From Bacilli bacterium (GTDB lineage Bacteria; Bacillota_I; Bacilli_A; RFN20; UBA1709), in contig JAZRXY010000028.1 of NCBI GenBank assembly GCA_045600465.1, positions 1-53,576 on the forward strand: a stretch of 53,576 bases of DNA. Direction: 5' to 3'. Under the pieces are notes generated by a model. The model saw only the letters and a list, made by a program, of their open reading frames with translations. It did no database searches and was not told the origin of the DNA. The translations under genes and the position numbers were made by a program. This document shows positions 1-53,576 of the stretch, in pieces; positions within the stretch are counted from its first letter, which is position 1, and every line of letters begins with the position of its first letter.

Positions 1-84
1 TAATTAATACAAAAAGATCATATTATTTAGAACTAACAACCCATTCTTCTATAGCAGCCATTCCATATTCATAAGTCATTAAAA

Positions 85-136
85 CTGTGAAATGAAGTGT
101 GTATACCTAATTTCCCATACACATTTAATTTCACAG
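85..136. repeat. 20-bp-arm inverted repeat (hairpin)
   Basis: ctgtgaaatgaagtgtgtat (85-104) vs reverse complement of atacacatttaatttcacag (117-136): 18/20 match, 12-nt loop. Confidence 0.75.
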
Positions 137-322
137 AACCATAAAAAGTTAGGCATTTTTTAATAGTTGAGACAAAAATATTAATAACTTTGGTGAACAT
201 ATATTATTGTTTATTATAGAGACTTAATGTGTAGCTAATAAGATTTAGTGTGTAAAATATTTAAATAATGACTTATTTAGTGATATAATAATATTAAGAA
301 GTATAAAAGGAGATTTTCTTTT

Positions 323-1792
323 ATGGAAAAAATACATTTTAATCTTTGTGATAAAGAGAGTGAAACATTAGAATTCAAAAGGGCTAAAGGAGGTCTTCCT
401 AACTCATTTTTTGAAACTTATAGCAGTTTTTTAAACACTAAAGGTGGATCGATTTATATAGGAGTAAATGAATTACCTGATAAAACTATCGTTCCATCTA
501 TGCTTGCGCTAGAAGATATAGACAAGATAAAAATTGAATTATTTAACAATTTGAATAATCCGCAAAAGGTCAGCGCCAATCTTTTAAATACTAATAATGT
601 TTTAGTAAAAGAATTTAATGGATACCCTGTTTTGGAAATCAAATTAGAACCTGCACCTGTGGAGTATAAGCCGGTATTTATAAATAATAATATCTTAACA
701 GGGACATATAGAAGAAATCACGAAGGGGATTATAGATGCACGCCTTCCGAAATTAAAGCAATGCTTCGTGATGCAGAAAGCAAGTCACAAGACCTATACT
801 GCTTAGAAGAATTGGGACTTGATGTCCTTTCTAAAGATACTATTGCTACATATAAAAACAGATTATTAGCCTTAAAACCAGAACATGTTTTTGCTCAAGG
901 AGATGAGAAAGATTTTTTAGAATATTTAGGTGCTATAAGGGTGGGTAAAGATGGCAACTATCATCCTACAAGAGCTGGGTTACTTATGTTTGGATATTCT
1001 TATAAAATAGTATATGAATTTCCAGAATATTTTGTTGACTATCAAGAACATTATTCAAATGACATAAACCAAAGATGGACAGATCGAATCACTTCGGATA
1101 ACGGAGATTGGAGTGGTAACTTATATGATTTTTACTGCAAGGTATCAAAAAAATTAACATCTGATTTGAAAACACCATTCATAATCAAAGACAATGTTAG
1201 AATCGATGAAACTGAGATGCATAAAGCTGTGAGAGAGGCTTTGTGTAACGCTGTTTCTAACTCTGATTTTTATCAACCACAAGGTTTAATTGTCCATAAG
1301 TATAAGGACAAAATGGAATTTATTAATCCAGGATGTTTGAGAATGTCTGTTGAAAAAATGTTTAAAGGCGGAGATTCAAATGCTAGAAACAAAACGATTC
1401 TTAAGATGTTTAATGTTGTTGGTATTGGAGAAAGAGCTGGAAGTGGATTCCCTCAAATAGTGAGGGCTTGTATTGAATTTGGCTATAATCAACCAGTTAT
1501 ACAAGATACATTTAAACCAGATAGAACGACACTTACTGTTTTTAGTGTTAAGAAAGCTGACACTAAATATGACACTAAACAGCCAGAATTAGACACTAAA
1601 TATAGTGCTAATGAAAATAAGATCATCACTTATCTTTCTAATGTAGATGAAGTAAAAGCTAAAGATATTGCTTATTCAGTTGGTCTAAGTTTGTCAACTG
1701 TAAAGAACACCTTATATAAATTAGTGGAAGAGGGGATTGTATCATCTACTGGCACAATAAAAGACAAAAGATACTTTATCGGCAAAAAGTGA
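323..1792 (+). CDS. AlbA_2 (Schlafen-like) + RecG-C/HATPase_c_4 + C-terminal wHTH protein
   Basis: N-terminal ESETLEFK..ETYSSFLNTKGGSIYIGV; central REALCNAV..NPG..NARN..GIGERAGSG; C-terminal HTH. RBS AAGGAG; extended -10 TGaTATAAT at 281-289. Confidence 0.85.
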   Translation: MEKIHFNLCDKESETLEFKRAKGGLPNSFFETYSSFLNTKGGSIYIGVNELPDKTIVPSMLALEDIDKIKIELFNNLNNPQKVSANLLNTNNVLVKEFNGYPVLEIKLEPAPVEYKPVFINNNILTGTYRRNHEGDYRCTPSEIKAMLRDAESKSQDLYCLEELGLDVLSKDTIATYKNRLLALKPEHVFAQGDEKDFLEYLGAIRVGKDGNYHPTRAGLLMFGYSYKIVYEFPEYFVDYQEHYSNDINQRWTDRITSDNGDWSGNLYDFYCKVSKKLTSDLKTPFIIKDNVRIDETEMHKAVREALCNAVSNSDFYQPQGLIVHKYKDKMEFINPGCLRMSVEKMFKGGDSNARNKTILKMFNVVGIGERAGSGFPQIVRACIEFGYNQPVIQDTFKPDRTTLTVFSVKKADTKYDTKQPELDTKYSANENKIITYLSNVDEVKAKDIAYSVGLSLSTVKNTLYKLVEEGIVSSTGTIKDKRYFIGKK

Positions 1793-1891
1793 TTTTTAAT
1801 TAACGATTGATAGATAAAAGTGTTTTGTAGATATGTTATTGACTGCACATACCATTTTGAGGGTATGGTCTGACGAAGGTCTTACTGCAGT

Positions 1892-2197
1892 CATGTAGAG
1901 ACAGTATGTCTTTTGTCCCAACGAGAAACAAAGGATAAATTAGAGGTTAAGGTAGATAATCCAAGCATAACTAAAGCAGAAGCTAAGCCTACATATGATG
2001 ATGTAAGAGATTATGTTATGGAAATGTATGGTGTAAAGGTATCATCACTTGATATAGCTAATGCTAAGAATTTATATGGCGTTAAGGAAAGAGGAAACTA
2101 TAACATCACAAAGAATAAAGATTATAAGAAGCCTAATCTAACTGAAGAAAAGAAAAAGATGCTAAAAGAAGCATTAAAGCACTTTAAAATGATTTAG
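1892..2197 (+). pseudogene. Orphan C-terminal tail of the type found on RlmD/RumA and rumA-targeting serine recombinases
   Basis: In-frame HVETVCLLSQ upstream of the 1913 ORF, then AKPTYDDVRDYV..GVKVSSL..NYN..ALKHFKMI; no methyltransferase or recombinase body upstream. Confidence 0.75.
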
Positions 2198-2224
2198 GTA
2201 TATGACTCCATCAATAACTGGTGG

Positions 2225-2428
2225 ACACATAATGCTACAATTCCTATGCTTGGAGATGCACAAACAATAGTTTACTGTTGTAATGAAGGCGATAGAATTG
2301 TAATTAAATCCTACAAAATGGAAGATCAGTTGGGTTCAGATAATTCTATACTAGATGTAATTGCGAGTGTTACTGATGGAGGAAAAGCGTCTGTAAAAAA
2401 GAGATTTAAGAAATATAATTATTCATGA
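2225..2428 (+). pseudogene. C-terminal remnant of an ABC/SMC-type ATPase (PHP-ATPase/TrlF/Ppl-like tail)
   Basis: In-frame THNATIPMLGDAQ (H-loop-like) ... DVIASVTDGGKASVKKRFKKYN; no Walker A, 5' end missing. Confidence 0.55.
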
Positions 2429-2456
2429 TAACATGTGTTTTAAGGAGGTGAATTTA

Positions 2457-3842
2457 ATGGCAAATAACTTTTTTGATTTAGTCAGAGATGGTTTTTTTAA
2501 TCCTTTTTCTGGGTCAAACAAAAGATACAATTACGATTTATTACAATTAATAAATGGCAAAATGTCATTAGATAATCTCCAAGTAGTTAAAGAAGATATT
2601 GTTGATTGGATTGTCGATTACGTAGATAATTGTCCAATTGATATGTATAGCGATGATACAAATGAGGAAGAAAAAGATGTTAAGTCATTTGCATACGACA
2701 AAGTAAGATATTTTGTAAAGTGCGGCTGGTTAATAGAAGATTTTGAGGGAATTAAAATCACATATCAATTAGATGAAAATGGTATTAAGATTTTATCAGC
2801 GATGGAAAAAGCGGTTAAAGATGATACAAAGTCTTTGGAGTTTTCTGGATATGTTTACAATATCTACAACAATCTATACAACTATAATTACGATCACGCT
2901 GTTGATATTATTGAACAAGTATATAATGCTTCAAAAGAATTGAATTCAATGCTTAGGGGCTTGAATGTTAACATTAAGAAATTCTTAACTAAACTTATTA
3001 GTGAAAATGAAGCAATGCCTAGAGAAATCTTGCAAACAATATTCTTTGATTATCAAAAGAAAGTTGTACTTAAAGCATTTAAAAACTTTAGAGAAAAAGA
3101 CAACCCATCAAAATATAAACTTTACATAGAGAATCGTATAGATGAGTTATTAACTGAAGAAAAGCTAAACTTGATGATTAGTAATTATATAAAGGTAAAA
3201 TATGATAATTCATCAACAATTGAAAACGAAGACGAAGCAAGAGAATTCTTTGTTACAAGACTAAATTATATCAGCGAACAGTTTGAAGAAATTGAAGAAT
3301 ATATTAGTATGCTTGATGGAAAGAATACTAAATATATTTCAACTGCTCAATCAAGATTAAACTTTTTACTTAACGAAGAAACAGATATTGAAGGAAGAAT
3401 TATTGATTGCTTAAAAGAAATAGGGAAAGTTGATGATGATTTTTTTGGAGGGTCTTATCTAGATATGTATGTTGGTTCAAATATTGATGAGTATTCTTTA
3501 TATAAACCCGTTTCAAGAAAAACAAAGGTAAAACCTGAACCAATTATCGATGAATTTGAAGATGACCAAGAAGAAATAAAAAGACTTGCTGAAAACTTAT
3601 TTAAAGATAATGAGTTTTCTGTATATAAGATTAATGAATTTGTATTATCTCAACTGGGAAGTAATAATCAAATTCATGCAAAGGATATAAAATTAAAAGA
3701 ATTTAATGATTTATTAAAAGTGTTTTTAGTTAAATTATATTCTGCAAATGCTAATGTTGAGTACAGTGTAAAATATCTTGATGATGTATATAAAACATTA
3801 GGATATAAAATGAAAGATTTTATTATAGAAAGGAAGGTGTAA
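2457..3842 (+). CDS. jetA: Wadjet JetA (DUF5716-like kleisin)
   Basis: First gene of a 4-gene operon with SMC and Toprim genes; FFNPFSG N-terminal motif; RBS AAGGAGG before ATG 2457. Confidence 0.8.
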   Translation: MANNFFDLVRDGFFNPFSGSNKRYNYDLLQLINGKMSLDNLQVVKEDIVDWIVDYVDNCPIDMYSDDTNEEEKDVKSFAYDKVRYFVKCGWLIEDFEGIKITYQLDENGIKILSAMEKAVKDDTKSLEFSGYVYNIYNNLYNYNYDHAVDIIEQVYNASKELNSMLRGLNVNIKKFLTKLISENEAMPREILQTIFFDYQKKVVLKAFKNFREKDNPSKYKLYIENRIDELLTEEKLNLMISNYIKVKYDNSSTIENEDEAREFFVTRLNYISEQFEEIEEYISMLDGKNTKYISTAQSRLNFLLNEETDIEGRIIDCLKEIGKVDDDFFGGSYLDMYVGSNIDEYSLYKPVSRKTKVKPEPIIDEFEDDQEEIKRLAENLFKDNEFSVYKINEFVLSQLGSNNQIHAKDIKLKEFNDLLKVFLVKLYSANANVEYSVKYLDDVYKTLGYKMKDFIIERKV

Positions 3843-3845
3843 CAT

Positions 3846-4490
3846 ATGGCAACTATACAAAGAAATTTAGCGTGTGAAGAATATGCTAAGGGTTATATTG
3901 AATTAACTGATACAAGAAAGAACACCTTCTCAAGATTGTGTAATAAACTTTTAAACGATAATTTTATTTATGCATATAGACAAGAAGATAGAAATGATTA
4001 CTATGAAATCTTAAGTATGAAGAAACTTATTGAAAATTATTTTTCTATGATGGATTTCGATTTAGTTCATGTAGATTCATATAAGTTGTTTTATATTCAA
4101 ACTAATGCTGATAGAAATAGAATTAGATTAAAGAAATTAGATACAGTCATTGTGTTAGTATTTAGACTTTTATATCACAAAGGAAGTTTAGATATTAATT
4201 CGAGTTCTGATATTTCAACAACTCTTGGTAAGATGATTACCGAAATAAATCAAACAGGTATATTTAAATCACAACCATCTATGACAGATTACATGGAATC
4301 ATTAAGACTATTGAAGCGATATAAATTAATTGATTATAACTTCAAAGATTTTAAAGAAGATAATGTTATTGTGATTTATCCTACTATTTTATATGTAGCA
4401 AAAGTAGATAGTATTAATATGCTCAATGATAAGTTAAAGACTTATATTGCAGTAAAAGGAGATGATGAAGATGAAGTTGAAGAAGATTAA
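3846..4490 (+). CDS. jetB: Wadjet JetB (DUF4194-like kite subunit)
   Basis: 214 aa with RIRLKKLDTVIVLVFRLLY and IYPTI motifs and an acidic tail; lies between jetA and the SMC gene. Confidence 0.82.
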   Translation: MATIQRNLACEEYAKGYIELTDTRKNTFSRLCNKLLNDNFIYAYRQEDRNDYYEILSMKKLIENYFSMMDFDLVHVDSYKLFYIQTNADRNRIRLKKLDTVIVLVFRLLYHKGSLDINSSSDISTTLGKMITEINQTGIFKSQPSMTDYMESLRLLKRYKLIDYNFKDFKEDNVIVIYPTILYVAKVDSINMLNDKLKTYIAVKGDDEDEVEED

Positions 4491-7400
4491 ACTTATTAAC
4501 TGGCACATCTTTACAAATACTACTATTGAAGTTGATGGGAATATTTTAATCACAGGAGAAAATGCAAGTGGTAAATCAACATTAATGGATGCTATTTATT
4601 ATGTACTTTCAGGCGGAGATCAATACCATTTTAATAAAGCGGCTAATGAAGGTGGTCAAAGAAATCTTGAAACATACATGAGAGGGAAACTTGGATCTGA
4701 GAAGAATCCATATTTAAGACCACAAACTGATGTAGTGAGTTATGTTATATTAGAATATGAAGATGAAAAAAGAAGACATAACATGGTACTTGGGTGTGAG
4801 ATGGAAATTATTGCATCTACTCAACCAAAAAATCATTTCTTTGTAATTAATAATTACAAGATTAAAGATGATGATTTTATCAAAGAAAAGCAAATAGTTG
4901 AATACAAGTCATTTAAATCTAATGCAAAAGCTATGAAATATGATTTTGATGAACTCCCAGATTCAAAGAAAGATAGACGCAGAAGACTTGCTAAGGATAT
5001 CTTTAAATTAGATGACCACAAGAGATATTATGATTTACTTCAAAATGCAATATGTTTTAAACCTATTAGTGAAGTGTCAACTTTTGTTAATGGTTTTCTT
5101 TTAGAAGAAGATAATATCGAATTGGGTAGTTTGAGAGAAGAAATTAGATCATATCAAAATATTCATAAGATGGTTATTAGGGAAAAAGAAAAAATTGAAT
5201 CTTTAAAAGAATTTACACCTAAAGCAGAAAAATATATTTCAAATTTGGATGAACTTAAATATTTTAATGCACTAAGAATAGATTCAAAAATTGAAAAACT
5301 AAATAACCTTATTAATCGTGCCAATATAGAATTAAAACGTTTAGAAGATGAATATAATGGCTTAAAACTTGAAGAGGAATCTCTAAATAAAAATCGTGAT
5401 AGATTAAGAATAGAGATTCACCAACTTGAAAATAATGAAGCTTATAAAGCTTTGTTGAATAAAAAACAAAACCTAGAACAATTAAAGAACGAATTAGGTA
5501 TATTAAATCAAAAATTAAATGAATTTTCTGGGACTTTAGCTTCAGAGCAAAAAATAGTTAGAGCATTAGGATTAAACTTTAGATTCGATGAAGATTATAA
5601 ACAAAAAGATTTTGGCTTATTAAAGGCACATTTTGAAAATTATAATGCACAATTAAAAGAATTAGATGATAAGACACGAGGCCTGATAGCTGAGACAAAA
5701 TATTTGGTTGAGCAAAATAATAAATCAAAGAATAAAAAGGGAAAAGAATTAGACAATTTAAATAAAGGTATTAACAATTATCCTAATGATGTATATAACT
5801 TAATCGAAATAGCAAAAACAGCGATAATGGAGCATAATCCAAAAGATAAAAATCCAGAAGTAAGACCATTATGTGAATATATTGAAATCAATGATGAAAA
5901 GTGGTCAAATGCATTGGAAGGTTATTTGAACACTAGAAGATTTAACTTAATTTTTGATCCAAAGTACTATGATGTTGTAAGTGAAGCATATGATAAATAT
6001 AAAAAAGAACGTAGCGTATATGTTGCGGGTATTGTTAATGTTGCAAATATTCCGAATAATAAAACATTGAAAAACTCTTTGATGACTAAAATAGATGTAA
6101 AAAATAGATTTGCTAAGAAATATGCAAATTATCTTTTAGGTGATTTGATTTGCGTGGATGATGTTAAGGATTTAAAACAGTTTGAATCATCAATAACTCC
6201 TGGAGTAATGGTTTATAAAAACTATGTTCAAAAGGCTACAGACCCAAAAATTTATAAAGTTCCATTCATAGGCCGTGATTCTAGGAAAAAACGAATTGAA
6301 ATTTTAAATAACGAAATTAAACAATTAGATAATAGTAATTTAGAATACAACAAGAAATTATCTGATTATGATAGAATTCTTTTAACTATGAAAAATAGTT
6401 CTATTGATGACTTAATGAAATCTGAAAACTATTGGATTCAAATATCAAACAAAGAAAATTCTATAGAAAGATTAGAAACAGAAATTAAATCTGATGAAAA
6501 GAATAATGGACTTCTAAAAATAACAGGTAGAATTGATGATGCTAAAAAGAATTTAAAAATTATTGAATCTGATATTATGAGAAATGGTTCAAAGCAAAAG
6601 GAAAATAGTACAAGCCAAGGACAATTAAATCAAAAATTATTGGACAATAAAGAGCAATTACAAAACGAGCAAGATAATTATAATGAGATGCGCAAATGCT
6701 TAGTTGATGAAGTATATGAAGCACGTAAAGAAAAATATACTTCAAATGGTTGGTTAAATGATGAACAAATAAACAAAGATTATGAAAGTGTTAGACAATA
6801 TAACAATGCAGTTAATTCATCACTTATTTCTGCAATGCAAAAGTATTCAACTACTTATAAAGCTTCATTAACACCAATTATTGAAAATATCTGTGACTAT
6901 GTTAACGAATATTACGACTTAATTAATCGTGGAGTTGTTCAATATGAAATGGAAGCAAAGGAAGCTTATGAAAGAGCAGAAATTTCATTTAGAGAAGACT
7001 TTATTGCTAAATTAAAGGAAAAAATCGAAAAATCACAAAGAATGTTGGATAAAATTAATAAGAATCTAGCACTACATCCTTTTGGTAACGATGAAGAAAA
7101 ATATAAGTTCTATTATGAGCCAACCAAAGATAGTGAATTCTACAATTACTATAGAATTATTATGTCCGGTAAATTAATGGGATCAAAAAATTTATTTACA
7201 GAGATTCTTGATGAAAAAGATTATTCTTTTATGAAGGATCTATTTGGGAAAATTTCTATGGAAACTGATTCGGCGCAAGCTGCAGCAGAAGTTGAAAGAT
7301 ATTTAGATTATCGTAATTATATGAATTATGATATTAAGATTACTAATAAGTATGGTGATGAATCATATTTCTCTAAGATCAATAGAGAAAAGAGTGGTGG

Positions 7401-7692
7401 AGAAACACAAACTCCATTCTATATTGTTATGGCTTCTTGTTTCGATGAATTGATGAATAAAGATTCTAATAAAGTTGAAAGTACTTGCCAAGTAGTCTTT
7501 GATGAAGCTTTCAATAACATGGACGAAAGCAGAATCAAATCATTAATGGAATTCTATAAGAAATTGAATATTCAAATTGTCATTATTGTTCCTTCAAATA
7601 GAATAAGTGCTATTTCGCCATATATGGATACATTAGTTGGTATAACAAAAGTAAATAATCATCCTTATTTAAACGTGGTGAGTAAGCAATGA
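4462..7692 (+). CDS. jetC: Wadjet JetC SMC-like ATPase
   Basis: LINWH, Walker A GENASGKST, FNKAA, long coiled coils, signature SGGE, Walker B VVFDEAF; start may be 4465 or 4471. Confidence 0.9.
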   Translation: MMKMKLKKIKLINWHIFTNTTIEVDGNILITGENASGKSTLMDAIYYVLSGGDQYHFNKAANEGGQRNLETYMRGKLGSEKNPYLRPQTDVVSYVILEYEDEKRRHNMVLGCEMEIIASTQPKNHFFVINNYKIKDDDFIKEKQIVEYKSFKSNAKAMKYDFDELPDSKKDRRRRLAKDIFKLDDHKRYYDLLQNAICFKPISEVSTFVNGFLLEEDNIELGSLREEIRSYQNIHKMVIREKEKIESLKEFTPKAEKYISNLDELKYFNALRIDSKIEKLNNLINRANIELKRLEDEYNGLKLEEESLNKNRDRLRIEIHQLENNEAYKALLNKKQNLEQLKNELGILNQKLNEFSGTLASEQKIVRALGLNFRFDEDYKQKDFGLLKAHFENYNAQLKELDDKTRGLIAETKYLVEQNNKSKNKKGKELDNLNKGINNYPNDVYNLIEIAKTAIMEHNPKDKNPEVRPLCEYIEINDEKWSNALEGYLNTRRFNLIFDPKYYDVVSEAYDKYKKERSVYVAGIVNVANIPNNKTLKNSLMTKIDVKNRFAKKYANYLLGDLICVDDVKDLKQFESSITPGVMVYKNYVQKATDPKIYKVPFIGRDSRKKRIEILNNEIKQLDNSNLEYNKKLSDYDRILLTMKNSSIDDLMKSENYWIQISNKENSIERLETEIKSDEKNNGLLKITGRIDDAKKNLKIIESDIMRNGSKQKENSTSQGQLNQKLLDNKEQLQNEQDNYNEMRKCLVDEVYEARKEKYTSNGWLNDEQINKDYESVRQYNNAVNSSLISAMQKYSTTYKASLTPIIENICDYVNEYYDLINRGVVQYEMEAKEAYERAEISFREDFIAKLKEKIEKSQRMLDKINKNLALHPFGNDEEKYKFYYEPTKDSEFYNYYRIIMSGKLMGSKNLFTEILDEKDYSFMKDLFGKISMETDSAQAAAEVERYLDYRNYMNYDIKITNKYGDESYFSKINREKSGGETQTPFYIVMASCFDELMNKDSNKVESTCQVVFDEAFNNMDESRIKSLMEFYKKLNIQIVIIVPSNRISAISPYMDTLVGITKVNNHPYLNVVSKQ

Positions 7693-8876
7693 CAAAGAAT
7701 TTTGAAAAAAATATTTTAAATAAATTATTAGATAAATATGAAAAATCAAAGCTATCTAAAGGTGGAACAGCAATTAATAGAAGTATAAAACTTACTACAA
7801 AGGATGATGTATTAAGCTCTTATACAAGTTTTGATTCTTATAAATATTCTGATGACAATGATGCTGTAATAAAGAAACTGGAATCTCAAGGTTTTATTAA
7901 AGCTGAATTTAATAACGACACATTTAAATCGCTCACATTGAATTTGGATAACGTTGATGATGTTTATGATTATTTAAACAGAAGCAAACCTTTAGATGAA
8001 CTTGCTAAGATTAGAATGGTATTATCTAAATACTATTTTGATAATTTTATGGGATTATTCTTAGACTATGTTGAGACTTATTTGAACGAAAAATATGACT
8101 ATCCTAAGATTTATTTTAATAATGCAGATCAACTTGATTTATTATTAAATATATTTGATAAATTATTAGGATTAACTGAAGAAATTAAGAAAAGAGATTT
8201 TTCTGTTAGGTATTTAGGTGATTCTAAAATATTTGAATCAGTACAGGGAAAAGTAGTTAAGATTTTAAAAGATTTTGATGGTAACGATTATGATTCTGAT
8301 GAGGATGTTTTAGCTTCATATAATATTGTCAAAAACTCGTCATATGCTATGGTTAAGAATAATCTGGTTTTGAAGATCAATAATTCGATTATTGATTTAA
8401 ATGATTTAGGATATGAATTATCTCTTTCAGATGAAATGATTAAGAATGTAATCTTATTAGATTCACAAGTTTCAAAAGTAATCACTGTAGAGAACTTGAC
8501 AACTTTTTATTCATTAAATGATAGTGATACGGTTATTATTTATCTTGCCGGATTTCATAATCACACAAAGCAAAGTTTATTATTAAAGATATATGAAAAA
8601 TATCCTAATGCAGAATATTTACATTTCAGCGATATTGATGCTGGAGGATTCTTGATTTTTAATAATTTAATAGAGAAAACAGGCATCCCATTCAAACCGT
8701 TTAGAATGAATGTTGAAGAATTGAAATCTAACTTAAGCAACTTAAAGCATCTAACTGACAACGATGTTAAAAGGCTTAATAAAATGATGAGTGATGCTAG
8801 GTTTAATATATTCCATGAAGTTATTTCTTATATGCTTGAAAATGATGTTAAGTTAGAACAAGAACTATTGGATTAA
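7689..8876 (+). CDS. jetD: Wadjet JetD Toprim nuclease (DUF3322 + DUF2220)
   Basis: GDSKIFE, VITVENLTTF, HFSDIDAGG (DxD), C-terminal LEQE; ATGA overlap with jetC. Confidence 0.88.
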   Translation: MTKNFEKNILNKLLDKYEKSKLSKGGTAINRSIKLTTKDDVLSSYTSFDSYKYSDDNDAVIKKLESQGFIKAEFNNDTFKSLTLNLDNVDDVYDYLNRSKPLDELAKIRMVLSKYYFDNFMGLFLDYVETYLNEKYDYPKIYFNNADQLDLLLNIFDKLLGLTEEIKKRDFSVRYLGDSKIFESVQGKVVKILKDFDGNDYDSDEDVLASYNIVKNSSYAMVKNNLVLKINNSIIDLNDLGYELSLSDEMIKNVILLDSQVSKVITVENLTTFYSLNDSDTVIIYLAGFHNHTKQSLLLKIYEKYPNAEYLHFSDIDAGGFLIFNNLIEKTGIPFKPFRMNVEELKSNLSNLKHLTDNDVKRLNKMMSDARFNIFHEVISYMLENDVKLEQELLD

Positions 8877-9003
8877 ATATTCCAGTTGTTTTTTTCTAGA
8901 TACATACCCATAAGTATGAGGAACTAGATGGAAGGATAGTTTGATGATATGGTCGTTTCTTAAATACAACCATAGTTTTATATGTTTGTAGAGAAGATAC
9001 AAT

Positions 9004-9031
9004 TCATGTAGAGACTGTTGTGTTGCTATCG
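9004..9031 (+). mobile_element. Second rlmD-3'-like att motif (HVETVVLLS)
   Basis: TCATGTAGAGAC identical to 1891-1902; reads HVETVVLLSLKTIENF*; preceded in frame by a degenerate ..EELDGRIV**.. segment resembling a serine-recombinase tail. Confidence 0.65.
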
Positions 9032-9076
9032 CTAAAAACAATAGAAAATTTTTAATTAGCAAATCTAGATAGAAAG

Positions 9077-9225
9077 TGCACTAGTCAATAAAAAGAAGAC
9101 ATTATTTTGAAAATTTTAATTTATATTCGTTTGGAGTCAGGTAATTCAAGGAATAAGCAGGTCTTTCGTTGTTAAAGAAATCGACATATTTTTCAATTGT
9201 TTCATATACATTGAGTACTATCTTA
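9077..9225 (-). mobile_element. IS3-family remnant: transposase C-terminus plus right inverted repeat
   Basis: Minus strand reads ..ETIEKYVDFFNNERPAYSLNYLTPNEYKLKFSK* (stop 9102-9104), followed directly by TGTCTTCTTTTTATTGACTAGTGCA (9101-9077), an IS3-type IRR ending in CA. Confidence 0.8.
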
Positions 9226-9254
9226 ATTAATAGTGCTCTTAATAAAATCAGTAA

Positions 9255-9306
9255 TTGCTTTAAATGTATAATAGTGATATAATAAAGTTGAAAAAAGATA
9301 TTTCAA
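9255..9306 (+). promoter_or_regulatory. sigma70 promoter with downstream inverted-repeat operator for the AbiE operon
   Basis: TTGCTT(9255)-17-TATAAT(9278); TTGAAA-N7-TTTCAA at 9288-9306. Confidence 0.6.
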
Positions 9307-9324
9307 GATTGTGAGGCGATATGA

Positions 9325-9942
9325 ATGTTGATGGATTACATAAATAAGAATTATGATAAAGCCGAACCAATATTCATGTATGAACTACCATGTACATCAC
9401 AGGATGCATTAAGGCAAGAAATGAAAAAACTTACTGATGAAGGTAAGCTTATACGTCTTTATAATGGCGTTTATTATAAACCATATAAGACTATATTTGG
9501 AACAGATGGCAAGATGTCTATTAACAAGTTCATCGAAAAGAGATACTTGTATGAAGCTGATGAAAGTATTGGCTTTGTATCTGGTATATCAATGTATAAC
9601 AAGTATGGTTTTACTACGCAAATACCATCAATTATTGAAGTAGTAACTAATACCGCTACAACAAAGCAAAGAAAAGTTGAAATTGATGGATATGGCATCA
9701 TTGTATATAAACCTGCAATTAATATAACAAAAGAAAATATCAACGAAATTGAATTCTTAACTATGATGACTGATATTGATAAGTATAGTGAACTAAGCCT
9801 AGATGAATTAAAATCCAAACTTAAACAATATGTCGAGAAGAAAAAAATAAAATTCAATTTAATTAAGGAATATTTACCTTTATTTCCAGATAAGGTCTAT
9901 AAGAACATTTATAATGGAGGGCTGATGAATGAGCTAGTATAA
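9325..9942 (+). CDS. Type IV TA antitoxin, AbiEi/DUF6088-like
   Basis: N-terminal wHTH (LRQEMKKL..GKLIRLYNGVYY), GFTTQIP motif; overlaps the start of the AbiEii-like gene. Confidence 0.8.
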   Translation: MLMDYINKNYDKAEPIFMYELPCTSQDALRQEMKKLTDEGKLIRLYNGVYYKPYKTIFGTDGKMSINKFIEKRYLYEADESIGFVSGISMYNKYGFTTQIPSIIEVVTNTATTKQRKVEIDGYGIIVYKPAINITKENINEIEFLTMMTDIDKYSELSLDELKSKLKQYVEKKKIKFNLIKEYLPLFPDKVYKNIYNGGLMNELV

Positions 9943-10290
9943 AAATTATAAGAGTGAGTGGAAAGAAATAATTGATACTGTTTCATTAGAATTAAAACGT
10001 AATCCTTTAATGGTTGAAAAAGATACAATCAATGTTTTTATATGAATTATCAAAAAGTGAGTTACCTTTTGTGTTTAAAGGTGGAACATCACTATCTAAG
10101 GCATACGATTTAATTGATAGGTTTTCTGAAGATATAGATTTATCTATGCCTAGAAGCATCACTGATAAGGAAAAGAAAAAATCAAAGGAAACAATTATAG
10201 CAATTGCGACTGAATTAGGATTAGTTTTAAAAAATCCTGATGATGTCTTATCTAGACATGATTACAATAAGTACTTATTTGAATCAATAA
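9929..10290 (+). pseudogene. AbiEii nucleotidyltransferase toxin, disrupted
   Basis: RBS GGAGG then ATG 9929 with TAG at codon 3; MVEKDT then a frameshift near 10025; FKGGTSLSKAY..RFSEDIDL motifs; truncated near 10290. Confidence 0.85.
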
Positions 10291-10314
10291 CTTCGCAGTC
10301 TTTTGTATTAATAC

Positions 10315-10443
10315 GGTTCTCTCAAATGAAAGTTGGTAGCTATTTTTAAAAAGCATCAAACAAAAGTTGGTGGCAATTGCTAAAACGATAAAATAAAAGT
10401 TGGATTCTTCACCACATAAGTGATGGCGTGTCCAACTTTTTGT
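10315..10443. repeat. AAAGTTGG-box mini-array, copy 1 (3 units + inverted unit)
   Basis: 10322-10443 matches 52110-52231 with 3 mismatches in 122 bp. Confidence 0.92.
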
Positions 10444-10552
10444 CCGCACTCCCTATGTCAGGAAATAATTAACCAGTAGTATCATAATAATCACAAGGAG
10501 GATTATATTAAACTACCAGAACTTGATGTATTTGGCAGAATAGGTTTGTAGG

Positions 10553-10581
10553 AAAATGGCGATTAAAAATGTTGGTTTTCT
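10553..10581. repeat. Partial copy of the TGTAGAA..TTCTACA junction repeat
   Basis: aaaatggcgattaaaaatgttggttttct, 28/29 identical to 14881-14909. Confidence 0.75.
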
Positions 10582-10628
10582 GAGGATATAGAAGCTTCGC
10601 TTAGGAAATTAATCGCAAGATAACTAGC

Positions 10629-10734
10629 TCGATAAAATTCAAAGACTTGTAAAAATTTCGGTTGCAGTGTTGATTGGCGGCATTCTTTGTGATATAATAC
10701 AGTCGATAAAACTCAAAGACTTGCAAAAAAATCG
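10629..10734 (+). promoter_or_regulatory. sigma70 promoter bracketed by 32-bp direct repeats
   Basis: Repeats 10629-10660 and 10703-10734 (28/32); TTGATT(10670)-17-TATAAT(10693) between them. Confidence 0.85.
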
Positions 10735-10736
10735 AG

Positions 10737-12071
10737 GTGACATTGATGAGATTTGATCGAAATGTATATTTAAAACGATTAATAAATAAAAGGGATAATT
10801 CTTTAATTAAGGTAATTACTGGCGCTAGAAGAAGTGGAAAATCTTATTTAATGAATACTATATTTTATGAATATTTGTTAGAAGAAGGAATTAATAAAAA
10901 TAATATTATAAGATTTGCTTTTGATAATGATGAGCATATTGATTTACTCGATAATTATTATCCTAATGAAGATACAAAAATATATGCTAAAGCTGGCATT
11001 TATACTATTAATTCTAAAAAATTTAGAGCATATATAAAGGATGTTACTAATGATAAAGATAAATTTATATTGCTTTTAGATGAAATACAAATTTTAGATT
11101 CTTTTGTAGGTACTTTAAATGGATTAATGAACCACGAAAATTTTGATATATATGTTACAGGTAGTAATTCTCAATTGCTATCTAGCGAAATAGAAACAAA
11201 ATTTAGAGGAAGAAAATCGTCAATACACGTACTACCGTTATCATTTTCGGAATTGATGACTGGCTTTTCTATGACAACAAATGAAGCATGGAATAAATAT
11301 ATTGTTACAGGGGGTATTCCAATTGTATATAAACAAGCCGAAGATGAAAGAATGGAATATCTTAAAAATTTATGTGAAGAAACGTACTTGAAAGATATAA
11401 TTGGTAGAAAAGGTGTAAAGGATGTTGATACATTATCTGAACTATTTGGAGTACTAGCATCATGTGTTGGAACTGGGGTTAGTCCATCAAGTCTTGAAAA
11501 AACATTTAAATCTGAAAAAAAAGTAATTGTGACAGACGATACAATTAATAATTACATAAATCATTTTCAAGATTCATTCGTAGTATCTAAAGCATTAAAA
11601 TACAATATAAAGGGTAAAAAGTATATCAATTCACCATATAAAGTATATTTTGAAGATATTGGGGTAAGAAATGCAAGAACAGATTTTAGACAAATAGAAG
11701 AACCCCATTTAATGGAAAATATTATATACAATGAATTAAGATATCGAGGATATAATGTATGTGTTGGTGAGGTTGACATTAACGAAATGACAGATAGAAT
11801 CGATTGTAATGGCAAAAAAATATATAAGAAAAAAGCATTAGAGGTCGATTTTATTGCAACTAAGGGCAATCAAAAATATTACATACAGTCATGCTTAAAC
11901 TTAGATAATGAAACATCTTTAAGAGAAAAAAGAAGCCTTTATTATATAGATGATTCATTTAAAAAAATAATAATCACTAAGGATGGATTAGACATAAGAC
12001 GAGATGAAAATGGATTTACAATAATTGATATTTTTCAGTTCTTATTAGATATTAATTCATTAGATGCATAG
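10737..12071 (+). CDS. AAA_14 + DUF4143 ATPase
   Basis: ITGARRSGKS, LLLDEIQ, YVTGSNS, GGIP, YFEDIGVRN, MENIIYNEL, EVDFI; start GTG 10737 or ATG 10746. Confidence 0.9.
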   Translation: MTLMRFDRNVYLKRLINKRDNSLIKVITGARRSGKSYLMNTIFYEYLLEEGINKNNIIRFAFDNDEHIDLLDNYYPNEDTKIYAKAGIYTINSKKFRAYIKDVTNDKDKFILLLDEIQILDSFVGTLNGLMNHENFDIYVTGSNSQLLSSEIETKFRGRKSSIHVLPLSFSELMTGFSMTTNEAWNKYIVTGGIPIVYKQAEDERMEYLKNLCEETYLKDIIGRKGVKDVDTLSELFGVLASCVGTGVSPSSLEKTFKSEKKVIVTDDTINNYINHFQDSFVVSKALKYNIKGKKYINSPYKVYFEDIGVRNARTDFRQIEEPHLMENIIYNELRYRGYNVCVGEVDINEMTDRIDCNGKKIYKKKALEVDFIATKGNQKYYIQSCLNLDNETSLREKRSLYYIDDSFKKIIITKDGLDIRRDENGFTIIDIFQFLLDINSLDA

Positions 12072-12111
12072 TCTGATCATAAATTATGATTTAATGAAAT
12101 AATTAAATACA

Positions 12112-12366
12112 TATTGAATTTTGTTATAATCAACCAATTATACAAGATGCATTTAAATCAGATAGAACAACGTTTACTGTTTTTAGTGTTAAGAAGGATG
12201 ACACTAAACAACCAAAATTAGACACTAGAAGAGGGAATCGTATCATCTGTTGATACAATAAAAGACAAAAGATATTTTGTCAGTGAAAATAATTTTTAAT
12301 TTCTGATTGATATACGAAAGTTTATTGTAGATGTAATGTAGTATTGACTGCTCATACTGTTTTGAG
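12112..12366 (+). pseudogene. Degenerate, internally deleted copy of the 3' end and downstream flank of gene 323-1792
   Basis: Aligns to 1471-1861, lacking one 12-bp unit and the equivalent of 1599-1726. Confidence 0.85.
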
Positions 12367-12410
12367 TGTCTACAAAAAATAAACAAAATAGGAAAGAAAA
12401 GGAGCAAAAT

Positions 12411-13136
12411 ATGAAAGAAGAATGTTTAATATGCAAATCTCCTCTTGAATATCTAAATGAAGATATTGAAATGGAGTGTGCTATTTGTCACAAAAAAGAA
12501 TTAAGTAAAACAAGATGCATCAACGGCCATTATGTATGTAATGATTGTCACATAAAAGGCATTGATAGCATTTTTGGTGTTTGTCTTAATTCTTCTAGCA
12601 AAAATCCAATAAAGATACTTAATGAAATGATGCAGTTACCATTTTGTCATATGCATGGTCCTGAACATCATATTATGGTTGGTTCGGCTTTACTAACAGC
12701 ATATAAAAATGCAGGTGGTAATATTGATCTTACTAAAGCATTAGTAGAAATGAAAAATCGCGGAGGTAGCGTCCCTGGAGGTGCTTGTGGTTTTTGGGGA
12801 GCATGTGGGGCAGGAATTAGTTCAGGGATGTTTATTTCTATAATTTCTTCATCAACACCTCTTGAAGGAAAACCATTTGGTCTTTCTAATCTTATGACTT
12901 CAAAATCGCTTGAAGCTATAGGTTTAATTGGTGGCCCTCGTTGTTGCAAAAGGGATTCTTACCTCTCCATTCTTTCTGCCATTGATTTTGTTAAAGACCA
13001 TTTTGGTGTTCAAATGGAAAAATCAGAAATTGTGTGTGATTTTTCTTTTAAAAACAATCAGTGTATTGGTAGCAAATGCCCCTTTTCAAAAACTAATCAT
13101 TTAAAAAATGTAGAATTCTATAAAAATGATGACTAA
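12411..13136 (+). CDS. DUF5714-family Cys-rich protein with N-terminal zinc-ribbon
   Basis: CLIC..CAIC..C..GHYVCNDCH; MHGPEHH; PGGACGFWGACGA; GGPRCCKRD; RBS AAGGAG before ATG 12411. Confidence 0.8.
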   Translation: MKEECLICKSPLEYLNEDIEMECAICHKKELSKTRCINGHYVCNDCHIKGIDSIFGVCLNSSSKNPIKILNEMMQLPFCHMHGPEHHIMVGSALLTAYKNAGGNIDLTKALVEMKNRGGSVPGGACGFWGACGAGISSGMFISIISSSTPLEGKPFGLSNLMTSKSLEAIGLIGGPRCCKRDSYLSILSAIDFVKDHFGVQMEKSEIVCDFSFKNNQCIGSKCPFSKTNHLKNVEFYKNDD

Positions 13137-13167
13137 AAATGTTTTTTTCTACAATTTATTCTTTTCT
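13109..13167. repeat. ~60-bp junction repeat, copy A
   Basis: About 56/60 identical to 14867-14926; internal TGTAGAA/TTCTACA inverted ends. Confidence 0.88.
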
Positions 13168-13381
13168 CATTGTTATTCCACCTCTATTTAATTATAGTGG
13201 AATAATCATAAATCCGGCATTTATGACATTTTCAGTTTAGCATTTACAGACAAGATTGTTGTAAATGTACAATAATATACAATTTTAATAAATAAAATTT
13301 ATTGGAAACTACAACAAAATGATTAGATTAATTACAAACAAATAATAGATATTTATTTAGTAAGAATCAATTATAAACAAT

Positions 13382-13446
13382 AATCGTTCGAACGAAACGC
13401 GAACGAAATTAAAATCGTTCACAAATGCGTTCGTATATGATATAAT
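13382..13446 (+). promoter_or_regulatory. Promoter with clustered CGAACGA/TCGTTCG motifs
   Basis: Palindrome TCGTTCGAACGA 13384-13395; CGAACGAAA at 13389 and 13400; AATCGTTC at 13382 and 13413; TGaTATAAT at 13438-13446. Confidence 0.65.
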
Positions 13447-13467
13447 TTTAATGCGAGGTGAATAAAA

Positions 13468-14718
13468 ATGAAGGAATCAAGAAATGTAGAGTTTAAAGGA
13501 AACATTACAAATTCATTTCTTAAAACAGTCTCTGCTTATAGTAATTATGATGGAGGAACTATTGTTTTTGGAATAGATGATAATGGTAATATAACTGGTA
13601 TAGATGAATCGTTGGAGGATGTTTGCTTGGATTTAGAAAATAGAATAAACGATACCATTAAACCGAACCCAAATTATGAATTTAAAATTGACAAAAAAAA
13701 TAAGACAATATCTTTAATTGTATATCCTGGTAAAAATAAGCCATTTTTCTATAAGAATAAGGCATACAAGAGAAATGATACCTCTACTATAGAAGTAGAT
13801 TCAATAGAATTAAAAAGATTAGTTTTGGAGTCGTTAAATATTAATTTTGAAGATCAACCTTCTAGTAATCAAAATTTGTTTTTTCATGAATTAGAAAATA
13901 AACTAAAAGAGAAATTAAAAATATCTAAATTTGATACTGACACACTCAAAACGTTGAAACTAATATCGACTGATGGAAAATATAATATTGCTGCAGAATT
14001 ACTCTCTGATAATAATTCTTTTCCAGGTATTGATATTGTTAAATTTGGAGAAACTATTAATATTTTTAAAGAAAGAATAACAATATCAAATTGTTCTATT
14101 ATAAAAATGTATTACGATGCCTTAGAGAGTTTTGAAAGATATTATACATATGAAGAAATTGATGGAGCTTTAAGAATTAAAAAAGAAAACATACCTCAAG
14201 AAGCTTTTAGAGAAGCGATCTTAAACGCATTAGTTCATAGGGTGTGGGATGTAAATGCACATACAAAAGTTTCAATGTGGGATGATTGCATTGAAATATC
14301 TTCAGTTGGAGGATTGCCAAAAGGTATGAATGAAGAAATGTATCTAAACGGAAATATATCTATTGCAAGAAATCCTATAATAGCTAATGTATTTTATAGA
14401 CTTAATTTAATTGAACAATTCGGAACAGGCATAAGTAGAATAGAAGAATGTTATTCTGATAATGCGGAAAAACCTGTTTTCAAAATCACTGATAGTAGTA
14501 TTTATATAAAACTTCCCAAAATTAACACAAATATCTCGTTAACTCATGACGAGGATGTTATTTATAAAAATATAAGCAATAGAAAAAAATCAAGTTCAGA
14601 AATTTTAATAGACTCACCATTTGGAAAAACAAAGACTGTTTCAATTTTGAATCGATTAATTGAAAAGGGACTAGTGAAGACTACGGGTGAAGGTAAAGCC
14701 AAGAAATACTTTATGTAA
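13468..14718 (+). CDS. AlbA_2 + RecG-C/HATPase_c_4 + HTH protein
   Basis: ESRNVEFK, VSAYSNYDGGTIVFGI, REAILNALVHR, RNPIIA, IEQFGTGI, C-terminal HTH. Confidence 0.88.
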   Translation: MKESRNVEFKGNITNSFLKTVSAYSNYDGGTIVFGIDDNGNITGIDESLEDVCLDLENRINDTIKPNPNYEFKIDKKNKTISLIVYPGKNKPFFYKNKAYKRNDTSTIEVDSIELKRLVLESLNINFEDQPSSNQNLFFHELENKLKEKLKISKFDTDTLKTLKLISTDGKYNIAAELLSDNNSFPGIDIVKFGETINIFKERITISNCSIIKMYYDALESFERYYTYEEIDGALRIKKENIPQEAFREAILNALVHRVWDVNAHTKVSMWDDCIEISSVGGLPKGMNEEMYLNGNISIARNPIIANVFYRLNLIEQFGTGISRIEECYSDNAEKPVFKITDSSIYIKLPKINTNISLTHDEDVIYKNISNRKKSSSEILIDSPFGKTKTVSILNRLIEKGLVKTTGEGKAKKYFM

Positions 14719-14736
14719 GGTGGAGCACTTTAAAAG

Positions 14737-14798
14737 ATGTTGAAACGTATATCGAAACAGTTGTTTTGCTTGAGAAAAAAACTCAAGAAAATATTTAA
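14737..14798 (+). mobile_element. Third, degenerate rlmD-3'-like att motif (DVETYIETVVLLEK)
   Basis: gaaacagttgttttgct reads ETVVLL, immediately after the 14718 stop; followed by an imperfect hairpin and T-tract at 14814-14856. Confidence 0.5.
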
Positions 14799-14855
14799 AA
14801 TAGAGTAAATTTGAGGGTTGTGACTCTAGAAGTAGGAGGCATGATCCTTTTATTT

Positions 14856-14926
14856 TTGTAGAAAAGTGTAGAATTCTATAAAAATGACGATTAAAAATGT
14901 TGGTTTTCTACAATTTATTCTTTTCT
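14856..14926. repeat. ~60-bp junction repeat, copy B
   Basis: Direct repeat of 13109-13167; TTGTAGAAAA(14856)..TTTTCTACAA(14904-14913) 10-bp inverted ends. Confidence 0.88.
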
Positions 14927-15042
14927 TTTGATAAGTTTCTCTTGTTTAGGATAAAGTGTTAGAAAACAAGATAAGAGAAATGAAACTTTAGCGCAGCTTT
15001 GCACCAGTACTGCCACTATTTTTTCTAGGTTGTGCGATATCT

Positions 15043-16320
15043 TTAAAATAATTGAACTTTATTTAAAAGAAAATCTAACAAGCTGCAATGTAATATTCCA
15101 TTTTCATCATAGAAGTGATGCGGAATATCGTTTCTAATTATAACTTTTTTGTAAAAATCCTTTGCTAAGGTTAAAGAATAAAACTCTGAATTTGATTTTT
15201 CATCACTATTCATTTCATATGCACTCTGAATATAAATTCTTTTATCAAGGTCATTAACGATGAAATCAATTTCTTTTGTAATAGTATTTTTATCTTTTCT
15301 ATCATAAACTACACCAACATCAACCTGATATCCTCTTTGAATTAATTCATTATAAATGATGTTTTCCATAATATGACCTTTATCATATTGACGGTAATTC
15401 AATCTGACATTTCTTAAACCTATATCTTGGTAGTAATATTTATTAGGATAAGAAAAATAAGTTTTCCCTTTAATGTCATATCTTTTGGCTGTTGATATTA
15501 AAAAAGCATCTTCAAGCTTACTTATATATGAACTAACAAGATTAGAATCAACTTTTTCTTGCATAGCACTACCAATTGCATTAGCAATATTATTAGGATT
15601 TGTAAGAGAACTAATGGAAGAAGCCAGAATATCAAGAATATTATCTAGGATATCCTCTCTTTGAATTTTTCCATGCTCCTTTAAATCTTTAATATATGTT
15701 TCTTTAAATAAGTTAGATAAGTATTTAATTTTATCTGCATCAGTTTTTTTGTTTATGACCTCTGGCATACCACCAAAAAGCATATATCTATCTAGAACGT
15801 CCTTCTCATATCCGCCATAGTAAGAATAGACCTCAGAAAATGATAGGGGATATATATGAATTTGAGTAGACCTGCCTCTAAACTCGGTTGCTATATCAGA
15901 AGATAACATCTTCGAATTGCTACCGGTAACATAAACATCAAGGTTTTTATATCCTTTTAGTTCGTTAAGCATGTCGTAAATAGTAACTTTATTTTCGCCA
16001 TATTCATTTTTTATTATTCCCGTTTTAGACATTTGAACTTCGTCAATGAAAAGGTAGTATTTTTTACTGACATCAGTGTTTACAATAGCTTCAACATAAT
16101 CGCATAAAGCAATAGGGTTTCTAAAATTAAAGTATTTTCTCTTATCAAGCTCGATTTTAATTATGTTTTCATTAGGTACTTGGTTAGATTTAAGATATTC
16201 ATAAAATAGATCAAAAAGTAGCGTAGATTTTCCAGATCTTCTTAAACCAGTGATAACCTTGATGTTGCCATCCCACATTGCATTTATTAATTCATTAATA
16301 TATTTATCTCTTTTAACCAT
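15043..16320 (-). CDS. AAA_14 + DUF4143 ATPase
   Basis: ITGLRRSGKS, LFIDEVQ, YVTGSNS, FGGMP, YQDIGLRN, MENIIYNEL, EIDFI. Confidence 0.9.
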   Translation of the reverse strand: MVKRDKYINELINAMWDGNIKVITGLRRSGKSTLLFDLFYEYLKSNQVPNENIIKIELDKRKYFNFRNPIALCDYVEAIVNTDVSKKYYLFIDEVQMSKTGIIKNEYGENKVTIYDMLNELKGYKNLDVYVTGSNSKMLSSDIATEFRGRSTQIHIYPLSFSEVYSYYGGYEKDVLDRYMLFGGMPEVINKKTDADKIKYLSNLFKETYIKDLKEHGKIQREDILDNILDILASSISSLTNPNNIANAIGSAMQEKVDSNLVSSYISKLEDAFLISTAKRYDIKGKTYFSYPNKYYYQDIGLRNVRLNYRQYDKGHIMENIIYNELIQRGYQVDVGVVYDRKDKNTITKEIDFIVNDLDKRIYIQSAYEMNSDEKSNSEFYSLTLAKDFYKKVIIRNDIPHHFYDENGILHCSLLDFLLNKVQLF

Positions 16321-16333
16321 ATCAACACCTCAC

Positions 16334-16447
16334 TTCTATAAGTTGTAACAAAAGTGATAACACTTCTAGATGTAATTATATATTTGAATACAAAGAAAGT
16401 CAATTTTCATTTCCATAAGTAGCAACAAAAGTGATAACAGTTCTAGA
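16334..16447 (-). promoter_or_regulatory. sigma70 promoter bracketed by 37-bp direct repeats
   Basis: Repeats 16334-16370 and 16411-16447 (33/37); minus-strand TTGACT(16403-16398)-17-TATAAT(16380-16375) between them. Confidence 0.85.
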
Positions 16448-16550
16448 AATGCGTTATATGATATTAGTGTTCAACTTTTGAGGTTAACCACATAGAGTTT
16501 ATATATTAATTTGTTTATACTATTTTCAAAGAATCATTAGATGATTTAAG

Positions 16551-16589
16551 TGTTATAATAATAGATAGATAGATATATAAATATCTATC
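16551..16589 (+). promoter_or_regulatory. Extended -10 promoter plus palindromic operator for the hydrolase cluster
   Basis: TGTTATAAT 16551-16559; GATAGATAT-ataa-ATATCTATC 16568-16589. Confidence 0.6.
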
Positions 16590-16641
16590 CAAATGAGTTA
16601 AAATATAAATGTTAAATAAAAATTAACGGAGGGAAGACGAA

Positions 16642-18405
16642 ATGAAAAAGGGAATACTAAGTAAAATTTGTGTTTTAATTAGTTTAGTTTGTGGATTATC
16701 TGCTTGTAGTGAGAAAATTCCTATTATTCCTAGTGAATATAAAACTGCTGAAGAATGGGCAAGTAGTAATGTTTTAGCTAGCCATGGTGTTAATAAACAA
16801 CTTGATAGTTATGATAAAAGTCGCCCTGCAGCAAAATGCTTAAATGGCACATTTGTTGGTAATATGGAAAATGATGTGGCTGTTTGGAAAGGAATCCCAT
16901 ATGCAAAAGTTCCTGTAGGGGAACTTAGATTTAAACGTGCACAAGATCCAGATAAATCAAACGCTATTTTTGATGCCACTTATTTTGGGGATAGTTGCTT
17001 ACAACCATCTAGTGAAGAAGAACGTGCATCAATGTATGGTCAAAGTGAGGATTGCCTTCGATTAAATGTCTGGAATAGTACTTCAATGACAAATAAAAAC
17101 AAACCTGTTTTAGTTTATATTCATGGAGGAGGATGGGCTTCTGGGGGTTCATCAGAACCTCAATATAATGGTTATAATTTCGCCCATTATAATCCAGATA
17201 TTGTTGTTATCACCCTTTCATATCGTTTTAATGTTATGGGATTAATTAATCTATCATCTTTTCCTGATGGGGATGAATATGAAACCTCTGTTAACAATGG
17301 AGTATACGATCTTATTCAAGCACTAAAATGGATAAAACAGAATGTCTCTTCTTTTGGAGGAGATCCTAATAATGTCACAATTTGTGGTGAGTCTGCTGGA
17401 GGAGGAGCAGTATCGGTATTGTGCCTTAATAAAGAAGCACGTCAATACTTTAAGAAAGCAATTCCTATGAGCGGTAGTGTTAGCCAACCAAATACTATGG
17501 ATATGACTGATAAATTACCAGAAGCATTGAAGAGAGATTTTAATGTTAAAACAGTAGCAGAACTTCAACAAATTCCTTTCGAGACTTTACAAGAGTGGTG
17601 GAATGAAAATCAAAACGATGTATATCACCTTTGTGTTCGCGATGGGAAAGCGATATCTTATGATCCTTTTATGGATTGGACAAATGGTGTAACAAAGGAT
17701 TTAATCATTCTTCAAGGACATACTGCTAATGAATTCCAATACTATCAACATTTATTTAATGATGATGAAGATTTCTTCAATGCAATTTGTGCCACAATGA
17801 TGGATATGCAACTAGAAAAAAGTAACAAAGAATTTAAAGAAGTATTTGAAGATTATAAGCAAGCATTGCTTGATTTAGGATATTCAAAAGAATCTATTGC
17901 TAGAGAATATTGTAATGACCGTTCACTTGCAATAGGTAACACCTATCAAGCAACAAAACATGCAGACAATGGAGGGAAGGGTTACTTCTATATTTTTGAA
18001 CAACCTTATGATGGATCCATGGCACAATATGGTGCAGCACATGCAGTTGATTGCTATTATTTATTTGGTTCTTTTGATGGAGATGAAGCAAAAGGAACTA
18101 AAGAAGAAGTAGATCTTTCACGTAAATTCCAACGTATGATTGCTAATTTCTGTAAAAAAGGAGATCCTTCAATAGAAGATATAAAATGGCCAATCTATAC
18201 ATCATTAGAAAGAAACACTATGATGATCGGTCAAAATATGCGCATTGAAAAAAATCCAGAAGGTAAAAGGGTAGAAGCTGCTCTTAAAATGATAAATCTT
18301 GATGAAGATTTTAGATATCTAAAGAGTTTTTCTTCGGTTTTACCTGTTGTTAAACAACGTTATCCTGAAGTGTTTGAAAATTATATTATGAGCACTTTAG
18401 AATAA
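16642..18405 (+). CDS. Type-B carboxylesterase, lipoprotein
   Basis: Lipobox LSAC; WKGIPYA, SEDCLRLNVW, YIHGGG, GESAGG, GAAHA. Confidence 0.9.
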   Translation: MKKGILSKICVLISLVCGLSACSEKIPIIPSEYKTAEEWASSNVLASHGVNKQLDSYDKSRPAAKCLNGTFVGNMENDVAVWKGIPYAKVPVGELRFKRAQDPDKSNAIFDATYFGDSCLQPSSEEERASMYGQSEDCLRLNVWNSTSMTNKNKPVLVYIHGGGWASGGSSEPQYNGYNFAHYNPDIVVITLSYRFNVMGLINLSSFPDGDEYETSVNNGVYDLIQALKWIKQNVSSFGGDPNNVTICGESAGGGAVSVLCLNKEARQYFKKAIPMSGSVSQPNTMDMTDKLPEALKRDFNVKTVAELQQIPFETLQEWWNENQNDVYHLCVRDGKAISYDPFMDWTNGVTKDLIILQGHTANEFQYYQHLFNDDEDFFNAICATMMDMQLEKSNKEFKEVFEDYKQALLDLGYSKESIAREYCNDRSLAIGNTYQATKHADNGGKGYFYIFEQPYDGSMAQYGAAHAVDCYYLFGSFDGDEAKGTKEEVDLSRKFQRMIANFCKKGDPSIEDIKWPIYTSLERNTMMIGQNMRIEKNPEGKRVEAALKMINLDEDFRYLKSFSSVLPVVKQRYPEVFENYIMSTLE

Positions 18406-18463
18406 GAATAACAAACATAGATTATAATCTAAGTGGTTATATAAATTAATGGAGGTAAGTAGT

Positions 18464-20260
18464 ATGAAAAAAATAGTTGGTTTATTTCTTGCAGTGTGTA
18501 TGTTGTTTGTAACATCTAGCTGTAGTAAAGCAAATGATGAGGAACCTAAAAATATTGCAGATTCAGTTCTTTATGGGCAAATTGCAACAATGGATGACAA
18601 AGGTAGTATTGCTGAGGCAGTTGCTATAAAAGATGGCAAGATTATGTTTGTTGGAAATAGTGAAAATATAAAAGAATATATTGGATCTAATACTTTTGTA
18701 TATGATTATGGGGAAAATGTTATATATCCCGGATTTATTGATGGGCACACCCATATGGGATTATTAACGACAATGTTAATTGGTGGGGCAACACTTGATT
18801 GGGGTGCTAAACTTCGTAAGAATGCTGAAATAGTGAAAGAATATATAGAAGAGAATCCTGGCAAAGAAGTTTATAAAGGATTAGGTTTTTGGGTCTTCCC
18901 AGATGATGAAGATAAACCAACTCATGAAGTGCTTGATAAATATGCCTCTAATGAAGTTCCTATTGTTATTGTAGGTGGCGGCGGACATGCAGCACTTTTA
19001 AATCAAAAAGCAATAGATTATTTTAAAATTAAAGATTTAATCAGTGTATATGGAACAGATGGAATTAAGGTGGATGAAAATGGAAATCCGACAGGGTATT
19101 TAGTTGAAACACCTCGATTTGATTTGCTTCAACAAATTCCTATTAGCAAAGAAGAATTGAAGGAATTCTTCCTTGTACAACAAGATAGTTGTATTAAACA
19201 AGGATTTACAACAATTTTAGATGCGGGTATTGTTGAAACTGATAAATTACCAATGGCAAGTGCTTATAAAGAACTTGCAGAAGAAGGTAAATTAAAAATA
19301 AAGGTTCGTGCTCTTTGTGAGATTGCAGATATTAGTGAGGATCCATTAAAAGAAGTTGATAAGATTGCAGCACTAGCAAAAGAGTGTGATGATGAATACT
19401 TCAAGGTTACAGGTGTTAAAATATTCCTTGATGGTGTTGTTGAGGCTTTAACAACTTGGACACTTAAACCATATACATTAGAAGCTTTAAAAGGTGACAA
19501 TTATTATGGCTACATTAGATGGAATGAAGATAGAAAAGAAGAACTTATTGAAATTATAAAATACGCAAATGAAAAAGGACTACAAGTTCAAATGCATGCA
19601 ATTGGTGAAGGAGCAGCTAATTATGGGCTTGATTGCTATGAAGCAGTTTATAAAGCCATTCCTAATATAGATGCACGTAACGCTTTAGCACATTTAACTT
19701 ATGTAACAGAAGATATGCCAAAACGTTTTGCAGAAAATAAAGTAATAGCAGTTGTTAATCCTACTTGGTCAACTTGGAAATATGGAACAAAAGAAGATGA
19801 AATAAAAGTTTATGGTGAAATAGAAGCAAGAAATATGTACAAGATTAAATCCTTTATTGAAGCAGGTGTTGTTACAAGTTTCCATACCGATAGTTCGGGA
19901 ACATCAGTAGAACAAATATTTTGTGCAGCAACTAGAAGAGAAGTTAATGCAGCTAGAATTGCAGCTAACTATAGTCAATATTCTGAAGAAATGATTATGT
20001 CATACCCTGATGAAGTTAGAGGTAATGATGAAAACATTAATGGAATTACAAGTCTTAAATGTTTAACAAACAATCCTGCTTATTTACTAAAAGAGGAAAA
20101 TAATCTTGGTAGTATTGAGGTTGGTAAAGCAGCAGATTTCACTATTTATAATATGGATTTTAGTGACGAAAGAGTTGTAAATGATGTCTCTTGCGTAGAT
20201 GCAAGTCTTGTTTCTGCTTTTAGTAATGGGAAAATGATTTACCCAGCACGTCAGTCTTAA
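18464..20260 (+). CDS. Amidohydrolase_3 (YtcJ-like), probable lipoprotein
   Basis: Signal peptide ending TSSC; PGFIDGHTH, KIFLDG, MHAIG, LAH, GSIEVGKAADF; RBS GGAGG before ATG 18464. Confidence 0.88.
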   Translation: MKKIVGLFLAVCMLFVTSSCSKANDEEPKNIADSVLYGQIATMDDKGSIAEAVAIKDGKIMFVGNSENIKEYIGSNTFVYDYGENVIYPGFIDGHTHMGLLTTMLIGGATLDWGAKLRKNAEIVKEYIEENPGKEVYKGLGFWVFPDDEDKPTHEVLDKYASNEVPIVIVGGGGHAALLNQKAIDYFKIKDLISVYGTDGIKVDENGNPTGYLVETPRFDLLQQIPISKEELKEFFLVQQDSCIKQGFTTILDAGIVETDKLPMASAYKELAEEGKLKIKVRALCEIADISEDPLKEVDKIAALAKECDDEYFKVTGVKIFLDGVVEALTTWTLKPYTLEALKGDNYYGYIRWNEDRKEELIEIIKYANEKGLQVQMHAIGEGAANYGLDCYEAVYKAIPNIDARNALAHLTYVTEDMPKRFAENKVIAVVNPTWSTWKYGTKEDEIKVYGEIEARNMYKIKSFIEAGVVTSFHTDSSGTSVEQIFCAATRREVNAARIAANYSQYSEEMIMSYPDEVRGNDENINGITSLKCLTNNPAYLLKEENNLGSIEVGKAADFTIYNMDFSDERVVNDVSCVDASLVSAFSNGKMIYPARQS

Positions 20261-20343
20261 TTGTTTATAAATTAGAGTTTAAAATAAAATGTGATAGAAA
20301 TAAAAATTATCGTTATTTAAATGTTAATTTAGGAGGTGGGCTT

Positions 20344-23300
20344 ATGAAAAAATTGATATCCTTACTTATGGCACTATTTCTTGTGACATCACTTACTTCT
20401 TGCAAAGAAGAAACAAAAACATACGCCGATAGAATTTATAAAAATGCGAAAATTTATTCTGTTTTATTAGATGGTAGCGAAGTGCATGCTGAAGCATTAG
20501 CTATTAAAGACGGCAAATTTATGTATGTAGGAAATAATCAAGGTGTTAATAATTTAATTGGAGAATCGACTGAAGTAATTGATTGTGAAGGAAAAAGTAT
20601 AATTCCCGGATTAGTAGATGCTCATTTACATATCGCTTCATCTGCTACAAAACTAGGGTCATGTGATCTTGGTGTAATATTACCTACAATAGATGAAACA
20701 CCAGATTCTATAGTTACAAAGATTCAAAAAGAACTTAAGCAATTTGCTATGGATCATCCTGATGATGAAATAATTCGTGGTCTTGGTTGGGATAGAACTT
20801 GGTTTATGGGATCTTTACAAGGCATTGTAAGAGATTTTGTAAAGGAAGATATTGATGCTGTTATTTCTGATAGACCAGTAGTTTTAACTTCTTCTTGTGG
20901 GCATGCTGTAATGCTTAATTCTAAGGCTTTAGAGTTAGCAGGTATTAATAAAGACACTCCTAGCCAAGGAGGTTTAATTGTAAAAGATGAAAATGGGGAA
21001 CCAACAGGTTATATTAAAGAACCAACTTGTTATGGACCAATCATTCATAATATTCCAGGTTATGATTTTTCTAGACAAGAACATCACGATTATATGAGTG
21101 AAACTTTAAATATGTTTACTGAGATGGGATATACACTTTTATGTGATGCTCAACAAAACACATTAGCTTATGAGGTCTTATCTCAAATGGCTAAAGACAA
21201 TGAACTTAATGCTAGAATTAGTGGTGTTTTTAACATAAATGATGAAACAAGAGAAGAAGACTTAAAAAATGCTATAGAAAACCGCACCAAATTTAATGTT
21301 GATGACATGTTTAATGTTGATACGATTAAATTTTTTGTCGATGGGACTTTTTCAATGATTGAACCTTATTTAGAGTCTGCAGTTTCTTTAGGAAAAACTC
21401 CAGGAACTAGAGAACCTCTTTTATGGGATGAGGATCATCTAAAAGAATCAATGGTAGCGGCTAATAAAGAAGGCTTTAATATTCATAGTCATGCAATGGG
21501 AAGTTATGCAATTAATAAAGTTGTTGATTGTTATATAGAAGCCCAAAATCAATATCCAAGTGAGACAATAAGAAACATTATTGCACATTGCACTTTTGTT
21601 TCTGATGAAGATAGAGTTCGCATGGGAGAAAACAACATTATTGCAAGCAATCAACCAGGTTGGTTTTCTGACCATACTGTAATAGAACCAGTTTATGTAA
21701 CATGTTGGGGTGAAGAAGTAGTTGAAGAAACTTATCCTTGTAAATCATTAATTGATAATGGGGTAATTAATGCTTTTGGATCTGATTATGCAGTTAATAT
21801 TCCTTATGGTTTAGCAGGTATTCAAGTTGCATTAACTAGGAAAGCTGTTCATAAAGATGCAACATATGAAAAGTACAAAGATTTAATCCCTACTAGAAAA
21901 GAAGAATGTATTAGTTTAAAGGAAGCTTTACAAGCTCATACAATAAATGGAGCTTATCAAGCTCATCTAGAAGATATTACAGGCTCAATTGAAGTAGGAA
22001 AATCAGCAGAACTAGTTGTTTTAGATAGGGATATTGAATCTACTCCAATTGATCAAATTGAAAACATAAAAGTATTAGAAACAGTATTTAAAGGAAAAAC
22101 AGTTTATAAATATGACGATAGTGAAGTTGCTGTTAGTGAAAAGACTTTTGAAGAACTATTTGATGTTTCTAGCAATGGTGTTTATGCAGATTTAGGAAAC
22201 TACATGATTCTTTTAGATGAAGCAACAAGCGGTGATTATCAAAAAGCCCTTAACTTTAGTAAAACTAATCCATTACAAAGTAGCCCTTGCACTTCTATTG
22301 GAAAGAGAAATAATAAAGGAGAAGTAATTATTGGAAGAAACCTAGATATGCCACCTTCTTTATGCCCACTATACGTTTTTAGAACTTCATTTGGAAAATA
22401 TAAAACGTTACAATTCCGCTTTATTTCTGAAGATTATTATACTTATGAAGAATTTAAAGACTTTGGATATAAAGATAGTGATTTTATAAATTATGTATAT
22501 TTTTGTTGTACTGATGCGATGAATGAAAAAGGACTTTATATTGAAGCAAATGTAAGAGAAGCTAATAAAGGTTTCCAATCATCAAGCACAAACCCAGGCA
22601 AAGAAGAATTACGCTATAGCATGGTTGCTGCAAAAGTTGCGCAAAATTGTGCAACAGTTAAAGAGGCTATTGATTATCTAAAAAATGAAGTTAATTATGT
22701 TTCAAAAGAATATGCTGGATTAACAATAACAACAGATTATGGATTTTTTATAGGTGATGCAACAGGTGAATATGGCGTTATTGAATTTGCTAATAATGAA
22801 ATTTATTATTTACCATATCAAAATGGCCAAGCAAATTTCTATCTAAACCCAAGATATTCTCCGGTTGATATGAATGGAAGTGGCTATGGAAGATTAGAAA
22901 GAGCACTTGATGGATTACAAAATGCAGAAACAAAAGAAGAAATTTATGATCAAATAGGAAAAGCAATGTGGAGAGATGAAGCACTATATGCCCATAATGC
23001 TTACATTGATAGTGATGGGAAAACTCATTTTGTTGATGATAATGGGAACGAAACTATTGATTGGCGTAGTGATATTTATTTTGATACATTATTATATATT
23101 TATCCAGAAAAAGAAGAAGAATTAATGTCGATTTTGGATGATAAACCTATGTCATGGCTTATGGATGAAGCTAATGCGCCTATTGTATTTAAATACTATC
23201 AAAACGTATTTATTGATGCCGGTGTTAGAGATAATATCCTAAAATATTATGAAGGAGACGAATTACCTGCTAGAAGTGATCCAAACACTTATATGACAGG

Positions 23301-23388
23301 GCTTAGAATTGGTGTTAATTGCAAACAAAAATCATTTATTATAACTGTTTTTGAAAAAGATGAGTTAACTTTTTCATTCCGCTTTTAG
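20344..23388 (+). CDS. Lipoprotein amidohydrolase_3 fused to a C-terminal Ntn-hydrolase (CBAH/C45-like)
   Basis: Lipobox LTSC; PGLVDAHLH, KFFVDG, HSHAMG, FGSD, GSIEVGKSA; then CTSIG..IIGRNLD (Cys649), DAMNEKGL, QANF. Confidence 0.82.
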   Translation: MKKLISLLMALFLVTSLTSCKEETKTYADRIYKNAKIYSVLLDGSEVHAEALAIKDGKFMYVGNNQGVNNLIGESTEVIDCEGKSIIPGLVDAHLHIASSATKLGSCDLGVILPTIDETPDSIVTKIQKELKQFAMDHPDDEIIRGLGWDRTWFMGSLQGIVRDFVKEDIDAVISDRPVVLTSSCGHAVMLNSKALELAGINKDTPSQGGLIVKDENGEPTGYIKEPTCYGPIIHNIPGYDFSRQEHHDYMSETLNMFTEMGYTLLCDAQQNTLAYEVLSQMAKDNELNARISGVFNINDETREEDLKNAIENRTKFNVDDMFNVDTIKFFVDGTFSMIEPYLESAVSLGKTPGTREPLLWDEDHLKESMVAANKEGFNIHSHAMGSYAINKVVDCYIEAQNQYPSETIRNIIAHCTFVSDEDRVRMGENNIIASNQPGWFSDHTVIEPVYVTCWGEEVVEETYPCKSLIDNGVINAFGSDYAVNIPYGLAGIQVALTRKAVHKDATYEKYKDLIPTRKEECISLKEALQAHTINGAYQAHLEDITGSIEVGKSAELVVLDRDIESTPIDQIENIKVLETVFKGKTVYKYDDSEVAVSEKTFEELFDVSSNGVYADLGNYMILLDEATSGDYQKALNFSKTNPLQSSPCTSIGKRNNKGEVIIGRNLDMPPSLCPLYVFRTSFGKYKTLQFRFISEDYYTYEEFKDFGYKDSDFINYVYFCCTDAMNEKGLYIEANVREANKGFQSSSTNPGKEELRYSMVAAKVAQNCATVKEAIDYLKNEVNYVSKEYAGLTITTDYGFFIGDATGEYGVIEFANNEIYYLPYQNGQANFYLNPRYSPVDMNGSGYGRLERALDGLQNAETKEEIYDQIGKAMWRDEALYAHNAYIDSDGKTHFVDDNGNETIDWRSDIYFDTLLYIYPEKEEELMSILDDKPMSWLMDEANAPIVFKYYQNVFIDAGVRDNILKYYEGDELPARSDPNTYMTGLRIGVNCKQKSFIITVFEKDELTFSFRF

Positions 23389-23411
23389 TTCTTAATATAA
23401 ATGAGGTAAAA

Positions 23412-24290
23412 ATGAGTAGTAGTGAAATAAAATTTCAGTTTGTAGTACCAAACAATTGGTACTATGGACTATATAAAGATAAAAAAGAATGTTGCTTAGC
23501 AGCTAGATCTTTTAGCTTGCTTCATAATAAAAAATCTAAGGAATGTTGGCTTCTTATTCATGGATATCGAGGCTATCCTGGCGAGCTTATTAGACCAGCG
23601 CTAGATTTATATAAGCGTGGGTTTGATGTATATGTTCCTAGAATCCCAGGGCATGGGACATGCTCTAAAGATTTTATTTCTTCTAGTAGCAAAGATTGGA
23701 TTGGTATTGTTTCTAACGCCATTAATGATTTAAAAACTAGATATGATAAAGTTAATTTGCTTGGGCATTCTATGGGTAGCTCTATTGCGGCAATTTTAGG
23801 ATGCAATAATCCTAATGTTGGTAAAATCATTTATGTATGTCCTAGTTTTGAAAACTTGCAAATGACTCCCATATCTAGAGTGATATTAAAACTATTATCA
23901 CCATTTACACCAAAAGTTCGTTGTAAGTGGCACTTAAGTTCAAAGATTCATTTACATTATGAGAATGCTCCATGTGATGAAAATTATCTTGGCAATGAAT
24001 ACTTCAAATGGTTCTTTACTAAAAAACTTGGTGAATATTATCGCATAATGAAGAAGGGATTAGAATGTGTTGCAATAGATTCACATAAACATCTTGTTAT
24101 TTGCCCAAAATTAGATAAAATAATTTCAATTCCTTCAACTGATTTATATAAACAAGCATTGAAGGATAAAGCAAATATTGTTTACATTGAAAATGGAACA
24201 CATGCAATCTTTTATGATAAAGATCCAAAAGCAGAAGAAGATGCTGTTAAAGCTATTATTGCTTTTGCAATGAATGCAACCATGTTATAA
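23412..24290 (+). CDS. Alpha/beta hydrolase (carboxylesterase/monoacylglycerol lipase-like)
   Basis: LLIHGY, PGHG, GHSMG, terminal GTH. Confidence 0.85.
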   Translation: MSSSEIKFQFVVPNNWYYGLYKDKKECCLAARSFSLLHNKKSKECWLLIHGYRGYPGELIRPALDLYKRGFDVYVPRIPGHGTCSKDFISSSSKDWIGIVSNAINDLKTRYDKVNLLGHSMGSSIAAILGCNNPNVGKIIYVCPSFENLQMTPISRVILKLLSPFTPKVRCKWHLSSKIHLHYENAPCDENYLGNEYFKWFFTKKLGEYYRIMKKGLECVAIDSHKHLVICPKLDKIISIPSTDLYKQALKDKANIVYIENGTHAIFYDKDPKAEEDAVKAIIAFAMNATML

Positions 24291-24357
24291 TATTTAAGTC
24301 TAAATATTATATTTTGATAAACGAATTAAGTTTAATAAGTTAAGGAGACATAAGAAA

Positions 24358-25599
24358 ATGTTCAACGAAATCATAAATTTAAAAGATGAATCTATTTCTA
24401 TTCATGAAATTTATGAAGATGACTTTTTTGAGGCTGAAAAAATAATTTCTGATAAAGAAGTCACAAGATATCTTCCAAGTTTTGCAACAGAAAATAACAA
24501 AGCATTTTTGATTTTAGGTGTTTATTTAGATAAGACATTAGTGGGGATTATTGAATGCTATAACTATTATCCTAATTGGAATAAGATTTCTATTTGTATA
24601 ATGTTAGCTAGTGATTATAGAAATAAAAAAATAGCAACTAAAGCAATAAAGTTATTACACGATTATTTTTTCACTAAAACAGATATTAAAAGAATTACAG
24701 TTCATATAGATGTAGAAGATAAAATCTCCTTAAAGCTTTTTACAAATCTTGGTTATGAAATACGAAAATGTAGAGTTTTAGAAGATTGGGGTAAAGATAA
24801 ACTTATTAGTGTTAACAAATATGTTTATGAAAAATGGGGCAGTATTGATTATCAAAAAATTGGAGAAGGTAAAAAAACTTTGGTAATACTTCCTGGAGTA
24901 GCTTTAAAGTCAACGCTAGGGGCTGCTAAAGAGATTGCTAAAAACTTCCAAATGTTTAAAAATTATACAATTTATCTATTCGATGATCGTAGCAACATTG
25001 GAAAAGATTATAGTTTAAGAGAACGAGCAGGAGATGTTGCTGCAAAAATGCATATGCTTAAGATTAAAGATGCTTATGTTTATGGGGCATCAATGGGAGG
25101 GATGGTTGGCCAATATCTAGCAATTGATCATCCAGACTTAGTAAAAAAGTTATATATTGCTTCTAGCGCGGCAAGAATGAATAAAGAAGCACTAGAAACA
25201 ATGTCAAATTGGGAAAATCTCGCAAAGGAAAATGACTTAACTGGTCTTATAGAAAATATGTTAACAAAGATTTATTCTGAAGAGATCGTAAAGCTTTATG
25301 GAGATGCCTTTGCAAGTAGCATTGGTGAAGTATCAGAAGATGAATTAGATAAATTTATTATTTTACTAAAAGCAATTCAAAACTTTGATGCTTACGAAGA
25401 ACTTGATAAAATAAAATGTCCAGTTTATGTAATTGGTTCAAAAGGTGACAATGTATTAGGTTTATTGGCTACAAAAGAACTTGTTAGTAAACTTAGATGT
25501 GATAGTCACATTTATGGTGAAGAGTATGGTCATGCAGTTTATGATGAATTGTCTGATCACAATGAAAAAATGTTAGAGTTTTTTGAAAGAATTGACTAA
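24358..25599 (+). CDS. RimJ/RimL-type GNAT fused to an alpha/beta hydrolase
   Basis: N-terminal YRNKKIAT..SLKLFTNLGY; C-terminal ILPG, GASMGG, YGHA. Confidence 0.78.
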   Translation: MFNEIINLKDESISIHEIYEDDFFEAEKIISDKEVTRYLPSFATENNKAFLILGVYLDKTLVGIIECYNYYPNWNKISICIMLASDYRNKKIATKAIKLLHDYFFTKTDIKRITVHIDVEDKISLKLFTNLGYEIRKCRVLEDWGKDKLISVNKYVYEKWGSIDYQKIGEGKKTLVILPGVALKSTLGAAKEIAKNFQMFKNYTIYLFDDRSNIGKDYSLRERAGDVAAKMHMLKIKDAYVYGASMGGMVGQYLAIDHPDLVKKLYIASSAARMNKEALETMSNWENLAKENDLTGLIENMLTKIYSEEIVKLYGDAFASSIGEVSEDELDKFIILLKAIQNFDAYEELDKIKCPVYVIGSKGDNVLGLLATKELVSKLRCDSHIYGEEYGHAVYDELSDHNEKMLEFFERID

Positions 25600-25613
25600 G
25601 GAGGGAGACTTAC

Positions 25614-27089
25614 ATGAATTTATTTGAAGAAGCGGTTATTTACTCTACAGTTATGCATACAGGAGCTATAAGAAAGAATCGTAAGATTCCTTATATTTTG
25701 CATCCACTAGAAGTTGCACAAATCATTTCAACAATGACTGACGATCTAGAAGTTATCGCAGCAGGTGTTTTACATGATGTTGTTGAAGATACTGATGGAA
25801 CATTAAAAGAAATTAGAAAAAGATTCGGAGATAGAATAGCCGATATGGTTGCCTCTGAAACTGAAAATAAATATGAGGGAGAAGATCCAAGCGAGTCTTG
25901 GCAAAAAAGAAAAGAAGAAACACTTCTTACTTTAAAAAGCTCTACTGATTTAGGAGTTAAGATGTTGTGGCTTGCTGATAAGTTATCCAATATAAGATCA
26001 ATTGCAAGCGCTTATAGTGAAAAAGGGGAAGAAGCTTGGAAAGCTTTCCATCAAAAAGACCCAGAAAGGCAACACTGGTATTATAAAAGTGTTGCTGAAG
26101 CACTAGAGTTAGATTTAAATAGAACAGGTGCTTACAAAGAATTTATTAAGCATATCAACTTTATCTGGCCTGATACTTTTGAAACAGGAAAGACTAGATA
26201 TAAGAAATATCGCGAATACTCAGTTGAAGGATGTAAGGTTATTGGTAGAGGTGCAAAAAGTGAAGTCTTTAGATATGATGACGAATTAATCATTAAAGTC
26301 TATAACGAATTCAATACTTATAAAGATATTGAACGTGAAAACATGATTGCTAAAAAAGCACTTATAGCAGGACTTCCAACTGCAATTTCTTTTGGTATTG
26401 TTAAAGTTGGGAATAGATATGGTTCAATGTTTGAATTAATCAATTCTAAATCAGTATCCGAAATAATTGCATTAGATACATCAAGAACCAAATATTATGC
26501 TGATATGATGGCTAGTTTAGCTAAAGAAATACATAGTGTTAGTGCTGAAGAAATTGAACTACCAGATTACACTCCAACACTTCATTCTTGGGTTAATGAA
26601 GGTATTGGCTTCTTTGATAAAAACTTAGCAGATAGATTAAATAAGATGATTGATGAAATTCCTCATACGGGAACTGTTATTCATGGAGACTTCCATACTG
26701 GAAATGTCATGATTCAAAATGGAGAACCATTAATCATTGACCTAGATAGATTATCATCAGCTCACCCAATTGTTGAATTGAGTGGAGTCTATATGGCTTA
26801 TGTTGGATTTGGTGAACTAGACAAAGAAGAAGCAGAATCATTTATGGGATTTAGTTATGAAAAAGAAGCTGAATTCTATCATGAATTTATGAAACAGTAT
26901 CTAAATACTGATAGCGAAGAAAGAATTAATGAAGTTATCAATAAGGCAAAACTTCTTTGCTATATTAGACTTGTTAGACGTGTTTACAAGAAAGGTCTAA
27001 ATCTAAGCGAAAAGGCAACTAAGGATAGAGACTACTTATTAAAAGGTATTAACGAATTATTAACTAGCGTTAAGTCATTTGATTTTTAA
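25614..27089 (+). CDS. Mesh1/SpoT-like HD hydrolase fused to an APH/choline-kinase-like phosphotransferase
   Basis: PYILHPLEVA, LHDVVEDT, LADKLSN; then IGRGAKSEV, HGDFHTGN, IIDLD. Confidence 0.82.
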   Translation: MNLFEEAVIYSTVMHTGAIRKNRKIPYILHPLEVAQIISTMTDDLEVIAAGVLHDVVEDTDGTLKEIRKRFGDRIADMVASETENKYEGEDPSESWQKRKEETLLTLKSSTDLGVKMLWLADKLSNIRSIASAYSEKGEEAWKAFHQKDPERQHWYYKSVAEALELDLNRTGAYKEFIKHINFIWPDTFETGKTRYKKYREYSVEGCKVIGRGAKSEVFRYDDELIIKVYNEFNTYKDIERENMIAKKALIAGLPTAISFGIVKVGNRYGSMFELINSKSVSEIIALDTSRTKYYADMMASLAKEIHSVSAEEIELPDYTPTLHSWVNEGIGFFDKNLADRLNKMIDEIPHTGTVIHGDFHTGNVMIQNGEPLIIDLDRLSSAHPIVELSGVYMAYVGFGELDKEEAESFMGFSYEKEAEFYHEFMKQYLNTDSEERINEVINKAKLLCYIRLVRRVYKKGLNLSEKATKDRDYLLKGINELLTSVKSFDF

Positions 27090-27108
27090 TTATAACGGGG
27101 GAGCACAT

Positions 27109-27675
27109 ATGGAACTAAGCAAGGCAATAATTGATCGTAGAAGTATCAGAAAATATTTAGATAAAAAAGTTGATAAAAAACTAGTTGAAGAAATACTTAA
27201 TGCAGGTAGACTTGCACCAAGTGCTAAAAACAAACAACCTTGGTATTTTGTTGTTCTAACAGGAAGTTTAAAATCAACTATTGCAGATACAATGTATGAG
27301 TATGCCAAAAATGCAATGGAAAAAGAATTAGATAAAAAAACAGGAATTCCTATAACGGCTCATTTTACTTCTAAGGTTGTTAGAAGTGCTCCAGTGCTTA
27401 TCGTTGTTTTAAGAGAAAAAGATGATAACTGGATTGAAGGAGATAACCAATCAATTGGAGCATGTATGGAAAATATGTGTTTGAAAGCTACTGAACTTGG
27501 CTTAGGTTCTCTTTGGATTAGAGATACAGTCTATGTAAGAGATAAAATAGCAAGCCTCATTAATCATCCTGATAAAGAAGTTAATTGTTGTCTTGCACTA
27601 GGTTACATTGATGTTTATCCAGAGGCAAGACCTAGACATGAATTAAAAGAAATTGTTGAATGGAATGATAAATAA
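27109..27675 (+). CDS. Nitroreductase family protein
   Basis: RRSIRKY, LAPSAKNKQPW, ELGLGSLW; RBS GGGAG before ATG 27109. Confidence 0.9.
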   Translation: MELSKAIIDRRSIRKYLDKKVDKKLVEEILNAGRLAPSAKNKQPWYFVVLTGSLKSTIADTMYEYAKNAMEKELDKKTGIPITAHFTSKVVRSAPVLIVVLREKDDNWIEGDNQSIGACMENMCLKATELGLGSLWIRDTVYVRDKIASLINHPDKEVNCCLALGYIDVYPEARPRHELKEIVEWNDK

Positions 27676-27694
27676 AATATAAGGAGGTAGTGAC

Positions 27695-28840
27695 ATGAAT
27701 GAGTGCGCATTAGAAGGACTAAAGATATTAGATTTTTCAACATTACTTCCAGGGCCTTATGCCTCACTTTTGCTAGCAGATTTAGGAGCAGATGTAATTC
27801 ATGTTGTTGCTCCTAATAGAGTTGACTTAGTAACAGAGTGGGTTAAAAGAGAAGATAAAGAAAGTCCAACAGAACTTTGGCTAGGAAGAAATAAGAAAAG
27901 CCTTTTTTTAGATCTAAAAAACCCTAAGTCTATTGAAGCCATTAAAAAGCTAATCATAGAAGAAGGATATGACATTATTTTAGAACAATTTAGGCCTGGT
28001 GTTATGGATAAACTAGGACTAGGTTATAAAGAGTTATCAAGTCTTGCACCTAATCTAATTTATTGTTCATTAACGGGATATGGTCAAACAGGAGAATTAT
28101 CACTTAAAGCAGGACACGATATTAACTATCTAGCAAGATCAGGAAATATGGCTGCTGCTGGTAGAAAAAATGGAGGGCCAACATTATACAATATGCAAAT
28201 AGCAGATGTAGCAGTTGGATCAATGAATAGTGTAGTTTCTATTTTAAGTGCGGTAATCTATCGAAATAAAACAGGAATTGGTCAATACTTAGATGTCGCA
28301 ATGCTTGATGGATTAATTCCATTCCACACTATGGATGGAGCGTGTTTCTTAATGGGAGAAAAAGCTCCTAATAGAGAAGAACAAATTTTAAATGGCGGAG
28401 GAGTTTACGACTTTTATAAGACAAAAGATGGCAAATATCTATCAGTTGGAAGTCTAGAACCTAAGTTCTATCAAAGTTTATGTAAAACTCTTAATGTTTC
28501 TTTGGGAGCATCTAAAAAAGAAATTGTTAATAGATTCTTACAAGAAGATTTATCCTATTGGTTAGAAGCATTTAAAGATAGTGATGCTTGCGTTGAACCA
28601 GTACTTGATATGGAGCAAATGCTACATGACAAACATTTAAATCAAAGAAATATGTTTCCAATAGTAGAAACTAAAGATGGCAAGAAAGTTCAACAATTAG
28701 GATGCCCTATTAAAATGTCTGTTACTGCTCCTAAGTATAAGTTTGCAGGAGTAAAAGCAGGAACGGATAGTAAAGAAATATTATCTAAATTAGGTTATAG
28801 CGATAAAGATATTAGCATAATGACAGGAGAGATAAGATGA
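27695..28840 (+). CDS. CaiB/BaiF family III CoA-transferase
   Basis: LLPGPYA, LADLGADV, RNKKS, FRPGVMDKLGLGY, AGHDINY. Confidence 0.9.
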   Translation: MNECALEGLKILDFSTLLPGPYASLLLADLGADVIHVVAPNRVDLVTEWVKREDKESPTELWLGRNKKSLFLDLKNPKSIEAIKKLIIEEGYDIILEQFRPGVMDKLGLGYKELSSLAPNLIYCSLTGYGQTGELSLKAGHDINYLARSGNMAAAGRKNGGPTLYNMQIADVAVGSMNSVVSILSAVIYRNKTGIGQYLDVAMLDGLIPFHTMDGACFLMGEKAPNREEQILNGGGVYDFYKTKDGKYLSVGSLEPKFYQSLCKTLNVSLGASKKEIVNRFLQEDLSYWLEAFKDSDACVEPVLDMEQMLHDKHLNQRNMFPIVETKDGKKVQQLGCPIKMSVTAPKYKFAGVKAGTDSKEILSKLGYSDKDISIMTGEIR

Positions 28841-29298
28841 TTTATGTTTTTGCAAGTAAAGCTGAAAAAGAACAATTAAAAGATTATATTGAAGATAAAA
28901 ATGCCAAAATAATTATCACTGGTATGGGGTTTGGCAATGTTATTAACGCTTTAAAAGATGTTGATAGAAACGAAACGATTGTAAACATTGGCTATTGTGG
29001 GAGCAATAACATTCCTGTCGATACAGTTTGTTCAGTGAAAGAATGTTTTTATTACCATCCTTTTGCAGGAAGATTAAATAAAGAGTTTGAAAGAAAGCTA
29101 AAGCCAAATCCAAAGTATAAAATTGTTGATTGTTATACTTCTGGGGACTTTGTTGTTAGTTGCGATAAAAAAGAACCAATTGTATTTGATATGGAATTAT
29201 TTGCAATTTGTAGTTTTGGTTTTGAAGTAGAAGCTATCAAGATTGTAAGTGATAACTTATTACTTCATGATTATGAACATAAAACATATGGGGATTAA
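28837..29298 (+). CDS. Short nucleoside phosphorylase/MTAN-like protein
   Basis: ITGMG, NIGYCG, TSGDFV, DMELFAI, KIVSD. Confidence 0.65.
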   Translation: MIYVFASKAEKEQLKDYIEDKNAKIIITGMGFGNVINALKDVDRNETIVNIGYCGSNNIPVDTVCSVKECFYYHPFAGRLNKEFERKLKPNPKYKIVDCYTSGDFVVSCDKKEPIVFDMELFAICSFGFEVEAIKIVSDNLLLHDYEHKTYGD

Positions 29299-29301
29299 GA
29301 A

Positions 29302-29610
29302 ATGGACGTTAAAATTAGTGTTGTAAGAAAAGTCGAACATAAAGACTTAATAGAAAAATATGAAAATCCAATTCAACACACATGTGATTTAAAATTGGGG
29401 GATACATTTATTTCTAAGAATGGTAAAAAACCAGAAAATCTATGTGATTCTGCTTGGGAGTCGATGAAATATTTTGTTGAAGTTTTAGCTAATGGCGGTG
29501 GAAACTTCTATGATGGATGGATGAAAAACAAGGAGTCGGCGATGATTTCTTGTAATGATGGATTTAGACCTGTTAGTTTTTATATTGAGACTATAAAAGA
29601 AGGGAAGTAA
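29302..29610 (+). CDS. TIGR04076-family protein
   Basis: KPENLCDSAW..GGGNFYDGWM..MISCNDGFRPVSF. Confidence 0.8.
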   Translation: MDVKISVVRKVEHKDLIEKYENPIQHTCDLKLGDTFISKNGKKPENLCDSAWESMKYFVEVLANGGGNFYDGWMKNKESAMISCNDGFRPVSFYIETIKEGK

Positions 29611-29615
29611 TTAAA

Positions 29616-30332
29616 ATGGGAAAACCAATTGTTGGTGTTGTTGCAAAGATTAGACCAAACTTTGAAAAAGATTACTGGCAACATTTTGTTGAAAACGATC
29701 AAATTAGATATGCTGTTGTAACTCATGGGGGAATTGCAATGGGTATTTTAACAAGTGAACATACACAATCATTTTCTTGGACAGATGAGGGAGATACAAC
29801 AATCTTAACTAAAGAAGAAATTGAAGATCTTCACACTCAAATCGATAAATGCGACGGACTTATTTTACAAGGTGGATTGTTTTCTTGTTCATATGAAGTT
29901 GAAGCAGCAAGATATGCTATTTCAAAAGATATGCCTGTAATGGGATTCTGTGCAGGATTTAATAATATTTTAAGAGCATTAGGGAGTAACGTTGTTTTGG
30001 ATAAAAAATATGGAATGGAAGGGAAACACGATATCTATGATAATGGTTATCGCCATCATATTAGTGTTATTAAAGGCAGTAAACTTTATGATTTAGTAGG
30101 TAGCGAAGACTATCAAGTTAACTCTTTCCATACAATGCTAGCTCCAAAAGAAAATGTTTCTTGTGTTGCAAGTATTAGTGCAACTTCAGATGATGGATTA
30201 GTTGAATGCTTTGAAGCACCTAACAAGAAATTTGTTATGGGTATCAAGTGGCATCCAGAGATTATGTTAGAAGAAAAGTTTACTGATAGATTATTTAGTG
30301 AATTTATTAATAAGTGTAAAGAAGGTAAGTAA
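29616..30332 (+). CDS. Peptidase C26 / gamma-glutamyl-GABA hydrolase family
   Basis: DGLILQGG, GFCAG nucleophile, VNSFH, KWHPE. Confidence 0.85.
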   Translation: MGKPIVGVVAKIRPNFEKDYWQHFVENDQIRYAVVTHGGIAMGILTSEHTQSFSWTDEGDTTILTKEEIEDLHTQIDKCDGLILQGGLFSCSYEVEAARYAISKDMPVMGFCAGFNNILRALGSNVVLDKKYGMEGKHDIYDNGYRHHISVIKGSKLYDLVGSEDYQVNSFHTMLAPKENVSCVASISATSDDGLVECFEAPNKKFVMGIKWHPEIMLEEKFTDRLFSEFINKCKEGK

Positions 30333-30335
30333 AAG

Positions 30336-31268
30336 ATGTTAGCTCTTTATATTGTTTTAGGAGTAATAGTCTTATTTGTAATAATAGAAGCAATAATTGC
30401 TTTCTATTTTGTCGATATTGGATTACATAGAAGACATTCTTTTTCTAAAAAATTAGAGAGCAATATCAGCCTTGATGTTTCTAGTTTTTCCAAAGGGAAA
30501 GAATGGTTAAATGATAAAAATATTGAAGAGGTAACAATAAATTCAAGTAAGGATAACACTTTATTAGCAGGTTATTATTTGAAGGCTAAAAAGGCTAGCC
30601 ATAAATATGTTATTAATGGACATGGCTATCGCGGTAAATATAATGAAACTGCGCCAATATTAAAGTGTTTATATGATAAAGACTTTAATTATTTAATGTT
30701 TGATCAAAGAGGAAATGGAAAGTCCGGATCAAAATATTTAACGATGGGTGCATTAGAAAAATATGATGTGCTTGATTGGATTAATTATATTGTAAAAAAA
30801 GATAAAAAAGCTGAGATTGTAGTTTATGGAATTTCCATGGGTGGAGCAACAGTAATGTTATTAGCAGGATTAAAATTACCTAGCAATGTTAAATGCATTG
30901 TAGAAGATTGTGGATACAATGATATATACGAACAAATGAGCAATTCAGCTAAACTTATGACGAAAATGCCAACCTGTTTAATTATGCCTGCTGCTAATAT
31001 TTTGTGTAGGATTAAACTAGGGTTTAGTTTACATGAATCAACTAAAAAAAGTTTAAAGAATTGTGATATTCCATTCCTTTTTATTCATGGTGATGAAGAT
31101 GATTTTGTTTATCCTTATATGTTAGATAAAAATGAAGAGTCTTTAAAGAAAACTACATATCGAGAAAAGTACCTATTTAAAGGGGCAAAACACGCGTTGA
31201 GTTACGCTAGTGACCCTAAAAAATATACATCTATATTAGTTAATTTTGTTGATAAATTTGTGGAGTAA
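30336..31268 (+). CDS. Membrane-anchored alpha/beta hydrolase (YqkD-like)
   Basis: N-terminal TM, HGY, GISMGG, EDCGY, IHGDED, AKH. Confidence 0.85.
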   Translation: MLALYIVLGVIVLFVIIEAIIAFYFVDIGLHRRHSFSKKLESNISLDVSSFSKGKEWLNDKNIEEVTINSSKDNTLLAGYYLKAKKASHKYVINGHGYRGKYNETAPILKCLYDKDFNYLMFDQRGNGKSGSKYLTMGALEKYDVLDWINYIVKKDKKAEIVVYGISMGGATVMLLAGLKLPSNVKCIVEDCGYNDIYEQMSNSAKLMTKMPTCLIMPAANILCRIKLGFSLHESTKKSLKNCDIPFLFIHGDEDDFVYPYMLDKNEESLKKTTYREKYLFKGAKHALSYASDPKKYTSILVNFVDKFVE

Positions 31269-31270
31269 TT

Positions 31271-32275
31271 ATGAAGAAAAAAAAGTTTAATGCAAACGAT
31301 ATAATAATAGTAGGGTTAACTAAAAGTGTTAATTTTATTAACCTTATTTGGGCTGTGATTAAAATAATTATGGGAGTTTTCACTCCTAACTATTTTCTTG
31401 TTGCTTCAGCGTTATTTACTCTAGAAATTATTGCAACAAGAAGCGTATGTTTAAAAGGATTAAAATCTAACGATCGTGATTTAGATAGAAAATATATGGG
31501 AATAGCAAGTTTGCTTTTAGTATTAGCAGGTTTACTTTATATGTTTTATAGTATGCGATTATTATTTAAGTCAACATCTGTATTAATAGAATTTGGTTTG
31601 TTCCCTTCAATAATTCTTTGTGTAGTTTCATTATTAATGTTAGTAGTAGCGATAAGAGGCATTAAAAAAGTTCAGAAAAACAATCGTTATTATCATATAC
31701 TAAAACACATTGGATTTATTTCTGCGTGTATTGATATTATGATTGCACAAATGATTTTATTATCATATTTGAAATTTGATTTACCAACTAAATACAATGT
31801 ATACCTAAGTTTACTTATAGGATTATTAGCAATAGTGTTTGGAGTCTATAACTTCTTTAGAAGTAGGTATGATAGAAAAAAGAAAAAAAGAGTAATAAAT
31901 ATTGTTGCAAATAAAGGCTTAAAAATCACTTTAGGTAATGAAACAGAGGAATGGATAGCATTTAATGAGAATTTAAGTAAAGGGAAGATAAAAGGTAGAT
32001 TCTTTGGCGAAAAATTTAATAGAATCAGAGCCGAGTTTTATAACGTAAGTGTTAAAGAATATAAATCGCAAAACGAAGAATTTTTTAACTTCTTAAACCA
32101 TATGGATAAATACGATATCGTAACATTGTGGTTTGGTAATAAAATAGAGTCTAGAATAAATTATAAAGCAATATTAGATTGCTTAAGAGAACGTGGGTAT
32201 TATGGAAAGGTTATTTTGAATACAATAGATGAATATCATGGAGATATTTATTCAAGTGTTAATATCGATATTTAA
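31271..32275 (+). CDS. Multi-pass membrane protein with soluble C-terminal domain
   Basis: About 6 hydrophobic segments, then a FNENLSKG..IVTLWFG region (DUF1835-like, tentative). Confidence 0.6.
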   Translation: MKKKKFNANDIIIVGLTKSVNFINLIWAVIKIIMGVFTPNYFLVASALFTLEIIATRSVCLKGLKSNDRDLDRKYMGIASLLLVLAGLLYMFYSMRLLFKSTSVLIEFGLFPSIILCVVSLLMLVVAIRGIKKVQKNNRYYHILKHIGFISACIDIMIAQMILLSYLKFDLPTKYNVYLSLLIGLLAIVFGVYNFFRSRYDRKKKKRVINIVANKGLKITLGNETEEWIAFNENLSKGKIKGRFFGEKFNRIRAEFYNVSVKEYKSQNEEFFNFLNHMDKYDIVTLWFGNKIESRINYKAILDCLRERGYYGKVILNTIDEYHGDIYSSVNIDI

Positions 32276-32335
32276 TTGAAAATAAACACATCAGTGTTTA
32301 TAATATAAATTGCCCTTATAAAGGAGTGAGATAAT

Positions 32336-33232
32336 ATGGCAAAATTCATTATTACAATTGATTCATCTTGCGATTGTCCAATCAGCGAGTTAAATGAAAA
32401 AAATATTCCTGTAATTAGATTTAAATTCTTTGAAGGGGATAAGGTTTTTATTGATGAGATGGACAAGAGCTTCTATAAAACTTTCTATCAACAAATGAGA
32501 GAAGGGCATTCATTTACTACTAGCCAAATTAACCCTGATGAATATAAAGAATTCTTCATGGAACAAATCAAGGAGTTTGGTTCTAAAGAATTGATGCATA
32601 TTTCTTTAACTTCAGGTCTTTCTGGCACAATTAATAGCGCTAGATTAGCTGCCAAGGAAATCATGGAAGAAAATGAAGGATATAACATCAAGATTGTTGA
32701 TGGAAATATTGCATCATTAGGTTCAACAATGATTATGGATTTGGCTGTTGAAGCTAGAGATCAAGGCAAAGGCTTTGAAGAAACCTTTGATTATATTCAA
32801 GATAAGGCAAAGCATATTAATACTTACTACACAACAGATACATTAACCTTCTTTGCTAAAGGTGGAAGATTATCTAAAGCTGCTGCATTTGTAGGCAATG
32901 CTTTCAAGATTTGTCCAATATTAGATTGTAAGATTAATGGAGAACTCGATGTTATCGCGAAGATAAGAACAACAAAGAAAGCTCTTGATTACATCGTTCA
33001 AAAAACAAAAGACACAGTTATTGATCCTAAGAGTCAACTACTATATGTTGTTAATGCTGACAATGAAGAATTAGCAGAGCAATTGGGGAAAAGACTTGTC
33101 GAAGAATGTGGCTTTACAGGATATAGAGTTTATTCAATGGGGCCTATTATTGCTAGCCATGCAGGACCAGGGTTATTAGCTGTGTTCTATTATGGCAAAA
33201 CAAGAGAATTAAATGGTTTATCTAAGGACTAG
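32336..33232 (+). CDS. DegV/FakB fatty-acid-binding protein
   Basis: DSSCD, TTSQ, SGLSGT, KGGR, IASHAGPG. Confidence 0.92.
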   Translation: MAKFIITIDSSCDCPISELNEKNIPVIRFKFFEGDKVFIDEMDKSFYKTFYQQMREGHSFTTSQINPDEYKEFFMEQIKEFGSKELMHISLTSGLSGTINSARLAAKEIMEENEGYNIKIVDGNIASLGSTMIMDLAVEARDQGKGFEETFDYIQDKAKHINTYYTTDTLTFFAKGGRLSKAAAFVGNAFKICPILDCKINGELDVIAKIRTTKKALDYIVQKTKDTVIDPKSQLLYVVNADNEELAEQLGKRLVEECGFTGYRVYSMGPIIASHAGPGLLAVFYYGKTRELNGLSKD

Positions 33233-33244
33233 ATAAACCTTTTT
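33215..33244 (+). terminator. Intrinsic terminator overlapping the degV stop
   Basis: GGTTTATCTA-aggac-TAGATAAACC followed by TTTTT. Confidence 0.65.
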
Positions 33245-33300
33245 GTTTACATTTTTTTACTAATTTATTAAAATTAGTAATAAGGAAAGATGTGATAATA

Positions 33301-33996
33301 ATGACTAGAACAAGATTTATTAATCTTTTGTCGCTTATTTTTAATGTAGCCATCGTTGTGATGGTTATTTATTCTGTTGTATTTATGTTTTTGTATCCAA
33401 GTGCTGGGAATATGGAAGCCGCAGGAATAATAGCTTTAAGATATTTTACTGTTGATTCAAACATTTTAGTGATGTTTACATCACTAATGATAATTCCATT
33501 TAACATCCAAGCTTTAATTAGTGGTGAAGATGAAATTCCTATTTGGGCAATTATTACTAAAGCAGTTGGCACAACAGCAGTTGGTGTTACTTTCTTTACA
33601 GTTATTTTATTTTTAGCACCAGCAACAGGATTTAATTATAAACTATTTTATGAAGATAGTACTTTATATCTACATGGAATCATTCCGCTAGTAGCAATGT
33701 TATCATTTATCTTTTTTGAAAATAAAAGAGATTATGATTGGGAATGGAATATATTTGCTATCGCTCCAACATTTATCTATTCAATCTTTTATTTAATTTT
33801 TGTAGCCTTTAGCAAGACCTGGCCAGACTTCTATGGTTTTACATTCGGGGGCAAGATGTTTATGGCACCAATATCAATGATAGTAATGTATGCTGTGTCT
33901 TTTGGTATAGTAATGGGTTTATGGAAAATAAGAAAGATTATGACAAGAAAATATTACTGGGCTGCATTGCGTAGATTTAGAGATTTAGATGAATAG
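33301..33996 (+). CDS. Integral membrane protein (Pr6Pr/FAR-17a-like)
   Basis: YFTVDSN, LHGIIP, WPDFY; about 6 TM segments. Confidence 0.65.
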   Translation: MTRTRFINLLSLIFNVAIVVMVIYSVVFMFLYPSAGNMEAAGIIALRYFTVDSNILVMFTSLMIIPFNIQALISGEDEIPIWAIITKAVGTTAVGVTFFTVILFLAPATGFNYKLFYEDSTLYLHGIIPLVAMLSFIFFENKRDYDWEWNIFAIAPTFIYSIFYLIFVAFSKTWPDFYGFTFGGKMFMAPISMIVMYAVSFGIVMGLWKIRKIMTRKYYWAALRRFRDLDE

Positions 33997-34008
33997 CAGG
34001 TGATTTAA

Positions 34009-34401
34009 ATGAATTCATTGAAAATAGGATTAGAAACAACTAAAGTTGTAGAAGTAAAACATGAAAACACAGCAATTCCTATGGGAGGAGAAATAGAGGT
34101 TTTTGGGACTCCTTATATGCTAGGACTTGCAGAAGATAGTGCTTGTGGACTAGCTAGAGAATACTTAGATAAAGAATTTACTACAGTAGGAACTTGGGTA
34201 AAAATGAAACACAAAGCTCCAACTCCTATAGGTATGCATATTACTTGTCATACAGTTTTAACAGAAATTGATGGTAATGCTTTAACCTTTATTTCTGAAT
34301 TTAGCGATGAACAAGGTAATGTGGGTAGCGTTGAACATGGTCGCTACATTGTTAACAAAGAAGATTTTACAAAAAAAGCTTTGGGAAAGAAGGTAAAATA
34401 A
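34009..34401 (+). CDS. FlK-type hotdog thioesterase
   Basis: VFGTP..LAE, TVGT..HKAPTPIG, H-R motif. Confidence 0.85.
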   Translation: MNSLKIGLETTKVVEVKHENTAIPMGGEIEVFGTPYMLGLAEDSACGLAREYLDKEFTTVGTWVKMKHKAPTPIGMHITCHTVLTEIDGNALTFISEFSDEQGNVGSVEHGRYIVNKEDFTKKALGKKVK

Positions 34402-35025
34402 ATGAAAGTTATTTTAATTAATGGTAGTCCTAATAAAATGGGCAGCACTCATCGTTGTTTGGTTGAAGTAGAAAAAGAATTAAATAATGCAGGTGTTGAA
34501 ACAGAAATAATCCAAGTAGGACATTTAAAAATAAATGGATGTTTAGATTGTAAATATTGCAGTGAGCATAAAAGATGTGCAATTGACGATATTGTTAATG
34601 AAGTAGCAGAGAAACTAAAAATGGCAGATGGAATAGTAATTGGAAGCCCAGTTTATTATTCATCTCCTAATGGAGCATTAATATCATTTTTAGATAGATT
34701 ATTCCATTCTAGATGTGTAGATTGGAAATTTAAAGTTGGAGCAAGTGTTTGCGTTGCAAGACGTGGAGGCGCAATGTCAACTTTTGATGTTTTAAATAAA
34801 TATTTAACTAAAGATCAAATGGTTATAGTAACTAGCAATTATTGGAATATTGCTTATGGCTGGGATGCAGAAGATGTTGAAAAAGATGCTGAAGGATTAC
34901 AAACCATGAGACTTATCGGAAAAAATATGGCATTTATGATTAAAGCAATTAAAGATGCTAAAGAAAAATATGGGCTACCTAGTCAAGAAACAAAGGCGTG
35001 GACTAGCTTTTTTGGAGAAAAATAA
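34402..35025 (+). CDS. Flavodoxin-like iron-sulfur flavoprotein / NADPH-dependent FMN reductase
   Basis: INGSP, CLDCKYC..C, GSPVYY, RRGG. Confidence 0.88.
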   Translation: MKVILINGSPNKMGSTHRCLVEVEKELNNAGVETEIIQVGHLKINGCLDCKYCSEHKRCAIDDIVNEVAEKLKMADGIVIGSPVYYSSPNGALISFLDRLFHSRCVDWKFKVGASVCVARRGGAMSTFDVLNKYLTKDQMVIVTSNYWNIAYGWDAEDVEKDAEGLQTMRLIGKNMAFMIKAIKDAKEKYGLPSQETKAWTSFFGEK

Positions 35026-36236
35026 TGAAACCATTAGCATATAGAGTTCGTCCAACAAGTTTTGCTGAGGTTATCGGGCAAGATCATCTTATTGGACCAA
35101 AAGGCGTTATAACAAAAATGTTGGAGAAAGACTCTTTAAGTTCTCTTATTTTGTATGGCCCAGTTGGTTCAGGGAAAACTACTATTGCTGAAATAATTGC
35201 TTCAAAATATCCAATGAATGCTTTGTCTTTTAATGCATCTATTGATAACAAAGCTAAGTTAAAAGAGATTGCTGAAAGAGCAGAAAATTATCCTAATACA
35301 ATATGTATCATTGATGAAATTCATCGTTTAAAAAAAGATGTTCAAGATTTCTTACTGCCTTATACAGAATCAGGAAATTTAATAATTATTGGACTAACAA
35401 CTGAGAATCCTTATCGCAGTATTAATCCCGCGGTTAGAAGCAGATGTCATGTTTATCGAATGAATGAAATATCGCAAGAGGATATTGTAAAACTATTAAA
35501 GAATGTAATTAAAAAAGAAAATTATCAAGAAATATCAGATGAAATATTAAATTATATTAGTGTGGTATCTTCTTGTGAAATAAGAACGTCGTTAAACATG
35601 TTAGAAATTGTTAACATGTTAGATAAAGAAGATCTAACGCTAGATAATGTGAAAAAAGTCGTTGGTAAGAAAGTTTTTGCTATTGATGATAAAGGTGAAA
35701 ACTATTATGATGTTGCAAGTGCAATGATTAAATCCATTAGGGGAAGCGACGTGGATGCTGCACTTCATTATTTAGCTAGACTAATTCAAAGTGAAGATAT
35801 TCAATTTATCGGTAGAAGATTACTATGTAGTGCTTATGAAGATGTAGGACTTGGAAATCCTAATGTTGGGCCTAGAGTATATGCAGCAGTCGAAGCTGCT
35901 TTATCGCTTGGGCTTCCTGAAGCTAGATTACCACTTGCTTATGCAGTAGTTGATTTAGCAACATCGCCTAAATCTAATTCATCATATCTAGCGATTAATG
36001 AAGCCTTAAAAGATTTAGAGACATTGAAGTCAATGAAAATACCACCACATATTCTTAATAAGGAATTAAAGAGCGGGAAATATGAATATAAATATCCTCA
36101 TGATTATCCTAGAGGTTATGTTGATCAACAATATATGCCGGATGAATTATTTGGGAAAATTTATTATAAACCTAAAGACACGGGAGCTTATGAAAAAGCT
36201 ATCGCGAAATTTATGAAAGAATTGAAATGGAAATAG
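35025..36236 (+). CDS. rarA: Replication-associated recombination protein A
   Basis: PLAYRVRP, GPVGSGKTT, IDEIHR, TTENP, KSIRGSD, YKYPHDY. Confidence 0.93.
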   Translation: MKPLAYRVRPTSFAEVIGQDHLIGPKGVITKMLEKDSLSSLILYGPVGSGKTTIAEIIASKYPMNALSFNASIDNKAKLKEIAERAENYPNTICIIDEIHRLKKDVQDFLLPYTESGNLIIIGLTTENPYRSINPAVRSRCHVYRMNEISQEDIVKLLKNVIKKENYQEISDEILNYISVVSSCEIRTSLNMLEIVNMLDKEDLTLDNVKKVVGKKVFAIDDKGENYYDVASAMIKSIRGSDVDAALHYLARLIQSEDIQFIGRRLLCSAYEDVGLGNPNVGPRVYAAVEAALSLGLPEARLPLAYAVVDLATSPKSNSSYLAINEALKDLETLKSMKIPPHILNKELKSGKYEYKYPHDYPRGYVDQQYMPDELFGKIYYKPKDTGAYEKAIAKFMKELKWK

Positions 36237-36244
36237 GTGAGTTT

Positions 36245-36775
36245 ATGAAAAAGTTGTATCAAGAGTTTAAAAAGTTTATATCAAGAGGAAATGTTATTGA
36301 ACTTGCAGTAGGCTTAGTTGTAGGTTCTGCTTTCACAGCAATTGTGAATTCATTAGTCAATTCTATTATTATGCCACTTATTTCATTAATTACAGGAGGG
36401 ACAAATCTATCTAGTTTAAAATGGGTAGTAGTTCCTGAAGTTGTTAATGCATCAGGAGAGGTAGTTACTAAAGAAGTTGCTTTTGGCTTTGGGAGTTTTA
36501 TTCAAGCGGTTATCGATTTCTTGTTAATTGCGATTGTCGTTTTCTTTATTATAAAAGCATTTAATGCTGCTAAAGATTTAGCGGATGCAAAAGCTAAAAA
36601 GATTCGTGATGAAATCGAAAAGAAACAAAATAAAGAAAAGAAAGATGAAGAAGAAAAAGCATCAGAAGGAAAAGTAGAAGAAGTAAAAGTAGCAGAAACT
36701 GTCGATGAAAACACCGCATTATTAAAAGAGATAAGAGATTTATTAAAAGAACAAAATAAGAAAGAAGAAAAATAA
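36245..36775 (+). CDS. mscL: Large-conductance mechanosensitive channel
   Basis: EFKKFISRGNVIELAVG, GSFIQAVIDF, LLKEIRDLL. Confidence 0.93.
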   Translation: MKKLYQEFKKFISRGNVIELAVGLVVGSAFTAIVNSLVNSIIMPLISLITGGTNLSSLKWVVVPEVVNASGEVVTKEVAFGFGSFIQAVIDFLLIAIVVFFIIKAFNAAKDLADAKAKKIRDEIEKKQNKEKKDEEEKASEGKVEEVKVAETVDENTALLKEIRDLLKEQNKKEEK

Positions 36776-36776
36776 A

Positions 36777-38165
36777 ATGAATAATCTAACAATGGATTTC
36801 TATGAACTTACAATGGGTCAAGCATATTTTGATTCTCATAAGGAAAAAGAAATAGCATATTTTGATGTTTTCTATAGAAAAGTTCCTGATCAAGGAAGTT
36901 TTGTTATTGCTTATGGAATCAACAAAATTGTTGAATATATTAAGAATTTTCATATTGATGAAAGTGATATTTCTTATTTAAGAAGTTTGAAAGCATTTAG
37001 TGAAGATTTCTTAGATTATTTAAGCAAAGTAAGATTCAGCGGAGATATGTGGTCAGTCGAAGAAGGTAGTGTTATTATTCCTAATGAACCTGTCATTACA
37101 ATTAAAGCTCCAATCATTGAAGCCCAACTATTAGAGACTGCAATCTTAATGTTATTCAATCACAACAGTTTAATTGCAACGAAAGCATATCGTATTGTTC
37201 ATGCTGCCCAAGGTAGAGCAGTTATGGAATTTGGTTCTAGAAGAGCTCATGGTGAAGATGCCGCAGTTGAAGGAGCACTAGCTGCTATAATGGTTGGAGC
37301 AGCAGGTACTGCTTGTACAGAAACTGGGAAAAAATATGGCGTTAAAATATTAGGTACAATGGCTCATGCTTTTGTCCAAAGTTTTGCAAGTGAATATGAA
37401 GCCTTTAAAGCATATGCTACAAGTTTCCCAGATGACTGCACACTGTTAGTTGATACTTATCACACTTTAAATTCGGGCATTCCAAATGCCATTAAGATTC
37501 ATAACGAAATCTTAAAGCCAATGGGCAAAGAGTTAAAAGGAATAAGAATTGATAGCGGTGACCTTGCAATTTTGTCTAGCAAAGCAAGAAAAATGCTTGA
37601 TGATGCAGGGCTAAAAAACACCAAGATTATTGTATCTAACGCTCTTGATGAATTCTTAATTCAATCATTACTTGTTCAAAAGGCTCCCATTGATTCATTT
37701 GGAGTGGGAGAAAAACTTATTACAGCAAGCAGCGAAGCTGTCTTAGGTGGAGTATATAAATTATGTGCTGTTGAAGAAAATGGAAAGATAATACCAAAGA
37801 TAAAAATCAGTGATAACGAAGAAAAAGTCATCAATCCTTCTTTCAAAAAAATATATCGATTATATGATGAAAATGGGCAAATGCTGATTGATATAGTTTC
37901 ACTATATAATGAGGGAGTCCCAAATAATAACTTCAGCATGAAATTAGATTATTGTAGTGCTAGAGACATTAGAGTAAAGATGTTTGAGAATGGTAAATTA
38001 ATTTATAGATTAAAGAATCTAGAAGAAACAAAAGAATACATTCAAAAAGAACTAGCAACATTATCAGAAAGCGCGAAGAGATTGAACTATCCTCAAGTTT
38101 ACAATGCAAGATTAACTGACAAATTATTTGATCTAAAAAAAGAATTAATCGAAAAAGGAAAATAG
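36777..38165 (+). CDS. pncB: Nicotinate phosphoribosyltransferase
   Basis: DFYELTM, EFGSRRAH, GTMAH, LVDTY, RIDSGD, GVYKL. Confidence 0.93.
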   Translation: MNNLTMDFYELTMGQAYFDSHKEKEIAYFDVFYRKVPDQGSFVIAYGINKIVEYIKNFHIDESDISYLRSLKAFSEDFLDYLSKVRFSGDMWSVEEGSVIIPNEPVITIKAPIIEAQLLETAILMLFNHNSLIATKAYRIVHAAQGRAVMEFGSRRAHGEDAAVEGALAAIMVGAAGTACTETGKKYGVKILGTMAHAFVQSFASEYEAFKAYATSFPDDCTLLVDTYHTLNSGIPNAIKIHNEILKPMGKELKGIRIDSGDLAILSSKARKMLDDAGLKNTKIIVSNALDEFLIQSLLVQKAPIDSFGVGEKLITASSEAVLGGVYKLCAVEENGKIIPKIKISDNEEKVINPSFKKIYRLYDENGQMLIDIVSLYNEGVPNNNFSMKLDYCSARDIRVKMFENGKLIYRLKNLEETKEYIQKELATLSESAKRLNYPQVYNARLTDKLFDLKKELIEKGK

Positions 38166-38167
38166 TT

Positions 38168-38196
38168 TTGATAATACATGTTTATTAGTGTATACT
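38168..38196 (+). promoter_or_regulatory. sigma70 promoter of the riboswitch leader
   Basis: TTGATA(38168)-17-TATACT(38191). Confidence 0.7.
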
Positions 38197-38201
38197 AATA
38201 A

Positions 38202-38310
38202 GCGTGGGGAGTAGCAAACAAAGAGTAAGTCGCCATCCCGGAGCAATCCCGGCTTATTCGATCGTAAAGATTTTGCAAGACCATGGCCTTAATTTAGGTT
38301 ATGGTCTTTT
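38202..38310 (+). ncRNA. yybP-ykoY (Mn2+) riboswitch with overlapping terminator
   Basis: GGGGAGTAGC..GTCGCCA..CCGG..GCAAGACC consensus; terminator AAGACCATGGCCT/AGGTTATGGTCTTTT overlaps the P1 3' strand; upstream of a P-type ATPase. Confidence 0.85.
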
Positions 38311-38333
38311 ATTATATTTAGGAGGAACGCCTT

Positions 38334-40913
38334 ATGTTCAATAAAAGTGTTAATGATGTTATTAGTGAATTAAAAAGTAGTGAAAAAGGTTTAAGCGTAA
38401 ACGAGGCGAAAACTAGACAACAAAAGTTTGGGGCGAATGCATTAGAAGGGAAAAAGGCACAGTCTTTAATTGTTAAATTTTTACTACAATTTGCTGACTT
38501 TCTAGTCATTATTTTATTAATTGCAGCGGCAATTTCTATTATTGTTGATCCAAGTGAGTGGGTTGATAGTTTAGTCATTTTAATTGTTGTTATCTTAAAT
38601 GCAATTCTAGGAGTTATTCAAGAAAACAAAGCCGAGAAATCACTTGAGGCTTTGAAACAATTATCCTCACCTTTATGTAAAGTATATAGGGATGGAAAAC
38701 TAATTCAAATGGATACAAAAGAATTAGTACCAGGAGATGTTATTTCTATTGAAGCAGGAGATTTTATCCCAGCCGATGCAAGACTTATTGAAGCTGTTAA
38801 TCTAAAAATAGATGAATCAGCATTAACTGGGGAATCTGTTCCTGTTGAAAAACATAATAAAGTTATTAATGGGGAAGATATAGCTATTGTAGATAGAAAG
38901 AATGTTATTTTCTCATCAACTTTCTGTACTTATGGTAGAGGAGAAGCAATCGTATTTGAAACAGGAATGAATACTGAGATTGGTAAGATTGCAAAGATGC
39001 TTGGTGAACAAGAAACAAAACTAACACCTTTACAAGAAAAACTTGAACAAATTGGTAAAACAATGGGCATCTTATCTCTTGCTATTTGTGCAGTTGTTTT
39101 TGCAATTCAATGGTTTACTGGAGCAGAAGTGTTAGAAGCATTTAAAACAGCTATTGCATTAGCAGTAGCGGCAATTCCTGAAGGATTAGCAGCTGTTGTT
39201 ACAGTCATTCTTTCAATTGGAGTTGGCAAGATGGTTAAACAAAATGCTATTGTTAAAAAGTTGCCTGCTGTTGAAACATTAGGTTGTACTTCAATTGTCT
39301 GTTCAGATAAAACAGGAACATTAACTCAAAATAAAATGACTGTTGTTGAAGTTTATGAAAACGATAAGTTATATACTGAAAAAGATTTTGGGAAATATTA
39401 TAGTAAATTAATTAGCTTAGCTGCTGCATGTAGTGATGCTAAAGTTGAAGAGATTAATGGAGAAATTAAACGCATTGGTGACCCTACAGAAACAGCTTTA
39501 ATTGATGCTAACAATGATTTTGGAGTTTCAAAAGTTGGTGAATATACTAGAGTTGCTGAAATTCCTTTTGATTCCGATAGAAAATTAATGACAGTTGTTG
39601 TTAAATATAAAGACAAATTATATTCAATTACTAAAGGAGCTCCTGATGTCATTTTTGATAGAGCATATGATGAAAGCGAAGATGCAGTTAAAATGAATAA
39701 GGCAATGGCTGATAGAGCACTTAGAGTTTTAGGAGTATGTGTTAAAGAAATTGATGAAATCCCAAAAAACTTAGATGAACTAGAACACGGATTGCATTTT
39801 ATTGGTTTAATTGGAATGATAGATCCAGCAAGACCAGAGGTTAAAAAGGCAATCGAAGAAGCTAAAAAAGCTGGAATTAGAACAATCATGATTACAGGGG
39901 ACCATGTCTTAACTGCAGCAGCAATTGCTAAATCGTTAGGTATTATTGAAAAAGGAGATATTGCATTAGCTAGTGAAGACTTACATCAAATGAGTGATGA
40001 AGAACTAGCTAGAGATCTTGAACACATTAGAGTTTATGCTCGTGTTGCTCCAAGTGATAAAGTAAGAATTGTTAAAGCATGGCAAGCAAAAAATGCAGTT
40101 GTTGCAATGACAGGCGATGGCGTTAACGATTCTCCTGCATTAAAAGCAGCAGATATAGGATGTGCAATGGGAATTACTGGTACTGATGTTTCTAAAGAGG
40201 CAGCAGCCATGATTTTAACTGATGACAATTTTGCAACAATCATTGGAGCTGTTAAACAAGGTAGAGGAGTGTACGCGAATATTAAAAAGTGTGTCCAATA
40301 CTTGTTATCAGGCAACATCGGAGAAGTAATCACTATCTTTGTTGTCTCACTTATTGAATTAATCTTTGCAGTAGATTATGGAGTACCACTACTTCCAATT
40401 CATTTACTATGGATTAACCTAATTACAGATACTGTTCCAGCATTTGCATTAGGTATGGAAAATGCGGATGATGAATTAATGGAGTCTAAGCCAAGAGATA
40501 AGAAGGAAAGTTTCTTTGCAAATGGTTTAGGAAGAAACATTGTTCTAGAGGGTTTATTTATTGGAGCAATCACAATTGTTTCATATTTAATTGGATTTAA
40601 ATCATCAGCAGTATGTGGACATACAATGGCTTTCACTACACTTGCATTAACAGAATTATTCCATTCATTTAACGTTAAGAGTGAGAGATCATTATTAGGT
40701 AAAAAGACATTCAATAACAAATATTTAATCGGTTCATTCCTTCTAGGCTTATTCTTGCAAATGATTGTTTTATATGTTCCAGGGATCAATGGAATATTTG
40801 AATTAGAAGCACTAAATATTGGACATCTAGCAATTAGCATTGGTTTGGCCTTTAGCGTTGTTATTTTAATGGAAATTGCAAAATTAGTTAGAAGACTTAA
40901 AAAAACAAAATAA
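38334..40913 (+). CDS. P-IIA type Ca2+/Mn2+-transporting ATPase
   Basis: TGES, IPEGL, DKTGTLT, TGDGVND, INLITD. Confidence 0.93.
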   Translation: MFNKSVNDVISELKSSEKGLSVNEAKTRQQKFGANALEGKKAQSLIVKFLLQFADFLVIILLIAAAISIIVDPSEWVDSLVILIVVILNAILGVIQENKAEKSLEALKQLSSPLCKVYRDGKLIQMDTKELVPGDVISIEAGDFIPADARLIEAVNLKIDESALTGESVPVEKHNKVINGEDIAIVDRKNVIFSSTFCTYGRGEAIVFETGMNTEIGKIAKMLGEQETKLTPLQEKLEQIGKTMGILSLAICAVVFAIQWFTGAEVLEAFKTAIALAVAAIPEGLAAVVTVILSIGVGKMVKQNAIVKKLPAVETLGCTSIVCSDKTGTLTQNKMTVVEVYENDKLYTEKDFGKYYSKLISLAAACSDAKVEEINGEIKRIGDPTETALIDANNDFGVSKVGEYTRVAEIPFDSDRKLMTVVVKYKDKLYSITKGAPDVIFDRAYDESEDAVKMNKAMADRALRVLGVCVKEIDEIPKNLDELEHGLHFIGLIGMIDPARPEVKKAIEEAKKAGIRTIMITGDHVLTAAAIAKSLGIIEKGDIALASEDLHQMSDEELARDLEHIRVYARVAPSDKVRIVKAWQAKNAVVAMTGDGVNDSPALKAADIGCAMGITGTDVSKEAAAMILTDDNFATIIGAVKQGRGVYANIKKCVQYLLSGNIGEVITIFVVSLIELIFAVDYGVPLLPIHLLWINLITDTVPAFALGMENADDELMESKPRDKKESFFANGLGRNIVLEGLFIGAITIVSYLIGFKSSAVCGHTMAFTTLALTELFHSFNVKSERSLLGKKTFNNKYLIGSFLLGLFLQMIVLYVPGINGIFELEALNIGHLAISIGLAFSVVILMEIAKLVRRLKKTK

Positions 40914-40961
40914 AGTAACAAAAAACCTGAATCACCCCTCATATGAAACACTAGTTATTTT

Positions 40962-40990
40962 ATTGTAAATTACATTTACAATTGCTATAA
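40962..40990 (+). promoter_or_regulatory. Palindromic operator in the BKACE promoter
   Basis: ATTGTAAAT-tac-ATTTACAAT 40962-40982, adjoining TGcTATAAT. Confidence 0.5.
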
Positions 40991-41049
40991 TGGAAATGTA
41001 AAGATGGTATTGTTACCATACATAAAATTAATTAGGAGGAATATATTTT

Positions 41050-41967
41050 ATGGCAATTAAAAGAATTTTAAGTTGTTCTATTACAGGTTCAATCCATGTG
41101 CCTTCAATGTCTGAGTATCTACCAATTACTCCAGAAGAAATCGCACAAAGCGCTCTAGAAGCTGCAGAAGCAGGAGCTGCTGTTGTTCACATTCACGCAC
41201 GTGATCCAAAGAATGGCATGCCTTCAAGCGACCATGCTCTATTCCAAAAAATTGTTGATCTAATTAGAGCAAAGAACAAAGATGTTATCATTTGTTTAAC
41301 AACAGGTGGTTCATTCAAGATGACAGTTGACGAAAGAATGAGTGTCGTTCCTAAGTTCCACCCAGAACTAGCTTCAATGAACGCTGGTTCAATCAACTGG
41401 GGTCTATTCCCAATTGCATCAAATCCAAAGATGAATTGGAAATTTGATTGGGAAAAACCTTGGCTAGAAACAACAGACCAAGCAATCTTCAAGAACACAT
41501 TTGGAGATATGATGGCTGCACTACCAATGTTCTACAAGAATAATTGTTTACCAGAAATCGAATGCTACGATGTTGGACATATTTACAACGTTAAGTGGTT
41601 AAAAGACAATGGCTATATCCAAGGGAAACCATATCTACAATTCGTTATGGGCGTTAATGGTGCTATTGGTGCTACTGTTGAAGATTTACTACATCTAAAA
41701 CACACAGCAGATAGACTATTAGGTGAAGGAAACTATAACTGGTCAGCATTCGGTGCTGGAAAGAATGAATATCCAATTTGTACAGTTAACCTACTATTAG
41801 GTGGACACTGCCGTGTTGGTATGGAAGATAACCTAAACCTAGCAGCTGGCGTTAAGGCTAAAACAAATGCTGAATTAGTCCAAAAAATGGTCAGAATTAT
41901 GAATGAATTTGGATTTGAACCAGCTACACCAGACGAAGCAAGAGAAATGCTTGGTATTAAGAAATAG
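41050..41967 (+). CDS. Beta-keto acid cleavage enzyme (BKACE/DUF849, Kce family)
   Basis: ITGS, PITPEEIA, HIHAR, TTGG, PELASMN, RVGMEDN. Confidence 0.92.
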   Translation: MAIKRILSCSITGSIHVPSMSEYLPITPEEIAQSALEAAEAGAAVVHIHARDPKNGMPSSDHALFQKIVDLIRAKNKDVIICLTTGGSFKMTVDERMSVVPKFHPELASMNAGSINWGLFPIASNPKMNWKFDWEKPWLETTDQAIFKNTFGDMMAALPMFYKNNCLPEIECYDVGHIYNVKWLKDNGYIQGKPYLQFVMGVNGAIGATVEDLLHLKHTADRLLGEGNYNWSAFGAGKNEYPICTVNLLLGGHCRVGMEDNLNLAAGVKAKTNAELVQKMVRIMNEFGFEPATPDEAREMLGIKK

Positions 41968-41987
41968 TTTAAACAAAATTATTTAAA

Positions 41988-42018
41988 GAAAGAGAAGAAT
42001 TAATTCTTCTCTTTTTTA
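41988..42018 (+). terminator. Intrinsic terminator
   Basis: AAAGAGAAGAAT/ATTCTTCTCTTT followed by T-tract. Confidence 0.7.
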
Positions 42019-42064
42019 TTTTGTTAATGTATAATTATTTTGGTATATTTAGGAGGTAATCAAA

Positions 42065-42316
42065 ATGGTAGATCCAAAATTTGATACACAACTTCTTATT
42101 GAAGGTACAAACCTTGATGAAGATAAAATAAATGATTATATTAAAGCAAATTTCGCAGGAGATTGTTTGCTAGTAGTTGGCGATGACACTTTAATTAAGC
42201 TGCATTTCCACACAAATAAACCTTGGGAAGTCGTTGAATATTGCGCATCCTTAGGAGAAATCTATGATGTTGTTATTGAAAACATGGATAGACAATCTAG
42301 AGGACTAAAAGGTTAA
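42065..42316 (+). CDS. Small stand-alone FakA/DAK2 middle-domain-like protein
   Basis: GDCLLVVGD..IKLHFHTN.P..IENMDRQ. Confidence 0.7.
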   Translation: MVDPKFDTQLLIEGTNLDEDKINDYIKANFAGDCLLVVGDDTLIKLHFHTNKPWEVVEYCASLGEIYDVVIENMDRQSRGLKG

Positions 42317-42350
42317 AGTAAAAGTTATGAATTCTATAACTTTTATTTTT
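42315..42350 (+). terminator. Intrinsic terminator
   Basis: AAAGTAAAAGTTAT/ATAACTTTTATTTT. Confidence 0.55.
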
Positions 42351-42377
42351 ATATATTATGATATATAATAAATAAAG

Positions 42378-43535
42378 GTGGTATATGTGGCCAAGATTGT
42401 TAAACTAAAACAAAACAGAAACATTGAACTTAATTTAGATTTCAATTCATTTAATCGTTTTGTGTTGGGAAACATTAAACTTGGTTACAAAGATTTAAAG
42501 GGCGGATTATATTTAAGTGAAGATATCGACGATATTGATATTGAAAAAGATTACCGATTACAAAAACCTAGTGAATTATTAGTTAGCAAGATTGGTTGGT
42601 GCTTCGATGTTAATGAATTATATCGAGAATATGCATTCGCTCATAAATTACCAATTAAGACTTATTACACTGAATACTATGATGAGGAAGCTCATCTAGA
42701 ATATATCTACGCTTTTGCAATTATCCAACAAAGAGACGGCTTATGGTATCTATGTTCATCTAACACAGAACTAGAATATCAAGAACCGCTAGGACATGAG
42801 CAGGAGAGAGATATTGTATCTCAAGCTTTCTATGCATTTAAACACTATGTCAAAGAAACAGTGTTTACAGCCAAAAGGGAGTGCTTCTACATCAATGAAT
42901 ATAGCGAACCTGATAACTTTGTTTATGAAAACAAGATTTGCTTAGTTGATTGGTGTCATATTGAGCCTTTAAAAAAGGAAGAATACAAAAAAGAAGTATC
43001 AGCGATGGCCATAGTATTCGCGGAAGAACCTAAAAATGAATATAGCGTCTTACTATTAAGGACCAATCATCGTGAGTGGGTTTTCCCAAAGGGTCATATT
43101 GAAGGGAACGAGCAATCAAAAGATGCTGCCATCAGAGAATGTAAAGAAGAATCTGGTGTTGATATCTCAAATGCTAAGTACATTGGCAGGGTTGATCATT
43201 ACACTTATCAATTTGATTCTTACGATTTAGAGATGACTAACGATATGTTCTATGAACTATTTGGAGCAGCGGTTGTCGAGAAGTATGTTGACGTATTTGC
43301 CTTCTTTATCAAAGGCAAACAACCTATCAAATGGCAAGAGGAAGAAAGATTTGTTGGGGGAGAGTGGGTTCCTTGTAAAAGGGCCAGCAGAACAATTTCT
43401 TTTGCAAACACCAAAGAAATGTACAAGAAAGCATATCGAAAATTTAAAAGACAAAAGGGCTTTGATGAAATTAACGACAACATCGACAATTTCTTCACCA
43501 AGGTCATAACCGCCTATCATGGCGAGGAGGAGTAA
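42378..43535 (+). CDS. NUDIX hydrolase with N-terminal transglutaminase-like region
   Basis: Nudix box PKGHIEGNE..AAIRECKEESG; N-terminal LQKPSELL..GWCFD..EL; start may be GTG 42387. Confidence 0.75.
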   Translation: MVYVAKIVKLKQNRNIELNLDFNSFNRFVLGNIKLGYKDLKGGLYLSEDIDDIDIEKDYRLQKPSELLVSKIGWCFDVNELYREYAFAHKLPIKTYYTEYYDEEAHLEYIYAFAIIQQRDGLWYLCSSNTELEYQEPLGHEQERDIVSQAFYAFKHYVKETVFTAKRECFYINEYSEPDNFVYENKICLVDWCHIEPLKKEEYKKEVSAMAIVFAEEPKNEYSVLLLRTNHREWVFPKGHIEGNEQSKDAAIRECKEESGVDISNAKYIGRVDHYTYQFDSYDLEMTNDMFYELFGAAVVEKYVDVFAFFIKGKQPIKWQEEERFVGGEWVPCKRASRTISFANTKEMYKKAYRKFKRQKGFDEINDNIDNFFTKVITAYHGEEE

Positions 43536-43540
43536 AGAAA

Positions 43541-44743
43541 ATGACAGGTCTATTTAAAGCTTATTGCAGAATTTATCAAAAAGTATTCTATGTATGTAGT
43601 TACTTACTTGGATTCAGAGAACCAGAAGTTATTTCAGGCGAGAACTCAATTTTAAAATTACCAGGATTCATTAAAGAAAAAGGTATTAACAGCGTTTTAA
43701 TTGTCACAGATGCTGGTATTCTAGGTTTAGGTCTAGTTGATGGATTAATTGATGGACTTAAAAAAGAAGGAATTAATTACAGTGTTTACAGCAAAGTCGT
43801 TCCAAACCCAACAATCGATAATATCGAGGAAGCTTATGCTCAATATTTAAAGAACAAGCACGAAGCTTTAATTGCATTTGGTGGCGGTTCGCCAATGGAC
43901 TGTGCTAAAGGTGTTGGCGCAAGATCAGTAAATCCTAAGAGATCAATCCCACAAATGAAAGGTTTACTAAAAGTTGGTCACAAGATTCCTACACTATTTG
44001 CTATTCCTACAACAGCAGGTACAGGTAGTGAAACAACAGTCGCAGCAGTTGTTACAAACTCAAAGACTCACGAAAAATACCCACTAAATGACCCTAAGCT
44101 AATTCCAGCTTACGCAATTCTTGACCCAGTAGTTACAGTTAAACTACCAAAGCACATTACTTCAACAACAGGTATGGATGCATTAACTCACGCAGTTGAA
44201 GCTTTCATCGGTTCAAGTAACACAGCTAATACAAAAAGACAAGCTATTGAAGCTACAAAATTAATTTTTGAAAACGTTAAAGTTGCATATGATGAACCAG
44301 AAAACATCCAAGCAAGAAACAACATGCAAATTGCTGCTTACAAAGCAGGTGTTGCTTTCACAAGAGCATACGTTGGTAACGTCCACGCTATCGCACACAC
44401 ACTTGGTGGAATGTATGGAGTTCCTCATGGACTAGCAAATGCAGTTATTTTGCCTTACGTTCTAGATTGGTATGGAGAAACAGCTTACAAGAAACTTGCA
44501 ATCCTTGCTAGAGAAGTTGGTATTGAAGGTAATAGCGACGAAGAATTAGCAAAGAATTTCGTCAAAGCTATTAGAGATTACAACAAGTACATGAACATTC
44601 CTGATAAGATTGAAGGAATTAAAGAAGAAGATCTAGAAACAATGATTACACGTGCTCAAAGTGAAGCAAACCCACTATATCCAGTACCAAGAATCATGTC
44701 TAGAGAAGATATGAAAGATATGTATCACACAATTATGAAATAG
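43541..44743 (+). CDS. Iron-containing alcohol dehydrogenase
   Basis: GGGSPMD, PTTAGTGSE, DALTHAVE, HAIAH, HGLAN. Confidence 0.93.
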   Translation: MTGLFKAYCRIYQKVFYVCSYLLGFREPEVISGENSILKLPGFIKEKGINSVLIVTDAGILGLGLVDGLIDGLKKEGINYSVYSKVVPNPTIDNIEEAYAQYLKNKHEALIAFGGGSPMDCAKGVGARSVNPKRSIPQMKGLLKVGHKIPTLFAIPTTAGTGSETTVAAVVTNSKTHEKYPLNDPKLIPAYAILDPVVTVKLPKHITSTTGMDALTHAVEAFIGSSNTANTKRQAIEATKLIFENVKVAYDEPENIQARNNMQIAAYKAGVAFTRAYVGNVHAIAHTLGGMYGVPHGLANAVILPYVLDWYGETAYKKLAILAREVGIEGNSDEELAKNFVKAIRDYNKYMNIPDKIEGIKEEDLETMITRAQSEANPLYPVPRIMSREDMKDMYHTIMK

Positions 44744-44778
44744 TGTGCTGTCTAACATAAAAAATAAATATTAAAAAC

Positions 44779-44806
44779 ATTACCCTTAGCGAAAGCTAGG
44801 GGTAAT
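44779..44806 (+). terminator. Stem-loop with GAAA tetraloop after the adh gene
   Basis: ATTACCCTTAGC-GAAA-GCTAGGGGTAAT. Confidence 0.7.
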
Positions 44807-44859
44807 ATTGTAAAACAAATAAAGTAGTTAATGATTTCATTATATAAAAGGGTGACATT

Positions 44860-45810
44860 ATGAAAAATTTTAGAAAAGCATTATTAGGAGTCGCAGTTTC
44901 ATCACTGATGTTAGTAGGTTGTGGGGAAACAAATAAGATAGAAACTCCTAATCAAGAAAATGAATTAACCTCAGAGATAACCTTATCGATATTATCAATG
45001 GATTTTTCTTTGGATGATTATAAAAATAATATAAAAAATATCAATGGGGAAGATTATTACGCAATTAGTTTGAATGAATATGCAAAAGAAAATATTCCTA
45101 ATAAGGACATTTATATCAATGCGATGGATTATTTAGGAAATATGCATGGTTTTGAGGTTTCAAGTGCAGAAGAAGTGTATGTTTTATTTGGTAAGACATC
45201 TAATGAAAATCCACCAAGCTATCCATCTATTTATGCAAATAATGAAATGGTTGATTTTGTATATCGACTTTACGTGGAAAATAACCCATTCAAGAACACT
45301 GTTAAAGGGGAAATCAGTATTGCAAGTTATGGTGTAATGGAATTTGAACTATATCCTAATGTTGCTCCAACAAGTGTTGCTAACTTTACTAAGCTTGCAA
45401 AAGATGGTTTCTATGATGGAATGATTATTCATAGAATCGCAGATTTGGGTGGAGCAGGAAGTGATTATATTATTCAAGGTGGAGGTTTTGAATCTGGAGC
45501 ATATCAATATAATAAGGATACAAAACCTGCTAATACTATTATTGGAGAATTTCTAGCTAATGGTTTCTATAATGCACTAAATCACTCTAGAGGAGTTATT
45601 GCAATGGCAAGAGCTAATGCTAAAAACTCGGCATCAAGTCAATTCTATTTTGTAGTTGATGGCTGTAGCTATTTAGATAATAACTATGCAACATTTGGCA
45701 AAGTTACTTCTAACTTAGAAGTGCTTGATAAATTGGCTAGTGTTGAAGTTGATGATAATTACAATTGGCCAACGAATGAAATTCAAATCGAATACATAAA
45801 GATTAAATAA
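44860..45810 (+). CDS. Cyclophilin-type PPIase, lipoprotein
   Basis: Lipobox LVGC; APTSVANF, FYDG..HR, IQGG, AMAR, SQFY, YATFG. Confidence 0.9.
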   Translation: MKNFRKALLGVAVSSLMLVGCGETNKIETPNQENELTSEITLSILSMDFSLDDYKNNIKNINGEDYYAISLNEYAKENIPNKDIYINAMDYLGNMHGFEVSSAEEVYVLFGKTSNENPPSYPSIYANNEMVDFVYRLYVENNPFKNTVKGEISIASYGVMEFELYPNVAPTSVANFTKLAKDGFYDGMIIHRIADLGGAGSDYIIQGGGFESGAYQYNKDTKPANTIIGEFLANGFYNALNHSRGVIAMARANAKNSASSQFYFVVDGCSYLDNNYATFGKVTSNLEVLDKLASVEVDDNYNWPTNEIQIEYIKIK

Positions 45811-45812
45811 AA

Positions 45813-45848
45813 AAATAAAACTGTTATCGTTTGATAATAGTTTTATTT
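45813..45848. terminator. Bidirectional terminator between convergent genes
   Basis: AAATAAAACTGTTATC-gttt-GATAATAGTTTTATTT. Confidence 0.7.
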
Positions 45849-46684
45849 TACCATTCTTTTGGCAATGAGAATTTCAATAATTTATGAGTGATGGGATGTC
45901 TAAATCCAACATAATAGCTTTGTAAATGTAAGTAGTTAGAACTATTCTTATCACCATAGATTACATCACCAAGTATTGGATATCCTAAATATGAGAATTG
46001 AACTCTTAATTGGTGAGTTTTACCAGTGACTAAGGTAGCTTCGATATCGCTACATTCTTTAATGTATTTAATTAATTTATATTCAGTGATGGCTTCCACG
46101 CCATTATCATCAACATAGTATTTAGTGGATCTAAAAGAATCATCTTTTTTAATTTTATAAGAAAGTGTTCCTTCTTTTTCCTCTAGTTTTCCTTGGACTA
46201 GAAGTCTGTATTTCTTTTCTATTTTTACTTTAGACATCAAAGCGTGAATGTATTGATGTTTTGCAATAATAATTAATCCAGAAGTGTCTTTATCTAATCT
46301 GTTAACATAGTGAACGGTAGAGGAAAGTTTTTGTTTAATAAAGTAATCGATTATCATACCTGATAAATGATAATTGTAGTGAGCAATAGTACCAATAACA
46401 GCAAGATTATGAGGTTTATTTAAAATAAGAAGATAATCATCTTCATAAACAATATTTAAATCCCCACTAATTCTATTAATCTTAGTTTCTTCATTAGGAA
46501 GAATAATTGTTAATAATCCTTCTAGTTTTAAATTAGAATCATAGGAAATATTTTTGTCACCAAAAAATAAAGAGTTTGGTGTTCTTTTTATTTTATTTAT
46601 TAAAGAATCAGAGAACATTTGTTCTCTTAAATTTTCATACAAAGTTTTATCTTTGTTTAAATTTATGTCGACTAGTAAATTCAC
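45848..46684 (-). CDS. RluA-family pseudouridine synthase
   Basis: NKPHNL, NRLDKDTSG, TGKTHQLR, PILGD..Y. Confidence 0.92.
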   Translation of the reverse strand: MNLLVDINLNKDKTLYENLREQMFSDSLINKIKRTPNSLFFGDKNISYDSNLKLEGLLTIILPNEETKINRISGDLNIVYEDDYLLILNKPHNLAVIGTIAHYNYHLSGMIIDYFIKQKLSSTVHYVNRLDKDTSGLIIIAKHQYIHALMSKVKIEKKYRLLVQGKLEEKEGTLSYKIKKDDSFRSTKYYVDDNGVEAITEYKLIKYIKECSDIEATLVTGKTHQLRVQFSYLGYPILGDVIYGDKNSSNYLHLQSYYVGFRHPITHKLLKFSLPKEW

Positions 46685-46793
46685 TTTTGTTCCTCATTTA
46701 ATATACTAAGTATATTATACATTAGGGGTAAATCGCTTTCAAGTTTCTAACTATTCTTGCTAACACAGGCAAGTGTTGTTAAAATAGTCATAT

Positions 46794-48686
46794 ATGAAAA
46801 AAGATGGAATATTTAAAAAAATCTGTGATTTACTTTTAAGCGAAGATAGCAAAATAGTTAATATATTTCGTATTGTTATTTCTATTGTTTTTCTAGTTAT
46901 CGCTAAAGTATTTGAAGAGATTAGTTTATTAAGTTATATCTTGTATGCACTAGCATATATCTTTTCTGGTACCACTATTTTAGTTAATACTATTAATAAT
47001 ATTAAAAAGAAAATAATTTTTGATGAAAACTTGTTGATGTTAATTGCAACTATCGGGGCAATAGTACTTGGCGAATATAGTGAAGCATGCATGGTTATGG
47101 TTTTTTATCAAATCGGTGAATTCTTACAAGATTTAGCAATAGATAAGTCAGAAACTTCAATAGAAAAGTTGATGGATTTAAGACCTGATACGGTTAATTT
47201 AGTTGTAAACGGTGAAATTATCAAAGCAAACCCAAACGACGTAAAAAAAGGCGATATAATTGAAATAAGGCCGGGCGAGAGGGTAGGACTTGATTGTGAG
47301 GCCATAAGTGGAACTACAATACTTGATACTTCAAGTTTGAGTGGAGAATCTAGGCCAATAGCAATTAACATTGGAAGTAAACTACTTTCTGGTAGTGTTA
47401 ATGTAACAGGACTTATTAGAGCTAAAGTAATAAATGATTATGCAAGTTCAACTGCTACTAAAATTCTAGATTTAATAAAAGAGTCTAGTGAGAATAAATC
47501 AATTCAAGAAAAATTTATTACAAGATTTGCTAAATTCTACACACCAATTGTTTGTGGAATTGCTATTTTAATTGCCTTCGTACCTTTACTATTTAAACAA
47601 AGTTTAAGTGTTTGGGGATATAGAGCTCTTATCTTTTTGGTAATATCTTGCCCTTGTGCAATTGTAATATCTGTGCCTTTAACATATTTTAGTGCATTAG
47701 GTAGTGCTTCCAAAAACCATGTTTTAGTTAAAGGAGATATCTATTTAGAACTTGCTAATAAAGTAGATACAATTATTGTTGATAAAACTGGAACATTAAC
47801 TAAGGCTAACTTTACAGTAACTAGAATTAATCCTACAAAAATTAAAGAAGATAAATTGGCATATTATGCTACCAATGCAGAATATTATTCAAATCATCCA
47901 ATTGCTAAAGCTATTAGTGCTAAATATCAAGATTTAATTAATAAGGATAGCATTAAAGAATTTAAAGAAATTCCTGGTAAAGGAATTAGTGCTAAAATTG
48001 ATGGGAAAGATGTAATAATAGGTAAGGCTAAATTATTAATTGATGCTGGTATAATTTTCAAAGAAGAAAAAATTGCTAGCAGTGTTATCTATGTGGCAGT
48101 TGATAAAAAATATGCTGGTTATTTAGTTATTGAAGATGAAATAAAAAAGACAAGTTATGAAGCAATTGAATCTTTCCATAAGTTAGGATTATGGGTAGTA
48201 ATGTTAACAGGAGATAATAAAACTATTGCGCAAGAAGTAGCTAGAAAACTTCATATTGATGAATATCATGCAGGTCTATTACCTAATGAAAAATTAGAAA
48301 TAATGACAAACATTCAAAAGAATCATAAAGCTATCTTTATTGGCGATGGCATTAATGATGCCTTAGCAATTATGAAAGCAGATATTGGGATTTCAATGGG
48401 AGGCATTGGTCAAGATGCTGCAATTGAAGCAAGTAAAGTAGTCATTATGGATGATGATATTAATAGAGTTAATACCTTTATTAAGATTGCTAAGCATTGT
48501 GATCTAATTGTTAAAGAAAATATCATTGGAGCATTGTTAATTAAATTAGCAGTAATGGTATTAAGTGCTATTGGAATTTCAAATATGTACATTGCAGTCC
48601 TTTCTGATGTTGGAGTAGCACTACTTGCAATATTAAATGCAGTTAGATTACTTTTATTAAGACAACCCAATAAAAAAAGAATTTAA
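46794..48686 (+). CDS. P-IB heavy-metal ATPase (ZntA/CadA-like)
   Basis: SGES, SCPCA, DKTGTLT, HP, GDGIND. Confidence 0.92.
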   Translation: MKKDGIFKKICDLLLSEDSKIVNIFRIVISIVFLVIAKVFEEISLLSYILYALAYIFSGTTILVNTINNIKKKIIFDENLLMLIATIGAIVLGEYSEACMVMVFYQIGEFLQDLAIDKSETSIEKLMDLRPDTVNLVVNGEIIKANPNDVKKGDIIEIRPGERVGLDCEAISGTTILDTSSLSGESRPIAINIGSKLLSGSVNVTGLIRAKVINDYASSTATKILDLIKESSENKSIQEKFITRFAKFYTPIVCGIAILIAFVPLLFKQSLSVWGYRALIFLVISCPCAIVISVPLTYFSALGSASKNHVLVKGDIYLELANKVDTIIVDKTGTLTKANFTVTRINPTKIKEDKLAYYATNAEYYSNHPIAKAISAKYQDLINKDSIKEFKEIPGKGISAKIDGKDVIIGKAKLLIDAGIIFKEEKIASSVIYVAVDKKYAGYLVIEDEIKKTSYEAIESFHKLGLWVVMLTGDNKTIAQEVARKLHIDEYHAGLLPNEKLEIMTNIQKNHKAIFIGDGINDALAIMKADIGISMGGIGQDAAIEASKVVIMDDDINRVNTFIKIAKHCDLIVKENIIGALLIKLAVMVLSAIGISNMYIAVLSDVGVALLAILNAVRLLLLRQPNKKRI

Positions 48687-48776
48687 ATAATTATATTTAG
48701 TAATTATAAATAATTGATGATTATTTATAAGGGAAATGATATTATAATAATTGAGTAATGAAGTGAGGAACAAATT

Positions 48777-49448
48777 ATGGAATTAACAAAGAAATTTAAA
48801 ATTGATGAGCAAACATATACTGAATTTTGCTTAAAAACAGCAGGAAGTAGAAACTATTTAACAATTGCGCTTACCGCAGTTGCAATCATTGTTATTTCAA
48901 TCGTGATGAAATTCAGTGATAAAGGAACACTTGCTTCATTTGGTGTTGGTTGTATTTATGCTGCAATCTATGCAATCATCGTTATTATATTTTCAAATAT
49001 TACTACAAGATCCGCTGCAAAAAGAGCATTTACAAAAAACAATTTAAAAGCTTATGAAGTTATCTATACATTTAATGAAAATGGTATCGTTCAGGCAGTT
49101 GAAAATGGAGAACCCTATACTGTTGAATGGGCAAAAGTTAAAAAGATAGTAGAAACAAAATTAGCTTTCCATTTTTATATTAGTTCATCACAAGCAATTG
49201 TCGCAGGCAAAGCTGGTTTACTAGCAAAAGACATTGTAACAATTAGAGAAATTGCTAAGGCAGCAGTTGCAGGTTCAAAAACAAGAGTTAAGTTATTAGA
49301 AGGAGAACCTGAACTTATTGCAGATGTTGTTAACGAAACTAAGCCAATCGAAGATGTTGTAAATAAACAAGCAGAAACAAAACCTGTTAAGAAAGAAACT
49401 AAAACATCTAGTGCTAAAAAGACAACAAAGAAAACTAAAGAAAAATAG
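48777..49448 (+). CDS. YcxB-like membrane protein with Lys/Thr-rich tail
   Basis: Two TM segments, YTFNENG..W..VKKIVET. Confidence 0.65.
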   Translation: MELTKKFKIDEQTYTEFCLKTAGSRNYLTIALTAVAIIVISIVMKFSDKGTLASFGVGCIYAAIYAIIVIIFSNITTRSAAKRAFTKNNLKAYEVIYTFNENGIVQAVENGEPYTVEWAKVKKIVETKLAFHFYISSSQAIVAGKAGLLAKDIVTIREIAKAAVAGSKTRVKLLEGEPELIADVVNETKPIEDVVNKQAETKPVKKETKTSSAKKTTKKTKEK

Positions 49449-49474
49449 GAAAGTTATAAGCTTTCCTTTTTTTT
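49447..49474 (+). terminator. Intrinsic terminator
   Basis: AGGAAAGTT-ata-AGCTTTCCT followed by T-tract. Confidence 0.65.
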
Positions 49475-49531
49475 CCAATAAAAAAGATATATTCGGCATT
49501 AAATAAATTGAGGGTAAGGGAGGGTAAAAAG

Positions 49532-50077
49532 ATGAACAGACCATTATTAGAAAGTCTTAGTGAAAGATTAAGAAATGGTGATGATTCAGCAATAACACCG
49601 ATTTATCAAATGACAAATCGTGTTATCTTTTCGATTGCTCTTTCTATCTTAAAAGATGAGTTTGCTGCTCAGGATGTAATGCAAGACACTTACATTAAAA
49701 TGAGGGCAAGTATTGATTCATATAAAGCGGGAACAAATTTTCTAGCATGGCTTGGTCAAATAGCCAGGAACTATGCTTTAATGGAATATCGAAGAAGGAA
49801 AAAAGAAATCGCAGTAGATCAAGGTGAGAATGAGAGTTTATTTGGTAGCGTTAGCATGGAGTTTAAAGAAGAAAATCCAGTGCTAGCAGCAGCCCTTAAT
49901 TCTCTTGATGAACTAGAACGAGAAATTGTATTGCTACATGTAACAGGTGATTTAAAACATCGTGAGATAGCAGAACAATTAGATAAGCCACTTGGGACAG
50001 TCCTTTGGATATATAACAAGGCGATAAAGAAATTAAAAGCATATTTATTAGAAAATGGAGGTGAAACATATGAGTAA
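49532..50077 (+). CDS. ECF sigma factor
   Basis: AQDVMQDTY, AWLGQIARN, HREIAEQLDKPLGTV. Confidence 0.9.
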   Translation: MNRPLLESLSERLRNGDDSAITPIYQMTNRVIFSIALSILKDEFAAQDVMQDTYIKMRASIDSYKAGTNFLAWLGQIARNYALMEYRRRKKEIAVDQGENESLFGSVSMEFKEENPVLAAALNSLDELEREIVLLHVTGDLKHREIAEQLDKPLGTVLWIYNKAIKKLKAYLLENGGETYE

Positions 50078-50915
50078 GAGTTTAAAAAAGGAAATGAGAA
50101 GAGAATTCGCTAAAATCATTCCTAACGTTTTACCAGCCGTTTTATCCACTCCAGTAAATAAAGAAACTACAGTTGATGAAGATATGGTTTTCAAGAAATT
50201 TAATTTTAGAATGGCTTTTGCAACTCTTGCTATCATCTTTGCCTTTGCACTAGCAGGTGGTGGAGGAGTAGCTTATAAAAACCCTAACACTTACCTAACA
50301 ATTACTTTCTCTCCTGAAAAGGTAAAAGATATGATCTTGAATTTATCAACAAATGAAGAAGAAGTTAATTTCTTCAATGACAGTGATGTTGAATATACCC
50401 TTACTCTAGGTGTTAATCCATTTGATTATGTGGTAGAAGTAGATGCTGATAATGAAGCATTGAAAAATTCAATTGATAATTTGAATATTAAAAATACTAA
50501 TTTAGAATATGCTTTAATGCTTATTATGAATTATGCTCAAAATGCAGGGATGATTGATTTATCTAGAAAAGAAAAATCTATGCAGATGAATATTCTAACT
50601 AACTATGAATCTAGAAGCGAAAAAATTGAAGCATATTTGAATAATTATCTAGTCGATAAAAGAGCTTCTAGGGAAAGTGTAATGGTAAACCCAGGCATGC
50701 AAGTTCCATTCTTTAAATCACCTAGAGATGTGATGAATGGCTATTCTAATTCAATGGGGCCATTACAAGCAGGATTTAACCAAACTAGTTATGGAAGGGT
50801 TGCCGTTATTAATGAAATTATTTATATGGATAACAGTTATAGCGAAGCGCAACTATCAAATGCTTCCAATAGAGAACTAGCCTATATCTTAATGAAATTA
50901 AAAAAGAAAAACTAA
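50070..50915 (+). CDS. Probable membrane anti-sigma factor
   Basis: Overlaps the ECF gene; single TM; RsgI-like extracellular region (tentative); RBS GGAGG. Confidence 0.65.
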   Translation: MSKSLKKEMRREFAKIIPNVLPAVLSTPVNKETTVDEDMVFKKFNFRMAFATLAIIFAFALAGGGGVAYKNPNTYLTITFSPEKVKDMILNLSTNEEEVNFFNDSDVEYTLTLGVNPFDYVVEVDADNEALKNSIDNLNIKNTNLEYALMLIMNYAQNAGMIDLSRKEKSMQMNILTNYESRSEKIEAYLNNYLVDKRASRESVMVNPGMQVPFFKSPRDVMNGYSNSMGPLQAGFNQTSYGRVAVINEIIYMDNSYSEAQLSNASNRELAYILMKLKKKN

Positions 50916-50920
50916 CGTGA

Positions 50921-50953
50921 AAAAAGATAGAACAGATGTTTCTATCTTTTTTT
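50921..50953 (+). terminator. Intrinsic terminator
   Basis: AAAAAGATAGAA/TTCTATCTTTTT followed by T-tract. Confidence 0.7.
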
Positions 50954-50961
50954 AGATAAAA

Positions 50962-51001
50962 CAAGATAGTGCAAGATATAGTGCAAGATATAGTGCAAGA
51001 T
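50962..51001. repeat. 12-bp tandem repeat TAGTGCAAGATA x3 upstream of the fic promoter
   Basis: Units at 50967, 50979, 50991 plus partial CAAGATA at 50962; TTGATT(51004)-17-TATCCT(51027) follows. Confidence 0.85.
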
Positions 51002-51055
51002 GATTGATTGGTAGTTTTTATTATGGTATCCTTATTTTATAAGGAGATTGATAAC

Positions 51056-52036
51056 ATGGATTACAAACCACCATTTGAATTAAGTGATAAAATGTTTGAG
51101 TTAACTTCTCTAATTATGGAGCAGTTAGGTCTTTTAAAATCGATGAATGAATTAGACAAACTGCCACAATTAAGAAGGGTATCAAGAATCAAAAGTATTG
51201 AATCTTCATTGTCTATAGAAAATAATTCTCTATCATTTAATGCGGTTAGTGACGTTATTGAAGGGAAAAAAGTAATAGGTAAAAAGGATGAAATTTTGGA
51301 AGTCAAGAATGCATTTAAAGCATATAAATTAATGCCTAAACTTAATCCGTATAAACTTAGTGATTTAACTAAAGCTCATGGAGTAATGATGGATGGTTTA
51401 ATTCCTTCCCCAGGAAAATTAAGAACTAGTGGGGAGGGTGTAATTAATGAAAAAGGTGAAATAATACATTTAGCACCACCACCAGAACTTGTGAAGAAAG
51501 AATTAGAAGATTTGCTTAAATGGTTAGAAACATCGAATACTAATATATTAATAAAATCCTGCGTTTTCCATTACGAGTTTGAATTTATCCATCCATTTAG
51601 TGATGGCAACGGTAGAATTGGTAGACTATGGCAAACATTATTATTAAGTAAGTGGAAACCTATATTTGAATGGATTCCTATTGAATCTATCATAAAAAAA
51701 CATCAAGCAGAATATTATAAAGCAATAACATTATCTAATAAAAAAGTCAGCGCAACACCATTTATTGAATTTATGCTTTTATGTATTTATGAATCTATTA
51801 AAGAGATTAGTGATGATTCTAAAAAACATTATACGCATGTGTCTACTAATATTAATAAATTGATGGAGATTATAGAGTCATATCCATTAAGTAGTAAAGA
51901 ATTAATGGATAGACTGAGTTTAAAATCTAGGAACTCATTTAGAGATACTTATATAAAACCAGCTTTAGAATTGGGTTTAATTAAGATGACTTTGCCAGAT
52001 AAACCTACATCAAAGAATCAAAAGTATTATAAATAA
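51056..52036 (+). CDS. Fic-domain protein with C-terminal HTH
   Basis: SSLSIEN inhibitory-like motif, canonical HPFSDGNGRIGR, C-terminal PDKPTSKNQKY; RBS AAGGAG before ATG 51056. Confidence 0.92.
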   Translation: MDYKPPFELSDKMFELTSLIMEQLGLLKSMNELDKLPQLRRVSRIKSIESSLSIENNSLSFNAVSDVIEGKKVIGKKDEILEVKNAFKAYKLMPKLNPYKLSDLTKAHGVMMDGLIPSPGKLRTSGEGVINEKGEIIHLAPPPELVKKELEDLLKWLETSNTNILIKSCVFHYEFEFIHPFSDGNGRIGRLWQTLLLSKWKPIFEWIPIESIIKKHQAEYYKAITLSNKKVSATPFIEFMLLCIYESIKEISDDSKKHYTHVSTNINKLMEIIESYPLSSKELMDRLSLKSRNSFRDTYIKPALELGLIKMTLPDKPTSKNQKYYK

Positions 52037-52069
52037 AATACCCCCCATGGATGTGGTTATTTTTATAAT

Positions 52070-52231
52070 GGTTCTCTCAAACGAAAGTTGGTAATCGTTG
52101 GTAAACACATCAAATGAAAGTTGGTAGCTATTTTCAAAAAGCATCAAACAAAAGTTGGTGGCAATTGCTAAAACGATAAAATAAAAGTTGGATTCTTCAC
52201 TGCATAAGTGATGGCGTGTCCAACTTTTTGT
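52070..52231. repeat. AAAGTTGG-box mini-array, copy 2 (4 units + inverted unit)
   Basis: AAAGTTGG at 52084, 52117, 52151, 52184 (33/34/33 spacing); CCAACTTT at 52220. Confidence 0.92.
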
Positions 52232-52314
52232 ATGTTTGCATCTATCTTTTATAATATATTTATTATCTCATGCTTTATCATCCTCAATAATAAAAGTTTA
52301 TTAAAAGAAAAGAA

Positions 52315-52844
52315 TAAATTGCAGATACTTTAAAGAGCAATGGCTACGCCAAAGCGACTCATGACACAATCGAGAATTATTTAGAATATATTTGCGATTC
52401 ATATTTGTTCTATTCGGCCCAAAGGTTTGATGTCAAAGGGAAACAATATTTAAAAACCTCAGGAAATATTATATTTGCGATCTTGGAATAAGAAATAGCA
52501 AATTGAATTATAGACAAATAGAAATAACTCATTCGTTAGAAAATATAATATATCTAGATTTAATTCGTCGTGGATATATTGTTGATATAGGGAAAAACAA
52601 TTTAAAAGAAATCGATTTTATAGTTAGAGACAATTTTGATTCATATTAGATTTAAGTTGCATATACAATTTCAAGTTCCGAAAAGTATGAACAAGTAATA
52701 TCCTTATTCTACGGCCTCGATGATGGCTATAAAAAAATAGTTATAACAATGGATGAGGGTCCATTTACAAATTTAAAATATGGTTATAAAAGGATTAACG
52801 TATTAGATTTTTTATTAAATGATAATGCATTAAAAGAAATATAA
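52315..52844 (+). pseudogene. AAA_14-DUF4143 C-terminal half, pseudogene
   Basis: TIENYLEY..RFDVKGKQYL / frameshift near 52465 / YICDLGIRN..LENIIYLDL..EIDFI with in-frame TAG and TAA near 52647-52655. Confidence 0.85.
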
Positions 52845-52888
52845 TATTTTATAAATATGTTTAAAGCGTGCCCTAATTAGACTACAAT

Positions 52889-53524
52889 TTAGCGTTTTTT
52901 AGTTGCTGCAAGTAATGAATAATAACAACCGCAGTATTTTTGGCGATACATGTTGTGATCTTTAGCTATTTCTAAGCCCTTATCGATTCCTTGCCCCTTT
53001 TTAAAGTCACTATAAAGATATTTGGTGTTAGGGTAGATATTTGATAGTTTTTCTCCAATTTGATTCAATACGATTGAATTTTTTTGGCGAGAGATAGTCA
53101 TAACAGTAGTGAAGTAATCAAAGTTATGATCACTAGCATATTTATATGCTTCATTCATTCTTTTTTCGTAACATAATTTGCACCTAGCATGTCCTTCTTT
53201 TTCATCCTTTAAAGGTTCTAGACACTTTCGGTAATTTTCTTCATCATATGTAGTTACTATCATTTGTATATTGGTGTTATGTTTTTTATTAATAAAATCA
53301 ACATACTTTTTTAATTCTTCTAATCTTCTAGTGTATTCTTCACTAGGATAGATATTTGAATTATTAAAATAAAGGGTTAAATCAAAATATTCAACAAGAA
53401 GTTCCATTGGATAGGCATTACAAGGGCCGCAACAAGAATGCATTAAAAGAGTTGTTTTTTTACCAGACTTTTTGATTTGTTCTAGTGTTTCTAATCCTTT
53501 TCGATAGTAAGTAAAGTTATCCAT
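52889..53524 (-). CDS. queH: Epoxyqueuosine reductase QueH
   Basis: LMHSCCGPC, NSNIYP..EY.RR, RCKLCY, YRQKYCGCYYS. Confidence 0.92.
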   Translation of the reverse strand: MDNFTYYRKGLETLEQIKKSGKKTTLLMHSCCGPCNAYPMELLVEYFDLTLYFNNSNIYPSEEYTRRLEELKKYVDFINKKHNTNIQMIVTTYDEENYRKCLEPLKDEKEGHARCKLCYEKRMNEAYKYASDHNFDYFTTVMTISRQKNSIVLNQIGEKLSNIYPNTKYLYSDFKKGQGIDKGLEIAKDHNMYRQKYCGCYYSLLAATKKR

Positions 53525-53576
53525 TAGTAAATAAACATTGAGTCGCCAAAGCTAAAGAAACGATAGCGATTTTCAA
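53524..53576 (-). CDS. queA: 3' end of S-adenosylmethionine:tRNA ribosyltransferase-isomerase (partial)
   Basis: Minus strand reads ENRYRFFSFGDSMFIY*, the QueA C-terminal signature; TAATG overlap with queH. Confidence 0.85.
   Translation of the reverse strand, partial: ENRYRFFSFGDSMFIY

Follow-up and report, generated by a model that had tools for sequence, protein, structure and literature searches.

Orphan copies of the rlmD 3' end bracket a Wadjet operon and suggest a decayed CIME-like defence island in a Bacilli bacterium

Introduction

ICEs and IMEs that target rumA (rlmD) with a single large serine integrase have been described in streptococci and, as CTn5, in Clostridioides difficile (Ambroset et al., 2016, PMC4701971; Guedon et al., 2017, PMC5704250). 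Reciprocal exchange of the gene's tail is described for the streptococcal elements (PMC4701971), and the direct repeats reported for rumA/rlmD elements are short, at 2-21 bp (PMC4701971, PMC5704250). A three-step model of integration, decay to a CIME and accretion is already in print; CIMEs of the ICESt1/ICESt3 type, as described there, keep the flanking att sites and have lost the integration and transfer genes, and they can stand in tandem with other elements at one end of a target gene, the composite being inheritable or transferable as a block (PMC5704250). In Erysipelothrix rhusiopathiae, from a neighbouring Bacilli lineage, rlmD is also an attachment locus for mobile DNA, since a complete 53-kb prophage with a recombinase is integrated beside it (PMC12785378).

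Here, we analysed a stretch of 53,576 nucleotides from a Bacilli bacterium (contig JAZRXY010000028.1; hereafter the window), in which three copies of an rlmD 3' end, W1, W2 and W3, lie among defence genes. The window shares with the rumA/rlmD ICEs and IMEs a target in the 3' part of this gene, an exchanged tail, a displaced tail at the far end and a short direct repeat (12 nt for W1/W2). Unlike those elements, the window has no integrase, relaxase, conjugation genes or attached rlmD body, its cargo is anti-phage defence, and the hosts appear to be reduced-genome Bacilli. The CIME pattern recurs in W1 and W2, which are kept around jetABCD while integration and transfer genes are missing. The CIMEs described so far carry tyrosine integrases and their mobilisation has been demonstrated (PMC5704250), whereas the window has putative sites of the serine-recombinase type in advanced decay. 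Where E. rhusiopathiae carries an entire prophage, the window holds a recombinase-less array.

An integron array consists of promoter-poor gene blocks that all point the same way, and a recombination site recurs behind every block. The gene blocks of the window share these features. In contrast to an integron, neither IntI nor attI is present, the sites mimic the end of a housekeeping gene and are not folded attC hairpins, the blocks range from one gene to a four-gene operon, and on their left the blocks are not flush with the site before them.

Results

Three orphan copies of an rlmD 3' end were found in the window, at 1892, 9005 and 14748, all on the + strand and at the places where the original prediction had put them:

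1892-2197, + strand: W1, HVETVCLLS followed by 92 codons, an open long tail of 101 codons
9005-9055, + strand: W2, HVETVVLLSLKTIENF followed by a stop, a short tail
14736-14820 (peptide 14748-14798), + strand: W3, YIETVVLLEKKTQENI followed by a stop, a host-type rlmD 3' end in decayed form

As had been noticed, W1 and W2 have a sequence in common, the 12-nt core TCATGTAGAGAC, and bracket jetABCD (2433-8876). Both start at the H codon, and no likeness to rlmD was found upstream of this codon in either. The W3 peptide begins 30 nt past the stop of the gene at 13468-14718, which bears out its description as lying right after a gene stop, and two of its motif residues are changed (Y, I). A degenerate DNA pattern of the motif matched twice in the window versus 0.01 matches expected, and 0/100 shuffles contained at least two. 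When the whole 927,091-base genome was scanned for the motif in six peptide frames, as the original prediction had proposed, four matches were obtained: W1, W2, W3 and the end of the single rlmD gene. W3 is the scar most similar to this host rlmD end (C10:498-544), with 83% identity over 47 nt (E 1.7e-5) and, aligned past the stop, 56/73 identical positions. Given two matches against 0.01 expected and the alignment of W3 to the genome's own rlmD end, W1-W3 are not chance matches; the probability of three random points landing inside the span of W1-W3 is ~6e-4.

W1, W2 and W3 each have a different type of tail. That of W1 matches rlmD frames of 538-564 aa at their C-termini in six other genomes of the order, and PF05958 was present in 30/30 of its matches in a search of longer proteins. 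In genome G079, a long tail is fused to rlmD beside a large serine recombinase (LSR) element, and the W1 tail is 49% identical to it. The LSR of the same genome ends in an rlmD-derived tail, to which the W2 tail is similar (ETVVLLSLK in W2 versus ETIVLLCLK; 29/48 nt). W1-W3 derive from rlmD 3' ends, in agreement with the reading of the motif as a displaced RlmD/RumA end.

The genes and other features around the three copies are as follows:

1-140, no strand: R, a dispersed repeat of 140 nt with which the contig opens and which blocks the view left of the island; also identical over 136 nt to the end of C7, with flanks that diverge past the repeat
323-1792, + strand: AlbA_2 (Schlafen-like)/HATPase_c_4/wHTH gene, the last before W1 (Pfam PF04326 1.2e-10, PF13749 2.4e-13)
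2246-2428, + strand: 60-codon ORF that overlaps the left boundary of the Wadjet module, matched by no family in Pfam, NCBIfam or PADLOC
2413-9021, + strand: shared Wadjet module, ~93% DNA identity with loci L051 and L052 (blastn), right edge inside W2
2433-3842, 3846-4490, 4462-7692 and 7689-8876, + strand: jetA, jetB, jetC and jetD of a type I Wadjet system (Pfam, PADLOC)
9105-9203, - strand: relic of a DDE (rve) transposase gene, from its 3' end (Pfam rve_2 5.4e-6, 26.9 bits, cut-off 22)
9325-9942 and 10014-10349, + strand: AbiEi antitoxin and truncated AbiEii toxin (PADLOC 2.3e-71 and 1.7e-23; Pfam)
10322-12071, + strand: AAA_14/DUF4143 ATPase gene (10737-12071; PADLOC candidate PDC-S01; Pfam) with upstream repeats
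12112-12369, + strand: decayed duplicate of window 1471-1864 (blastn 82% and 79%)
12366-13136, + strand: DUF5714 protein (Pfam 1.6e-69)
13468-14718, + strand: second AlbA_2/HATPase_c_4 gene, directly followed by W3 (Pfam 8.2e-20, 5.7e-18)
15043-16320, - strand: second AAA_14/DUF4143 (PDC-S01) gene (Pfam, PADLOC)

The jet set is complete and in type I Wadjet order (Pfam JetA 6.7e-78, DUF4194, SbcC/AAA_29 and JetD_C; PADLOC JetA1-JetD1), and only 128 nt separate jetD from W2. To the right of W2, signs of decay and of dispersed repeats are frequent. The region around the transposase relic (9077-9213) is 99% identical to C21:38180-38316, the AbiEii toxin of 111 aa covers only positions 2-88 of a 238-position profile, and a 122-nt array of ~33-nt direct repeats upstream of the ATPase gene is 97-98% identical to C12:4624-4745, C27:1682-1803 and C28:52110-52231. 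The duplicate at 12112-12369 consists of the end of the AlbA_2 gene and 72 nt of spacer, and it ends where the motif would come next. The gene at 15043-16320 is the last of defence type, with esterase and amidohydrolase genes beyond it. The G+C content is 26-28% over 3-9 kb versus ~30-35% over most of 17-53 kb.

The window contains neither a recombinase nor an rlmD body, as had been stated. No relaxase, oriT or conjugation genes were found when its 45 ORFs were compared with Pfam, and there is no recombinase or transfer gene between W1 and W2. In the 88%-complete assembly, the serine recombinase domains PF00239 and PF07508 gave 0 matches, and tblastn with the G079 LSR returned no recombinase remnant (best E 2.6). 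Four tyrosine recombinases (PF00589) are encoded on C12, C19, C22 and C6, none of them on the window's contig. In addition, the ~90-nt conserved left arm of the arrays of other families was undetectable in this genome by nhmmer. The single rlmD gene, a 460-aa frame ending in HVETVVLLEKKPQK, lies on contig C10.

The original prediction held that the rlmD end is a target of serine recombinases, and in the order it is a live integration target. In G079, the rlmD body is fused to the long tail and followed by ~12.5 kb of cargo that includes a MobL relaxase; beyond the cargo lies a 564-aa LSR that ends in frame in FETIVLLCLKDAKK, an rlmD-type tail. This layout corresponds to the reciprocal tail exchange of the streptococcal rumA elements (PMC4701971), except that the exchanged tail stays in frame, whereas a frame shift is reported for the streptococcal exchange (PMC4701971, PMC5704250). 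G079 is the only fully intact LSR element with both ends that was seen. An LSR lies just downstream of rlmD in G123, an rlmD-like tail adjoins the LSR gene at 5/30 LSR loci, and LSR homologues occur in 99/401 genomes of the order. These data show that the rlmD end is targeted by LSR elements in the order.

The exact motif pattern was present in 90/401 genomes versus 5 with a reversed control, and in eight of the 401, two or three copies share a contig and a strand and fall within 12 kb. Among eight orphan tails examined elsewhere, the likeness to rlmD begins exactly at the H codon in five, and the DNA upstream is unrelated. Some same-strand scars flank single defence genes. The arrays rlmD-[AAA_14]-scar-AlbA_2 (G244), scar-[AAA_14]-scar-AAA_14 (G148), AlbA_2-scar-AlbA_2-scar-AlbA_2 (G304) and rlmD-6 kb-scar-2.9 kb-scar (G110) contain the same gene families as the window. 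Furthermore, recombinase-less blocks between rlmD-end repeats recur as single genes in G244 and G148 and as a 145-aa-ORF insert in L035.

Related loci were expected to differ at breakpoints that coincide with the motifs, which held for L051 on one side of the Wadjet module only. Positions 9243-15850 of L051 correspond to window 2413-9021 at 93% identity, and the two diverge within W2, their tails parting inside a core of at most 17 nt. One breakpoint thus demonstrably lies inside W2, and W1, W2 and the L051 breakpoint are all junctions at the conserved core of the rlmD 3' part with short direct repeats. In contrast, the left edge of the module (2413) lies 520 nt to the right of W1, and the similarity of L052 (85-6607, equal to window 2413-8934) ends 71 nt before W2, without the motif. 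The L065 breakpoints also miss the motifs, 1803 by 89 nt and 9252 by about 200-250 nt, in both cases on the outer side. L065, 92% identical to window 9252-9952, joins an AlbA_2 block (to 1803) and an AbiEi block (from 9252) by a different, motif-free filler of 1.6 kb, so module exchange here can do without motifs. Orthologues of the AlbA_2 gene at 323-1792 (79% aa) occur without motifs in L063 and L064, within similar AlbA_2/AAA_14/AbiE islands.

Overall, one of four informative breakpoints lies at a motif. The original prediction was to fall if neither rlmD nor a recombinase were linked to the locus and the breakpoints missed the motifs; the outcome is mixed and does not refute it, since one breakpoint coincides with a motif and linkage to rlmD is hidden from view by the contig end at the window start. 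The other flanking genes of L051 reach at best 49-53% aa identity here, with no close counterpart in this genome, while the module itself is 93% shared; the Wadjet module has therefore moved between lineages. Upstream sequence of 1.2 kb or more is available for seven JetA-related loci (the window, L051 and L053-L057), and four of them have rlmD or a copy of its end at most 5.2 kb upstream of jetA.

Discussion

We consider it somewhat probable that W1-W3 are att-type junction scars of elements integrating into the HVETV-coding core near the rlmD (rumA) 3' end. The comparison of sequences also tips modestly towards the island being a decayed CIME-like accretion array; an integron-style system is not demonstrated. 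The mechanism is already known, and the unusual part is the decayed form. In relatives, the enzyme is an LSR whose integration exchanges the tail of rlmD: the gene receives an element-supplied tail, and the host tail that is displaced ends up on the opposite side of the element, where in some cases it is joined to the recombinase gene. Positions 1892-9055 may then represent one such element minus its recombinase, with the W1 long tail as the element-supplied arm, the small ORF, jetABCD, 128 nt, and the W2 short tail as an attR-like junction at the right end. Decayed cargo would flank it on both sides, namely the AlbA_2 gene before W1 and, before W3, the block of transposase relic, truncated AbiE pair, PDC-S01 ATPase, AlbA_2 relic, DUF5714 and second AlbA_2 gene. 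The array may have been assembled at an rlmD-type site, here or in an earlier host, and a transposon, dispersed repeats and deletions would later have eroded it; we infer this order of events, the loss of the recombinase and the place of assembly. Because the assembly contains no recombinase, the island now looks inert. Accretion with att scars, the core of the original prediction, thus gains from the L051 breakpoint within W2 and the same-strand arrays in relatives, and loses from the missing recombinase in the 88%-complete assembly and the location of the only rlmD on C10.

The original prediction in its strict form, in which elements were added one after another on the spot, at an rlmD still attached just left of window position 1, is unlikely. 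In its favour, the scars are all on one strand, and W3, the most host-like, is farthest from the presumed rlmD, a position that serial insertion predicts. The only rlmD points outward 0.5 kb from a contig end, and this end shares repeat R with the window start in the same orientation (100% identity to C10:51-190, 330 nt downstream of rlmD). In relatives, rlmD also lies at contig ends (G008:C47, G007:C19) or is directly followed by scars (G110, G244, G036, G048). However, C10 continues through R into 50 nt unlike the window flank. None of the contig ends shares an overlap of at least 15 nt with the window start, the host-type end of rlmD on C10 is complete and gives way to other dispersed repeats, and the orthologue of the first island gene adjoins purA in L064.

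A decayed accretion array could also be an eroded example of something broader, which we regard as doubtful: rlmD-end mimics may be the portable site of a cassette system run by trans-supplied serine recombinases in the reduced-genome Bacilli of the order, with single defence genes (AAA_14/DUF4143, AlbA_2) and operons (Wadjet) each carrying one site and stacked downstream of rlmD. If true, this would be a functional analogue of the integron made from the end of a housekeeping gene and a serine, not a tyrosine, recombinase.

It is improbable that such a system is live in the window, its scars still serving a recombinase that is encoded in the 12% missing from the assembly or brought in by a visiting element, and the Wadjet and other blocks being excised, reordered and exchanged as in integron or CIME mobilisation. 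In favour of it, L051 keeps the junction of jetD, 128 nt and core at 93% as far as the crossover and has another tail past it, recombinase-less blocks flanked by rlmD-end repeats recur (G244, G148, L035), and LSRs are common in the order. Against it stand the absence of a recombinase from the 88%-complete assembly, the decay of W3 (two altered core residues and indels), the lost motif of a fourth site at 12369 and the remaining breakpoints off the motifs. DNA folds of both strands revealed no attC-like structure at the three sites, which fold no better than shuffled controls (z -0.43 to -1.47; 18 to 65/200 shuffles fold at least as well); with no IntI either, the defining features of an integron-style array are missing. 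Serine integrases are also not known to join attL-type to attR-type sites unless a directionality factor is present.

Least probable is an origin without site-specific recombination, as debris of duplicated or decayed rlmD paralogues or as tracts of homologous recombination or gene conversion: a second rlmD-family gene and a 68-aa fragment in G005, a 182-aa rlmD fragment in G008, a 167-nt direct repeat of the rlmD end in L055 (91.6% identity, long enough for homologous recombination) and the ~130 nt right of the core shared between repeats in arrays of other families would suit it, but in W1 and W2 the likeness to rlmD does not reach upstream of the H codon, the tails of L051 and W2 part within a core of at most 17 nt, as fits a precise crossover rather than a long tract of homology, W1-W3 differ from one another in tail type, and LSR genes in relatives are fused to such tails.

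The island and its three orphan rlmD ends

The assembly comprises 927 kb (0.93 Mb) in 35 contigs and is 88% complete; the window covers the first 53.6 kb of contig C28. The defence island occupies the first 16.3 kb of the window, and the contig end forms its left edge. The features are as follows.

Features of the island (minus-strand features are marked)
323-1792: AlbA_2/HATPase_c_4/HTH gene
1892-2197: W1, orphan rlmD tail
2246-2428: 60-codon ORF
2433-8876: jetABCD, type I Wadjet (PADLOC)
9005-9055: W2, orphan rlmD end
9105-9203, minus strand: rve-transposase relic
9325-9942: AbiEi
10014-10349: AbiEii, truncated
10737-12071: AAA_14/DUF4143 ATPase (PADLOC PDC-S01)
12112-12369: decayed duplicate of window 1471-1864
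12366-13136: DUF5714 protein
13468-14718: second AlbA_2 gene
14748-14798: W3, orphan rlmD end
15043-16320, minus strand: second PDC-S01 gene

Metabolic and housekeeping genes fill the window beyond 16.6 kb, with no recombinase or transfer gene among them. The AbiEii toxin gene ends at 111 codons, where dispersed repeats (10278-10443) start, while the AbiEi antitoxin gene is intact. The DUF5714 protein matched NCBIfam MbdU, a metal-binding double selenoprotein, over 245 residues (E 2.7e-40), its score of 138.7 bits lying far below the 600-bit cut-off. No relatives of the second AlbA_2 gene were found in the searched genome contigs, and known RNA families gave 0 matches in window 1-17000.

All three copies of the HVETV motif that the original prediction placed in the window were recovered by a DNA pattern and a six-frame genome scan. 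The degenerate DNA pattern matched at 1892 and 9005 (0.01 expected). W3 is two residues off the motif and matches the genome's own rlmD end at 83% over 47 nt; with the alignment carried on beyond the stop, 56 of 73 positions agree. Across the whole genome, the six-frame scan returned only W1-W3 and the end of the single rlmD (rumA), on contig C10. W1 is an open tail of 101 codons and reaches well beyond the nine-residue motif. It matched sequences in 17 of 401 genomes of the order, including this genome and a weak match inside a 1043-aa frame in G267; in 6 genomes the match was to the C-terminus of 538-564-aa rlmD frames, and in 9 further genomes to short orphan frames. Among longer proteins, all 30 matches to the W1 tail carried the rlmD methyltransferase domain; these homologues were all RlmD, and no serine recombinase with such a long tail was among them. 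The likeness to rlmD begins exactly at the H codon in five of the eight orphan tails inspected, and likewise in W1 and W2. Several genomes have orphans in which the long tail is still an open frame; for the window copy (1892-2197, ~100 residues), Pfam gave just a weak match, to ribosomal protein L23 (E 0.0028).

Elements targeting rlmD in the same order

Streptococcal elements that target rumA are described as carrying a single serine integrase and exchanging the 3' parts of rumA and the integrase gene (PMC4701971). We found an element of the same layout within the window's order, in genome G079. Here, the rlmD body is fused to a W1-type long tail and followed by ~12.5 kb of cargo, including a MobL relaxase, and then by a 564-aa large serine recombinase (LSR) whose in-frame end, FETIVLLCLKDAKK, is the displaced short rlmD tail. 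In G123, the LSR gene lies directly downstream of rlmD, and an orphan tail 11.6 kb further on precedes an HTH gene and the beginning of jetA; locus L053, apparently on the same contig, has the full Wadjet operon at that position. An rlmD-like tail also adjoined the LSR gene in 5 of 30 LSR loci examined. The view that the rumA 3' end is a serine-recombinase target extends to this order.

Segment 1892-9055 of the window has the G079 layout minus the recombinase: long tail, cargo and short tail. By analogy with that layout, one idea is that the long tail was once part of an excised recombinase. LSR homologues occur in 99 of the 401 genomes and in 3 of the 11 in the window's own family, with 0 in this genome. 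In agreement with the original prediction, the window has neither a recombinase nor an rlmD body: no serine recombinase was found in the 88% complete assembly, tblastn with the G079 LSR against the genome for a relic gave a best E of 2.6, and the only rlmD is that on C10.

The array might instead have been stacked in place at an rlmD gene just left of window position 1, to which it would still be attached. The rlmD on C10 has a complete end followed by dispersed repeats, among them R, a repeat of 140 nt with which the window begins too. However, C10 runs on from R into a flank different from that of the window, and no contig end in the assembly overlaps the window start, so that we consider continued attachment unlikely. 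In G002, MgsA and rlmD are convergent and 56 kb apart, with an identity of just 42% (aa) that is too low to inform synteny.

Movement of the Wadjet operon as a block

The related locus L051 shares window 2413-9021 at 93% DNA identity; to the rest of its genes, nothing in this genome corresponds closely. The homology continues past jetD through 128 nt and ends in the W2 core, beyond which the tails differ, a pattern characteristic of a precise crossover within at most 17 nt of core. The type I Wadjet operon moved between lineages as a block that ends on the right in a recombination scar at the rlmD core.

The expectation that breakpoints in relatives would coincide with the motifs was borne out at the W2 core in L051 but not elsewhere. 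The left edge of the shared module, at 2413, is 520 nt away from W1, on its right, and ~45 nt ahead of jetA, and the flanks beyond it differ again in L051 and in L052. Homology to L052, a locus without the motif, stops at 8934. In L065, counterparts of window 1259-1803 (93.6%) and 9252-9952 (92%) surround an unrelated 1.6-kb filler, which encodes a metallophosphatase and has no motif; content is thus swapped at this site with end points that lie to the left of W1 by 89 nt and to the right of W2 by ~200-250 nt.

Upstream sequence of 1.2 kb or more was available for seven JetA-related loci, and four of these (the window, L051, L053 and L055) have rlmD or a copy of its end no more than 5.2 kb upstream. 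Neither was found within that distance in L054, L056 or L057; the L056 island sits downstream of rpsI. The motif was absent from all five JetD-related loci in metagenome contigs (closest identity 68%) and from the 380 nt after jetD in G023, on a contig of just 7.2 kb. L051:4110 and L051:4291 are orphan rlmD ends spaced by 180 nt without an intervening gene; the second has an internal stop. In L055, the rlmD end is repeated directly over 167 nt (8039-8204 and 8309-8475, 91.6% identity); the two copies enclose just 104 nt with inverted repeats, an arrangement that resembles a minimal insert or what an excised element leaves behind.

Similar arrays in related genomes

The exact pattern occurred in 90 of the 401 genomes, compared to 5 for the reversed control. 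Sixteen genomes had two or three copies, and in eight of them the copies lay on the same contig and strand within 12 kb; arrays were inspected in seven of these eight.

Arrays around rlmD ends in other genomes
G244: rlmD-[AAA_14]-scar-AlbA_2
G148: scar-[AAA_14]-scar-AAA_14
G304: AlbA_2-scar-AlbA_2-scar-AlbA_2
G110: rlmD-6 kb-scar-2.9 kb-scar-AAA_14
G036, G048: rlmD, then a 1.5-kb or 2.4-kb insert, then scar
G123: rlmD-LSR element, orphan tail 11.6 kb on

The gene families in these arrays are those of the window, in which the unit of an AlbA_2 gene followed by a scar occurs twice. Nine orphans in arrays of other families (loci L097-L103, from G110, G123, G036, G148, G304 and G244) share a conserved left arm of ~90 nt and, over ~100 nt, the rlmD tail with its terminator. 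On visual inspection, degenerate core copies are present in the arm, as if it held multiple binding sites or stacked scars. A by-eye resemblance of W1 and W2 to this arm was dropped when an nhmmer profile of the arm matched nothing in the genome; a profile of arm plus motif matched solely the motif part of W2 (E 0.02). Comparable AlbA_2/AAA_14/AbiE islands without motifs are present in L063 and in L064, where the island adjoins purA. A literature search on rlmD, defence and hotspots found no description of such arrays.

Origin of the island

Taken together, we lean towards reading the motifs as att-type scars of rlmD-targeting elements and the island as a decayed accretion of recombinase-less blocks. 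This corresponds to the published model of cis-mobilisable elements (CIMEs; PMC5704250). As it stands, the window exemplifies in decayed form a mechanism already in print, in which elements target rumA, CIMEs form and blocks accrete. Later events have also shaped the island, as seen in the relic of a transposase, the dispersed repeats, the truncated toxin gene and the loss of a fourth site. Of the integron-style accretion array originally proposed, the accretion of blocks with scars stands in decayed form, but the integron likeness does not: there is no IntI, and the motif sites showed no attC-like folding beyond shuffled controls. An integron-like array that is still active is improbable.

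The island illustrates the gathering of anti-phage systems by a very small genome (0.93 Mb), and in related genomes such rlmD-end scars also flank single defence-type genes. Should the sites still be usable in trans, they would offer a simple, portable means of moving defence genes and a practical marker for defence islands in uncultured Mollicutes-like Bacilli.

Dispersed repeats and DUF4143 genes

Copies of R lie at window 1-140, C10:51-190 and the end of C7, and diverged ones at C26:2200-2278 and the end of C24. In R, a ~22-bp stem is followed by a T run and then by a minus-strand ORF of 17 codons. Both stem arms are changed in a compensatory manner in the C26 copy, and Rfam gave no match in the window. 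Several contig ends carry a related repeat, which also occurs on C10, between R and rlmD. A second short dispersed repeat (~55-90 nt, direct orientation) lies between island gene blocks at 10527-10582, 13104-13167 and 14862-14952, with inverted copies at C12:4794-4891 and near the ends of C35 and C17.

Of the 20 DUF4143 (AAA_14/PDC-S01) matches in the 0.93-Mb genome, 19 fall in open frames 403-472 aa long, and several are at contig ends; those in the window are at 10737-12071, 15043-16320 and, as a fragment, near 52318-52832. Arrays of ~22-35-nt direct repeats, iteron- or operator-like in appearance, lie upstream of the AAA_14/DUF4143 genes examined (window 10322-10443, L055:8480-8560 and L055:16840-17090), and the window array recurs at 97-98% identity at three further loci in the genome.

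Follow-up and report, generated by a model that had tools for sequence, protein, structure and literature searches.

The window analysed here, a 53,576-nt stretch of DNA from a Bacilli bacterium (GCA_045600465.1 JAZRXY010000028.1:1-53576), contains two genes whose predicted products join an AAA_14 ATPase domain to a DUF4143 domain. Both domains were detected above the Pfam cut-offs in the product of gene 1 (E = 1.4e-26 and 1.6e-14) and in that of gene 2 (E = 7.3e-29 and 2.7e-18), and both proteins match the PADLOC model PDLC04787 (E = 1.8e-102 and 1e-105, respectively). By sequence, the family is PDC-S01, or COG1373. The two proteins share 37% identity, and their genes are part of a defence island that also includes JetABCD, AbiE and AlbA_2/Schlafen genes. 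Each gene is preceded by a direct repeat whose copies bracket its promoter; we call the copy upstream of the -35 hexamer O1 (distal) and the copy next to the ribosome-binding site O2 (proximal).

Features of the two loci (positions counted from the first letter of the window)
Feature	Position	Strand	Description
Gene 1 distal operator copy (O1, candidate)	10629..10660	+	Upstream of -35; 32 nt, 28/32 identical to 10703-10734
Gene 1 promoter	10670..10698	+	TTGATT (10670-10675), 17-nt spacer, TG-n-TATAAT (10693-10698); 10/12, consensus match only
Gene 1 proximal operator copy (O2, candidate)	10703..10734	+	Between -10 and ribosome-binding site
Gene 1	10734..12071	+	Ribosome-binding site GAGGTG 10734-10739, likely start ATG 10746, stop 12071; AAA_14 + DUF4143 ATPase
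Gene 2	15043..16331	-	ATG 16320-16318, ribosome-binding site GAGGTG 16331-16326; ORF 15043-16320; AAA_14 + DUF4143 ATPase
Gene 2 proximal operator copy (O2, candidate)	16330..16370	-	Between -10 and ribosome-binding site; 41 nt, 36/41 identical to 16407-16447
Gene 2 promoter	16375..16403	-	TTGACT (16403-16398), 17-nt spacer, TATAAT (16380-16375); 11/12 consensus match
Gene 2 distal operator copy (O1, candidate)	16407..16447	-	Upstream of -35

One survey places PDC-S01 fourth among defence systems by frequency and notes that most candidates still await validation (PMC12988326). A second report describes one PDC-S01 representative, challenged in E. coli B with T7, T5 and T4, that was not among the four protecting candidates (bioRxiv 10.1101/2024.09.26.614923). 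The phage-defence role of the family is a candidate one and unproven. The literature on PDC-S01 that we searched describes no operator, DNA site or regulation, and defines the family by protein models only.

The initial annotation had reported a sigma70-type promoter with a 17-nt spacer inside a repeat pair at both genes, and this holds: both promoters are strong matches, that of gene 2 being the top promoter-like site within 10300-16800. The repeat of gene 1 stands exactly as first described, with its copies 74 bp apart from start to start, whereas the gene start given at 10737 does not; the GTG chosen there by the ORF lister falls within the ribosome-binding site, which the proximal copy adjoins, and the downstream ATG is the likely start. 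The repeat of gene 2 is likewise a bracketing pair, with a spacing of 77 bp, but is longer than the 37 bp first given. The two repeats are indeed unrelated to each other in sequence. Neither occurs anywhere else in the 927-kb assembly, even with up to 30% mismatches allowed, and neither matched anything in the phage and plasmid collections.

To define the background, we ranked the 160 bp upstream of the DUF4143 genes, and of 291 other genes with at least 100 bp of intergenic DNA in the same 0.93-Mb genome, by their best ungapped direct repeat at a spacing of 20-110. Scores of at least 13 were found for 9 of 18 DUF4143 genes and 3 of 291 others, and scores of at least 17 for 6 of 18 and 1 of 291; the two groups differ with a Mann-Whitney p of 1.5e-6. 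The upstream repeats of DUF4143 genes are not due to chance. The proposal of a conserved architecture with paralog-specific sequence also extends well beyond the two genes. Three sets of subfamily relatives from many phyla, including a held-out set from the same order, showed the layout of unit, promoter, unit and ribosome-binding site in 45 of 83 genome loci, 21 of 44 non-redundant IMG/VR loci and 31 of 55 held-out loci, with sequences specific to each locus; a detectable pair is absent from the other half or so (38/83, 23/44 and 24/55), as it is from three of the seven subfamily paralogs in the Bacilli bacterium genome. A strict repeat score was passed by 34 of 76 genome loci, 32 of them with a spacing of 63-87, and in 31 of 83 loci (0.8 expected) the match of the proximal zone to the distal zone of that locus exceeded the 99th percentile of cross-locus scores. 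At least 9 of 12 promoter positions match between the copies in 27 of the 45 repeat-bearing loci, while two Bacteroidota-type loci (L089 and L095) have a spacing of 63 and, between the copies, a TAnnTTTG-like box. Other subfamilies of the family have 23-bp or 33-bp arrays instead; tandem 23-bp repeats are found in a sister subfamily within the same genome and also at 69 of 71 metagenome loci (period 23, 46, 69 or 22).

The units measure about 32-42 bp and have dyad symmetry. Those of most relatives are built from an outer arm of 7-8 bp, an A-tract, a core palindrome of 12-14 bp, a second A-tract on the same strand and the inverted arm, in that order. The units of gene 1 fit this scaffold, with arms TCGAT/ATCGA, A-tracts and the core CAAAGACTTG in O2, and two relatives that are 61% identical to gene 1 (L022 and L023) keep the core and left arm of that unit. 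Gene 2 and its orthologs form a variant without A-tracts; the orthologs, 62-66% identical, have related O1/O2 pairs, and five of eight non-redundant ones passed the repeat score. O1 stops a few bases short of the -35 hexamer, O2 runs from just past the -10 hexamer to the ribosome-binding site, and 66 proximal units align to a single scaffold wedged between TATAAT and GGAGG. The dyad symmetry of the units is real: mirrored positions are Watson-Crick complementary in 51% of cases at the true axis compared with 19-31% at 11 shifted axes, and several arm and core positions show all four pair types, with compensatory changes in the dyad. The O1 and O2 of a given locus are much more alike than either is to the units of homologs. 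This identity could be upheld by gene conversion rather than by selection, and two loci (L025 and L032) carry two units on one scaffold that nevertheless differ in sequence, which a strict model of one protein and two identical sites does not predict.

The distance between the copies is also structured. Spacings cluster at 60-65, 72-79 and 84-88 bp (7, 12 and 12 of 31 held-out loci), which fits the early remark that the copies lie about seven helical turns apart. An 11-bp period was found in these 31 loci with a Rayleigh p of 5.6e-6, a value that overstates the case as kin share spacings; among the first 66 loci, no significant period was seen for the spacings that fell outside the main cluster (p about 0.15).

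A dyad with compensatory changes that, in most loci, stops exactly at the ribosome-binding site could also act in RNA, with the proximal unit forming a 5' UTR hairpin that controls translation or mRNA stability and the distal unit an insulating hairpin against read-through. We consider this improbable. The distal copy lies upstream of -35, outside its own transcript, and retains its sequence and not its shape alone, while the proximal unit begins 1-3 nt past the -10 hexamer, where a transcription start some 7 nt downstream would trim most of the left arm. G-T mismatches, the wobble pairs of RNA, show no excess (70 G-T versus 56 A-C), the A-tracts flanking the core lie on one strand and cannot pair with each other, and clustered spacings have no RNA rationale. 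In addition, Rfam gave no match at E <= 1 in the interval 9000-17500.

Direct repeats of 32-41 bp that lie 74-77 bp apart could recombine by slippage, and they might thus permit deletion of the promoter, as an irreversible off-switch, or be the duplication left by insertion of a promoter segment. Such an origin is very hard to reconcile with the comparative data, and we give it the least credence of the readings considered. One-off scars do not account for a fixed-register layout seen in all three sets, across several phyla and with differing sequences, the units have an internal dyad scaffold, and the promoter alone is flanked while the gene is not. A recent duplication can be dismissed, given 4-5 differences between the copies, and inversion is excluded because the repeats are direct. 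The suggestion of an excisable promoter switch found no support either: the flanks of the loci have neither a recombinase nor any other gene in common, the scanned ORFs of the window yielded no recombinase domain, and every unit has the dyad form typical of operators.

When the flanks of 76 loci were compared, no conserved neighbouring gene emerged, the largest flank family being common to only 5 of 76; the ATPase is therefore the sole factor that travels with the site. The model of the gene 2 product (pLDDT 93.7) comprises an AAA+ domain, a lid, a winged helix (residues 221-298) and a nuclease-like domain, and the nearest folds found by Foldseek are the archaeal ATPases 2fna and 2qen, followed by Cdc6/Orc1 and STAND NTPases. 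The Walker A (G..GK[ST]) and Walker B (DE) motifs are invariant in 19 paralogs and 79 subfamily proteins. In the C-terminal domain, E319 in a helix and D352 in a strand are invariant (gene 2 numbering), and the subfamily has a Q-S-A motif with an invariant Q365 where other subfamilies show E-x-K; K375 and E379 nearby are conserved.

We then asked whether protein and site change together. The initial annotation had proposed testing whether the repeats covary with protein phylogeny, and they do (Mantel r = 0.28, p <= 0.0005), with relatives 61-66% identical retaining related units, a correlation that would also arise from plain co-inheritance. At the level of single residues, the top covarying position is residue 341, in the nuclease-like domain, where R or K accompanies a C..G pair in the core (16/20 versus 1/36 in the discovery set and 13/16 versus 0/39 in the held-out set); the held-out Fisher test leans on a clade of 11 gene 2 orthologs, without which p = 0.011. 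An N at residue 260 accompanies a G..C pair in the arm (held-out p = 0.048). For neither residue do independent pairs in the tree ever show a base change in the opposite direction. With kinship controlled, the covariation is borderline: the median sign-test p is 0.06 for residue 341 (of 9 pairs, about 5 same, 0 opposite and 4 unchanged) and 0.03 for residue 260 (range 0.008-0.125), and the held-out rows alone, on which the test has no power, give p = 0.5.

These data bear on whether the units are bound by something other than the encoded protein, for instance a nucleoid protein of the host or a regulator whose gene lies elsewhere, or whether the units serve the ATPase-nuclease as a cleavage or loading site and are not primarily operators. 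A-tracts and AT-rich dyads do attract nucleoid proteins, and the strongest covarying residue lies in a nuclease-like domain. Still, we regard both variants as unlikely, though less so than an action in RNA: a general host factor does not explain sequences that differ per locus and per paralog in one cell, no second gene travels with the site, and the exact placement at the -35 and -10 hexamers and the ribosome-binding site favours control of expression, beside which a second role is possible.

We favour the reading that each pair consists of two copies of a private operator, read by the product of the gene downstream and acting through looping or occluding autorepression, which on balance is probably correct. 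Recognition by the gene's own product is suggested indirectly, by the absence of a conserved neighbour, the predicted winged helix and the one-directional but borderline covariation; we further infer that the protein would repress rather than activate, and would do so by bridging or looping, and that the system may be linked to defence. Most likely, each protein switches off its own gene. The AAA+, winged-helix, PD-(D/E)xK-like product would bind both units as symmetric dimers or larger oligomers, and the bound units, on one face of the helix and about 6, 7 or 8 turns apart, would become bridged. The promoter between them would then be looped, wrapped or occluded until the nucleotide state, or a cellular or phage cue, released the protein.

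Promoter-bracketing operator pairs with DNA looping are known from GalR (OE/OI), LacI, AraC and DeoR. There, as here, two like dyad-symmetric operators flank a core promoter with spacing in helical-turn steps. However, the present units are far longer (32-42 bp) and combine two concentric palindromes with A-tracts, copies about 75 bp apart leave very little DNA for a loop, each locus has a specificity of its own, and the presumed regulator is an AAA+/winged-helix/nuclease protein that would regulate only itself, not a small repressor. Plasmid iterons are also gene-specific direct repeats that adjoin the gene of their presumed binder, the Rep initiator. In contrast, each of the window genes has just one pair of long dyad units, separated by about 75 bp, with no replicon context, no iteron-type tandem array of about 17-23 bp at an origin and an AAA+/STAND-like rather than a Rep fold.

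The order of AAA+ domain, lid and winged helix recalls archaeal Orc1/Cdc6 (Foldseek 1fnn, E = 8e-7; 2v1u; 2qby), whose origin recognition boxes are long sites with dyad elements flanking an AT-rich segment. Yet the TM-scores are low (0.28), the family has an additional C-terminal nuclease-like domain, and its sites are direct rather than inverted and bracket a promoter, with no indication of an origin function. The controller (C) proteins of restriction-modification systems and their C-boxes offer a further parallel, in that a mobile nuclease-type gene is presumed to be held in check by palindromic operators of varying specificity at its own promoter. A C protein, however, is a small, separate protein of the helix-turn-helix type whose operators are adjacent, whereas in the present case the role of regulator would fall to the ATPase-nuclease, with an operator on either side of the promoter.

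Paralog-distinct specificities would allow roughly 20 copies to reside in a small genome without cross-regulation. More speculatively, and with considerable reserve, PDC-S01 may be a very large family of proteins that bind DNA in an ATP-dependent manner and possibly act as nucleases, each of them adapted to its own site of some 40 bp. The winged helix would read the outer arms and the nuclease-like domain the core palindrome, and the promoter-bracketing site would serve as a 'home' where the protein stays inactive until released by a cue. If true, this would account for the coexistence of about 20 paralogs in a 1-Mb genome without cross-talk, and PDC-S01 would supply thousands of mutually orthogonal protein-operator pairs together with a readable recognition code.

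Both ATPase genes in the window, which encode proteins 37% identical to each other and each carrying AAA_14 and DUF4143 domains, have promoters bracketed by a pair of long direct repeats, in agreement with the initial annotation; at gene 2 the repeat extends slightly further than described there. One unit (O1) lies upstream of the -35 box and the other (O2) between the -10 box and the ribosome-binding site. The gene 1 promoter between the copies consists of the hexamers TTGATT and TATAAT, the latter preceded by TG, with a 17-nt spacer, and the proximal copy merges into GAGGTG, the ribosome-binding site. The likely start of gene 1 is the ATG at 10746; the listed GTG at 10737 falls inside that site. 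Inside the gene 2 pair, a 17-nt spacer separates TTGACT from TATAAT, and this promoter-like match is the best of the region. When the assembly was searched with 30% mismatches allowed, the operators of the two genes were each found at their own promoter only.

Coordinates of the ATPase genes, their repeats and neighbouring features, and of the 14-mer copies elsewhere in the assembly
Feature	Position	Strand	Detail
First AlbA_2/HATPase_c_4 gene with Wadjet set	323-8876
JetA	2433-3839		Wadjet
DUF4194/JetB	3846-4487		Wadjet
JetC-like	4462-7689		Wadjet
JetD	7689-8876		Wadjet
ORF upstream of AbiEii-like ORF	9325-9942		DUF6088 match, below cut-off only
AbiEii-like ORF	10014-10349		111 aa, positions 2-88 of 238-position Pfam model
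D2 and D3 repeats	10322-10440		direct repeats at 33-34 nt spacing, then a 21-nt inverted repeat
Gene 1 repeat copies	10629-10660 and 10703-10734	+	28/32 identical, 74 bp apart
Gene 1	10746-12071	+	AAA_14 + DUF4143
Second AlbA_2/HATPase_c_4 gene	13468-14718
Gene 2	15043-16320	-	AAA_14 + DUF4143
Gene 2 repeat copies	16330-16370 and 16407-16447	-	36/41 identical, 77 bp apart
ACTTGAGCATTACA copies	contigs 6 (6936), 17 (3795), 18 (1416), 24 (9848 and 9871)		14-mer

Sixty-six proximal units from the subfamily share one alignment register. Read on the gene strand, TATAAT is followed after 1-2 nt by an arm of 7-8 nt, four or five A, a core of 12-14 nt that is often TGC...GCA, then five A and a T, the inverted arm and GGAGG. 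The gene 1 unit fits this scaffold with TCGAT, AAAA, the core CAAAGACTTG, an A-run and ATCGA, while gene 2 and its orthologs carry a variant that lacks the A-tracts and keeps the geometry. The A-tracts flanking the core both stand on one strand, which gives the unit a direction and keeps them from pairing with one another. At the true axis, 51% of mirrored cells are Watson-Crick, versus 19-31% at eleven shifted axes, and all four pair types occur at several arm and core pairs, so that a change in one half has been matched in the other. Such a dyad could also act as an RNA hairpin instead of a DNA operator. This is improbable, since the gene's transcript does not include the distal copy, Rfam gives no match at E <= 1 over 9000-17500 and the mismatches (70 G-T, 56 A-C) are read as showing no wobble excess.

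The genome from which the window comes (927 kb in 35 contigs, 31% G+C, 88% complete) has 21 DUF4143 matches in about 20 genes, roughly one per 46 kb, and relatives of the same order likewise have many candidates per genome. For every gene, the highest-scoring direct repeat in the 160 bp upstream was recorded, the controls being 291 non-family genes with 100 bp or more of intergenic DNA. A score of 13 was reached by 9 of 18 family genes versus 3 of the 291 controls (Mann-Whitney p = 1.5e-6), an excess over chance. The paralogs sort into subfamilies that differ in repeat layout. In that of the window genes (PADLOC model PDLC04787), four of seven paralogs have their promoter flanked by two long copies at a spacing of 74-78 bp, namely gene 1, gene 2 and one paralog each on contig 6 (27/27 at spacing 76) and contig 18 (38/41 at spacing 78, lenient score); the remaining three are without a repeat pair. 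The PDLC04790 subfamily has tandem 23-bp repeats and the PDLC04792 subfamily repeats every 32-34 bp, and no upstream layout was seen in three more paralogs of the genome. Phasing at 23 bp (period 23, 46, 69 or 22) recurs in 69 of 71 metagenome loci with sufficient upstream DNA, and phasing at 32-34 bp (or 65) in 20 of 28 loci of the same phylum, with one masked locus left out. Ten of the 71 (within L102-L181, for example L140) have a period of 46 with two alternating unit types, which hints at two specificities read in turn. Separately, the 14-mer ACTTGAGCATTACA has five copies in the genome and none in the control orientation. All lie about 100-155 nt upstream of DUF4143 paralogs from the two subfamilies other than that of the window genes, those on contigs 6 and 18 embedded in a longer common stretch; the 14-mer could be a cassette boundary or a common upstream element.

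Relatives were gathered with an alignment of the seven-member subfamily, since one of all 19 paralogs was too diverse. The resulting genome collection comprised 80 relatives, 41-61% identical, from Firmicutes, Spirochaetes, Bacteroidota, Fibrobacter, Fusobacterium, Mollicutes-like bacteria and a methanogen, 76 of them with enough upstream DNA. The strict score was met by 34 of the 76, with a spacing of 63-87 in 32. The seven own paralogs brought the set to 83 loci. In 31 of them the score of the proximal zone against the distal zone of the same locus exceeded the 99th percentile of cross-locus comparisons (0.8 expected), and in 35 the own distal zone was the top match in its row. By the lenient score, 45 of the 83 had a pair, spaced by 72-78 in 30 cases, 83-87 in eight, 63 in three and other distances in four; a promoter match of at least 9/12 lay between the copies in 27 of these 45. 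Two loci at spacing 63, L089 (labelled Bacteroidaceae) and L095 (labelled Bacteroides), have between their copies a TAnnTTTG-like box, which we take to be their promoter element. Pairs were likewise found in 21 of 44 non-redundant IMG/VR loci and in 31 of 55 of a held-out same-order set. These counts uphold the earlier proposal of a conserved architecture with paralog-specific sequence, and the repeat sequences differ between loci. A detectable pair is absent in about half of all loci; many of these keep the proximal dyad (peak of 21% versus 4% in shuffles), with little at the distal position. At two loci (L025 and L032) the distal and proximal units are alike in scaffold and clearly different in arms and cores, which suggests either a regulatory region of hybrid origin or recognition of the locus by two distinct proteins.

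Repeats around a promoter could also be left by recombination or form a switch. We regard this as very improbable, because the register is conserved across phyla and the loci have no recombinase in common; the excisable promoter switch suggested in the initial annotation gained no support either. The idea that the operator sites mimic phage or plasmid DNA was unsupported as well: a search with the operator-promoter stretches of both genes gave zero matches in the phage collection and one chance-level 38-nt match in the plasmid collection. Independently of these searches, 165 subfamily relatives sit on contigs classed as viral in IMG/VR (L212-L291), including two copies (L257 and L266) on one record.

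Pooled over 97 loci, the spacing between copies peaks at 63-65, 73-78 and 85-87. The held-out loci fall into these clusters about equally (7, 12 and 12 of 31) with an 11-bp period, the Rayleigh p of 5.6e-6 being too optimistic because kin share spacings, whereas the first 66 loci show no significant period outside the main cluster (Rayleigh p about 0.15). The distance of about seven helical turns suggested in the initial annotation agrees with the clustered spacings. Gene 2 itself has a spacing of 77, and its 64%-identical ortholog L296 one of about 86, read by eye from the sequence, or one helical turn more.

What reads the unit? Within 2.5 kb on either side, the largest gene family in common was present at only 5 of 76 loci; as there is no conserved neighbour, the unit is accompanied from locus to locus by the ATPase gene alone. 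Its fold was predicted with high confidence (pLDDT 93.7, pTM 0.92) as an AAA+/STAND-like NTPase (residues 1-170, gene 2 numbering), a lid (171-220), a winged helix (221-298) and a PD-(D/E)xK-like domain (299-425). Among solved structures, the closest in fold are the archaeal ATPases 2fna and 2qen, followed by Cdc6/Orc1 and Apaf-1/CED-4/NLR proteins; solved structures exist for none of the family members. The third nuclease motif reads I-Q-S-A with an invariant Q in the window subfamily and I-E-x-K in other subfamilies (alignments A2 and A3), and from sequence this C-terminal part may serve to read DNA rather than as an active nuclease. It is rather unlikely that the unit is instead bound by another factor, or serves as a cleavage or loading site.

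Recognition by the ATPase itself is consistent with how operators and proteins vary. The covariation of repeats with protein phylogeny that the initial annotation had called for was found (Mantel r = 0.28, p <= 0.0005, 42 loci), although common descent alone would equally produce it. Relatives of gene 1 at 61% identity retain its core and left arm, and orthologs of gene 2 at 62-66% retain related O1/O2 pairs. Residue-base pairs were picked by an exploratory mutual-information scan, in which one row was faulty; the high-scoring columns (winged helix 5/78, AAA+ 2/155, lid 3/50, nuclease 2/122) are weakly enriched in the winged helix. Arg or Lys at residue 341, in a hairpin of the C-terminal domain, goes with a C..G core pair (16/20 vs 1/36 in the discovery set, 13/16 vs 0/39 held out, and 2/5 vs 0/39, p = 0.011, held out without 11 gene 2 orthologs). 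Asn at residue 260, at the start of the presumed recognition helix, goes with a G..C arm pair (10/15 vs 0/41; held-out p = 0.048). Among independent pairs taken from a FastTree tree of all 111 rows, residue 341 changed the same way in about five of nine, the opposite way in none and was unchanged in four (median p = 0.06), and residue 260 in about six, none and five of 11 (median p = 0.03). All pairs that changed agree in direction and Arg/Lys-guanine pairing is chemically plausible, though the power of this test is low.

Beside the established anatomy, conservation, dyad covariation, spacing clusters and predicted fold, we consider it probable, on sequence grounds, that each bracket is a private operator pair through which the gene's own product exerts negative autoregulation. 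The product would bind both O1 and O2, the occupied units would be bridged over about 6-8 helical turns, and the promoter between them would be occluded or looped, so that the gene represses itself; diverged specificities would insulate the many paralogs from one another. The arrangement is a real, family-wide feature, best classed with a known kind, self-repression via promoter-bracketing operators. Unusual are the type of regulator, how long the site is and how it has diversified from one locus to the next, and the bracket form and the unit scaffold are what is described here.

Both genes belong to a defence island at 1-16.4 kb of the window. In order, it holds an AlbA_2/HATPase_c_4 gene, a complete Wadjet set (JetA, JetB, JetC and JetD), an AbiEi-like gene, a truncated AbiEii, gene 1, a DUF5714 gene, a second AlbA_2/HATPase_c_4 gene and gene 2. 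The AbiEii-like ORF is probably a fragment. Downstream of it lie two families of direct repeats (D2 and D3) resembling TCAAA..AAAGTTGG, one copy of which overlaps the 3' end of the ORF, followed by a 21-nt inverted repeat.

The proteins of gene 1 and gene 2 are both PADLOC phage-defence candidate PDC-S01. According to the accessible parts of two surveys, this candidate is the fourth most common in prokaryotes, with about 39,000 copies in one of them (PMC12988326), and ranks first in frequency among single loci of rumen genomes (PMC13356809), very abundant yet without validation (PMC12988326, PMC13356809). In the available part of a further report, the candidates that protected E. coli B did not include the one representative tested (bioRxiv 10.1101/2024.09.26.614923). 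The PDC-S01 literature found consists of surveys and this one heterologous test, and that found on DUF4143 holds nothing on function or regulation. No operator or autoregulation is described in the literature searched, supplements aside, under PDC-S01, DUF4143, COG1373, PF13635, PF13173 or AAA_14, nor are operators mentioned in the accessible part of the PADLOC embedding preprint. A private operator per gene would be the first concrete, testable handle on PDC-S01 proteins, which would then bind DNA sequence-specifically at sites that are long and evolve fast. Tight self-repression of a gene cloned together with its native promoter may also account for failures in heterologous defence tests, and PDC-S01 loci are a possible source of orthogonal regulator-operator pairs.
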